Made by a program: the position numbers and the translations under genes. This document shows positions 1-64,000 of a stretch of 64,000 nt of DNA, piece after piece. The notes below the pieces were generated by a model. The model was not told where the DNA came from. It did no database searches and saw only the letters and a list, made by a program, of their open reading frames with translations. Numbering within the stretch: position 1 is the first letter of the stretch; the number at the start of each line of letters is the position of its first letter. This DNA is from Eledone cirrhosa. Lineage: Eukaryota. The DNA lies in assembly GCA_964016885.1 (NCBI GenBank), contig OZ024741.1:30442001-30506000 (forward strand), given 5' to 3'.

Positions 1-160
1 ACTAAAAACGTAAAGAAAATAAGAATGAAGAGAAAAACAAACAGACGGACAGAGAAGGGAAGGGAAAAACTAAGTAAGACATTCAAACACTACATTACAA
101 TGAAACATATGCTTATTCATTTTTAGGGGTTTTTTTTGCCTGTTTGTTTGTTTGTTTATT

Positions 161-3100
161 ATGTTCGTCTACAGCGTGATATTGCCACACAAAAATCACG
201 TGGAGTGACGGAACCACCGGAGACGATGAATTCATCGGTGGTTATGTAAACATACATTCGCCAATCCTCGATAAGAGTGTTTAAATGTCGAACCTACACA
301 GTTCGAATAACGGTGAAATGGAGACTAGAATGTCATATGACAGACTCCCGCCCAGCAGGTGCTCCCTGGCTCAGCAGCAGGGACCTCGCTGTCAACCAAA
401 TACTGCTGGTGTCGGAGGAAGAAGAAGAAGGAAAAGGACCAGAACCAACTGGACGAAAATATTGAATAGAACTGTTATCCAATGAACCTGAAGAGTAACC
501 CCAAGGAGAAAGGCTATAGGAAACGGATGCATAACATCTGGAACGAGATTGGTCTATTTAAATTAGATGAACAAAAATTGGCCGGGCAGGCTCGGGTAAT
601 AAGAACTAATGGGTGGATAAGCGAGCTGGAACTGGAGGAACTGAGCAGAGAGATTAGCTTGGAAATGGAGAGGGCAGTATGCCAGGCAAACGAGCCAGTG
701 GGAAATGAAGGTGAAGAGGTTGAGAGAACGGAGGAACCATCCGAAGCAGACAATGATCTGAATGCTGAAATAAATAATACCTGGAAAAAAGATACGGCCA
801 TTGAGGAGATGAATGCTGAGGGCTAGGACAAGATTTGGTTGATATCCTAAACTTAGTGGTAGATGAATTGAACAATGATAGTGGGAAACCTATGAACCTA
901 AGATTTGTAGAGAGGAAAAAGTTAAAAGAAACAACAGCTAAGGTAAAGAAAGTCATCCCACACCTTGAGGCGAGGAGCCTTCACCAGTGCAACAATATCC
1001 TCAAAGCAACAGCAAATGCGGTGAGGAAATTACTTGGTATAAAAGCGAGAAGAAACAACAAACAAGAAAGATCAGAGCCTTGGTGGAAGAAACGACTGAC
1101 TGGTCAAATCAGGGAAATGAGAAATGACATTGGAAAGCTTGAGTCACTACTGAATGGGACACTAAAAAACATAGACACTAAAAATAGACTGGAAATAAAG
1201 TACAAAACTAGGAGGAAAAAGCTAAATATTATCATAGAGGAATGAAGCAACGCATTGTAGCAAAGAGTGCAAAAATTAGGCGATACGAGAGCAGAGTCAG
1301 TCAGTATAGACAGAACCACATGCGTGACAACAACCAGAAGATGCTGTTTGGACAGCTTGAAGGGAAAGAAAGAGGCAACGACTTGATCCCTGAGGCGGAA
1401 CAAACTAAAACATTCTGGAGAGGAATATGGGAGCAGGATGTTAAACATAATGACCAGGCAGTGTGGATTGAGACAGTAGAGAAGGAGATTAGTGAACAGG
1501 CACACCAACAAACTGATTTGAGTATCACAGTTGAAACTCTTAAGGGGCAGGCCAAAAAAACTAACCAACTGGAAATCACCAGGCCCAGATGGTGTGCAAG
1601 GGTATTGGATTAAAAATATAACATCCCTCCACCCGAAACTGACAACCATGTTCAATGACTGCTTGATGTCAGGTGAGGTACCAGAGTGGTTGACAAAAGG
1701 TACCACAGTTCTGATAATGAAAGACCGAATCAAGGGTAATGATGTTACCAACTATAGACCTATCACATGTCTGTCCGTAATGTGGAAACTGTTGACAAGC
1801 ATTGTCTGAGGAAATCTACCATCACCTCCACACAAACAACTTGTTACCGGACAAACAGAAAGGATGCCGAAAGAAGTCCCGTGGTACAAAGGATCAGTTA
1901 CTTATTGATAAGATGGTAATGAGGAATTGCAAGAGGAGACACACTGGTCTTGCCATGGGATGGATAGACTACAAAAAGGCATTTGACATGGTGCCTCATT
2001 CTTGGATCACCAAAAGCCTAGAGATCTTCAAGGTGGCAGATAACATCAGACAGTTGTTGGGCAAAAGTATGAAGTCCTGGGAAACAGAGTTAACATTAGC
2101 TGGAGAATCCTTGGGAGGCGTGAAGATCAAGAGAGGTATCTTCCAGGGAGATAGTCTGTCCCCTCTGTTGTTTTTCCTTGCCCTGATGCCCCTGACCATT
2201 ATACTGCGAAAAGTGAGAGCAGGATACAAGTTGGGAAAGGGAGAGCTTACCATCAATCACCTCCTCTTCATGGACGATCTTAAGCTCTTCGGGAAGAGTG
2301 AGAAGGAGTTAGATGTGCTTGTTGACACTGTCCGTATTTTCAGCAATGATATATGTATGAAATTTGGTATTAGTAAGTGTGGAGTCCTTGTGATGAAGAG
2401 GGGTAAATTGAGCAGAAGCAACGGAATCCAGGTACCAACAAGTGAGATGATAAAGGAAATTGACACTGATGAAGGATACAAGTATTTGGGTGTTCTGGAG
2501 GCTGATGACATCAAGAACAAAAAAAATGAAGGAATTGATAAGAACTGGATACATTCGGAGAATAAGGAGCGTATTAAAGTCACATCTGAACAGTAGGAAT
2601 GCCATAAGTGCAGTAAATTCAAGAGCTGTGTCTATTATTAGGTACAGTGCGGGAATTCTGAGATGGAGTGTTGCTGAACAGAAAGAAATGGATAGGAAGA
2701 CTAGGAAGCTATTGACTATCTACAACATGTTCCACAAGAGGAGTGATGTCGATAAACTCTACTTAGGGAGATCTGAAGGTGAAAAGAGGTCTTATCAGCA
2801 TAGAGGACTGTGTTCAGATGGAGAAAAACAACCTACACAAATACGTGACTGATAGTAAGGAACCAATGCTCAGAACTCTACTGAAGGAGAGGACAATAGA
2901 CCAGGGGATGTCCAAGGAGGAAATAACAACAAAGTGAAAGAGCAGCCTTCAGGAAAAATCCCTTCATAGTACCTTCCTTGAGAAAGCTGAACTCAGATAT
3001 CCACAGACATGGAACTGGTTGAAAAGAGGAGACCTTAAAAAGGCTACAGAAGGAATGTTAATGGCTGCGCAGGAGCAAGCCCTCAAAACCAAGTGGTTGA

Positions 3101-3784
3101 AACACCATATTTACAAGGAGGAAGCTAGCCCACTATGTAGGATCTGTGGAGAGAGAGAGAGAAGACTGTGGCTCACATTGTATCCGAGTGTAAACACCTA
3201 GCCCAGACTCACTATAAGGGCTGGAGGCATGATGTGATGGGACAGGGGGATCCACTGGCACCTATGCAAAGTAAACAATTTACCACATTCTGAGAAGTGG
3301 TATGAGCATAAGCCAGAGTCGGTGATAGAAAACGATCAGGTGAAGGTGCTGTGGGATTTTAGGATACATACGGACAAGAAACTGGAACACAATAGACCTG
3401 ACCTGGTTGTTTTGGACAAAGAAAAAAGATCGTGCTTGATTGTAGATGTAGCCTGCCCATTCGACACGTGAGTGCAAGAGAAGGAGAGGGAGAAAATTAA
3501 CCGATACGAGGACTGAAAGTGGGAGATAAAAAGGATTTGGAACTGCCATGAAATCAAAGTGATCCCGATTGTCATAGCCGCACTAGGTACTATCTCAAAA
3601 GGTTTCCAGGGATGGTTAAAGAAAATTGGCCCCTTCACGCTTTTTGGAACGCTTCAAAAGGCATGCTCGCTGGGAACAGCAAGAACCCTCCGATACGTCC
3701 TGAATATCTGAGGCTGCAGGTAGTGGCTATTCATTTCAACAAACTTTCCAGTTAACTAACATCAATGACTGAGACTCAAAGAAC
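161..3784 (+). mobile_element. R4/Dong-type non-LTR retrotransposon (RT + restriction-like endonuclease), near full length, decayed
   Basis: Fragmented ORFs carry [46 protein letters not shown] and YKYLG. These are followed by a CxxC knuckle (CRICGE) and an RLE (HNRPDLVVLDK...IVDVACP) read by hand at 3340-3470. The element ends in (AAT)n, the known Dong target/tail. The 5' boundary is approximate. Confidence 0.9.
285..3711 (+). pseudogene. Disrupted single RT-RLE ORF of the R4/Dong element
   Basis: ORF pieces 285-485, 482-826, 835-1245, 1242-1613, 1531-1809, 1802-2596, 2460-2852 and 3019-3201 join across frameshifts and stops; final stop TGA at 3709-3711. Confidence 0.85.
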
Positions 3785-3871
<87 letters not shown>

Positions 3872-3892
3872 ACTAATAATAATAATGATAAT
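3785..3892. repeat. (AAT)n microsatellite shared by the Dong 3' end and the Tx1 copy A 3' end
   Basis: Direct reading. Confidence 0.98.
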
Positions 3893-4180
3893 GATTTCTT
3901 TATTGGCCACAAGGGCTGACATCAAGAAAAACAACAAAGACGGAACAGGACGGTACGATGTGGGTTTTGTGCGTGTAAATATTTTTATTATTTATATAAG
4001 AAAATAAAAAAAGATAAAACATATATATATATAAACAACAAAATGAAAATTGAAACAATGAAAAATTCCCCAATATCGGGGAAACCTCCGTGGGTTACTC
4101 GTGGCGAAAACCACACAAAAGACCATGGCCACCCTGACTACCAGGGCAAGCGCCCTCTCTCAATTTTTCCATCTCTCAAA

Positions 4181-7100
4181 CTACAGACGTATAATAAGAG
4201 TGGTCCCGTTCACTCGGACCATTCTCGCTACATTCACCCACCTTTCAACAAACTTGCTAGAAAGCAACACTTGCCTCTCCACCCAGATTTTCCTCTTCAA
4301 GTGAAACTTGAAAAAGTTAATCAGGGATTCGCCGAAGAGGAAAGTGTTTGTCTTTAATCCTTTTAACCTTGTTCACCACACAATCTCTTTCGCCATGGCC
4401 ACCAGACAGATGAAAACCGCCTGCCCTTCCTCCTCAAAGGAAGACGGTGAGACCATCTGCACAATGGACTCAGTCGACAATCTGATCAGTCCCACACGTG
4501 ACAGCAACTGTTCGACATAGCTCCACAAGTCAGCAATGCTCGGGCACTGAACGAGTGCGTGCACAACGGTTTCGTCGCTCTGCGCGCATCTCGGACAGGC
4601 TCGGCTGACGCGACTTCCGTGCCTTAAGAGCTTATCTCGAACCGGCAGGGCTCCCCGGTAGCACTGCCAGGCCAGGGATTTTTGGAAGTTATCCATAGGC
4701 CCCGGGCTGAAAGTTTTCCGGAAGAGAGCAAGCAGCTGATCTTTTTCGACGCCCAGGATCTCTCCGAGAACGTCGTCGCTCTTCCCCTCCCCTCCCCTAG
4801 TCCTATATAGAACGCCGAAGTGGATGTTCCACCGATACTGGTGCCCAACTGGGAGAGGGCAGTGAGCGCCTGGAGACATTCTAGTTTCCAAGCGCTATCC
4901 CTCCGTCTTTTTCTGACCCAGGACTGCAGATCCGTCAAGGAGACGAGCTGTGGGAAAATGTGCCTGGCGAACGGCGACCACACCCGTTCACCATCAAGGA
5001 AGCACCAGAGATGTCGCAGCCTCAGCGCATGTTTGCGCATCATCAACCATGGCATGCCCAGTCCTCCACGCAACGGGTGTTGACAGCAGATGGATCGTCT
5101 GACCATGGGAGCGCGTCCCTTCCACAAAAAGCGGAAGAGGAGACGCTCCATTTTGGTGAGAGTTGGGCTGGAGCAATGGACGACGGTGAGGCGGTAGCAG
5201 ATGACGGATGCGATGTACGCATTCGCCACTTCCGCCCGGCCTTTCAGGGACAGCTTCCTCTCAGCCATTCTGGGTGAGGGAGGCCACCCTGCTCGTCACC
5301 TCGTTCCAGCTTTTCTCCATCTGGAGGTTCGGTCCGAACCAAACCCCGAGCAATTTAACTGGTCCGTCCGTCCAACGCCCACGACGCTGTCAGACGGCAT
5401 AGACTTGCCTCTCCAGGTGCCTAGCTCCAAGCCCACCGACTTTTCCTGGTTTATCTTTGCTCCCGTCACAGTTTCGTATTTCTTGAGAGCGGTGCCGAGC
5501 ATCTGGACGTGTCTGGTGCTCGACACCACTACGGTGACGTCGTCAGCGTAAGCCGACTCGGGTTTCCCGCATCCTAGTTCGCGTGGGACGCCCCTCATCG
5601 CCCCCAGTTTGTGCAGTAACGGCTCGAGAGCCAATACGTACAGGTGGGACGAGAGGGGACAACCCTGGCGGACTGAGCGCATGATGCTGAACGGCTGCGA
5701 CAGGTGACCGTTCACCCTCACAACTGAGCAGATGTCGCTGTACATTGCTGCGATCCAACGCCTGAAAACGGGCCCGAAACCGGCTGCCTCGAGGACTGCC
5801 GCCAGGTACCGATAGTCGACCCTATCGAATGCTTTGGATTGATCCAAGTTGATCAGGGCCCCACTCTTGCCAGGTTCTTTAACCACCCTCTCTATGATGT
5901 ATCGCATGAGGTGGAGATGTCGTCTATGTATCTGTCCGGGATGGCGCATGTCTGCGCCTCTCCCACCAGGCCCTTGACGACAAGCGCCAACCTCGTTGCT
6001 AACACCTTGGCCAAAATCTTGAACTCTGCGTTTAGCAGGGTTATGGGCCTGAAATTATCAATAACATCCCCTTCGTTCGGGTTTTTTCTCAGCAGCGCCA
6101 CTGCTCCCCGGCTCATAAAACTGGGAATGCTCCCGTTCTGCTGCCAGTTGCAGTAGACGTCTGCCAAGAGGTCACCGAACAAGTCTGGCATAAATGCATA
6201 AAGCTCGTAGGGCAGACCATCTAAACCTGGCGATTTACCTCTTGTGCAGTTAGCCATCGCTTCCCGTATTTCACCGGCTGTTATTGGCTTTTCGCAACAC
6301 TGTGCTGCGGTCGTCGAGAGCCGAGGCAGTCCGTCGAGGTTTGCATTGAAGTCCATGCCCCGATCCGGGCCGCCGCCATTCCCGAACATTTCAGCAAAGT
6401 GCTGCTGAAAAGCTTCACACATCCGCTCGGGTTCGAGCATCACGCACCCATTTTGGTCAGACAAAGACCGAATTGTGGCTTTATTGCCACGTCGCGCCTC
6501 TTCCACCCGGGCCCATTGGACGGCTTTTGTCCCCTCATGTTTCAGAGCACGCGCTCTAGCTCTGTTTTGCGTTGAAGAATTGGTCGAGTGCCAATCTCGC
6601 CGCAAGCACGTCGGTTGCGATGCCTGTCCTAAACGCCTCTTCTAGCTTTCTGACTAGCTCTCCCTCTACTCTATTTTCCTCTATCACTATTCCTTTGCTA
6701 AACCTAATCGACTCTACTTTAATTGCCCTTTTCAGGGCGAACCACCACCTGTTGTTGACGACCGCTCCCGTCAACGCCCGCTTAACTAATACGCTAATCC
6801 GGTCTCTGTAGACCTTGAGCACCGGGAAAGACGCGTTCAGCTTCCAGTAACCAGGCCCTTGTCTATGAAGTCTGTCTATGTCGATCTCACGGATCACAAA
6901 TTTGTGGTCTCTGTAGTCGACTATTTTAAATTGTTGACAACTTATACTAGCCTTATCTAGTTCCCTGCAGAATACCCTATCTAGATACGATCTGGATGAC
7001 CCGATGCGGTTTGTCCATGTCCACATTGGCATATTCGGGTGATCCAGTCGATACCTGTCAGACAGTTCAAAACGTCTGAGCAGGTTGGTGAGGCTCTTGC

Positions 7101-7584
7101 ACCCTCCTCCCCTATCCACTAGCCCCACACGATCCCAGCGTGCATCCAAGATACCGTTCCAGTCGCCCACTAACACTAAAAAGCGGGACGTTCCAGTAAA
7201 GGTCTCTAGACGTCTGAAGAAATCTGGCCGTCCTGCCCCTGTTGGGGCGTAGACGGCTACTAGCCTGAAAGCATTGCCTTCGCTGCCGGTCACGTCCAGC
7301 ACCACCGACTTACCTTCTGGGTCCAGGAAGATGGCCCGTATCGCGAGATCCAAGCCTCTCCGATAAAGGACGGCAACCCCTCCCCCCGATCCTGGACGGC
7401 TGGGAGATGCGTATACATCGTAGCCGCCGAAGATCGGTGCGAAGGCCCGTGCCTCGGAGATTCTGGTTTCACTTATGGCCACCACATCTATGTTTAGTGA
7501 CCTGAGGTCATTGAGCAGGTGACCCTGCTTCCAAGATGACCTCAGGCTACGTGCATTTATACTGCCTATTCTGAGTACAGCCAT
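4181..7584 (-). pseudogene. Tx1 copy A ORF2 (APE endonuclease-RT-zinc finger), several frameshifts
   Basis: SINARSL, AISET, VYAP, GDWN, SYLDRV, DHK (APE); KSPGLDG, FRPITLLN, DQSKAFDRV, VRQGCPLS, AYADD (RT); CPRC..ETVVHALVQC. Confidence 0.92.
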
Positions 7585-7616
7585 GTTGGATGAGAAACGG
7601 GGAAAATGAGAAAGGG

Positions 7617-9627
7617 TCACTTACCTTGTTCGTGTGGTGAAGGGACAGTAGAACCGTCCCTTTCGCTGGTCATGGGTGTTTCCAAGAGGATGTCAGTGTA
7701 TATCCTCTTGGTAACCGTCCCTCTGAAGTCTCCAACTGCGTTGGGGAATTTTTGTTTTAAAGGTTTGTATTGTTCTCTTGAGATTTCGATGATGCTTATG
7801 TTTGTCGGGAGAGTTCTTGGTGTTGGTGGGGTGTAGTAATTTTTTTCCGTGATGTCTGTGTGCTGCTTTATATATTTTATGAGTTCTTTTTTTGCTATGT
7901 TTATGGCTGTGTACTTTTTGGGGGAAGGGGTGATTTTGTTGCCGTTTTCTTCTTGTTGCTGTTTGGTGTGTGTGTCTCGTTGTGTTTGCGTTGTTGGTGT
8001 TTGTGGTGGTGTTGCTGCAAGTTTCCTTGCTGCCTTTACCCCTCTTTGTATGCCTTCGCTTTTGGAGGGTGAATCTAAGGGTTTTTTTGTTTTTTGTTTT
8101 TTGTGGCAGACTGTTTGCCACGTCACTCCCGCCTCAAACTCCATGTCGGATTCCGTGGCGTCTGGGAGGGGTATGTGCTCCACGGCTGTTGGTGGTGGTA
8201 GTGGAGCCCTCTTCGGCAATGTTGTTGCTGGTGTAGCTATTTCAAATGTAGCTATTGGTGTTGCCGCTATTGATGATGCTGCTTTAGTTATCCGTGGCCT
8301 TGGTACGGGTGCTACGGACGTTGCCCTCCTACTCACCGTGGAAGGGACTTCTTCGTTTGTTGTCTGTCCTGCTCTTGGTAGTAGCGGACCAGGTATTGGA
8401 AGGAGAGGGGCCCTCTTCGGTATCTTCTGCGAGCAAAAGGCCCTGAGGTGACTTTTCGACCCACAGAGATAACATGTTGGCCGTCTTCCCTCTACACTTA
8501 TAGGGAGTTGGAGTCCTTCCTCAAAGTCTATGATATCGGGGATAGCCTCGATACATTCCTGGTCAGTTTGTATAAGAATTTGCATGCCTATACCTGACCA
8601 GTTCTATCTCCCTATTGTTTCTACTTGCAGCATGGTCGCCCTGTTCTCAATTCCAGCAAGGACAGACGCGGTCAGCCAAGGTATGGGCACGTCGGGTGGG
8701 ACCTGGGTCATTTTGACCCTCACAATTTTCTGCCTGCAGTAGGAGGGCACCAAGACTAACTCCTCACTCTTTAGGCTTTCCAAAGAGTGAGACTTTGCTT
8801 CCTGGGGTGTGGCGAAAAGTACGTCTACTGTGGCGTACTTTCTGCCTCGGGTGATGTGGGTTTTGCGTGCCCAGACGCACCCCAAGGCCTTTTGGATTTG
8901 AGCTTCCGTGGCTCTCTTCACTCGATGTGAAATTTTGTTTACGGTGCGGTAAGTCACCGTTCGTAGCTGCTGGTCCTTGAAAAAAATCGGGTGGAGGTTT
9001 CAGGGAAACTCTATTTGCGCTTCTTGTCACCATGGCCCTTGCTACTGCCATCTCCTCCTTTGTAACTAACACTGTTTCGATATTTCGGGCGACACCTGCA
9101 AAAGAAGTGGTCCCTTTTTCAGCAGCACCACTATTGCTGCCGCTAGTGGTCTTACAGGTGGTGCTGAGGTCGCTATTACAGGTATCGGTGTCATTGTTGT
9201 TCTTTTCGCTGGTACAGTTGTTGGTGTTGTTTTCGTTGATACTGTTGCTGCTGTTACTGTTATTGTGACTGTTGTTATTATTGTTGTTTTTGTTGATACT
9301 GTTCCTACTATTATTGTTGTTGTGGCTGTTGTTATTGTCATTGTTATTGTCGTTCTCGACCTTACCGCTGTTATTTTTGTTATTGTCGTTCTCGACTTTA
9401 CCGCTGTTATTTTTGGTGTTGTTGTTGGTGATGTTGTTGGTGTTATTGTTGGTGTTGTTTGTGTTAGAAATATTTGTTAATTTTAAATCTGTAACAATCT
9501 TTTTTTCCTTTGTAATATTTTCGTTTATATTTACCTCCGCTGGAACGCTGTCTTGTTGACATGCTGATAAAGTCTCCCTATCTCTGTGTTGTCTGACAGC
9601 GCTCTCTCTCTTTTTTGTGTTATCCAT
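7617..9627 (-). pseudogene. Tx1 copy A ORF1 (Asn-rich N-terminus, CCHC knuckle, Pro/Thr-rich linker)
   Basis: ORF pieces 8764-9642, 8604-8957 and 7617-8585; knuckle CYLCGSKSHLRAFC. Confidence 0.85.
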
Positions 9628-9842
9628 TGTGAAATTTTTCAAAAAATATTTTTACACAAATACGAATACGACACACCGTAAAGGGGTGCCGTACTATTTA
9701 CTAGTGAACCCCTGTATTAGGTGGGTCACTTCTTCTAAACTTTTATCAAATTTAAAACTTGAATAAAAGGTTTAGAACGGTTGAAAAAGAGGTAAAACGT
9801 TGAAAAAGACTGGAGGCGATAAGAAGCGTGGCTTCACCAACC

Positions 9843-9866
9843 AATAATAATAATAATAATAATAAT
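9843..9866. repeat. (AAT)8 between Tx1 copies A and B
   Basis: Direct reading. Confidence 0.95.
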
Positions 9867-10007
9867 GATTTCATTTATTGGCCACAAGGGCCGACATATA
9901 GGGGACAATACAAAAGACTGGGACAGTGGGGTTTTACAGAAAAATCGAGTAAACAATATGAATAAACAAAGTAACAATAACAAAGTAACAATAAAGTAAC
10001 AATAAAA

Positions 10008-13000
10008 TTACAACAAGAAAAACATTCCCAAATAGGGGGGATGACCACCTAGGGTTCGCTCAGGTACCCCACCAGTCCTGAACGACCCGACGCTTCGAGA
10101 GCACCCTGGAAGGGCACCCCTCTCGTCTTCAAATTTACCTACGTACAGCAGCATGACCAGAGTAGGCCCACTCACACGGGCCATTCTCGCCACATTCACC
10201 CACATTTCAGCAAATGCACTGGGGGGCAGCACTTCTTTCTCTACCCTCACCTTCCTTTCCAAGTGAAACTTGAAAAAGTTGATGAGGGATTGGCCGAAGA
10301 GAAAAGTGTCTGTCTTCAGTCCTTTCAATCTCGTCCACCATACAACCTCTTTCGCTACTGCCACCAGACAGAGGAAAATTGCCTGCCCCCTTGGCCAAAA
10401 GAAGGCGGCGGGTCGATCTTCACTTTGGACTCGGCCGATAGCCGGATCCGTTCTACACGCGACAACAGCTGTTCAACATAACTCCACAAGTCAGTAATGC
10501 ACGGACACTGGACGAGTGCGTGCAGAACGGTTTCGTCGCTCTGCGCGCATCTCGGGCAGGTCCGTCTGACAGCACTTCCGTGCCTGTAGAGTTTATCTCG
10601 AACCGGCAGTTCCCCCCCGGTAGCACTGCCAAGCGAGGGATTTTGGGAAATTATCCATCGTCCCCGGCTCGAAAGTTCTCGGTACAGACTGATTAGTTCG
10701 ACTTTGTTGACTCCCAGAGACTCTCCGAGTGCCTCGTCACACTTGCCCACCACTAATCCTCTATAGAACTCGAGAGTGGAAGTTCCACTGACCGCATTGC
10801 CCGCCTGGTAGAGGGCAGTGAGTGCCTGGCAACATTCCAGATGCCAGTCGGACCCAGTATCGGTCTCTTCTTGATCCAGGACTGCAACTCAGTCAAAGAA
10901 ACGAGCTTCGGAAAGGCCCGTCTGACAAACGGCGACCACACCTGTTCACCGTTTAGGCAGAATATATGGAGATGCCGCAGCCTCAGCGCGTGCTTGCGCA
11001 TCATTAGCCACGGCATGCCCAGCCCTCCACGTAGAGGGTGCTGGCAGCAGATGGACCGCCTCACCAGCGGAACCTGACCCCTCCACAAGAATTTGAAGAG
11101 GAGCCGCTCCAAGATGGAGAGGCGCGGTCGGGGGCAAGGAACGACAGTCAGACGGTAGTAGATGACGGACGCGATGTACGCGTTCGCCACCTCCGCTCGC
11201 GATAGCTTCATCCCAGCCCATTTCTGGGTGGGACTGACTACCCTGCCCGTCACCTCGTCCCAATTCTTATCCACCTGGAAGTCTGGCCCGAACCAAACCC
11301 CTAGCAACCTTACCGGTCCGTCCATCCAGCGCCTAACGACGCTGTTGGACGGCATGGACTTGCCTCTCCAGGTGCCGAGTTTCAAGCCTACTGACTTTTC
11401 CGGGTTAAGTTTTGCTCCCGTCAACCTATCATATTCCTCCAATAAGTTGCCGACCACCTCGATTGCTGAGGTGTCCGACACCATCACCGTGATGATGTCC
11501 GCATAAGCCAACACGGCCTTTCCGCGTCCCGGTTTGAGCGGGATGCCCTGCAACAGCTCCAGCTTCCGCAGTAAAGGCTCTAGAGTCAATACGTACAGAA
11601 GGGAGGAGAGAGGGCACCCTTGACGGACCGATCGGGAGACCTGAAACGGTTCGGAGAGGTGGCCATTCATTTTGACCATCGAGCAGGTGCCGCTGTGCAT
11701 TGCAGCGATCCAGCTTCTGAAGACGGGGCCGAAGCCAGCCGCCTTGAGGACAGCCTCCTGGTACCGATGGTCGACCCTATGGAATGCTTTCGATTGATCT
11801 AAATTGATCAGAGCCCCACCGAAGCCAGAGTTACACCCTACCCTCTCTATGGTGTATCGTATTAGGTGGTGGTTGTCGTGTATGGACCTGGTTGGGAATG
11901 CGCAAGTTTGTGCCTCCCCAAACAAATCCCCGACGACAAGCGCCAACCACTTCGCTAACACCATGGCCAAAATCTTAAACTCTGTGTTGAGCAGAGTTAT
12001 GGGCCTGAAATTGTCTAATGTGTCCCTTTTGTTCTCGTCTTTCCTTATCAGCGTCATTACGCCCCGGCTCACAGAACTGGAAATACTCCCGTTTTGCTGC
12101 CAGTTGCAGTAGAGGGCTTCGAGGAGATTGGAGAACAAGTCTGGCATATTTACGTAAAGCTCGTAGGGCAGACCATCCAAACCGAGTGACTTGCGCTTCA
12201 TATAGCCTACAACGGCATCCTGAATCTCGGCTGAAGTAATTGGCCTTTCGCAGCGCCCAGCGTCAGCCGTCGAGAGTTGCGGCAAGCCATCGAGGTAGGG
12301 ACTGAAGTCCGCCACCATCTCTGACCCGCCACTTCCCCCGGACAACCGAGCCAAATGTTGGCGAAAGGCCTCACACATCCTCTTGGAATCGCTCAGCTCG
12401 TGCCCGTCTCGGTCCGTCAAAGACCGAATCGTGGTTTTATTACCACGCTGCGCCTCTGCCACGCGGGCCCATCGAACAGCTTTGGTTCCCTCGTTTCTCA
12501 GAGCACGTGCCTTAACTCTGACAATGCAACCTTCCTGTTTCGCATTAAAGAAATGGTCTAATGCCATTCTCGCCGCTAGCACATCAGTTGCAATGCCACT
12601 ACCAACTCTCCCTCCTTTCTATTTTTCGCTAATGCTAATTCTTTGCTAAACTCTATCGACATTACTCGAATCTCTCTTTTGAGAGCCCCCCACCATCTAT
12701 TGTTGACGACTCCCCGTGTCAACTTTTTCTTAACTAAATTGTTGACCTGGTCCCTCCAAGCCTTACGTGCCGGAAATGACATGTTTAGCTTCCAGTAACC
12801 AGGTCCTAACCTACGCGTCTTATCTGGTTCGACCATACAGATCACAAACAGTGCCAGCGTGCGTCTAAGATGCCTTTCCAGTCCCCCGCTAACAGTAAAG
12901 GGCGAGACGTACCCAGAAAGGCTTCCAGGCATCTAAAGAAGTCCGGCCGTCCTGCCCCAGTAGGAGCATAGATGGCCACCAGTCTAAAGGCACCACCTTC

Positions 13001-13303
13001 ATTATTGTTCACGTCCAGGACCACCAACTTCCCGTCCGGGTCCCGGAAGATCGACCTTACCTCGAGATCCAGGCCTTTCCTAAACAGCACTGCCACCCCG
13101 CCTCCCATTCCCGGCCGGCTAACAGCTGCAAAGATCTGATAGTCGTCGAAAATGGGGGCTAGTGCGCGCGTGTCGGAAATCCATGTCTCGCTGACTGCAA
13201 TTACATCCATTTCTATAGACCTGAGGTCGTTGAGCAGGTGACCCTGCTTCCAGGACGATCCCAGGCCTCGAACATTTAAACGTCCTACTCTTAATACGGC
13301 CAT
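10008..13303 (-). pseudogene. Tx1 copy B ORF2, frameshifted, with an internal APE deletion
   Basis: LNVRGL, AVSET, IYAP, GDW; FRPITLLN, VRQGCPLS, AYADI; CPRC..HALVQC. Confidence 0.9.
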
Positions 13304-13334
13304 GTTGGCAGGTTAAACAGAGAGAGAGGAAGGT

Positions 13335-15233
13335 TTACTTATCTTCCGGGCTCTTGTGAAAGTCGGGTTGTTCGACCTCCATAGTTAGTGGGGTTTCTTT
13401 TGGGAACCTCTTTAAAAGCCTTGAAGTGGGTTTTACGTTCGGAGTTCCGACGTCCCGAGGAAAGCTGTCTCGTATTTCTTTGAATATGTCGAGCGACATT
13501 CGCACCAGAACCAAATCTTCCGGCACCCGAAATGTGCTCGATTTAAAAATTTCCCCCTCTTTTTGTATATTTTCACTTCGTGCTACGAGGGACATCAGTT
13601 CCTTGTTGGCCCTCCTGACGAGCACGAAGTTTTGTATGTTTTGTTGGTGTGATTTTATTTGTTTGCGAGGCTATGGTGGTGATGATTTTGGTGGTGTTGT
13701 TTCGGTTGTATCTGTATTTGTTGTGAGTGCGGTATCTGTGGTTTCAGATGTTTGTGTGTATATTTGTTCTTGCGTCTGTTTCAGTTGTTTGCGTTTGGGG
13801 GATTCTGGTGATGGTGGTGTTGATGTTGGTGTTATTGTAGAGATGTTTGCGGGGGTGGTGTCTGCGTTTTTTTATTATGGGTGCTTTTGTGCTTTGTTGA
13901 GTTTTTTTTTTTCTTTTTGTGTTTCATTTTTTGCATTTTGGGGGATTTTGGATTTCCCTCATTTTCACTACTGGTAGATGAGGGGTCTGTGTCTGTAAAT
14001 GTGCCTGTATGTATGTTTAAGGTTTTATTGGTGTGTGTATTTTTTGGCGGGAAGGGGAAATTTGACAGCTTTCCTCGTTTCGCCCCTGGGTGGTCATATG
14101 TTTGGTGGTGGTCTTTCTATTGGTGTTGTTGTTGGTGGTTTTGCCGGTGAATTTGTTGGTTGTGGTCCTCGCCCCGGCTTCGGCAGCAGTGGAGCCTTTC
14201 GACCCCTTGTCTCTTTCAGCAGTTGAGGGCAGAAGGCTCGCAAATGGGTTTTTTCCCCACAAACAAAACACTGCGGCCTTTTGCCTTCGGTCATAATGTG
14301 ATTGACAGTCCCATTCTGAAGGCGGATGTGGTCTGGGATTGTCTTCACATTCTCGGGCCTCATCTGGAGATGGATCTCCAGGTCAACCCCGGACCAGTCC
14401 TCTCTTGCCGTTCTGGTCACTTCTATAGGGTCTGTATCCGTCCCCTTCACAATCACACATCCCAGAAGCCACCACATGTCAACTCCTGGTGGGATTCTGG
14501 GAATGCGGAGGCGGGCCGTTCTTTTTCCCATGTGGGAGGGGTACATTATGACCTTGCTGGTTTTGCAAGGAGTCATAGCGTGTTTCATAGCGAGGGCTTC
14601 TGACTTGAACAACACCGAAATGGTGCCGTACTGTCTGCCCATCTGTATGTACTGGGTGTCTTCTCTGATGTACCTCAGCGCGACTTCGATATCTTCTTGT
14701 GGGTTTAACGCTGCCCTTTTGGTTTGTGCTGAGATGCATCTATAATGCACCGTTTTGCTCTCCACTGCCTCAATAGCTTCTACCGGGACAGTTAAGTTGG
14801 CACAAGTTTGCTCTTGCTTGATGAGCTTCCATGCCTGGGCCAACTTTTCATCTTTGTTTGAGAGGTCCATGTTGAAGCGTCGCCTCTTTTTTACTGCTCC
14901 CGCAGCGAAAGTGGTCTTGTTTTCGTTGGGGGTGTTGTTGACGTTGTTCTTGTTGGTGTTGTTGCTAGCACTGTCGCTGTTATCATTGTTGTCTCTGTTG
15001 CCATCGTTGTTCTCGGTGCAGTTGGTATTGTTGCTGTTGGTGTTGTCGCTATTTGCTTTCATGTTGATATTGCTGTTATATTTGTTATTTTTTTTTTTGT
15101 TATCTGTATTTTCGTTGTCGCTGTTACTGTCATTTTTTTCAAAATTAGAGTTCTTATTGGTATCATTGGTGTCTTTGTTTACCTTGTTTGTGGTGGTGTT
15201 TGTGTTATCAATGTGTGTTAATTTCGCTGACAT
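13335..15233 (-). pseudogene. Tx1 copy B ORF1
   Basis: Asn-rich N-terminus starting MSAKLTH; CCHC knuckle; C-terminal piece 13335-13625. Confidence 0.82.
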
Positions 15234-15238
15234 AAACC

Positions 15239-18200
15239 CACAAGTCAGCAATGCTCGGACACTGGACGAGTGCGTGCCGGACGGTTTCGTCACCCTGCGC
15301 GCATCTCGGATATACCCGGCTGACGGCACATCCATAGCCTGTAGAATTTATCCCGAACTGGCAAAGCTCCCCGGTAGCACTGCCAGGCCAGGGATTTCTG
15401 GAAGTTGTCCATAGGCCCCGGCACGGAAGTCCTTCCGAAGAGATTGGCTAGTTGATTTTCGTCGACGCCTAGAGTTTCTCCAAGTACGTCGTCGCTCTTT
15501 CCCTCCACTGATCCTCTATAGAACGCCAAGGTGGAGTTTCCACCGATGACATTGCCCGATTGGTCGAGGGCTGTGAGTGCCAGAAAACATTCCAGTCTCC
15601 AAGCGCTCCCTCTCGGTCTTCGCTTGACCCAGTACTGCAGCTCCGTCAAGGAGTCGAGCTGGGGAAAGACGTGTCTAGCAAACAGCGACCACACCTGATC
15701 ACCGTTGAGGAAGAGGTGGAGATGTCGTAGCCTGAGCGCGTGTCTGCGCATCATCAGCCACGGCATGCCCAACCCTCCACGTAGCGGGTGTTGACAGCAG
15801 ATGGACCGCCTGACCATCGGAGCGCATCTTTTCCACAAAAAGCGAAAGAGCAAACGTTCCAGCGCAGTCAGGCGGGGCTTAGGACGAGGTACGACGGTCA
15901 GGCGGTAGTAGATGACGGACGCGATGTACGCGTTAGCCACCTCCGCTCGACCTTTCAGGGATAGCTTCCTCTCGGCCCATTTCTGGGTGAGAGAAGCCAC
16001 CCTGCTCGTCACCTCGTCCCAGTTTTTGTCCGTCTGGAGGTCCGGACCGAACCAGACCCCTAGCAATATAACCGGTCCGTCCGTCCAGCGTCCGACGACG
16101 CTGTTGGACGGCATGGACCTGCCTCTCCAGGAGCCGAGCTGCAGGCCCACTGACTTTTCCTGGTTGATCATTGCTCCTGTCACCGCTTCGTAATCTTTTA
16201 GTGTAGTGCCGTCGCCTCGGTGTGTTTGGCGTTCGACACCACTACGGTGACATCGTCCGCATATGCTGACACGGATCTTCCGCATCCTAGTTCGCGCGGG
16301 ACCCCCCTCAACGTCTCCAGTTTGTGCAGTAATGGCTCGAGAGTCAATACGTACAATAGGGACGAGAGGGGACATCATTGGCGGACCGAGCGCATGATGT
16401 TGAACGGTTCAGAAAGGTGACCGTTCACTCTCACCACAGAGCAGATGTCGCTGTGCATGGCAGCGATCCAGCCTCTGAAGACGGACCCAAAGCCAGCCGG
16501 CCTCAGGACTGCCGCTAGGTAACGATGGTCGACCCTATCGAAGGCTTTCGACTGATCTAAATTTATCAAAGACCCACCCGTGCCAGGTTCCCTAGCTACC
16601 CTCTCTACGATGTATCGCATCAGGTGGAGGTTGTCGTGGATTGATCTGTCAGGAATGGCGCATGTATGCGCCTCTCCCACCAGACCACCAACGACAAGCG
16701 CCAACCTCTTTGCTAGCACCTTGGCCAAAATCTTGAACTCTGTGTTTAGCAGAGTTATGGGCCTAAAATTATCTATGTTATCCCCCTTGTTCGGATCCTT
16801 TCTCAGCAGCGCCACCGCTCCTCGGCTCACAGAGCTGGGAATTCTCCCGTTCTGTTGCCAGTTGCAGTAGACGTCCGCCAAGAGGCCTCCGAACAAGTCT
16901 GGCATTTGTACGTAAAGTTCATAGGGCAGACCATCCAAACCAGGCGATTTACCCCTTGTGCAGCCAGTCATTGCCTCCCGTACTTCAGCGGCTGTTATCG
17001 GCTTTTCGCAACACTCCGCCTCAGTGGCCGAGAGCCGCGGTAGTCCGTTGAGGTAGACACTAAAGTCCATCCCTCGATCCGGCCCGCCGCTGCCGCCGAA
17101 CAGTTGAGCGAAGTGTCGCTGAAAAGCTTCACACATTTGCCCGGGATCGAGTAGCATGCGCCTGTCGTGGTCCAACAAAGACCGGATCGTGGCTTTGTTG
17201 CCACGACGCGCCTCCGCCACTCGGGCCCATTGAACGGCTTTCACCCCCTCGTGTCTGAGAGCACGCACCCTAGCTCTGACAACGCAGCCTTCGTGCTTTG
17301 CATTGAAGAATTGGTCCGTGTAGCTGTCTATCTTGAATTGTGGACAGCTTATGCTAGACCTATCTATTTCCGTATTCTGAGTGAGGTCATTTTGAAATGG
17401 AGTGCAAAAGATGGGAAAGACCACTTACCTTACTTCTTCTCGCAGAGGAAGGATGGTTACACCATCCCTTTTCACTTGATCGTCTGGTGAAGAGACCGAT
17501 GAATCGCCCCTTCGGCTGGTCGTCGGCTCTTCTCTGAGTATATCTGAATATACTCTCCGGTTGAGTGTCCCTCCTAGGTCTCTGAAATCACCAACTGCGT
17601 TGGGGAATTTCGTTTTAATGTTTCTGTACTGTTTCTGTGCTATTTTTAGCAGTCTTATGTTCGTTGGTGTTTTGATTGGTGCTGGTATTCTGTAGTCGTG
17701 CTCTGAAATGTCTGTGTTCAATTATGTAAGTCATTAGTTTCTTGTGTGTATTTATTGCTGTGCATTTGTTTTTCTGGGGGTGGGGTGCGGTTCTGCTATT
17801 TTCTTGTCGTTGTTGCTGGGTGTGTGTGTTTTGTTGTGTTTGCGATGTTGGTGCTTGTGGTGGTGGTATTGAAGGTGTTGTTGTTGTTGGCAGTGGGGTT
17901 GCCGGTGGTGGTGATGGTGGTGCTAGTGGGGGTGGTGATGGTGTTGGTGGTGTTGCTGCTGTAAGTCTTTTTGCAGTAGCCTTTACTCTATTTTCGTTTC
18001 TTTCCACCCGTTTCGAAGGCGACGATGCGCTGCTTATGCGTTTGGGCCTTCTTGCGACATTTTGCCATCCCTCTCCCACCTCACACTACATGTCCGATTC
18101 TGTGAGGTCGGGGAGGGGTACTAGCCCAACTCTTTCACTTGTTGTTGTTGGTGATGTTTGCAGTGGAGTCTCTGTTGCCGCTGCAGTTGGTATTGCTGTT

Positions 18201-19824
18201 GTTGTTGTTAATACTTCCACAGCTGCTGCTGTTCTTGATTTCCGTGGTGTGGGTATGGGTTCCACGGACCTATCCTTCCTGGTTGCCGCCTGCCCTGTTG
18301 CTGGTAGAAGTGGAGCCGGTTTCGGAAGGGGTGGGGTTTTCTCCTTTCTCAGGGTCTTCTCATTGCAGAAGGCCCTGAGGTGAGTCTTCGATCCACAGCG
18401 AAAGCATTTCGGGCGTTTGCCCTCAACACCTATGGGCTGTTGAGTGCCGTTATCAAAGTCTATCACATCCGGGATAGCTTCGATGCACTCCTGGTTGGTT
18501 TGGATTAACCTTTCAATGGAGGTGCCGACCCAATTATCTCTTACTTTTTTCTGTACTTGCAGTACAGTTGTTTTGTCCTCGATTCCGACCAGGACACACG
18601 CGGCCAGCCAAGAAGGGGCCATCCCGGGGGGGGGGGGGGGACGTGAGTCAGTTTGACGGTCACAATTTTTTGTCCGCAGTAGGAGGGCACCAACACCATT
18701 TCCTCGCTCCTTAGGGTCACTAAGTATTGAGACTTTGCCTCCTGGGGTGTGGCAAAAAGCACGTCCACGGTGGCATATTTCTTGCCTTGGGTGATATGAG
18801 TTTTCCGCTGTCACACGGACCCTAATGCGTTTTGTATTTGAGCCTCTGAGTTGGAGTGACTTGTGAAATCCAACGGGATGTTGTGCTTATTGTACGGTAC
18901 GTGACCGTACAGTGCTGTTGGGTTTCGAAAAATGTTTCGGCTGCCTTGCAGATTGCTCGGTGTCCAGTTTTCGTCACCATCTTCTTTGCTTCCTGTAATT
19001 CCTCATTTGTTATAAGGATGGTTTCCAGGTTCTTTGCGATACCTGCAAACGAGATTAGTTTTTCTTTGTTGTTGTTGTTGTTGTTGTCGTCGTCAGAGCT
19101 GCTGTTACTTTTGTTGTTGCTGCTGTACTACGATTGCCGCCGCCGCTGTTGCTGTGGTTGTTGTTGTTGTTGTTGTTGTTTTGTTGCTGCTGCTGCTGCT
19201 GTTGTTGTTGCTGTTGCTGCTAATGCTGTTGTTGTTTATGCTGCTGCTGATGCTGTTGCGGCTGCTACTGTTGTTTTTATTTTCACTGTTGCTGCTGCTG
19301 CTGTTGTTATTACGGCTGCTACTGTTATTATTCATGACGTCAGACGAATGAAATGGGTTTTCGTATTTACCGCACACCTTTTTCGTCGTTGTCGTCGTCG
19401 TGGAGAAATGTTCCACGTTTTGCACGTGATTTTGGAAACTATTTTTCTTTACTGGCGTCGCCTGCGAAACAGAAGGGAGGGAGAGGGACACATTTAGAGA
19501 AGGGGGGGGGGGGGGGAGAGAGACAATCTTCTCTCTGGTGTAGTGACGATTGAGGAAGAAGAAGACGGAATGAGTGAGAGTTACTTGTGAAAATTCTTTT
19601 TTGTAGCCATGTTTTTTTTGGTTTAAAATAAATATTGGGCACAACACCCCAATAAGCGGTTATTTAACCCCGAAGGGCCAAATAACGGGCATAAATACCC
19701 CTCTCACGAGGAGGAGGGGGTTTTTGTCTACAATTTGGTTACAGTTTTAAATAATTTAGAATTGTTATAGCGGTTAAAATTTACTATACCTTATAGCGCC
19801 GAGCCTCCGTCAACCATGGCATTC
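15239..19824 (-). mobile_element. Tx1/L1-clade LINE copy C; 3' end and most of the APE domain deleted
   Basis: RT motifs in 16375-17424 and 15290-16378. ORF1 pieces at 17425-18814 with CFRCGSKTHLRAFC. The 5' end abuts (AAT)n at 19825. Confidence 0.9.

Positions 19825-19880
<56 letters not shown>
19825..19880. repeat. (AAT)n between Tx1 copies C and D
   Basis: Direct reading. Confidence 0.97.
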
Positions 19881-19881
<1 letters not shown>

Positions 19882-20105
19882 TTCTTTATTAACCACAAGG
19901 GCTGAAACAAAGTATAACATTAAGGAAAACACAGGACAATACAAATGGGCATTTCTTCGTGTAAAAAAACAAAAACAGAGTATGTCATAAAAAAAAAGAA
20001 ACAAGAAAAAAAAAAAAATAATAATTAAAAGACAGCAAGGCGAATAATATCGGTGGGGGTTTGCATTATTTGTATGTAGTTTTCTCTTTACATTCATTTG
20101 TAGAC
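19881..20105 (-). mobile_element. Tx1 copy D, 3' UTR fragment only
   Basis: tttctttattaaccacaagggctga matches the A and B 3' termini (tttctttattggccacaagggctga). Confidence 0.75.
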
Positions 20106-20122
20106 AGTAATATATATATATA

Positions 20123-20685
20123 TTTCGTTTCTGAATTTGTTTAGCAAGATTCTTTATTTGAAAACGTGTGTTGAAATCGATATTGTTATGCTTAGGGAGG
20201 GTCATGTTGCCATTAAGAAACACACGCACCAGTTACTTCCACTTCAATTTATTATAAATAAAATTTATGAATTTATAAATTTCCAGTTGGTTGGTTGGTT
20301 TCACAACCAGACGATTGTTCATATATTGTCAAAGTTCTTTCGTCACACATTTTCTGACCTCTTCAGTGACTGGGGACTATTTTCTTTGTTTTTGTGCCTC
20401 TCCTTTGTTCTGTCCTACGCCATCTTGTTTTTTGGCGAAGGACAGAGCAAAGGAGAAGCACAAAAACAAAGAAAATAATCCCAGTCACTGAAGAGGTCAC
20501 AGAATGTGTGACGAAAGAACTTTGACAATATATGAACAATCGTCTGGTTGTGGAACCAACCAACCAACCGGAAATTTATAAATTCCTAAATTTGTAAATT
20601 TAATTTATAATAAATTGAAGTGAAAGCAACTGGTGCGTGTGTTTCTTATTGGTAACATGACTCTCACAAAGTATAACAATATATA
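20123..20685. mobile_element. Fold-back insertion (Penelope pLTR-like) with ~245-bp inverted arms; relatives at 22975-23330, 33570-33840 and 63370-63640
   Basis: Arms ~20178-20423 and ~20433-20685 are near-complementary; flanked by (TA)n; contains a hammerhead core. Confidence 0.75.
20484..20526 (+). ncRNA. Minimal type I hammerhead ribozyme candidate (mirror copy on - at ~20326-20370)
   Basis: gtca-CTGAAGA-g-gtcaca/gaatg/tgtgac-GAAA-gaac-TT-tgac. Stem I is gtca/tgac, stem II is 6 bp, cleavage triplet CUU. Confidence 0.6.
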
Positions 20686-20883
20686 TATAGATATTACTAA
20701 ACACACACATTGCACCCACACAGACAAATGCTTACACGAGCAGGAAACCGACTTGAGAGCATTATCTTTGTAAATATTTGTGTATGTGTATGTCTCGGCA
20801 AATACATGCTCACATACAAAACACGCATATATATATAAATATATATATATATATAGATAAATATATGTGCATAAATATATATG

Positions 20884-20915
<32 letters not shown>

Positions 20916-21053
20916 AGTATGTGTGTGTGTGTGTGGGGGGGGGGTATATACATACATGGATATGAAGACACTCTTCCTGCTATTTCAAGAGTTAAACTAA
21001 TATATTCCTTCCATATACTGTACCAATTGTGTTGTTATTTCTGTTTACCTTTT

Positions 21054-21141
<88 letters not shown>

Positions 21142-21143
21142 TA

Positions 21144-21705
21144 TAAGTATGTATACGTACATACATATATGTATACAGACGTACAGTAGTATGTATATAT
21201 ATATATACATACATGCACACATATGTATATGTACATATGGATTCACCGAAAGTTTATTATAATGCTCGGTGTGTTTGTAAACAAACATCCCGAATTAAGC
21301 CGTACAGTGTCTAGCAGCCATCGTTGCTCATTTGTTCAACACTGACAAAGGAACGCTGTACTAGTTTCAAGCTTATTAGCTATTGTCAGCAACGTATGAA
21401 TGATGTATATAATAATAAATTGAATTGGAACCATTGGTGTAGGTAAACGTAAGTAGAGTTCTGTTGTTTTCTTGGGGAGCAAATATGTTTACTAGTACAT
21501 GATATATATTTTCTTGTATACGTAGAAACCATCACAAACGGGCACGCCCAGTCGTGAAATAAGTACACAGAAATACATATATAATGGCGCGAAACAATGC
21601 ACAAAATTACCAACACAAGCAAATGTGTATAAATGTCCAAACACAAGCATATATATTTATGTAAAAGAATGGACGCACGGGAAAACACACACAATCTCAA
21701 ACAAA

Positions 21706-21763
<58 letters not shown>

Positions 21764-22020
21764 TATGTATACGTACATACATATATGTATACAGACGTAC
21801 AGTAGTATGTATATATATATACATACATGCACACATATATATATATGTACGTATAGATACACCGAACATTTATTATAATGCTCGGTGTGTTTGTAAACAA
21901 ACATCCCGAATTAAGCTGTACAGTGTCTAGCAACCATCGTTGCTCATTTGTTCAACACTGACAAAGGAACGCTGTACTAGTTTCAAGCTTATTAGCTATC
22001 GTCAGCAACGTATACCTTCC
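21144..22020 (-). mobile_element. Tandem direct-repeat element with two hammerheads (21354-21394, 21970-22010); pLTR/retrozyme-like
   Basis: A ~250-bp block is repeated at 616-bp spacing; it is the reverse complement of 36001-37035. Confidence 0.75.
21970..22010 (-). ncRNA. Minimal type I hammerhead ribozyme
   Basis: cgttg-CTGACGA-tagctaataagctt-GAAA-ctag-TA-cagcg. Stem III is the palindrome ACTAGT; cleavage triplet GUA. Confidence 0.8.
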
Positions 22021-22851
22021 TATTTATTATTATTATTATATACATATATACAATGTATACGTGTTTACAAGACAACTCAATCACTTCTTATCACTAGAGA
22101 TTTAATTTAATTACGTAAGTGAAGATAACGGAGATAATCCAAGAACCCAAACGAATTCAGAGCTGAGAGTACAGCGGCTGGAGCTTAACTTAAGCATATT
22201 ACTTTTAATCAATGTTTCTTGCTTTATTTATCACTCATAGCTTAAAAGAAATTTTTTTGACATGAAAGCTTTCATATTTCTATTGTCTCTAAGACTGATT
22301 GCGTATACGCCGCCAAAAAATAGAAACTAATATCCTAAGATTAGTACTTACCATTTTGCTGGAATGCGGATAGGTATATTAGGAGGAAAAATATAAGCAA
22401 AGATAATAGAAACATTGATATGTCCCATATTTTCAATATACAGGGCCCAAGTCAGCACGACAATAATGATATACACGCACATACACACTCCCATATAGGA
22501 TGTATTTTATTTTACATGTAGTTAGTGCTTTATTATGTATCGAACTGTTACGCGTATTTCACAGAGGATTGTCTCAAATCTACCTATAGTTTTTTGGACC
22601 CGACTGCATCATCGATCTGTTCTTCAGACTGGGGATTAAACAATAAAATGTCGGATCCATAACATGTATGGGTGAACTTGAACAAATCCTCTATGGAACG
22701 CGCGTGACAGTTCGATACACAATGACATTCTAAATACGTGTAAACGAAACTTCATCGTTTTTGTTAATATATACACTCTAGCTGTTCATCTGGTGCCCAC
22801 TTTCGTACCCCCATACGTATTTCACTGAATCACATACGCTATATATATATA

Positions 22852-22977
<126 letters not shown>

Positions 22978-23138
22978 TTGCAAGGATTTTGATATGAAAA
23001 TCGTATGTTGAAACAAATATTGTTATATTTGGAGAGGGTCATATTGTCCTAATACTGCCAGAAATAATAAAATACAACGGGAGAAAACATAATAGTACCA
23101 CTGGTAATGTCACAGATGTGTGACGAAAGAACTTTGAT

Positions 23139-23187
<49 letters not shown>

Positions 23188-23322
23188 GTCAATCAATGAT
23201 ACACATTGATTGACAGATAAATTAACTATGGAGATATAAAAGATACAGGAGGGAAAACCGACCCTAACCGAAGAGTGAGTGTGTTCTATTATTTCTGGCA
23301 ATACTATGTCCCTTCCCAAATA

Positions 23323-23386
<64 letters not shown>

Positions 23387-23388
23387 TA

Positions 23389-23475
<87 letters not shown>

Positions 23476-23902
23476 CTCGTTCTCGAAATATTAGTTAACT
23501 AGGGGAAGGAAATAGTTGGCAGGGGTCACGGCAAGGTACAGACGCCTGCATCTTTTCAAAGCAGGCAGAATGCATTAATCATTGCACTAACAGATCTGGT
23601 CCACTTATTGCCGTATTTTACAACATTTGAAGCTATTAGTTGGGAGTGTAAACAACTGGCTGATTTAAGAGACACTGGTAAGACACTGGTACTATACTAT
23701 ATCAATAGTTGGATGCAATAAATAACATTTGAAATAACCGAGTAAGGTGTATATATATGTATATTATAAAATTGTTGCTATGTATAAATATATATGCAAA
23801 TAAGTTCGCTGGTTGCTCTAACTAATAATTGCCGCTACACCAGTAACATGCACACACCACCCACCTGTATGTGGAATACATATGCTATCAAACTGCTGCT
23901 TT

Positions 23903-23963
<61 letters not shown>

Positions 23964-23970
<7 letters not shown>

Positions 23971-24263
23971 ATATAAGCTATCCCCGTATTTTGACTAAAG
24001 AAATTAAAGAAATCATTTAGTCTGATAGTGGGGTTAAGAACCCTCGGAGAAATGGAAAAAAGATGAGTATTGACGTACCCACATCTGGATAACCAAAGAT
24101 GTGGGTTCGACTCCCATGTATGTCAATACTCATCGTTTTCCATTTCTCCGAGGTTTCTTAACCCCACTATCAGACTATATAATTTCTTTAATTGCTTCAG
24201 TCAAAATACGGCGATAGCTTATATTTATAATTTCAAACTAGCTCCATGTTTCGAAAATATTAT

Positions 24264-24268
<5 letters not shown>
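23964..24268. repeat. Fold-back insertion in (TA)n with ~110-bp arms and a one-sided tail
   Basis: ~23964-24075 is complementary to ~24120-24230. Confidence 0.85.
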
Positions 24269-24314
<46 letters not shown>

Positions 24315-24317
<3 letters not shown>

Positions 24318-24752
24318 ACTTGAAATTGATTGACAGATATATATATCCAAAATAAACACATGAAACAATCACAGGGGATAATTTGTAAAGTGCGTAATCA
24401 CACATAGCTAGGTAGGTAACTAATTAAAGTTTAACTAGAGCTTCAAAAATTACCTTTTAAGAAATGATTAAACCTCCTTGTATATATTTCATTAAAGACA
24501 TATAATTCACCAATAATCCGTAAAGTAGTCAAATCTTGGATCTTCAGCTAGGAGGAAGAAATAACTATCTCTCTTTACACGTCAAATGCAAATCTGAGAG
24601 TGACCCGTCGCACGTGTTGCAATTCTAAAACCACTAACAAAATGCTAGCCTCTTCCCATTGGCGTAAATAGGATGGTCGACAAGTATAAATAGCAGCCGA
24701 GTCCTTTCAACCGATTTAGCTCTAAAATTAAGGAGCCGTTTATATTTCGGAT
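24315..24752. repeat. Dispersed repeat, same family as 51680-52586 and 57548-57968
   Basis: Shared cacacatagctaggtaggtaact motif and flanking sequence. Confidence 0.7.
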
Positions 24753-24949
24753 ATATATATATATATATATATTGTTATACTTTGGGAGGGTCATGTTGCC
24801 AATAAGATAAAGAATCTTGCTAAACAAATTCAGAAACGATATATATATATATATATAACGAAGGAAATGTGGTAAGGAACCAGGTGGACCATAACGCACC
24901 AAAGTACTCAATACTTAGGGTAGTAGAGTGGGTAATAGGAACAAGTAAG

Positions 24950-25043
24950 ACCCCGACGGCTGAGCTCAAGCCGTTTCGACGGCTAATCTGTACTGTATGA
25001 AAAATTAATTCTGGTATTTAAATAGCCGAACTTATCAAGGGGT
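24950..25043 (-). ncRNA. Type I hammerhead, U3-A8 variant (inverted pLTR copy)
   Basis: Reverse complement of 27811-27905. Confidence 0.7.
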
Positions 25044-25457
25044 AATTCCATATATGGTCAAAGAGATAATCACCAGGATTGGTCACATCACAAGTTAGTA
25101 GTAAATCTGTGATGGCAAGTTGGTGGGTGAAGGGGTAGCTAAACCTGCCAGTAGGAGAAAACGGGGAGAGGGGGTGGAGTAGACCCATTCATGCGTTGGT
25201 AGTGCCAGCTACAGCTGGGTGTGAGGTCAAAGAGGATACTGGGGAGGGGGAGGGGGAGGAGGTCGAAACGGTAAGTAGAACAATGAAAGGTAAAACTGTA
25301 AAAGGTACTGAGAGAGAGAAAAAATATAAGCAAAATCTGGTTACTCAGACTTAAGTCTATCGCTATTGCTAGGCTGAAGAAATACATAAATAAATAAATA
25401 AACAAATAAGTGAATAAAAGAATAGATAAATAAATTAAAAAAAAAAAAAAAAAAAAA

Positions 25458-26609
25458 ATGTTTCCTGCTTTCAGTGGTGGATTGTACCGTGATGATGGGC
25501 TCCTTACCCTTAAAGGATACGACTCCAGTAGTACAGATCGGGTCCGTAAACAATTAATCAGCTTCTTCCGCGACTGGGGATTTAAAATAACCCTACAAAC
25601 GTCCCTGACCCGAGTTAATTTCCGGGACGTTACCCTCGATCTCAATAATGACCTGTACTACCCATACAGGAAACCCAATGACAACCTGCACTACATCCAC
25701 CGCCGATCTAACCATCCCAGGAACATCACCAACAACCTGGTCAAAAACATCTCCCTCCGTATATCCCGTTTGTCAGCTAATGAGAAGATATTCGATGAAC
25801 ATGCGCCTTACAACAACCAGGCCCTCAAGCGGAGTGGTTTCCGGGAGGAAATATCCTACTGTCCAGCTCCCATTAGCGGAACCAGCAGGCGACACCGCCG
25901 CTCACGCAATGTAACATGGTTCAATCCTCCCCACAACGCTGAGGTGACAACTCCCATCGGGAACATTTTCTTTAGGCTCATTGAAAAACACTTCCCACCA
26001 CAACACCGCTACCACAACATAATTAACAAAAATACCATCAAACTCTCTTACAGCACTACACCTAACTTCGCACAAAACATCGTCTCCTCCAACAACAAAA
26101 AACTCAACCCCGATGGAAGAAACAACCTAAATAGCAGTGGAGAGCCGACTAGGAGGTGCAACTGTCCTGATAGATCCAGTTGCCCCCTCGACAACAGATG
26201 CAGAGACCGTAATGTGATCTACCAGTGCAACGTGAGCACAGACACCTCCAACAAAGCTTAAATAGGATTAACCGCATGCGACTTCAAGACCCGGCTATAC
26301 CAACACAGACATACCTTCCGAAACCCGGCCCGGCGTCACGCCACTACACTTTCGGGCCACATATGGGACCTCAAGGACAACAACATCAACTATGATCTCA
26401 CTTGGAAATTACTGTCCAGAGCCAATTCTTACACGGGAGGACGCCGTCCGTGCAATTTATGCTCGGAGGAAACATTACAAATGCTGTTTTCGACGGACCA
26501 ACTCCTAAACAAGAAAGAAGAACTTGTTACTGCATGTAAACACCGATTACGTAGGACTTACCTCGCCCTCAAACCCCATAATGACCGGGGGGGGGGGGGG
26601 GTAGACTAG
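25458..26609 (+). pseudogene. Penelope RT (C-terminal part) + GIY-YIG endonuclease, one in-frame stop
   Basis: GGLYRDDGL, FRDVTL, PYRKPN, WFNPP, IKLSYS, CNC...CPLDNRC, then A*IGLTACDFKTRLYQH. The copy at 55520 has TAT (Tyr) where this one has TAA. Confidence 0.9.
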
Positions 26610-27810
26610 GGCTATAACACCCCACTTGCCTATTTTGTATTGGGTAACCCCTGCTTGCCTATGGAGACGTAAGATCTTCTTTTACATTCTTTTATCGCTT
26701 CCTCTATATTTCTTCCTTCCCCCCATCCCTCCCTAGTCCTTCTACCCCAGTTCCCTTTCTTTGTCGTCGTCTTTTTCTCGCCCACCCGAGGTAGCCTATC
26801 GGTCCCTATAGCTTCAGCACCCCACCTCCTTCCCTATTCTATGATAGATGTGGCTGACTCCGCTTTTTATAGCAGAGGTGTTAGACTTCGGATACTCGCC
26901 CCCTTCTCCGACCGCTGTCCCCTTTTTCCGTGCCTTCTATATTTCTTAGTGGCATCTTTGCTTAAATTTCTCGTTTATCCAGTATCTCTGTTTTCTTTTT
27001 CCCTTTTTGTTGGGGGGGGTGTTCCTGTATTAATTTTCCGTTCTTTACTTTTACTTCGTACGATCTTTCATGTAGCTTGTATAAGACTTTTTGTTTCGTG
27101 GCGGTACCCTTAGAGTTAGCACTAGTATTTTTTTGCGAGACCCTGAATTATATTCTCGTACTAGTTTACTTTCTTGCATTCGGTGGTTGCTGGCCCTGTG
27201 TTTGGGGTAGAAACCTTTATTATTTTCGTGGTAGTCTCTTTAGTATTCTGGCCCCCCTTTTGTTGACCCGTCACCGTACGATACACGCACTTATACCTCG
27301 TATAAGGGTCCCTTAATTTCCGTCCCACCTAGTTTATTTCTATTATTATCATTTATTTTTTTATTCTACATTATATATATATATATATTTTTTTTTATTT
27401 TTTTTTTTTTTATTTTAAATTTATTTATCTATTCTTTTATTCATTTATTTGTTTATTTATTTATTTATGTATTTCTTCAGCCTAGCAATAGCAAGAGACT
27501 TAAATCTTAGTAACCAGATTTTGCTTATATTTTTTTTCTCTCTCAGTACCTTTTACAGTTTTACCTTTCATTGTTCTACTTACCATTTCGACGTCCTCCC
27601 CCTCCCCCTCCCCAGTATCCTCTTTGACCTCACACCCAGCTGTAGCTGGCACTACCAACGCATGAATGGGTCTACTCCACCCCCTCTCCCCTTTTTCTCC
27701 TACTGGCAGGTTTAGCTACCCCTTCCCCCACCAACTTGCCATCACAGATTTACTACTAACTTGTGATGTGACCAATCCTGGTGATTATCTCTTTGACCAT
27801 ATATGGAATT

Positions 27811-27905
27811 ACCCCTTGATAAGTTCGGCTATTTAAATACCAGAATTAATTTTTCATACAGTACAGAATTAGCCGTCGAAACGGCTTGAGCTCAGCCGTC
27901 GGGGT
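27811..27905 (+). ncRNA. Type I hammerhead, U3-A8 variant with enlarged stem II loop
   Basis: acccc-TTGATAA-gttcggcta...tagccgtc-GAAA-cggc(ttgagctca)gccg-TC-ggggt. Predicted cleavage after GUC at 27900. Confidence 0.72.
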
Positions 27906-27915
27906 CTTACTTGTT

Positions 27916-27997
<82 letters not shown>

Positions 27998-28329
27998 CAG
28001 TCTGCGGTACTCGGACCGGGAAAACCGCGAGTCGAAGAAGTACTCAATATACGGTAAGATGCGGAGCGTTTTTGGGGCGCTTTTAAAATATTGGGGAGCC
28101 CATCTTCTCTTCAGGTTTGAGCAAAGCCGATTTCTTACTGACAAAGTTAATGAGTGGAGTGGGGATAGTGATATAGAAGGAGAATCGATCTCAGTACTGG
28201 ACTGGTACTTTATTTCATCGAATTCGAATTGCTGAAATGCTATGTTTTCCTCGGCGGGACATGAGAAACAAATACCGCAAGGCATTTTATTCGATGTTCT
28301 AACGATCTTCTTATTCACCACCGTTATAT

Positions 28330-28510
28330 TGGATTGGCAGTATCGGTAGAGGGACGGACGCCATGCTTTGCAGCAAAGAGTTACGGCCCTTTATGGTCTG
28401 AGCTCAAATCCCGCTGAGGTTAACTTTGCCTTTCAACCTTACAGGGTCCATAAAATAAAGTACCAGTAATACACTGGGACAATTGCTGGCCTTGTGACTA
28501 AAATAGCAAC
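28330..28510 (+). mobile_element. tRNA-derived SINE remnant with a Nin-type central domain (octopus-like)
   Basis: A-box-like tggcagtatcgg; B-box-like gctcaaatcc; ctttgcctttcaacct...ataaaataaagtaccag recognised from memory of this SINE type. Confidence 0.6.
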
Positions 28511-29415
28511 AGTTATATATATATATATATTTGTTTATCAGGTCCCGCCGAGGACAATATAGTATTCAGCCTCGAATGGAATTGCATAATGGTGATAAGA
28601 AAAACAGCAAAACACATGTAAAAACGATGTTTAGTTTCTGTTTATATGAGAAAGAAATTCAAACATCCATTATAGTAGGGACGACTAATCTCGGCCATAA
28701 TCTCCCTGTATAACGGCTCTGTCTAACACAAGCTTTGTGGACAGCAGCTTCCTACATCAGCACATACAATTTAAATTTAAACCTGTTTAAGAATAACAAT
28801 AGCAAACATTTGAAATAAGGGTATGACATCTGACGATGGATTGTTATGTTTCCCAGGCATAATTATATACCTGTGTGATTTTGTGTATGTGCATGTGTAT
28901 ATGCCTTTATGTTCTCGCTCGCAACTACGTGTGTATGTATGAATTATGTATGAAGCAAGTTGGTATATTAAATGCAGGGAGGGTGGGGTTATTGGAAGAT
29001 TAACATTCTACTATATGTGTATACGATTTATATTGAACTGCCATCGTTGTCATACAGAGAAACTTCATATATTCAACGAAACAATGTATCCGTTACCAAT
29101 AAAACTGAAATTCTATTGAGCTACCGACAATGAAGAACGCTTTTAGCAAATTTTAAGTAATTATTTGGTAAGAATATTCAATAGGTTACACTGAATACAT
29201 AGATTCGACTTAGATGTTAGGAATACCGAGAGGTGATCATGCTTGTAAAGCATACCTTAGTTATGACCAACACTACCGCTGAGGCAACGGAGAAATTTGA
29301 ATTAAAGGAATTTCAAAGTATTTCTAATCACACACACATATATATATCCATCCATACGTCGATAGGCACACACACTTATATATATATATATTTATGTATA
29401 TATATATATATATAT

Positions 29416-30165
<750 letters not shown>

Positions 30166-30365
30166 CCGGGGTTCAATCGTGGGCAACCACAGAAAGTAAA
30201 GTACCCAATACAAAGCAGAGTATACACATTTAATATATAGAAGGCATCTGCAAGACTAGAACTGTTTTATTCGGGAGAAATCATCAGGAAAGCAGATGAT
30301 TTCTCCCGATCTCCCGAATGAAACAGCTCTAGTCTTTTAGAAGCCTTTTCTCCCCCCCCCCTCTC

Positions 30366-30426
<61 letters not shown>

Positions 30427-30995
30427 ATATATATTTCAATATATAAACAGAGAAAGCCTTAAGCGATACTCCGACCTACTCCATCTCATTCAACAAACAT
30501 TTGGATATACTTAAGTATTATCCCAATTTAGTGTGTGGGGTGCTAACTAATCAGTATTTTGTGGATAATTGGTTGTATTATTTTATATGAGACATTATTA
30601 AATAAATATCTCTTTCCTTCCAGACGGCCGTTTCGTTATAAAATTTCTACAATTTGGGATAAATAATTTGCTGGTTATGTAGAAACTTGTATATAAACCA
30701 TAGTTTTATACACAAGCGGGCTCTTATAAACTCATCAGTGGATGCCCAGTCAATAACTTATAAGAATTATATCGACATTAACAGAATGGTGATGGTCTCC
30801 CTCAGCGCTAAGAAGAGACTGGTAGATTAGAATCCAGTAGTTCTCCCAAAGAAAAAATACACGCTGCCCCCAGACGGCAAGAGGGAGGTCATCTTTAAGT
30901 AAAACAATATACACGCTGGTCAATTAAACCTGTTAGGTATTAACCACGTGTATAAGAACTCAATTGGAAATTTAAAAGAATAACCACATGTATGA

Positions 30996-31030
<35 letters not shown>

Positions 31031-31084
31031 TAGAAAATGAAAAAAAACGAGATGTCATACACGTGTGAAAGTATAAGAAAAATT

Positions 31085-31332
31085 GATGAAATCGAAAATG
31101 CAACTGGAGTCTATATTTAAAAATATGCATTTGCCTCCTTTACCGGTTTCGCAGTTCTTGTGCTTTTCAAAAGTAGAATTGGGATGGAGGGTTTGTGATT
31201 TGTATCGCATCTGGAGCAAAACCACAAACCCTCCATCTCAATTCTACTTTTGAAAAGCATAAGATCTGTGAAACCGGTGAAGAACCAAATAATTATTTTT
31301 AAATAAAGACTCTAGTTGCATTTTTGATTTCC
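31085..31332. repeat. Fold-back insertion with ~115-bp arms; family fragments at 44915-45050 and ~55080-55130
   Basis: 31085-31202 is complementary to ~31216-31332. Confidence 0.85.
31138..31173 (-). ncRNA. Minimal type I hammerhead, U3-A8 variant
   Basis: ctt-TTGAAAA-gca/caagaac/tgc-GAAA-ccgg-TA-aag. Confidence 0.62.
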
Positions 31333-31378
<46 letters not shown>

Positions 31379-31381
<3 letters not shown>

Positions 31382-31562
31382 CGAAGGAAGTCTGGTAAGG
31401 GACCAGGTAGGTCATACATAACGCACCAGAGTACTCAATACTTTGGGTAGTAGACTGGGTAATAAGAAAATGATCAAGGCCACGACGGCAGAGCTCAAGC
31501 CGTTTCGAAATAGCCATCGAAACGGCTTGAGATCTGCCGTCGGGGTCTTGAACATTTTCCTA
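31379..31562. repeat. Short asymmetric fold-back of the Penelope pLTR 3' end
   Basis: The long arm starts aacgaaggaag; the short arm ends ttttcctat; the turn is at ~31512. Confidence 0.8.
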
Positions 31563-32056
31563 TCTATATATATACAGATATAACAGTCAGATATAAATTG
31601 TATAAATAATTATTTCTAATTTTAAAATGTTTTTCTAATTTGTAAATAAATGAATAATAAAAAGAGAGACACATTAGAGCCATACAAACATTATGTTACG
31701 TTAAATAAGCCACCTTCTTTCCTAGTAAATTCATATACAATCACATGAAAATGTTTCTGTATCATTACACACCCACGCACATACATGCACATAGTGACAC
31801 ACACACACGCACATACACATACACACACACAGACACTCACAAACTTACACACACAAACACACACACACACATATATATATATGTATATATATGCTCACGC
31901 ATTGTGACACACACGTGTGTATATATATATATCCGTGTACGTATATATGTATAAATATATATCAATATTCGTGTACGTATATCTGTAATCAGAATGAATG
32001 GAGAATGTTATACACACACACTCACATATATATATATGTATGTATATATATATACA

Positions 32057-32089
<33 letters not shown>

Positions 32090-32352
32090 GCAGGTACGTC
32101 CATGTGTGTGCACAGCTGTAGGTGTTACTATTTGATTGTGTATGTAGTTGATAAATATACATTGCAATCGAAATATCGATGTAAACTTAGTGAAGCATTC
32201 ATAAAGCCTGATTAAATTGGACATAATTCATTGGACCGTTTAAGGAGTCTTTGACTCTCCCCCTCAGGCTAAAGGAATTGGTTACATACACACATACACA
32301 CAGGCGTATATATATACCCATATATTTATATGTATATACATGTATATGAATA

Positions 32353-32418
<66 letters not shown>

Positions 32419-33356
32419 ATGTATACATATATATATATATGTATACATATATATATATATACATATATATATATATTATACATTATAAATGTATACATAT
32501 ATATATATATGATTATGTGAAGGACATAATCTATATATTACGTTTCCAGGATTGTGAAAATGGTGGTGTATACGAAAACCATAACATTATTTTACTTCTC
32601 ATCTTTAATATTTCTCTGCACACAAGCTTCTATACCATACATAAAAAATACTTTACCAATACAACCCCCATAATACTCTTGATTGCCCGCTTAAAGTGCT
32701 TGTATTCCATATAACACCTTGCCGCACTATACTCTTATATAAATAAGACACACGTGCATGCTCCACGTGTAACTATTGCATACACTAACTACTTCAAACT
32801 ATCCTCTTGCATTATCTTCGTAAACTGCCAATGTTGTATTTTAACTTTAATTTTGTTGTAATTTTCGTGTAATATGACTTTAATCTTTGAATGTAAATTG
32901 CCATGCTAAAATATTATAATGGACGTAAACCCACTGTGCATCGATATATACATGTGTTGCTGTATGTCTCTTGTGTTGGAAAGGAGGTCATGTATGTAAA
33001 CAATCATTGAAAAATTGCTCCGAAGACACCAGACCTCGGTTTGGAAGAAACAATTGTAAGCTAATAAATGGTTAGAACAGAACTTTGATTCATGTAATTT
33101 CTATACATATATATATATACATATATATATATATATGTATATTGATATATATATATATACAATAGTACGCCATATTCGAAGTTCGATCAGCAGCCAAGCC
33201 AACGAATGCCTTTAGTAGTGAAGCCAAGCACTCGACAAGGAATAAACCTCAGAGTAATAACATACAGTTTAAAAGTGCTTGCAAATTGAAAATAGCGACC
33301 TCTAATTTAGCCGCGTGATCTGTACCAACGAAAGAACTGACTAGTGAGAAAAGGAA

Positions 33357-33392
<36 letters not shown>

Positions 33393-33430
33393 ACACACAC
33401 ACACACACACAGACACACACACACACACAC

Positions 33431-33547
<117 letters not shown>

Positions 33548-33832
33548 CATATATGTATATATATATATATTTCGTTTCTGAATTTGTTTAGCAATATTCT
33601 TTATCTGAAAACGTGTGTTGAAATCGATATTGTTATACTTTGGGAGTGTCATGTTGCCAATTATGTGTGACGAAAGAATGTTGACAATATATGAACAACC
33701 ATCCGCTTCTGGAACCAACCAACCAACCGGAAACTTATAAATTCTTAAATTTATAAATTTAATTTATAATAAATTGGAGTGTAGCAACTGGTGTGTGTGT
33801 TTCTTATTGGCAACATGACCCTCCCAAAGTAT

Positions 33833-33893
<61 letters not shown>

Positions 33894-33895
<2 letters not shown>

Positions 33896-34088
33896 GGAGT
33901 AAGTAAGACCCCGACGGCTAAGCTCAAGCCGTTTCGACGGCTAATTCTGTACTGAATTAGCCGTCGAACCGGCTTGAGCTCAGCCGTCGGGGTCTTACTT
34001 ACTCCTATTACCCACTCTACTACCCTAAGTATTGAGTACTTTGGTGCGTTATGGTCCACCTGGTTCCTTACCACTTTTCCCTCGCTAT
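33894..34088. repeat. Short asymmetric fold-back of the Penelope pLTR 3' end
   Basis: Short arm 33894-33950; long arm 33953-34088. Confidence 0.85.
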
Positions 34089-35007
34089 ATATACATATAT
34101 ATATATATTGAGAGAGAGATAGTTTAGATAATTCCATAGATAGATTGATATATATACATAAATACAGACACACACACATGCACACACCCACACATATACA
34201 TATATATATACACACACAGACACCCCCCCCCCACACACACATATATTTATATATATATATGTATATATGTATTAACAGAAATTAACCGACGTTTACACGG
34301 AAGGAACGTCGTTAAACAGACTAAACTGTTTCCCTGTTTGAAACCACCTCTTTAGAGGTGTGTGGTGAATTCGATCTATATCTTAATCATTGCCTGTTAT
34401 TCAGTGAATGAGATTCCCTAATAGTTGCATTTTAATTTTCTCAATACTGTAAACAACGATCCCGGATTCTTTAATTCACTCATAACTGAAGATGTGATAT
34501 GATGTACAGGTAGGACACTAAAACCAAATATTTGTCATCACATGGATGCATCTGACTTTGCCAAGTCTAAAAGTAAAAAAAAAAAAAAAAGCGAAACTCG
34601 TCACATTAGGAAGAATATCACGATTATGCCACCTATTTTGCTCCACTACCAGCGCATTGTGCCTCAAAAATACTCAACAACAGCTAAGCTGTTACAAACG
34701 GTTATAATCAGAAAGATATCTGACAGATTCCTTAAATGAGTTTGGTGCACACGTGCACTTCGAACTCAGGCGGCTGAATCAAGACAACATCAAACATCTT
34801 TCGTCTCTTCGTTTCAGATTTCAGATAATAAAATATTTCGTCGCTTATAAACGCATATTGCTGATTCCCTGTCTTCCTACTCTTCAGACATGACTCTATC
34901 CTGTAAGTTTGCGACCGATCGGGACATCAGGCTGCCTGCGAATGCTAAGCAGAAAGACTTTCCAACAGAAGCAATTCAACTGGCTTCGAAAGGTAGATCG
35001 AACAAAG

Positions 35008-35171
35008 GATTAAGTTTTAGTAGACACAAGAGAATGACTTAGAAGGAAGTTAGCAATTGTATGCCTCCACGTTACGCACCAACTTTATGCATATGGATTA
35101 TTGCGCAACGTGGAGGGATACAACTGCTAACTTCCTTCTAAGTCATTCTCTTGCGTCTTCAAAAACTTAAT
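35008..35171. repeat. Fold-back with ~70-bp arms
   Basis: agaatgacttagaaggaagttagca / tgctaacttccttctaagtcattct. Confidence 0.85.
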
Positions 35172-35343
35172 ATACATATATATATATATATATATATAGA
35201 ATATTTTAGTATCGTTTAAAGGGATAAGCGATACATATAGTTAGTTGCCAAAAGCTGGTGCGTTTGTTTTCAATACTTGTACCTACAGGGTTAAATACCG
35301 GAAGCGTTAATATTTAGTGGGCGAGAATATAAGCAGAGCGGTT

Positions 35344-35710
35344 ATAAATGAAAGGATTACAAAGGAGAATCCAGACTGTTAGAACATGCTTATACAAAAG
35401 CACCTACGTATGTTTCGCCCGAAAAGGCCTTCTCAGGGGCATACAAATCTAGAGAGTGTTCAATACAGAACCCAGAAGGGGCTTTAAGATGATAATCACA
35501 TCAACGTTCATGCTTGATTCAAACAGACATGCTACAAACAACCATGTGTGTTTGAATCAAGCATGAACTTCGATGTGATTATGATCTTAAAACCCCCTCT
35601 AGATTTGTATGCCCCTGAGAAGCCCTTTTCGGGCGAAACGTACGTAGGTGCTTTTGTATAAACATGTTCTAACAGTCTGTATTCTCCATTGTAATCCCTT
35701 CATTTATATA
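35344..35710. repeat. Fold-back with ~160-bp arms carrying a hammerhead-like motif
   Basis: Arms are complementary around ~35535. Confidence 0.85.
35611..35651 (+). ncRNA. Hammerhead candidate with atypical CUGAGAA core (mirror copy ~35400-35440 on -)
   Basis: gccc-CTGAGAA-gccc/ttttc/gggc-GAAA-cgtacg-TA-ggtgc. Confidence 0.55.
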
Positions 35711-35776
35711 TTTATATTCTGCTACGTAGCCTCCCCTGATTGCACACGGGATAAGCATATATATATATATATATAT

Positions 35777-35930
35777 AACGAAGGAAATGTGGTAAGGAAC
35801 CCGACGGCAAAGCTCAAGCCGTTTCGACGGCTAATTCTCGACTAAATATCTGGACTAACATTCTTATTTCGTATAGAATTAGCCGTCGAAACGGTTTGAG
35901 CTCAGCCGTCGTGGTCATACTTGTTCCTAT
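35777..35930. repeat. Short fold-back of the Penelope pLTR 3' end (tail internally deleted)
   Basis: aacgaaggaaatgtggtaaggaac joined directly to cccgacgg; inverted arm at 35876-35930. Confidence 0.8.
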
Positions 35931-36046
35931 ATATATAAACGGAAAAAAATGAAACGAAATTTCATTTCTCACTCTTAGTACGGCTGTTATTTAAATAAAG
36001 GAAAGTATATACTTTCAGACGTTCAACCATCTGTCATGAAGGTATA

Positions 36047-36087
36047 CGTTGCTGACGATAGCTAATGAGCTTGAAACTAGTACAGCG
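36047..36087 (+). ncRNA. Minimal type I hammerhead ribozyme
   Basis: cgttg-CTGACGA-tagctaatgagctt-GAAA-ctag-TA-cagcg. Confidence 0.8.
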
Positions 36088-36476
36088 TTCCTTTGTCAGT
36101 GTTGAACAAATGAGCAACGATGGTTGCTAGACACTGTACGGCTTAATTCGGGATGTTTGTTTACAAACACACCGAGCATTATAATAAATGTTCGGTGAAT
36201 CCATACGTACATATATATATGTGTGCATGTATATATATATATATACATACTACTGTACGTCTGTATACATATATTTATGTACGTATACATACTTATATTT
36301 AAGTAACAGCCGTACTAAGAGTGAGAAATGAAATTTCGTTTCATTTTTTTCCGTTCATCGTTTTCGGTACCCCGGCCGATTAACTCACTCAATATGCAAA
36401 TTAGGCTGCTCAGCCGTAAATATGCATGAGGAAAGTATATACTTTCAGACGTTCAACCATCTGGCAGGAAGGTATA

Positions 36477-36517
36477 CGTTGCTGACGATAGCTAATAAGC
36501 TTGAAACTAGTACAGCG
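36477..36517 (+). ncRNA. Minimal type I hammerhead ribozyme
   Basis: cgttg-CTGACGA-tagctaataagctt-GAAA-ctag-TA-cagcg. Confidence 0.8.
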
Positions 36518-36723
36518 TTCCTTTGTGAGTGTTGAACAAATGAGCAACGATGGTTGCTAGACACTACGGCTTAATACGGGATGCTTGCTTACAAACACAC
36601 CGAGCATTATAATAAATTCTCGGTGAATCCATACGTACATATATATATGTGTGCATGTATGTATATATATATACATACTACTGTGCGTCTGTATACATAT
36701 ATGTATGTACGTATACATACTTA

Positions 36724-36764
<41 letters not shown>

Positions 36765-37252
36765 TTTTACATAAATATATATGCTTGTGTTTGGACATTT
36801 ATACACATTTGCTTGTGTTGGTAATTTTGTGCATTGTTTCGCGCCATTATATATGTATTTCTGTGTACTTATTTCACGACTGGGCGTGCCCGTTTGTGAT
36901 GGTTTCTACGTATACAAGAAAATATATATCATGTACTAGTAAACATATTTGCTCCCCAAGAAAACAACAGAACTCTACTTACGTTTACCTACACCAATGG
37001 TTCCAATTCAATTTATTATTATATACATCATTCATGCTTTCAGGCAAAAATAAAATTTATCACTTGTAAGTAATACATATATGTTTCTTACTATTTCCTT
37101 TTCTATGTATGCCTTTATGTATTTCTCTACCTGTCTACCTATGTACAGGTAAATACATACAGACACACACGGACGATCACACAAAATAATATGCACACAT
37201 ATATATGCATGTTTTACAACATGTATACAGATACAGACGGTATACATACATA

Positions 37253-37289
<37 letters not shown>

Positions 37290-37294
37290 CTATC

Positions 37295-37354
<60 letters not shown>

Positions 37355-37469
37355 TGTGTGTGTGAATCTGTGTGTATAGTATTCTACTAAACAAGAGGTT
37401 GATGTTAACTTTAGTGGCGTTTTTAGTCAGGAGGAAAAAGAAGGTAATTTGATGTTTTAATAATAAAAA

Positions 37470-37770
37470 TAATGATTTCTACTTCAGAATCAAGGCCACT
37501 AATTTTGAGGGGAGTGGAAAATCAGTGTATTACTGGTACTTTATTTTATCGACTCCGTAAGAAGGAAAGGAAAATCTAACCTCGGCCCAATTTGAACTCA
37601 AGTAATAATAATAATAATGATTTGTGATTTAGGTTCAAAGTCAATACTTTTTGGGAGGGGATAGTGCGTTACTGGTACTTTATTTTATCGACTCCGTAAG
37701 AATAAAAGGCAAAGCTAATCTGGCGGATTTTGAACTCAGTACGTAAAGACCATAACTACATGTCTCAAAG
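37470..37770 (-). mobile_element. Two tandem SINE 3' fragments, same family as 28330-28510
   Basis: tactggtactttattttatcgactcc...tttgaactca occurs twice, each next to an (AAT)n-like tail. Confidence 0.65.
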
Positions 37771-37779
37771 CATTTATAA

Positions 37780-39446
37780 TAATGAATTAGAAGCCCTTAA
37801 AGTCGAAGTACAAAGTATGAATGATAATACTGTAGTTAGTCGATAGTAGGAATGAGAGTTCACAATGAAAATGAATCAATTGAGGAAGAAGTAACCTAAA
37901 TTTGCACCTAATGTTGAAGAATCCACAAAATCTTTCTTAAATCAATTTAGAATTGCAAAAGAGCATACACAATTTGAGATGGTTAAATGAATTTGACATA
38001 AGTTATCTAATGAACTAAAACAATTTCAAAGGAGGAGATTAAAGAACACGTTAGAAATATGCCCGACTGGAAGTTTAATGGACCCAATAACATCCAAGGA
38101 TTCTGGTTGAAAATATTATAAGTGGCCATTCTAGGCCAGGGAAGCATCTAATGATTGTGCAGTACAAAATGTTGGATGGTTGAATGAAATATAACTTTGG
38201 TAATGAAAGATAAAAGAAAAGTTTGTTAGTTAGAAATTACAGGGTGGTTGCTTGAGTTTGTTTTGGAAGGTGTTGACTGGCATTTTGTGTATGAACTCTC
38301 GCTTTAGAATGAGATGCTACATGTTGAGCAGAAGGGTGTAGGAAAAAATCCCTGGGAATCGAAGACCATCTTTCTGTCGCCAAAGCGATCAAGAATAACA
38401 GCAAAGACGTCAAAAGGGTTTATGCACGACTTGGATAGAATTAAGAAAGGCTTTGACATAGTCTTACATTCGTGGGTACTGTAGTGTTTAAAAACATTTG
38501 GGGTAGCAAACAGCTTTATTAATGCAACGGAGTCTAGTATGTCTTTGCAGAAGCCAAACCTGTATGTAGGAAATAAACAGCTAGGTGTGGTCAATATAAT
38601 AAGAGGAATGTTTCAAGGAGATTCCTTCTCATCATTACTCTTTGTGATTGCCATGATTCTATTATCAATGGTCTCAGGTCAAAAATATATTAGCTATCAG
38701 ATGGAAAACAGAGGAACTAAGATCAATCATCTTCTTTTCGTGGACGATATGAAGCTCTTTGGCAGAAATGAATATCAGGCTGGCTCACTGGTCAAAACTG
38801 TCTACTGGTGTTGCGGCGACATTGGGATGGAGTTTGATGTGGACAAGTGTGCCACCCTAAAGAGTGATAAACATGTAGAAGTGGTGGAAAGTCGATTGGT
38901 GACCGTAAGAACAGTGGGTGCAAATATTTGGGCATTCTAGCGCTTGACTAAGTTCTAAATGAGAAGATGAAAGGAAATGTGAAGTTAAACTCTCTAAAAA
39001 GTTTAGAGCTGCTACTGAAAGCGAAACTGAATTGGAAGAACTTAATTACCGCTATCAGTGTCTGGGCTGTCTGCTATTATATATAATACGGGTACTTTGA
39101 AGAAGAAATAGAGAAGTTGAATAGGATAACGCAAACGAAAATTGTTGACAATGGTGCATTGCACCTAAAGTCAAATATCGTCAGGCTGCGGAACGTAGGA
39201 GGTCGTGGATCTTGAGTGTGTATAATCTGTGACTAACGAATGTAAATCCTTAGATTCGTATTTGGCCAGTAGTAAAGAAGAACTTTAAAGTTAGTTGCCC
39301 AAATCTTAGGCATTTGTAGTGAGACCTTCGAAGTAAGGCTACTAGCTAAGAAACTGAGCACCATTACATGGTCAATTTGAAAGAGAATCATCGGAGGTAA
39401 AAGAAGGTTCTTCATGGAATTGGTTGACAAAAGGTGATCTTAAGAG

Positions 39447-39478
<32 letters not shown>

Positions 39479-40160
39479 GGAGAGAGGGGGGGAGAGAGCG
39501 AGAGAGAAATATGTTTATCAATAGCTACTCAAGATCAAAGAGTAAACACAAGTCAATAATAAATATGTATAACCCAGATGAAACAAATAAGTGTAGGTTA
39601 AGTGTGAAGAATGTGGAAAGTATGACACATATCGTGGTTATCTGTGACACACGCAGGGGGAATATAAAAGGTATCTCGATAAAGTATGCCTTCCCCTTCA
39701 TTAGTCGTTATACAAGACATGGATTTGCAATGCAACCACCGAGGAATTAATTCAACACAAACCAGAGAAAGTCCTAGAAAACCAGGCTGTGAAGCAGTTA
39801 TAAGACTTTACAATCCTGACATATAGTTAATATGGAAAGTACCAGGCGAGATATAACTTTAGTGGAGAAAAGTTCTGAAAGGAGGTGTTTGTTGATCGGT
39901 TTAGCTTGCCCTTGAAACCATTACGTCAATGAAAACGAGAGAATCGTAAAGTATTCAGACTGGAGCATAGAAGAGATGTCGAGAGAATATGGAATATGAA
40001 AGCAAGAGTGGGAGTAGGTGTGATTAGCATTTGTGTCACTGACAAAAGCCTCCAGAAAAACATTGATAGAATTGAAATCAATCCCCGGGCTACGACATTG
40101 CAGGAAACACCACTTTGGAATAGCAAGGATCGTGCGGAAAGAACTGTCTATCAGACGTTA
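37780..40160 (+). mobile_element. Old, heavily decayed R4/Dong-type element
   Basis: RGMFQGDSFSSLLF and INHLLFVDDMKLFG (38539-38940); the flanks are collinear with the element at 161-3784. Confidence 0.8.
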
Positions 40161-40840
40161 CATATCTTGATAAGGAGTTAATTAACTGATCACTGTGTAA
40201 ATAAAGGAGGATAACATTTAAAAAACCTTTCAAAATATTCTTTGGCAAAAACTGAACACATTTCTAATATGATTATATACAGATTTTATCTTCAACGAAT
40301 TCCAATCGGCGGTATTCATGCTAAGCAACTCCCTGATGACCTAGTCACTTCATTGCGGATAATTATTCAATTCTGATTCTCATTCGACGCATATTATCTT
40401 CACTAGTGCCATTATGTCTTTACAGAGATACATACATATGTTACGGCAATGCGGACCCCATTTACGTACAATTATAGGGATATTTGGTTATTAGTACGAT
40501 TCCCTCATCGAAAACTAAGTATAAACTTATAGTTCATTTCTTTAAAATTACTGGGACATTTCTTTATTAGCAGAATTCCATAATCGAAAACTAAATGTGA
40601 GCCTATAGATGAACTGTGCTCCCGTGATTGCTTTTTAATGTTTCACAAAATTGCTGTTATAAAGAGTGTATGGCTGTTTGATTTGATGAAAAAAGACTTG
40701 GGGAAATACTGACCGCGTGAGTGGCACTAATTAGTGTCTAGCTATATGAATAAAGAATTAGAAAATATGGTTGGCTGACAACTTGAATGGCTGTCCGTTT
40801 AACTTTGATTTCTCTTACTCTCTCGTTCTCCCCTTTCTCA

Positions 40841-40882
<42 letters not shown>

Positions 40883-41496
40883 ACACACACACACATATAT
40901 ATATATTTATATATATAAATATATATATATTTGTTTGTTTATATATACAAATATATGAGTGTTTTTTCGCGTGTGGGTGATCATGTGAGAGGGTGTGTGA
41001 TTGTGGGTGCGTGTATTTGGATAGACGGCTATATAGGAATATAGGTGTGTGTAATTGAAGAAGATATTGATGGACAAATAATTTTAGATTTATAAACTAA
41101 ATAGAAATGATTAAAGGGTATATATCGATTTCTATTGGACGCACAGTAATTTCAAAATTTCATCTTCTTTTAAGATATTTTTCCAATTAAAACCAACCCA
41201 ATAGTTGAGACGGGATATTTTACGAAGAATATTAATTAGAGAATCAAAAATCAGACAGCAGTAGAAAGCAATATAAGACTAAATAGTCTAAATAGTTAAT
41301 AAAAGTGAAAGAATTGCTGGGCAATTTTAGATTTAATTTAACGTCTAGCATCAATATTATTATGTGAATCTTAAGTTCACTGCCTTAGATATTATTGAGA
41401 AACAACACCTGATTTATTCACAGGTGCGGCAATATTTCAAGAAATGGTAGTTAACCCTGGTATTAACGACAGCCATATATATATATATATATATAA

Positions 41497-41597
41497 ATTA
41501 ATAAAAACAAAGAACAAGTTCCTTATATTAAAAAATTCATCATTTTAAAAGGATGAATTTTTAAATATAAGGAACTTGTTCTTTGTTTTTATTCATT
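41497..41597. repeat. Small fold-back next to (TA)n
   Basis: aaaaacaaagaacaagttccttatatt / aatataaggaacttgttctttgttttt. Confidence 0.85.
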
Positions 41598-41745
41598 GTT
41601 TTTATTAATTTATATTAACTCTGTTTTCCTATGTTTTTCATCGAAAATTTTCGAATGCATCTTCTCTTTTCATGATATTTGGATTACATTGAGTTCTTCA
41701 TACGGATTGGACACTACCGTATATTTTGGTAGATTTATCTACACA

Positions 41746-41853
<108 letters not shown>

Positions 41854-42202
41854 CAAGGTTTACTAAATAAGAAAAGGTTTTAAAATAAATTAAAAAAAGT
41901 TCACTGTACCTGCTGTAATTGCCCTTACTGTACGGTTTCAAGTCTCAAAATAAATGGATAATCCATGCGGAAATCCATTGAAAAGGAAGACTTTCGTCAC
42001 AGGGTCCTTTTCGCTCGGAGAATATAAAATTCCTGAGTTCAAATCACGAACTGGCGCCATTCGAAATTGTTCCCGAGATGAAAGTGTATGATGAAGAAGC
42101 AATTCTGTCTAGTGCCGTGTGTAAAGATAGAAGACAGAGGCGGAAAGGTCAATGTACAGCTACTATAAATAGCAGTAGTTAAAACGCCCAAAATGTTATA
42201 CA

Positions 42203-42285
42203 TATATAGTGTAGTTGAATTTCGAAATAAATTTCGACCTCGGTAGATTTGGAAAATATACTGGTGACGTAATAACATAGTATGG

Positions 42286-42318
<33 letters not shown>

Positions 42319-42450
42319 GAGAAGAAACAGAAGAAAGAAGAATACTGCGTGGTTGCACATAGGTTACATATGATAAATATATAGTGTAGTTGAATTTCAA
42401 AATAAAATTCCACCTCGGTGAATTTTGAAAATATACTGGTGACGTATTGA
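42203..42450. repeat. ~70-bp direct repeat, two copies
   Basis: tatagtgtagttgaatttc...atactggtgacgta at ~42205 and ~42381. Confidence 0.8.
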
Positions 42451-42482
42451 TATAGTATGTATATATATATGTATATATATAT

Positions 42483-42595
<113 letters not shown>

Positions 42596-43330
42596 TAGAA
42601 AGATTTGAATGGATACAGTTTAGTTGAAAGGAATTTATTGACACGTGTTTCTATAACAGTTACATGACCTAAATCAGCTGCTATCTACAAACTTTTAGTT
42701 ATGCAGACATTCAATATTTCAATGTTATTATTTACTGTCATTTCATCAGAATAATATTACTGAGGACCTATTTAGTTTTTATAGAGAATATTAGGAGGGA
42801 GGGGTGAAGTTGTTAGAAGAATAGTGGAAGGAGTGGTTTTTCGATAGCAGTGAGAATTCTTGGTGGCAGTGAGTAATTAGATTCCCATCTGTTGTTTTGA
42901 CATTTTTTATAGAATATATTATTGGTTATTTTTCTAAATCTATAGAAGGATTAGAGATAGTAAAGATATGCGTGGTTGGTTTTGTGTTTGCACTTAATTA
43001 ACATTCAGACTTAAATTTTTCCTTCAAGTGTACGTATCCTTTCACCCACGCATTCACACACAAATATATTTGCACACCTCTACAAAATACATATACTCAC
43101 AATTCACATATTCATACTTACATATATATACACATGCATACACATATATATACACACATGTATTCATGTACATACTTACGCGCTCATGTGTATACATTTT
43201 CATACTCAACTTATCTTTATATACACACGTATAGACACACACATATATACATACTTACTCTAGTCCATGTGTACACACATACACATACATACACATCCAT
43301 ATACACATATATACATACATTTACATATAT

Positions 43331-43421
<91 letters not shown>

Positions 43422-43963
43422 CATACACATATATATATACATATATATATACATATATATAAGCACTTTAATACATGAATACACTTACATCTAACTATAC
43501 ACATCAAACATATATATATATTTACTTATTTATATACATTTTCACATATATATATACATACTTATGGACGTTTTTAGACACATTCATTATCGCATATTTG
43601 CACCTATTCTCATCAGCATATCTTTCCATTATTAGTGTGGTAATTTAAGGTTATTAATATATGTTGAGAAGAGATTGTTTTTATATTTTTCTAACTAGAT
43701 TAAGGTTTATATAGTTGGGGGATGTCCCTCTTTTATGTAATATTCGGCTTGTAGTGGGAAAAAAGGGTTTTAGTTCTGTAACGGCAGAATAATGTTCGTT
43801 CAATTCTGTTATTCAGCAGTTTCTTCTTGTGTGTGATTATGTAATAAATCTCAAGATTACACAATTTGCAGAAATGTTGGCTCCTGGAAAAGCTTTGGGT
43901 TTTAGCTAATTTCTCCCATTTTAGGGTAAACTTTTGATCGCTATCCCTGATCGCTATATATAT

Positions 43964-44858
43964 ATAGGAAAAAGTACGACCCCGGCGGCAGAGCTCAAGC
44001 CGTTTCGACGGCTATTTCTGAACTAATTTAGAATTTTTAGCCTGGTGAATAATTAGCCAAACTTGTCAAGGGGGTACTTCCTTATATGGGAAGATTGTAG
44101 TTGTCAAGAGGATTGGTTAAAATGTATTGTAAACATAAATAAGTCTATCATGGTATTTGGTGGGAGGTAGGGGTGGCTGAACTTGCCTGTAGAACAATAG
44201 GGATTGAGTGGAGCGGTCAGGCGTTGAAAGTGATATGTATACACCAGATTCTAAGGATAGTGTATGAAGTGAAGGAATGAGGTCATAGAATAGGTAAATC
44301 GAATGAGAGTAGGAGATAATAAAAGATACTAGAAAGAAAGAAAATATATATAAAATTAGATAGTGAGAAATGAATTTAAAAAATCACAATGCTATCTTAC
44401 AATTACAGGTTAATAAGTTGAGAATAGAAAAAAACTTGTAGAAATTACAAAACTGATAAAAAATTAAAGGGGTTTAACACATCTGCTATAAGTAGTTAGT
44501 AAAACGTATTAGGCCAATTCTATCTTAAAATACAGGGGTGGGGGTACTGATGCTACAGAGGCCCGATGGGCTGCATCGGGGCAGGCGAAAGGAGAAAAGC
44601 AGACATATTTGCGTTTACAATAAATTTTAACCAATCCTCTTGACAACTACAATCTTCCCATAAAAGGAAGTACCCCATTGACAAGTTCGGCTATTTATTC
44701 ACCAGGCTAAAAATTCTAATTTAGTCCAGAAATATCCGTCGAAACGGCTTGAGTTCTGCCGTCGGTGTCATACTTTTTCCTATTTCCCACTCTACTACAC
44801 TGAGTTTGATTACTCTGGTGCGTTACGATCCATCTGGTTCCTTACCTCAATTCCTTTG

Positions 44859-44861
<3 letters not shown>
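43964..44861 (-). mobile_element. Non-coding Penelope 3' fragment with an inverted pLTR; U3-A8 hammerheads at 43979-44075 (-) and 44672-44768 (+)
   Basis: Homologous to 56000-56888; core TTGACAA; short arm on the left, long arm on the right. Confidence 0.8.
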
Positions 44862-44912
<51 letters not shown>

Positions 44913-45053
44913 AAAAAAGATGAAATCGAAAATGCAACTGGAGTCTTATTTAAAAAAATATATATATATTTATTTGGTTCCTTTACCGGTTTTGCAGTTC
45001 TTCTGCTTTTTAAAAGAACAGTTGAGATGGAGGATCTGCGGTTTTTCTCACAT

Positions 45054-45127
<74 letters not shown>

Positions 45128-45130
45128 TAT

Positions 45131-45198
<68 letters not shown>

Positions 45199-45853
45199 CA
45201 CCTATGACAATATGAGCATGTAACAGAGATATATATCGTGTAATAAAGTAATTATGGGGTGGAGTATCCCCGTCTTAACTGTTTTTAATTTGATAAACGA
45301 ATATAGTCCGTCACTCCTAACCACCTAAATTTTAGTTGAGATAAACCACTGACGTGAAATGCTTTGGGCTCTCTCGAACCGGCTTATACTCACGAATATA
45401 TATATATATATAATAAATATATGTATTTATCATATATAATAAATACAATCTGAGTATTAGTAATAATATTCGATTCGTTTGCTATTATGCAAACAGCCTC
45501 TTTTTTAAAGCCATGTCAGTAGAATGAGCCCCTTTATTCTTGCTCTTGTGTTGGCATGTAAACAGAACTGCAGACACTAATGCTTCTGGGTATTACCATT
45601 CATCAGTATAGTTCACTGCCAACTGTCAGAACTAGTGAAAATATGTAATATTTTCTAAAATATGCAGTGAATGATCAGCCTGTTTTGTATATTAGCAGAC
45701 TGGCTGATCAGTCAGATCTGCATATTAGCAGATCCAAAGATCAGCCAAATTTGCATATTAGCAGACAAACCAGTCATTTTCCTGTATACGTGCCATTAAT
45801 AGCCGGCTTTGCCATATACAAATAAAAAACAATAAAAAAAATAAAAGAATTCA

Positions 45854-45893
<40 letters not shown>

Positions 45894-45948
45894 TTTTTGA
45901 AGTTCTTTTAATATATATATATATATATACATGCATCTACATACACAC

Positions 45949-47471
45949 ATGGTAGACTTAGTAAAACGATTCTTGATAGAATTATACCGGAAATTAGAAG
46001 TTTGGCCCCTCTTGCACTGTGGAACAATTCTTTCGCGGTGATTGATTGGTTCAACGGCATATGTAACATGGAACATTGCCGTTTTATCCAATTCGACATC
46101 AATAATTACTACTCCTCCATCACTTTACCACTTCTCCTTAGAGCTATCAATTTCGCTAAAACACTCACAGTGGTTAAGGATTTCGAAATTGATGTCATCC
46201 TCAATGCCCGAAAGTCAGTGATTAATTTCGACGACTCTATTTGGATAAAAAAATCCAATAGTACCCCATTCGACGTGAGTATGGACGCCAGTGATTCTGC
46301 GGAAGTTACTGATCTTATCGGCCTTTTCCTTCTTTTCTGTATCAAGGACGAATTCCCCAACGCGGGCGGTGGTTTGTACCGTGATGATGGTCTTTTGACC
46401 ATGACTAAGTGCGGACCTCGTGCTTGCGACAGGTTCAGAAAAGAACTCACAGCCTTCTTTAAAGGCTTCAACCTCTCTATACAGGTTTAGCCCAATCTCT
46501 CGGTCGTTAATTACCTCGACGTTACCCTCAATTTATTGAATGGGTTGTATTACCCGTATAGTAAGCTGAATGATACGCTTATTTACATAAGTAACCATTC
46601 CAACTATCCTGCCAGCATAACCAAGAACCTGGTAAGAAACGTTTCGTTGAAGCTTTCCCGTCTTTCCACCAACGAGCGTATTTTCATTGACCATTCCACT
46701 TATTACAATGAAGCTCTTGCTCGAAGTGGATTTGTCGATAAGGTAGCATATACAGAGTACGAAAATAGACCTAGAAGAAATAGATCCCGTCGCATTTGTC
46801 GGTATAACCCACCATATAATATGGAGGTGGCCACACCTTTAGCTAAGATCTTTCTTTCCCTTATTACGAAGCATTTTCCCCCTACATATAAATATAGTAA
46901 CATTTTTAATAGAAATACTATTAAATTTTCTTACTCTACGACTCCTAAGGTTGCACTTAACATCACAGCTTCAAATTTAGCTAAACTACCTAGCCGTAGG
47001 AACACGTGCAACCCTGTAGTTAGTACTAACTGTAATTGTAGGATTCGGGTTGATTGCCCCCTATCCGGGAAATGCCTCTCTAGTAACATTGTCTACAAAT
47101 GTAAGGTTGTAACACTCATGTCCCGTAGGGCCTACATAGGGTTAACCGCCAATAGATTCAAGCAGCGTCTTTACATGCATATCCATTCTTTTCGTTACCC
47201 TCTAAGAAGGAATATGACGTCACTTTCAGCTTATATCTGGAGTCTAAAAAACAACCACACCCAATATAAGTTATACTGGGAGATCCTAGCTAGGGCTAGA
47301 TCGTATAACGGAAATAAAAGACCATATGACCTCTGTGCCGCTGAGGCCATGGACATTCTCTACGCCACAGACCACATCTTAAACAAAGAATCTGAGACAA
47401 TTTCGGCTTGTAAACATAAATTGCACAAAACTTTCCTGTATTACAGCCCCACGTTATATCCTAACGGATAG
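45949..47471 (+). pseudogene. Penelope RT + GIY-YIG ORF, truncated, with a stop at 46488-46490
   Basis: ORFs 46002-46490 and 46536-47471 are in the same frame. Confidence 0.88.
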
Positions 47472-47651
47472 TACGATTTATACGTGGATATTTTACGTCT
47501 TGATGTGGGAGCTAAGTATATGTTTTGTTTATACCATTACTTATTTGCATAGCGAACGTTTCCACGAACCAAAGTATCGTATTCCTATCTTCCTCCGGTT
47601 GCAACGTTTTTTGAAATATCCACTTCTGCGTTTACAGATGGACTTTGTTAA

Positions 47652-47698
47652 TTTCAGAAGATCCCGTTAAGGGTGAAAGCAGCGATTCTTTGCTTAAA
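47652..47698 (+). ncRNA. Degenerate hammerhead downstream of the Penelope ORF
   Basis: ttt-CAGAAGA-tccc/gttaa/gggt-GAAA-gca...tgc-TT-aaa; U4 is changed to A. Confidence 0.4.
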
Positions 47699-47807
47699 CT
47701 TTAATCTGTTATTTTAATAAATATTTGCTCTACGGTTCTTATATATTTGATATGTATTTATCCTTATCGAGCCCTCTTTGGATTTTAGTCTTCAAATTTA
47801 TTATTAT

Positions 47808-47867
<60 letters not shown>

Positions 47868-47982
47868 CAAATTTTAAGTTATCAATAATGTAGTGATAAT
47901 ATATCGTTACGTTAGAGATGAACAGCGTACGTGTAGGTTTGCTCAACGAGTATAAATTATATTCTGGAGAAAATGTAGAAAA

Positions 47983-49182
47983 GATGAATATAAAATGAAA
48001 GTGCTTCTATAAAGGAATTTATTAGGTATTGACATATGTTTCTGTAACAGACGGAATATCCCGTCCTGCCTAAGCAACCTCATCAACCCATCCATGGTAA
48101 TACAACAACACATAATTATAACTGTAACTGTGTCCAACCAGGAATGTGTCCGTTGAACAATCAGTGTCTTGAACGCAACATCATATACAAATGTACTATC
48201 GAATCGGGTAGCCAGAAGTGGTACTATGTGGGGTTTACAGCTACCTCCTTCAAATCTCGCCTCTATAGACATCGTTACTCGATAAAACATGAAAACCAGC
48301 GTTATGTAACAACACTCGCAGACAAGGCTTGGCAGCTGCGCGAAAATAACCAACAATTTAACCTAAAATGGGATATAATAGCACTGCCCCTGCATATTCC
48401 CAAGAAGATGAATTTTGTAAATTGTGTATATGGAAATATTTTGTATTATGAAATCCACAAATATTTTATTAAATAACAGAATAGAGCGATCGTTATACTG
48501 TAACCATCGCTTGAAATCTACATTTTCATATTACAAACACTACCAGGATTGAACACCTGTCTCCATCTCCGTTTGATTGTCAAAATACATATTAACATTC
48601 TCTATTAGTTTTAATTCTATCAACTCTTTACCATTTAATATAAACTGCTATAGATAAAATGAGATTTCTTAATTCAATTCCCTAATGCATATACCAGCAG
48701 GCTACCAACATTGTTGTTATACAGTAGCAGTGAAAATCTCTCTCTTCCTTACTTGACACTTTATATCTGTATTAATACTACTACACCAAACGACCAGCCC
48801 TGTCCATTGTTCAACTGGTCAAATATAGATTAAAATAGGCACTCCCAAAAATTCTTATTTAGATAAAATAAGCCATATACTTATTGTATTCTCATTAAAA
48901 ACTTCTATATATTTGTTAACCAGCAAATTGAATTGCCATCTGTCATATATTATCCCTTCTCTTCTACCTATCTTACAACTAATATAAATACTTTGATTTT
49001 TCTGATTTTTTTCCAATTTATCCAATATCTCTGAAGAAATGACAACTGATTACACATTTGCTATCGAATACTTGCTAACATTATATTATTACGCAAGCAG
49101 CGATACATAGGTATTCCGTCTGTTACAGAAACATATGTCAATATCTAATAAATTCCTTTATAAAAACACTTTCATTTTATAT

Positions 49183-49187
<5 letters not shown>
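47983..49187 (+). mobile_element. Penelope GIY-YIG fragment (third family) bounded by ~75-bp inverted repeats
   Basis: CPLNNQCLERNIIYKC...YYVGFTATSFKSRLYRH (48144-48476); 47983-48058 is inverted at 49112-49187. Confidence 0.82.
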
Positions 49188-49276
<89 letters not shown>

Positions 49277-49280
<4 letters not shown>

Positions 49281-51075
49281 AACCAGTAAGACCCCGACAG
49301 CTGAGCTCATGCCGTTTCGACGGCTAATTCTGGACTAAATGAAAATTTATCCTGGTATTTAAATAGCCGATCTTCTCAAGGGGTAATTCCATATATGGTC
49401 AAAGTGATTGTCAAAAATCAGTAGTAATTCTGTGGTTGCAAATTAGTAGGGGAGATGGTGGCTAAACCTGCCAGTAGGAGAAAGAGGGGAGGGGGTGGAG
49501 TAGACCCAATCAAGCGTTGGTAGTGCCAGCTACAGCTGGGCATGAGGTCAAAGAAGATACAGGGGAGGGGGAGGGGGAGGAAGTCGGAACGGTAGGTAGA
49601 ACAATGGGGGGTAGAAATATATAGGAAAGAAAAAATACTGAGAGTGAAGAAAAGCAAATAAGTGTAAAGAAAAAAGTAAAGTAAATTAAATTCTACGACC
49701 TAGGTCTCAGGCTATTGTTAGGCTAGAATAAAATAAAGAAAGAAAGAAAGAAGTAAAGAAAAAAATAAATAAAGAAATAACGAAATAAGTAAAAGAACTA
49801 GGTGGGACGAATTAGGCAAGGACCCTTTTAAGATGTATAAGTACGTAAATGATACGGTGACGGGTCAACAAAAGGGGCCAAAATACTAAAGAGACTACCA
49901 CGAAATAAACAATAAAGGTTTCCATCCCGGGCCAGCAACGACCCAGTGCAGCAAAGTGAACTTGTACGAGATAATAATTCTGAGTCCCGAGAAAAATATA
50001 TACTAATGCTAACTCTAAAAGATCTAAAACAAGCTACATGAAAGTTCGTACGAAATAAAGGTAGAATACGGAGAAATAAATTCAGAATCCACCCCGCCCA
50101 GAAGAAAAGCGAAGTAAGAAATACTGAAACGAAAAAATAAGGCATAAGTGCCACTAAGAAATATAGAGGGCACAGAGAATAGTGGGAGCGGTCGGGAAAA
50201 GGGGGCAAGTATCCGGGGTCTAAGCCAACTGCTATAAAGGGCGGAGTCCGGCAAATCTATCATAGACTAGGGGAGGGGGTGGTGGGGGTACTAAGGCTAC
50301 ATGGGGCCAAAGGGCAGCCTCGGGTGGGCGATAAAAGACGCCGACAAAGGAGAAGAGCTGGGGTAGAAGGACTAAGGAGAGAGGGGGGAAGGAAATAAAG
50401 GAAGCGATAAAAGAATACAAAGAAGATCTTACGTCTTCCTTGGCAAGCAGGGTCCTTGCCTAATTCGTCCCACCTAGTTCTTTTACTTATTTCGTTATTT
50501 CTTTATTTATTTTTTTCTTTACTTCTTTCTTTCTTTATTTATTTTATTCTAGCCTAACAATAGCCTGAGACCTAGGTCGTAGAATTTAATTTACTTTACT
50601 TTTTTCTTTACACTTATTTGCTTTTCTTCACTCTCAGTATTGTTTCTTTCCTATATATTTCTACCCCCCATTGTTCTACCTACCGTTCCGACTTCCTCCC
50701 CCTCCCCCTCCCCTGTATCTTCTTTGACCTCATGCCCAGCTGTAGCTGGCACTACCAACGCTTGATTGGGTCTACTCCACTCCCTCCCCTCTTTCTCCTA
50801 CTGGCAGGTTTAGCCACCATCTCCCCTACTAATTTGCAACCACAGAATTACTACTGATTTTTGACAATCACTTTGACCATATATGGAATTACCCCTTGAG
50901 AAGATCGGCTATTTAAATACCAGGATAAATTTTCATTTAGTCCAGAATTAGCCGTCGAAACGGCTTGAGCTCAGCTGTCGGGGTCTTACTGGTTCTTATT
51001 ACCCACTCTACTACCTCAAGTATTGAGTACTTTGGTGCGTTATGGTCCACCTGGTTCCTTACCACATTTCCTTCG

Positions 51076-51078
<3 letters not shown>
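49277..51078 (-). mobile_element. Non-coding Penelope 3' region with ~550-bp inverted arms; U3-A8 hammerheads at 49291-49384 (-) and 50891-50984 (+)
   Basis: 49279-49826 is inverted at 50450-50996. The middle is homologous to ~26650-27310. Core TTGAGAA. Confidence 0.88.
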
Positions 51079-51111
<33 letters not shown>

Positions 51112-51618
51112 GAAAATATAGAAATTAATGTCAGCAAGAAGACAACAGTATTTCATAATATACAAGTGACTATAACGTCAAAATGGAAAATAATTAACGC
51201 AAGATGTGGGAAAATAATTCAAACTCAATTCAAAACAAAACAAGAAAAATATATATAAATAAAGATCCGAAGGCATGGTATACATTTACAATCATTTTAA
51301 TCACGATACATGTTTCAATAAGAATAGATTGATCTTGCGGCCATGATCGATTATCACTGATCTCGTCAGGTGAAAATGAATTGTCTTCAAATCCTTGATA
51401 TGAGGGAAAAAATTTAACGATGTTCACTCATTAGAGTTTTGTCCCCATATGAAGATTAGGCAGCCCAAACACGCCGCCTGATATTATCGTCCTCAGTTAG
51501 GGTCATAAATCTATCAAGTCTCTATCTCTATATAGCTGTTAAAGACGCTGGACAGAGAACTTAATATTTCTAACAAAAGTTTATTGAACCGTATGACACA
51601 ACCAATAATACACCTTAC

Positions 51619-51649
<31 letters not shown>

Positions 51650-51679
51650 ATATATATTAATATATATATATATATATAT

Positions 51680-52586
51680 ATCCAAAATTAAGATAAACAA
51701 AATTATGGCTATCATGCCAGAAAGACATGCGCCATATCACCCGCAAAATAAGCTCTAAGATTCTAACGAATAGGTCCGAGCATTTTATAATAACTAGAAA
51801 TTGATTAACATATAAATAAACATGAATAATCACAGGAGATAATTTTTACAAGTGTGTAAGCACACATAGCTAGGTAGGTAACTAAATAAAGTTAACCAGA
51901 ACTTCAAAAATAGATACCTTATAATATGATTAATCTTCCCTGTATATATTCCATTAAAGAAATATATTTCACCAATTAATCGAATGGTAAACCACGGAGG
52001 CCGGTACTTGGATTTTCAATCTCCTATGATTATTCATGTTTATTTATATGTTAATCAATTTCTAGTTATTATAAAATGCTCGGATGTCTTTCTGGCATGT
52101 CTTTCTGGCATGACACCCATAATTTTGATTATCTTAATTTTAGATATAGATATATAAATACGGCTCCTTAATTGTAGAGCTAACTCTGTTGAAAAGATTT
52201 GACTGCTGTTTCTAGTTGTCGATAACCCTATTCACGCCACTGTGACGAAGCTGGTATGATGTGTGTATTTCTAGTAGATACAGCACGTGTTGCTGACCAG
52301 TCGCTGATTTGAACTTGAAGTGTAAACATAGATCGCTGGATTTCTTCCTTGTTGAAAATCCAAGTACCGGCCTACATGGCTTACCATTCGATTAATTGGT
52401 GAAATATATTTCTTTAATGGAATATATACAGGGATGATTAATCATATTATAGGTATCTATTTTTGAAATTCTGGTTAACTTTATTTAGTTACCTACCTAG
52501 CTATGTGTGCTTACACACTTGTAAAAATTATCTCCTGTGATTATTCATGTTTATTTATATGTTAATCAAGTTCTAGTTATTATAAA
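51680..52586. repeat. Compound fold-back insertion
   Basis: 51786-52020 is inverted at 52352-52586; 51680-51835 is partly inverted at 52020-52145. Confidence 0.8.
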
Positions 52587-52707
52587 TATATATATATCTA
52601 TATATATAATATATATATAATATAATATATATCTATATCTATATATATATATAATATAATATATATATATATATATATTATATATCTATATATATATATA
52701 TAATATA

Positions 52708-52741
<34 letters not shown>

Positions 52742-52769
52742 AATATATATATATATATCTATACATTAA

Positions 52770-53079
52770 TCAGTATACACTGAGGATGAAAAAATCAGAG
52801 CTGTATGGGAGCATCCCAAAAGTCAGCTCAAAAGTGACACAGAGGAGATTGAGGTTGGCTGGACATGCTCACCGACATCCAGAGTTGACATTGCACTCAG
52901 TGCTCCTTTGGGAGCCCCTACATGGACACACTAGAAGAGGAAGACCAAGGTTAACATATGTTGATGCCCTAAGGACAGACACTGGTCTGTTGGAGATGCA
53001 GGATATGGCAGCGATAATGAGGGACAGAGACCGCTGGAGAGAACTCGTCCATGGATCTCGGGAATTTTACCCGCCTTAG
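52770..53079 (+). mobile_element. RTE-clade LINE 3' fragment
   Basis: RRLRLAGHAHRH...LLWEP..G.TRRGRPRLTYVD is an RTE-type C-terminus. Confidence 0.7.
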
Positions 53080-53094
53080 ATAGATAGATATATA

Positions 53095-53149
<55 letters not shown>

Positions 53150-53211
53150 TATATATATACATACACACACACACCCACACACACATATATATATTAAAAG
53201 TATATATTGAG

Positions 53212-54926
53212 TTAGGAATTCAATATATCTCTATGATGTATCGCATGAGGTGGAGGTTGTCGTATATGGACTTGGTCGCGATTGCGCATGTCTGAGCTTC
53301 TCCCACCAGGTTCTCGACGATAAGCGCTAATCCGTCTACTGTAGGCTTTGCATGTCGGTAACGACAAGTTCAGCTTCCAGTAGCCGGGTCCTTGTCTCTG
53401 GGTTCTATCAAGGTTGACCATGCAGGTCACTAGTTTGTGATCTGAATAGATAACCATGAATATTTATGGACAGCTTAACATGTCCCTATCCTTATTTCTA
53501 ACTAGAACCCTATCTAGGTACGATCTAGATGTTCCGCTAAGGTTAGTCCACGTCCACAGTGGCACAGTCGGAAAAATCTAGTCGATATCTATCGGCCAGG
53601 TCAAATCGGCCGATTAATTGTTTGAGGCTGTTACACCACCCTTTATCGGGACATGCTCCCACATAATCCCAACGTGTATCTAGGATTCCATTCACCCATT
53701 AAAAGCAAGGAGCGGAACGTTCCCAGAAAAGTCTCTAGACGTTTGAAGAAGTCTGGCCGCGGTGTCCCGGATGGGGCATATGCGGGCACCAGCCTGAAGG
53801 CTCCACCTTCACTATCGTCAACGTCTAGGACCACCAGTCGACTCTCCGGGTCCAGATGTAGCGTCTGTATTACGAGGCCCAGGTGTTTCCGCAGCAAAAC
53901 GGCAACCCGCCCCGACCCCACGGCTGACAGAGAGATGCGTAGATCTCAAAGTAATCGAAGATAGGGCCAGCTGTCGCTCGGTGGGGATTCTGGACGCGCA
54001 AATGGCTACTACATCCATACTGTGCGACCTGAGGTCGTTTAAGAGTTTGGCCTGTTTCCAGGGCATCCCCAGGCCACGTACATTCACACATCCAACTCTT
54101 ATATTGGCCATGTTGGTTCTGAAAAGTTAAAAGAAGAGAAGACGAAAACACTCACCTCTTCGTCTCCCGGGGATCAGGCCGCACGATTTCCATGGGGGTG
54201 TTAGAGGGGTGTCTGGGTGGGCGGTGTTTTCCGGCGCGGTGGGGACCGAGATGTTTGATGGGGAGGGGTGTCTGATGGGGTGGGTGTGCCTGGGATGAGG
54301 GTGGGGCAACTTTCTGAAAGGACGCGGTTAATGGGTTTAACACAAGAATTACCCACGTCCTTAGGAAAGCTTTCCTTTAAAGACTTATAGGTGTCCGTAG
54401 GGACCCTAATCATCTTTAAATTAGGTTTGTCTGCACAGTTCGAAAAAGTGTTCCCTTCGGTTTTCACCGAAGGGTCGTTGGAGATTACCTCCATTAAAGT
54501 TTTGTTTTTACTGTTTATGTATGTGTAATGTTCTTGTGTTGCGGTGGTTTTTGTCTGTTGTTCTTGTGGGAGCTTTCGATATGTTGTAGGTGTTAGTGTT
54601 TGGAGTGATGTCGTGGCTTTGTTTTCGAGACGGAGGGTGTTCGTTTGTAATGTTTGTGTTGTTTGTGTTGGTAGTTGTATGTTTGTAGTGATGTTTGTTG
54701 TTTTTTTGTTCTTGTGGTGTCTTTTCTTCTTTCTTTTCAAACGGAGAGGCTCTCCCTCATCGTCACTTGGTGATGATGAGGGGGCCTCGTCCGTTGTGGT
54801 GTCTGTGTTATTTGGAAGGGGTATGTTTTGGGGAGGTGTTGTGTTTATGGGTGTTTTAGCAGTGGTTTTAGGTGGAGTGAGGTTGGGTGGGACTGAGCTT
54901 GCAGGTTGGTTTGTTGTTCTTGTTTT

Positions 54927-54930
<4 letters not shown>
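53212..54930 (-). mobile_element. Tx1 fragment E (ORF1 C-terminus, APE, short RT piece), internally deleted
   Basis: CVNVRGL, LLNDLRS, AYAP, SDHKLV and GPGYWKLN, homologous to copies A-C. Confidence 0.85.
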
Positions 54931-54968
<38 letters not shown>

Positions 54969-55144
54969 TGAAAGCAAACGAAAATGCTGACAAGTTATTC
55001 CCAGTGAAAAATAGTTTAATTACGAATAAGTATAAATTAGTAATAAGTATTGGTTAGTATTCAGTTTTAGTTTTAAGTTTTTACCGGTTGCGTATTTCTA
55101 TTGCTTTTCAAAAATAATTTTGAGATAGAGCGCTCGTGATGTTT

Positions 55145-56884
55145 GCTCTAATGCGACACCGCCGCTCACGGAACTTAACGTGGTTCAATCCTCCTCACAA
55201 TGCCGAGGTGGCAACACCTATCGGGAAAATCTTCTTTAGGCTCATCGAAAAACACTTCCCACTCCAACAGCGGTACCACAACATAACCAATAAAAACACC
55301 ATCAAACTCTCCTACAGCACCACACCTAACTTCGAACAAAACATCGTCTCCTCAAACAACAAAAAACTCAACCCCTATGGAAGAAACAAACTAGACATCA
55401 GTGGAGACCCGACCAGGAGGTGTAACTGCCCTGATAGATCTAGGTGCCCCCTCAACAACAGATGCCGAGAACGTAACGTGATATACCATTGCAACGTGAG
55501 GACGGACACCTCCAACAAAGCTTATATAGGATTAACCGCTTGTGAGTTCAAGATCCGGCCCTACCAACACTGACATACTTTCCGAAACCCGGTCCGGCGA
55601 CATGCCACTACACTTTCGGGCCACATCTGGGACCTCAAAGATAATAATATAACCTACAATCTCACTTGGAGCTTACTGTCCAGAGATAACTCTTACACGG
55701 GAGGATGCCGTCCGTGTAACTTATGCTCGGAGGCAACATTACAAATGCTGTTTTCGAAGGACCAACTCCTAAACAAGAAAGACGAACTGGTAACCGCATG
55801 CAAACACAGATTGCGTAGAACTTATCTCGCCCTCAAAACCCATAACGACCCGGGTGGGTTGACAAGGGGTGATACACCGCCAATTGCCGAATAAGTTAGG
55901 GGAAATCCCAGCTTACATAGCTAGACGTACCTCTTTTCTTTTCCTCTATGTTTTCTTCCTCCCCCCGTCTCATCTTATCACTTCCTTCCACCCCCATCTT
56001 CCTCCTCGTCTGTTTTTTCCCTTTCGCCTACCCTGATGCAGCCCATCGGTCCTCTGTAACCTCAGTACCCCCCACCCCGGTAATTTTATGATAGAATTGG
56101 CCGATTACGCTTTACTAACTACTTATAGCACATGTGTTAGACCCCTATATTTTGGTATCTTTTTTTGTTACTACTCCAATTCTACAATTTCAAAATTTCT
56201 TATTTAGTATTTTCTATTCTCAACTTATTTACCTGTAATTGTAAGATAGCATTGGCGGAATAAGCTTTACTTACTATTTATAGCAGCTGTGTTAGCCCCC
56301 CCCTGAAAACTTTGCATTATATATTTCACTTCTACAATTTCTTATTTAGTATTTTCCATTCTCAACTTATTAAACTTTTCTATAGCTTTGCCGTACAAGC
56401 AACACCTACTAATTATAGCAGCTATCTCTAGACTCGACTGTTTTTTTGTTTTTTTTTTAAATTCATATCTCACTATCTAATTTTTTGATATATTTTTTTT
56501 ATTTTCATTATCTGCTACTCTCATTTGACTTACCTATTCTTTAAACTCCCCTCCACCTTTTTCTCCAGACAATTTTTCGACTTTTCATACACTATCTTTA
56601 GAATCTGCTGTATAAATTTCCCTTTCCACGCCTGACTGGCTTTACTCACTCCCTCAGTGTTCTACAGGTAAGTTCAGCCACCCCTACCTCCCACCAAATT
56701 CCATGATAGATTTATTTGTGTTTACAACAAATGTTGCCCAATCCTCTTCACAACTACAATCTTCCCATATAAGGAAGTACCCATTGACAAGTTCGGCTAT
56801 TTACTTACCAGGCTAAAAATTCTAATTCAGTCCAGAAATAGCCGTCAAAACGGCTTGAGCTCTGCCGTCGGGGTCATACCTTTT

Positions 56885-56888
<4 letters not shown>
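55145..56888 (+). mobile_element. Penelope fragment (GIY-YIG part + 3' pLTR), relative of 24857-27917; hammerhead at 56779-56874 with GAAA>AAAA
   Basis: WFNPPHN, IKLSYSTT, CNCPD..CPLNNRC, AYIGLTACEF. Ends ttttcc-(TA)n. Confidence 0.88.
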
Positions 56889-56921
<33 letters not shown>

Positions 56922-57179
56922 TCTCCTTCTTCCTCTCTCCTCACTACCGTTCCCCCTTTTTTTCCTTTTTTGATCTTTTCTTTCCTCTGTCTTTTGATTG
57001 AGATAAGGTCTTGGGCGCACCGCTGATCGCTTTTAGATGTCCTGTATTAAGCGCCAAAACATCTTGATCTCGGTTTTACAAATGATGAGGATTTCATTTC
57101 TTCTCTTGTTTCGTCCATACTACCATCTTAAATTTTATTTACCGTAACTACACAGCTCATTTCGTTTCTTATAATTTTG

Positions 57180-57221
<42 letters not shown>

Positions 57222-57441
57222 CACACAAGATAACTGGCTTGACCAGGGACAAATTTTCGACAGGGAGAATTATCAGGTGGTATTATACCGGTGACAAGAA
57301 GGGTAGTAAATAGTAGACATTAGACGGGTAACAAGTTTGCCAAAAGAAGCAGTCTGTTTCAGCCTAATGTTTACTCAACCAAAAGGGAGTTAGGACAAAA
57401 TAAGAAGATAGATATTCATATATTTACTATATATCTATATC

Positions 57442-58005
<564 letters not shown>

Positions 58006-58021
58006 CATGTGTGTGTGTATG

Positions 58022-58077
<56 letters not shown>

Positions 58078-58109
58078 GGAGAGCGTGTACGGAAAGAGGT
58101 TAAAGCTTG

Positions 58110-59090
58110 CTGACAGGTTTGTTTACGTTCGTAGTTCGTTCAACAATTCATTCATACTTGATGATGAGATATCCTTAAGAATGAAGAAAGCCAGTGGTGC
58201 TGAATGAACGTTTATGGTCCAGACGAGTTATTACCATTGAAACCAAGATAAAAGTATACCTGACTTGTATCGTCTCTTCTTTGCTTTATGCTTGTGAAAC
58301 GTGGCTCAGATATAGAAACTACCTCAAGGAACTGGAGAAGATTCACCAACATTCCCTTCGTAAGATACTTGGTTGTGTGATGGAATATCTTCGTCAGTGA
58401 TCTGGAAGTTCTTGAACAGAGTAGGTGCATGGGTATAGAGAGCATGATCTTACGGCATCAGCTGAGGTGGTGCGGTCACGTGGTTCTGATGTCTGATGAT
58501 CGTATTCCAAAGCAACTTCTCTACGGTGAACTGTGCGAAGGGCGGCGACCAATACACAAACCAAAAATGCGGTACCAGGACTTGGCTTGCGCTTGTTTCA
58601 TCTGATGAATAGGAGAAAATGGCGAAGGGCGTGTGAAGTGGAGACGTTTGATCAGGTCAGGGAGTCATCACTTCGAAGCTCGTTGAAGAGAACATCTTAC
58701 ACTGAAAAGGAGGTTGAGGAGAACGGACTGTTCTGAATTGCCTGCTGTTGAGCAAAATCTGGTTTGCCAGCACTGTAGTCGAGTCTGCCCGGGTAAAGCT
58801 GGTTTGATTAGCCATGAACAAAGTCATATCTGTAGACCTCATGTAGATCGAGATCTGAAAAAGTGTAAAGAATGTGGCAAGGAATGTGCAAACATGGGAG
58901 GTCTTGGAACATATATGAGAACACACAGTCAGAAACAAGCGGTGGAATGTCCCTGAGGAGCCTACAGTTGCCATCTGTGTGCCAGAGGGTGCACGTCTTT
59001 GGCTGGTTTAAAGAGCCACATTCGTGCCTCTATATGTTTGAGCATTTCATCAGGCGAAGGCAATGCTTGATCACAAGTTTGCGGCCATCA
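58110..59090 (+). mobile_element. RTE/BovB-like LINE 3' fragment with C-terminal C2H2-like fingers
   Basis: TKIKVY..SLLYACETW and HQLRWCGHV..MSDDRIPKQLLYGEL, followed by zinc-finger motifs. Confidence 0.8.
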
Positions 59091-59431
59091 TATATATATA
59101 TATTGTATAAATTGATGACCAACTGGGTTGTGTATGCAACACGCCAATCAGTAAAGGATGCTGCATTTAGATTCTCGCACTCAACGAGAGATGTATCCTT
59201 CTAAATGTCATTTGGCAGTCTATGACAGAGTCTATGATTATAATTGCAAAGGCTAGATATAGAAATTCACAACAGACATCGCATCCGTCCGTCTGTACAC
59301 ATATCTAGAGGCCATATTGAAATAGGAATGTTACATAACTACTTTATTACTTAAAATGTTGTCTGATGGAGTCGTGTTGGTGGTCGTATGATAACTGCAT
59401 TGTTTTATATCATGAACAATATATATATGTA

Positions 59432-59500
59432 AGGCGTGTGGCTGAGTGGTTAGATAATTGGTTTCACAATCGTAGGGTTGTGATTTCGATTCCCAGATCG
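59432..59500 (+). mobile_element. tRNA-derived SINE head remnant
   Basis: A box tggctgagtgg and B-box-like atttcgattcc at tRNA spacing. Confidence 0.5.
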
Positions 59501-60017
59501 CTTTTCACCTTCAGATTGAATTTGCATTAGCAATACTTCCGATAGATAATATTACCAATGGGAAAGACCGATGGAAACATTGTTTCCTCGCTCCGAGATA
59601 ATGATGAGCATCACCCAACTCGTTAAGCGAATGAAGTCTGGGGTCTTGCCGAGCGACTGTCGAAATATAAGTACATATATATATATATATGTATATATAC
59701 ATACTAGCAGTTTAGCCCGGCGTTGCTCGGGTGTGTTCATTTGCTATGAAAAGTTACATACAGGTAAACGTGGTTTGAAAGCGAATAAGCTTATTAATTA
59801 AGTGCATAAAGCAGTTGAACCGGTTATTAAAAGTTACGAACCAATTAGCATTTTGGTCAATCAATGATGCGTTAATAATCTTGCAATAGCGAATTTAGTA
59901 GAACAAAGTTGCAAGATGGTGGTCCTGATGCCGCTGGGTGTCAGATCTGTCCGCCATGGGATACCCTACCAGGAAATAGTGTTCCAGACGGCATAGCTCC
60001 AACACCTTCCCCAACAT

Positions 60018-61290
60018 TTATAGCACCTCTTTGTAGACGATATTGCGTGTCATCCCTTGAGGAGAGTAAGCAAAAAGTCCATTCCTGCTCCCTGCGCGGG
60101 AACAGGCAACATAAAGTTGGCCATGGGAGAAGCATGGCTCCCCCAAATGGATGCCCGCCACCGACAATGTTTGCCCTTGTGACTTGTTAATGGACATGGC
60201 AAACAATGGTCTCACCGGGAATTGGGATCGCCGGAAATCGAACCGGATATCTGACGCCGAGGGGAAAAGGTTCATCCTTGGAATGAAAACATTCTCCCCT
60301 CTTCCGCACCGTGTTACAATGGTGGCCTCAGTCAAGTGGGTGTCAGTGACTTGACGACCATGTGAGTACCTTGGCACTGATTTGGTGGACGCAAGTTCCT
60401 TATTAGCATAATGGGACAGCCAACCCTAAGCTTAATAATGTGAGGTGGGAGCCCTGTGGGCTCAAGGTGATTTAATAACTCAACCGGATAATTAACGATA
60501 TCGTCGGGGTCTGATTTGAAGATGTGCTCTTTACCGGGAATCTTCTCAATCAGCTGCTCGTTAATAAAATTAACCATGGTATTTTTCGGAGCAAGGATGG
60601 CTCTTTCGCTGAGCCAATCGAGGTTTTTAAAGTTAGATGAGACATTAGGAAAAACTGCTTCCCAAAGGTCAGAAGGGCTGCTCACAATGTTGCACAGGGT
60701 GTCGATTGCTATGCTGCCCTTGTCATCCGCAGGGATCTTGCCCTCACCAAGTGCTAAAATGTTCTGTGCTGCAGACAAGTTGTCACTATGCAAATGAGCA
60801 GGCATATTTGTGCTCAGGTACAAACTATTCACCTGGAGCCACAACATGGACGACTTAAGACAGGCACGCACTTCATCAGCTCTTGTCCATTTGGGGATGA
60901 CAGGCAGCGTTTTCAGAAAATCCCCTGGTAGCAGAAGGGTTACGCCACCCATAGGAGACGTAGAATCCCTAATGTCTTTCCGGGCCCTGTCCAATGCCTC
61001 AAGTGCACCCTTGTGTGCCATTGTGCACTCATCCCAAACAATGAGGCAACATCTTTTGAGAACCAGAGCTTTGTGTGAACTCTTGCTGATATTGCATGTT
61101 GGTGTCTCAGTTTTTATTAAATCCAAAGGGAGTTTCAAGGTTGAATGTGCTGTCCTGCCTCCCGGCAGCAAAGTAGCAGCGATCCCGGACGATGCAACGG
61201 ACGACGCAACATTTTTCTCCTGACGAATCTTAGCGAGAATCAAATTCGTTACAAAAGTTTTTCCAGTACTCCAGGAGCGTTTTTTATTGG
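60018..61290 (-). pseudogene. PIF1-family helicase domain of the Helitron RepHel protein
   Basis: VASSGIAATLLPGGRTAHS, WDECTM, GDF..TLPV, AILAPKN, MLIRNL, QFPV..FAMSINKSQGQT, FSHGQLYVACSR, NIVYKEVL. Confidence 0.93.
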
Positions 61291-61313
61291 GGGGATCAGG
61301 GTTTGGTTTTTTT

Positions 61314-62042
61314 TTACCTTGAGTTATAACCAGTCAGTAGTTCCTTCAAAGGCTCTGGCGGTTCCGGAAGAGGTGGCAAGGTGACCTTACCGTTTAAGCA
61401 GCACATTGCAGGTGGCTCCCCAGCCCACTTTGTAGCATTGCAGAATTGGCAATTGAAGCGCATCTCGCCTATATTCATGTCAGAGCGCATCGAGTAATTA
61501 ACGTTTTGCTCATACTTGAAAGCCCGTAGGTGCCAGTAAGGGCTGTTGGGGCTAGTCACACCGCGTGCAGCTTCTCGCCGTCGACTGTTACGCTTGAACG
61601 TAGAACATTGGTCGTGTGGTTGGTGGGAAGGTCTGGCAGCAATAGCAGAAGCAACATTTGCAATGCTAATGGACCGCCCGTCTGCAACTTCAGAAGCCAT
61701 GGAAGTAGTCATAGCCGCAGCGTTCGTAGGAAGGCGAGCCGTCCGTTGTTTAAAACGTTCCAAAGACCTGGAAGCAGCATTAGTCGCATCGTTTCTAGCC
61801 AGGCGCTTCGACCTTTGTTCCCGGCTCTCTGAAGCCCTGGAAGAAGCCTGGTATGAAGCCATTTTGGCTAGGCGTGCGGTGCGCTGTTGGAAACTTTCAG
61901 TGGCTCGACATTCTGCTGAACGTAAGGCTGTCTGTGAAAATCTTGAAGCATTTTCCTCAGAGGACTCGTTTTCTATAGTAGCTTTTTGTGCCACTGCTGA
62001 TGCGGTATGTCGACTGAGGCGACTTATCTTTTTAGGTGGCAT
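61314..62042 (-). pseudogene. Helitron RepHel N-terminus (repeats + Cys cluster)
   Basis: MPPKK start; ES.EQR..RLA-type repeats; CQFCNATKW..E...CCLNGKV.LP.L.EPP.PL. Confidence 0.85.
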
Positions 62043-62059
62043 TTTATGTCCAAAAGAAA

Positions 62060-62486
62060 GGGTGAAAGTTACTTCTACAGAAAAATTGACTTTGAAAGTC
62101 TGTCTGTTTATGAATATTGTTATTGCTGTTGTGATACAAATGTTAGTAAGTAAATGGGTATGGAATAATAAATTGTGAAAGTTACTTCAACATAAAAATT
62201 GACTTTGAAAGTATAAGGCTGATAATTGAATGGAAAAAGATTGATAAGAAAGACCCCCCAAAAAAGTTTACAGGTATTTGTATGTATGTGTGTATTTTTA
62301 TGTCGAAAAGAAAGGGTTAAAGTTATACAGAAAAAATTTAGTTTGAAAGTGTAAGGCCGATGTGTGTGTAAATTAAGTGACAGGTATTTGTATGTATGTA
62401 TGTATGTGTGTATGAAAGTGTAAGGCCGATGTGTGTGTAAATTAAGTGATAGGTATTTGTATGTATGTGTATATGTATGTATTGTG

Positions 62487-62518
<32 letters not shown>

Positions 62519-62790
62519 TGTATGTATGTATGTATGTATGTATGTATGTATGCATGTATGTATGTATGTATGTATGTATGTATTAAAGGTTGAAAGTTAC
62601 TTCAACATAAACATTGACTTTGAAAGTTAAGGCTGATAATTGAATGTAAAAAGATTGATAAGAAAGGCGAAAAAAAAAATTTACAGGTATATGTATGTAT
62701 GTGTGTATTTTTATGTCGAAAATAAACGGTTAAAGTTACTTATACAGAAAAATATAGTTTGAAAGTGTAAGGCCGATTGAAAAACTTACA
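62060..62790. repeat. Subterminal tandem repeats and (TATG)n in the Helitron 5' region
   Basis: gaaagttacttc...ttgactttgaaagt recurs several times. Confidence 0.8.
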
Positions 62791-63323
62791 GTTTAGTAAA
62801 TGAAAGTCAGCTTCGAAATGGAGCTAAAACAAACTGTGTATGCGTTGATTGATTGAAATTCCCGCGTTCCTGTTTCTATGACGTCAATCGTAACCATACC
62901 AACATATATGTGTGTGTATGCACCCACATATATGTGTGTATATGTTTTTTTTCAATGTTTCTCTTTTTCACAAACACTTATAAGAGAAGGTAGCAATTTT
63001 TAGGGGAGGTGATGAAGGGAGTAGATATAGGAAACGTATATCATATGAGAGAGGAGAAATCATCGATTGTTGAAATAAATCGTTTTTCCGTAATTGTGGC
63101 ATTTTTTATCCAATAAGTTCGCCCATGACGCAAGTTAGAATATTTGTAAACATTCTGCTTATTTATTCATTCAATATTTTTGGAATTGTGTAAATGTATA
63201 AAATTGAAACATACATACAGACACAAAAATCTGCCTTTTATAGATAATGATATATATATATATATTACGACAGATTGTCAATGAAATAGTTTATGGATTT
63301 CGACATCTGCCCTACGCAGTTAT

Positions 63324-63373
<50 letters not shown>

Positions 63374-64000
63374 ATTATACTTGGGGAGGGTCATATTTGT
63401 GTAATATTGCCAGAATTAATAACAGAACACACTCACTGTTTAGTTGGTTTTCGCTTTTCGCTTCTGTGTCTTTTATATCGGTAATCTATTTTATTCGGTC
63501 CTCAATGTTGCCATTGACTGACCAACGGTCAAAAATAATACAGATTCAATATAGACACAAACACATATATATAGTTTATCAAAGTTCTTTCGTTGTACAT
63601 CTGCAACATCGTCAGTGGTGCTATTGTTTCCTCCCGTTACATTGTATGTCTACGCCATCTTTATTTAGTCTGTTTATATATTTATTTATTTATTTGTTTG
63701 TTTGTTTATTTTATTTTGTCTTCTTTGCGCATGCGTTTGCGTGTGTGTATAGTGTTTTGTTTGATGTGTGTTCGTGATTGGGTGACTGTGTATTGGTTAA
63801 TGTATTCTATGTTTACTAGTGCGTGTTTATATGTGTTTGTTGTTATTGTGCTTGTGTATGTATTTATTTATTTATTTATTTATCTATTTATTTATTTATT
63901 TATACTTCTCTTAGGTCAGTGTTGTTTGTTTGGGTGTTGTTGTTATTCCATTCATCCTTTCTGTTTAGTCTTGGCCTTCTAAGTTCTATTTCACTGGCCT

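What the first reader, a model, noticed from the sequence alone, without database searches (positions are those of the whole stretch)
27811..27905. Penelope pLTR family with a U3-A8 variant hammerhead and an enlarged stem II loop
Seen: the motif acccc-TTGA[N]AA-stem II-GAAA-cggc/gccg-TC-ggggt occurs in seven copies from three diverged subfamilies (24950, 27811, 43979, 44672, 49291, 50891, 56779; some carry point mutations). Within TTGANAA, position 7 varies (T, C, G) while the rest is fixed, and the ~40-nt stem II loop diverges while cggcta/tagccg is largely kept. Known: the hammerhead core is CUGANGA with a C3-G8 pair, position 7 is free, U3-A8 is a rare compensatory form, and Penelope pLTRs carry type I hammerheads that are usually minimal. 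Inference: this is a selected ribozyme with a true 5-bp stem III that a CUGANGA pattern search would miss. The stem III loop holds the palindrome TGAGCTCA, which may allow dimer cleavage.
Basis: partly seen in the sequence, partly recalled or inferred. Interest (0 to 1): 0.8.

Follow-up and report, generated by a model that had tools for sequence, protein, structure and literature searches.

The report
Retrotransposon promoter likely splits hammerhead ribozyme
This is a hammerhead-ribozyme-shaped motif with an already-published rare core, carried by a very abundant Penelope-type jumping gene, and the ends of thousands of copies suggest that the element's transcription likely starts inside the motif's large loop, so its normal message would carry only half the ribozyme; cutting activity is untested.

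Summary
The motif is real. It is a type I hammerhead fold with a U3-A8 core in the pLTR of a young, very abundant Hydra-clade Penelope-like element (717-aa RT-EN ORF, 3.5-kb tandem units). U3-A8 cores in PLE hammerheads are already published (S. mansoni, about 1,300 hits). Across nine subfamilies the stems and most of the core stay fixed while N7, loop II and flanks diverge. The 3-8 pair is not enforced: 24 of the first 100 listed copies have a C3·A8 mismatch. Only 4 bp of stem III are conserved. The enlarged loop II has a likely explanation. Only 24 of 143 copies carry both halves; most stop within a few bases of one A in loop II, in an initiator-like TYAGT. An untemplated G often precedes that A (4,854 G against 800 A genome-wide), the known trace of a copied 5' cap. 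Transcription therefore likely starts inside the ribozyme: capped mRNA would hold only its 3' half, and the whole ribozyme would form only in read-through RNA. No cleavage or RNA-end data were available. Verdict: new variant of a known kind.

The parts
27811..27905 (+). Type I hammerhead fold with U3-A8 core (whole motif)
27811..27831 (+). 5' half: stem I 5' strand, UUGAUAA core, G10.1, 2-nt bulge, stem II 5' strand; lies upstream of the inferred start site
27832..27869 (+). Loop II (38 nt): sequence turns over between subfamilies, length mostly 37-39
27857..27863 (+). Initiator-like site; A27860 is the inferred capped +1, where truncated copies begin, often after an extra G
27870..27905 (+). 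3' half: stem II 3' strand, GAAA, stem III with TGAGCTCA palindrome (27887-27894), predicted cut after C27900, stem I 3' strand; can instead form an AGCCGU-CGAA-ACGGCU hairpin
27906..27917 (+). Element 3' end (nearer inferred RT start, about 17 nt past the cut site), followed by the (TA)n target
25458..26608 (+). 5'-truncated Hydra-clade RT/GIY-YIG ORF fragment with an internal stop at 26259-26261
26609..27810 (+). 3' UTR / pLTR body upstream of the hammerhead
24858..25456 (-). Inverted 5'-truncated arm of the same insertion, with a full hammerhead copy (about 24950-25043) and the roughly 83-nt tail (farther inferred RT start)
43967..44870 (.). Inverted pair of pLTR copies of a second subfamily (N7 = C; point changes in core and stems)
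49276..51078 (.). Inverted pair of pLTR copies of a third subfamily (N7 = G)
56768..56886 (+). pLTR copy with a degenerate core (GAAA changed)
33896..34090 (.). Short inverted pair of 3'-half-only copies, both arms starting at or near the inferred +1
35775..35927 (.). Short inverted pair of 3'-half copies truncated in loop II
31378..31560 (.). Short inverted pair of 3'-half copies

Best explanation
The motif is a U3-A8 type I hammerhead fold in the pLTR of a Hydra-clade Penelope-like retrotransposon, and the element's capped transcript likely starts at an A inside loop II, so the ordinary mRNA would carry only the 3' half and a complete, probably weak ribozyme would form only in read-through RNA. 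Steps: (1) Shown: the motif, the element anatomy, and 5' ends of genomic copies clustering at one loop II A with an excess of untemplated G. (2) Inferred: that A is a Pol II start and the G is the copied cap. (3) Inferred from PMC11167929: the RT starts internally about 17 and about 100 nt past the cut site and copies the mRNA's own 5' end back to the cap, which would give the tens of thousands of short inverted pairs in (TA)n; longer copies would need read-through into a downstream pLTR. (4) Predicted: the half-ribozyme mRNA folds a GAAA-hiding hairpin and keeps its cap. (5) Untested: read-through RNA self-cleaves, as monomer or palindrome dimer, possibly with protein help; cleavage seems not to be needed for mobility.
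For: Anatomy: tandem 3,531-bp units with a 717-aa ORF, ATG about 190 nt past the cut site; RWR, DKT, CxCX5C, CxxC/CxH motifs and (TA)n targets match the Hydra definition (one search read against PMC8557442). Ends: 24 of 143 junction-unselected copies are full; 76 end at +1 to +8, 20 appear to end at -1 to -5, and 9 further up (6 of these at -7, chance matches to the inverted arm). Exact 3'-half 31-mer 45,368 against 5'-half pattern 6,149 (different patterns, lower bounds). Base before +1 genome-wide: T 15,563, G 4,854, C 4,140, A 800; G and A are both untemplated. All 30 G loci examined are truncated at that point, and 18 of 30 are not explained by the inverted arm. Control: G precedes +2 in only 16 of the first 100 of 6,691 matches (counted by hand). 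Local test 8 of 9 against 13 of 34, p = 0.009. An extra G marks capped full-length L1 5' ends (PMC11702581, passage). An Inr-like TYAGT is kept at about the same distance from the core in all 9 subfamilies while the rest of loop II turns over. The MFE of the RNA from +1 holds the alternative hairpin in 3 of 4 short folds and all 3 array folds. The 5'-half core and stems are conserved although they lie upstream of +1.
Against: No RNA data: no raw reads were offered and the one RNA run laid nothing on the pLTR. 5' ends are spread, and more end at +2 (22) than at +1 (9); an estimated 8,800 truncated copies have T before +1, so some extend a few bases upstream. In the older subfamily only 4 of 30 central matches show G before +1, and several copies reach -11 to -20. 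The TATA-like TATTTAAA is not conserved. Cleavage is doubtful in part of the family: C3·A8 in 24 of 100 listed copies, and those folded (4 copies) are predicted to adopt the alternative hairpin. Covariation is one CpG-type pair. The copies used for conservation were picked with fuzzy core patterns, which favours invariance.
Confidence: 0.6

Rival explanations
1. An ordinary selected, active pLTR hammerhead. The pile-up of 5' ends comes from RT stalling or fold-back at RNA structure in loop II, not from a start site.
For: Stems and core conserved over 9 subfamilies; MFE is the hammerhead fold; junctions are spread over about 14 nt and often palindromic; U3-A8 is reported active in vitro (PMC3088659, section 8).
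Against: Stalling does not predict a G excess specific to one position. The boundary is shared by subfamilies whose loop II sequences are unrelated. The 3-8 pair is broken in successful lineages.
Confidence: 0.2
2. A catalytically decayed hammerhead kept as a protein-binding or promoter scaffold: the shape is conserved for RT binding or transcription, and no cleavage occurs even in read-through RNA. This is compatible with the start-site inference.
For: All four Y3/R8 states occur; C3-G8 is no more frequent in the C3 background (12 hits against an extrapolated 1,500, 0.8%) than U3·G8 in the U3 background (62 against an extrapolated 4,550, 1.4%). Genomic 3' ends lie beyond the cut site, so the templates were uncut. 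Anole PAc hammerhead mutants still insert in vitro, and no RNA ends were seen at its cut site (PMC11167929). A second Hydra-like family here has a U4A core in 20 of 23 scored copies.
Against: U4 G5 A6, A9, G10.1-C11.1, GAAA and UC are invariant and N7 is free, which is the catalytic-core pattern. U3-A8 is kept both in the older O1 subfamily and in the youngest arrays.
Confidence: 0.17
3. Chance resemblance to a hammerhead in a repeat, multiplied by transposition.
For: Folding z-score is only -1.05; no Rfam match; copies are not independent.
Against: Position matches published PLE/Hydra hammerheads; conservation contrast 15 of 16 against 2 of 37.
Confidence: 0.03

Closest known systems
Hydra-clade PLE hammerheads (Craig et al. 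2021, PMC8557442, File S2)
   Same: Type I hammerhead near the 3' end/pLTR; protein motifs; (TA)n targets.
   Different: All 25 Hydra rows of File S2 have a CUGANGA core, a 3-10 nt loop II and a 1-3 nt loop III. Here the core is UUGANAA, loop II is mostly 37-39 nt, loop III 7-9 nt, the unit 3.5 kb and the tail about 83 nt.
S. mansoni Cercyon U3-A8 min-HHR (Cervera and de la Pena 2014, PMC4209133)
   Same: U3-A8 core in PLE pLTRs, missed by a CUGANGA descriptor; many solo and inverted copies.
   Different: That family is described as minimal hammerheads. This one has a real 4-bp stem III, a large loop II and, by inference, a start site inside it.
Anolis Poseidon PAc (Frangieh et al. 2024, PMC11167929)
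   Same: Two internal RT start sites bounding a tail; AT-rich target; hammerhead not needed for insertion in vitro.
   Different: PAc has C3-G8, no stem III is listed, and its ORF begins in stem II. Here the ATG is about 190 nt past the cut site.
Promoter-ribozyme overlaps: D. virilis Penelope internal promoter (PMC2377424), T. cruzi L1Tc Pr77/HDV (PMC3383444, search listing only), NbRZ1 retrozyme LTR (PMC12029980)
   Same: Promoter and ribozyme share the terminal repeat or 5' end.
   Different: In NbRZ1 the start lies upstream of the cut site and the transcript self-cleaves. In Penelope the start is 46 bp before an intron whose end meets helix I (PMC4209133), so the transcript holds the ribozyme. 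Here the inferred start cuts the ribozyme in two.

Membership tests
Hammerhead ribozyme (type I) | Three helices around the core, ends in stem I | tested here: met
   (94.9% of cells paired; slid controls 18-53%)
Hammerhead ribozyme (type I) | Core U4 G5 A6 N7, A9, G12 A13 A14, A15.1-U16.1, H17 | tested here: met
   invariant in the majority letters of 9 of 9 subfamilies, N7 free
Hammerhead ribozyme (type I) | Watson-Crick 3-8 pair | tested here: inconclusive
   U3-A8 in 74, C3·A8 in 24, U3·G8 in 2 of the first 100 of 6,149 matches; met for the 27811 copy, not family-wide
Hammerhead ribozyme (type I) | Loop I-loop II tertiary contact | not tested
   a distal stem I with an internal loop is predicted; no contact was examined
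Hammerhead ribozyme (type I) | Site-specific self-cleavage | not testable with these tools
   needs an in vitro assay or RNA-end data
Hammerhead ribozyme (type I) | Match to Rfam hammerhead models | tested here: not met
   (motif alone) and the 150 rows shown; the long loop II and variant core may explain it
Penelope-like element, Hydra clade | Single ORF, RT with C-terminal GIY-YIG endonuclease | tested here: met
   717 aa with RT-like YRDD and C-terminal YIG motifs read from the sequence; best homologue carries GIY-YIG; Pfam finds nothing in the query itself
Penelope-like element, Hydra clade | RWK-like and DKT motifs, CxCX5C linker, CxxC/CxH, no CCHH | tested here: met
   RWR, DKT, CNCPDRSIC, CNLC, CKH read by eye in P0001 against PMC8557442
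Penelope-like element, Hydra clade | (TA)n insertion, tandem/inverted pLTR structure, tail | tested here: met
   (68 short ends and 62 tail ends into (TA)n of 141 scored)
Penelope-like element, Hydra clade | Placement in the Hydra clade by RT phylogeny | not tested
   no tree with reference PLE proteins was built
Penelope-like element, Hydra clade | Canonical CUGANGA hammerhead; length generally under 3 kb | tested here: not met
   UUGANAA core, 3.5-kb unit; these are typical traits, not the diagnostic ones
Capped Pol II start site | Sharp 5' boundary with untemplated G in retrocopies | tested here: met
   weaker in the older subfamily
Capped Pol II start site | Capped RNA 5' ends mapped at the site | not testable with these tools
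   no raw RNA reads offered

The most novel reading that the evidence does not exclude
The promoter is built into loop II to make the hammerhead conditional. Capped mRNA carries an inert half; read-through RNA carries the whole ribozyme. The two halves can also reassemble, either between the two ends of one transcript or between RNAs through the GAGCUC palindrome (cofold -27.7 against -16.3 kcal/mol for the separate halves), so read-through RNA would cut the capped mRNA 41 nt from its cap. That would be a natural split hammerhead acting as an RNA-level brake or unit-length processor for a retrotransposon.
Probability: 0.2. Interest if true: 0.8.

Novelty: new variant of a known kind. Interest (0 to 1): 0.52.

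Why it matters
What PLE hammerheads do is an open question. If the start site lies inside the ribozyme, this family separates two RNA classes by design, which gives a direct test of whether the hammerhead processes tandem read-through RNA while sparing the mRNA cap. Tens of thousands of cap-terminated retrocopies would be in vivo support for internal RT initiation, shown so far in vitro for one element. Natural U3-A8, C3·A8, U3·G8 and C3-G8 versions on nearly one scaffold offer a ready series for asking whether catalysis matters for spread. Descriptor searches for CUGANGA with short loops miss this family.

Tried and rejected
Rfam scans: nothing relevant; the window list is dominated by microsatellite matches to miRNA models. 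Covariance model R1 was built on a structure string that I mis-registered by 7 columns; it was never used. Base-pair probabilities for the alternative hairpin used a wrong index and are void; one search has the corrected values. Position labels are shifted by one; one search replaces it. RNA evidence: run X1 laid no contig on the pLTR and one on the 3' UTR; a missing cover proves nothing. TATA box in loop II: present in young subfamilies only, so dropped as a required element. Splice-acceptor reading of TTTAG/TCC: rejected, because junctions fall at the A and no fixed upstream exon appears. A cap signature in the second Hydra-like family: only 3 of 48 copies start at the candidate site, too few. 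An upstream non-AUG extension (frame open 67 codons before the ATG) was not followed up. Earlier findings: none returned. Papers not held: the two RNA-journal studies of 3-8 exchanges that I recalled, and Lunse et al. on PLE hammerhead dimers; the latter may list similar variants. The host species was not established.

Full report
Observation. The 27811 copy reads stem I, UUGAUAA, G10.1, a 2-nt bulge, a 6-bp stem II, a 38-nt loop, GAAA, stem III, UC, stem I, with the predicted cut after C27900. The three-way junction is the MFE, though no more stable than shuffles (z = -1.05). Four of 7 copies pass a strict descriptor. Rfam does not recognise the motif.

The element. The window copy is the 3' end of a 5'-truncated insertion with an inverted arm, set in (TA)n. 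Intact relatives form tandem arrays with a 3,531-bp period; the ORF is 717 aa from the first ATG, about 190 nt past the cut site. The protein shows RWR, DKT, CxCX5C, CxxC and CxH motifs and no CCHH, which matches the Hydra clade as defined in PMC8557442 (passages). This assignment is by motif; no tree was built. Pfam finds nothing in the protein; 2,049 relatives scored E <= 1e-20 among 8,000 candidates, most of those listed about 40% identical.

What is already known. U3-A8 cores occur in nature and were shown active in vitro (PMC3088659, section 8). They are reported in S. mansoni PLE pLTRs, about 1,300 hits (PMC4209133, parts 1-2 of 4). All 25 Hydra rows in File S2 of PMC8557442 have CUGANGA cores and short loops, so this architecture differs from the published clade members. 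In the anole element PAc, RT starts internally at two sites, the hammerhead needs protein, and hammerhead mutants still insert (PMC11167929, parts 1-2 of 4).

Is it selected? I gathered 111 distinct copies holding both halves and sorted 110 into nine subfamilies by flank words. In the 5' half, 15 of 16 stem and core positions are invariant, against 2 of 37 flank and loop positions; N7 takes all four bases. The copies were picked with fuzzy core patterns, which inflates this contrast, although the older subfamily was reached through its 3' half and loop. On 16 representative rows one stem II pair changes on both sides (G-C to A-U, 5 rows); both changes are CpG-type transitions and the rows are related, so this is weak. 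The fifth stem III pair is a mismatch in 6 of 9 subfamilies; GAGCUC is kept in all. The 3-8 pair is not enforced. Of the first 100 of 6,149 genome matches, 74 are U3-A8, 24 C3·A8 and 2 U3·G8 (counted by hand). Of 12 C3·A8 loci fetched, 10 share the flanks of two lineages, so the state is inherited. G8 versions total 74, of which 12 are C3-G8, with no excess in the C3 background. U3·G8 looks like the state of subfamily M (13 of 14 copies), but most of those came from the G8-directed search. The 4 C3·A8 copies folded prefer an alternative hairpin that hides GAAA (P about 0.92), against 0.12 for 14 copies of the window's subfamily.

Why loop II is large. Most copies lack the 5' half. Among 143 copies not selected on their junction, 24 are full; 76 end at +1 to +8 counted from an A in loop II, 20 appear to end at -1 to -5, 9 further upstream (6 of them chance matches to the inverted arm), and 14 at +11 or later. 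Genome-wide, the base before that A is T 15,563, G 4,854, C 4,140, A 800. T and C are template letters; G and A are not. All 30 G loci are truncated exactly there; 12 could take the G from the inverted arm and 18 cannot. Scaled, that is about 2,900 G against about 720 A (20 A loci examined). Before +2, G is the rarest of three letters (16 of the first 100 of 6,691). Locally, G precedes 8 of 9 junctions at +1 against 13 of 34 elsewhere (p = 0.009). An extra G at the 5' junction is the known mark of a copied mRNA cap in L1 (PMC11702581, passage). An initiator-like TYAGT (my label, from recalled consensus) sits at this A in all nine subfamilies at about the same distance from the core, while the rest of the loop turns over. 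Against this: the ends are spread, more fall at +2 than +1, many have T at -1, the TATA-like box is not conserved, and in the older subfamily only 4 of 30 central matches show the G. No RNA data could be had.

Mechanism. Of 141 scored 3' ends, 68 stop about 17 nt past the cut site and 62 about 100 nt past it, each running into (TA)n; in the insertions read by eye they form the two arms of inverted pairs. By analogy with PAc these are two internal RT starts. With a cap 41 nt upstream of the cut site, RT acting on the mRNA's own 5' end would yield exactly the short inverted pairs that dominate the genome (3'-half 31-mer 45,368 matches). Long copies would need RNA that reads through a downstream pLTR, and only that RNA holds both halves. 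RNA starting at +1 folds the GAAA-hiding hairpin in most MFE folds. The separated halves are predicted to reassemble (-27.7 against -16.3 kcal/mol), and the whole motif to dimerise through the palindrome (-62.7 against -46.2). All 3' ends lie beyond the cut site, so the copied templates were uncut there, and C3·A8 lineages spread well; cleavage is therefore probably not required for mobility. Whether it happens at all is untested.

Novelty. Hammerheads in PLE pLTRs, U3-A8 cores, promoters in pLTRs (PMC2377424 and PMC3846280, passages; PMC6765202, passages) and internal RT initiation are all in print. I found no report of a start site inside a PLE hammerhead (the last returned nothing); this library lacks most subscription papers, and Lunse et al. 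could not be read. In NbRZ1 the transcript is cut by its LTR ribozyme (PMC12029980, section 5). I also saw part 1 of 5 of the bioRxiv retrozyme preprint (its supplements are closed) and passages of PMC6155905; neither changed the reading. The supplements of PMC4209133 were not opened and may show related U3-A8 architectures. Verdict: a new variant of a known kind, interest 0.52.

Noticed in passing
window 45912-47790 (+), motif about 47650-47700: A second Hydra-like PLE family (51% identical over 330 aa at the C-terminus) has a hammerhead-like motif whose core reads CAGAAGA (U4A) in 20 of 23 scored copies, with a short loop II; a family-wide non-canonical core.
   Followed up: partly
L051-L052 (G000:C1:437197500-437217300): Four full 3,531-bp units differ by one base in an ABAB pattern, which suggests duplication of a two-unit block, a dimeric template or an assembly effect.
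   Followed up: partly
L051:2756-2957: The ORF frame is open for 67 codons upstream of the first ATG, starting within stem III; an out-of-frame ATG lies in the tail.
   Followed up: no
window 27800-27810 with 27906-27922: Predicted distal extension of stem I beyond an internal loop; the nearer 3' end of copies falls in its 3' strand.
   Followed up: partly
window 4373-18886 (-): Three tandem, degenerate LINE-like elements with long upstream ORFs and endonuclease/RT-like ORFs, 70-86% alike in matched blocks; family names not tested.
   Followed up: no
window 1796-2596 (+) and 38485-38940 (+): Fragments of another RT-bearing non-LTR element.
   Followed up: no
window 60332-62186 (-): ORFs that look like a Helitron helicase/replication protein by recalled motifs; not tested.
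   Followed up: no
window about 47900-49170: An inverted pair of another PLE-like fragment with a degenerate endonuclease-like C-terminus.
   Followed up: no
window 20387-20468, 29409-29736, 31148-31272, 57551-57840: Long near-perfect inverted repeats or hairpins, possibly MITE-like or fold-back insertions.
   Followed up: no
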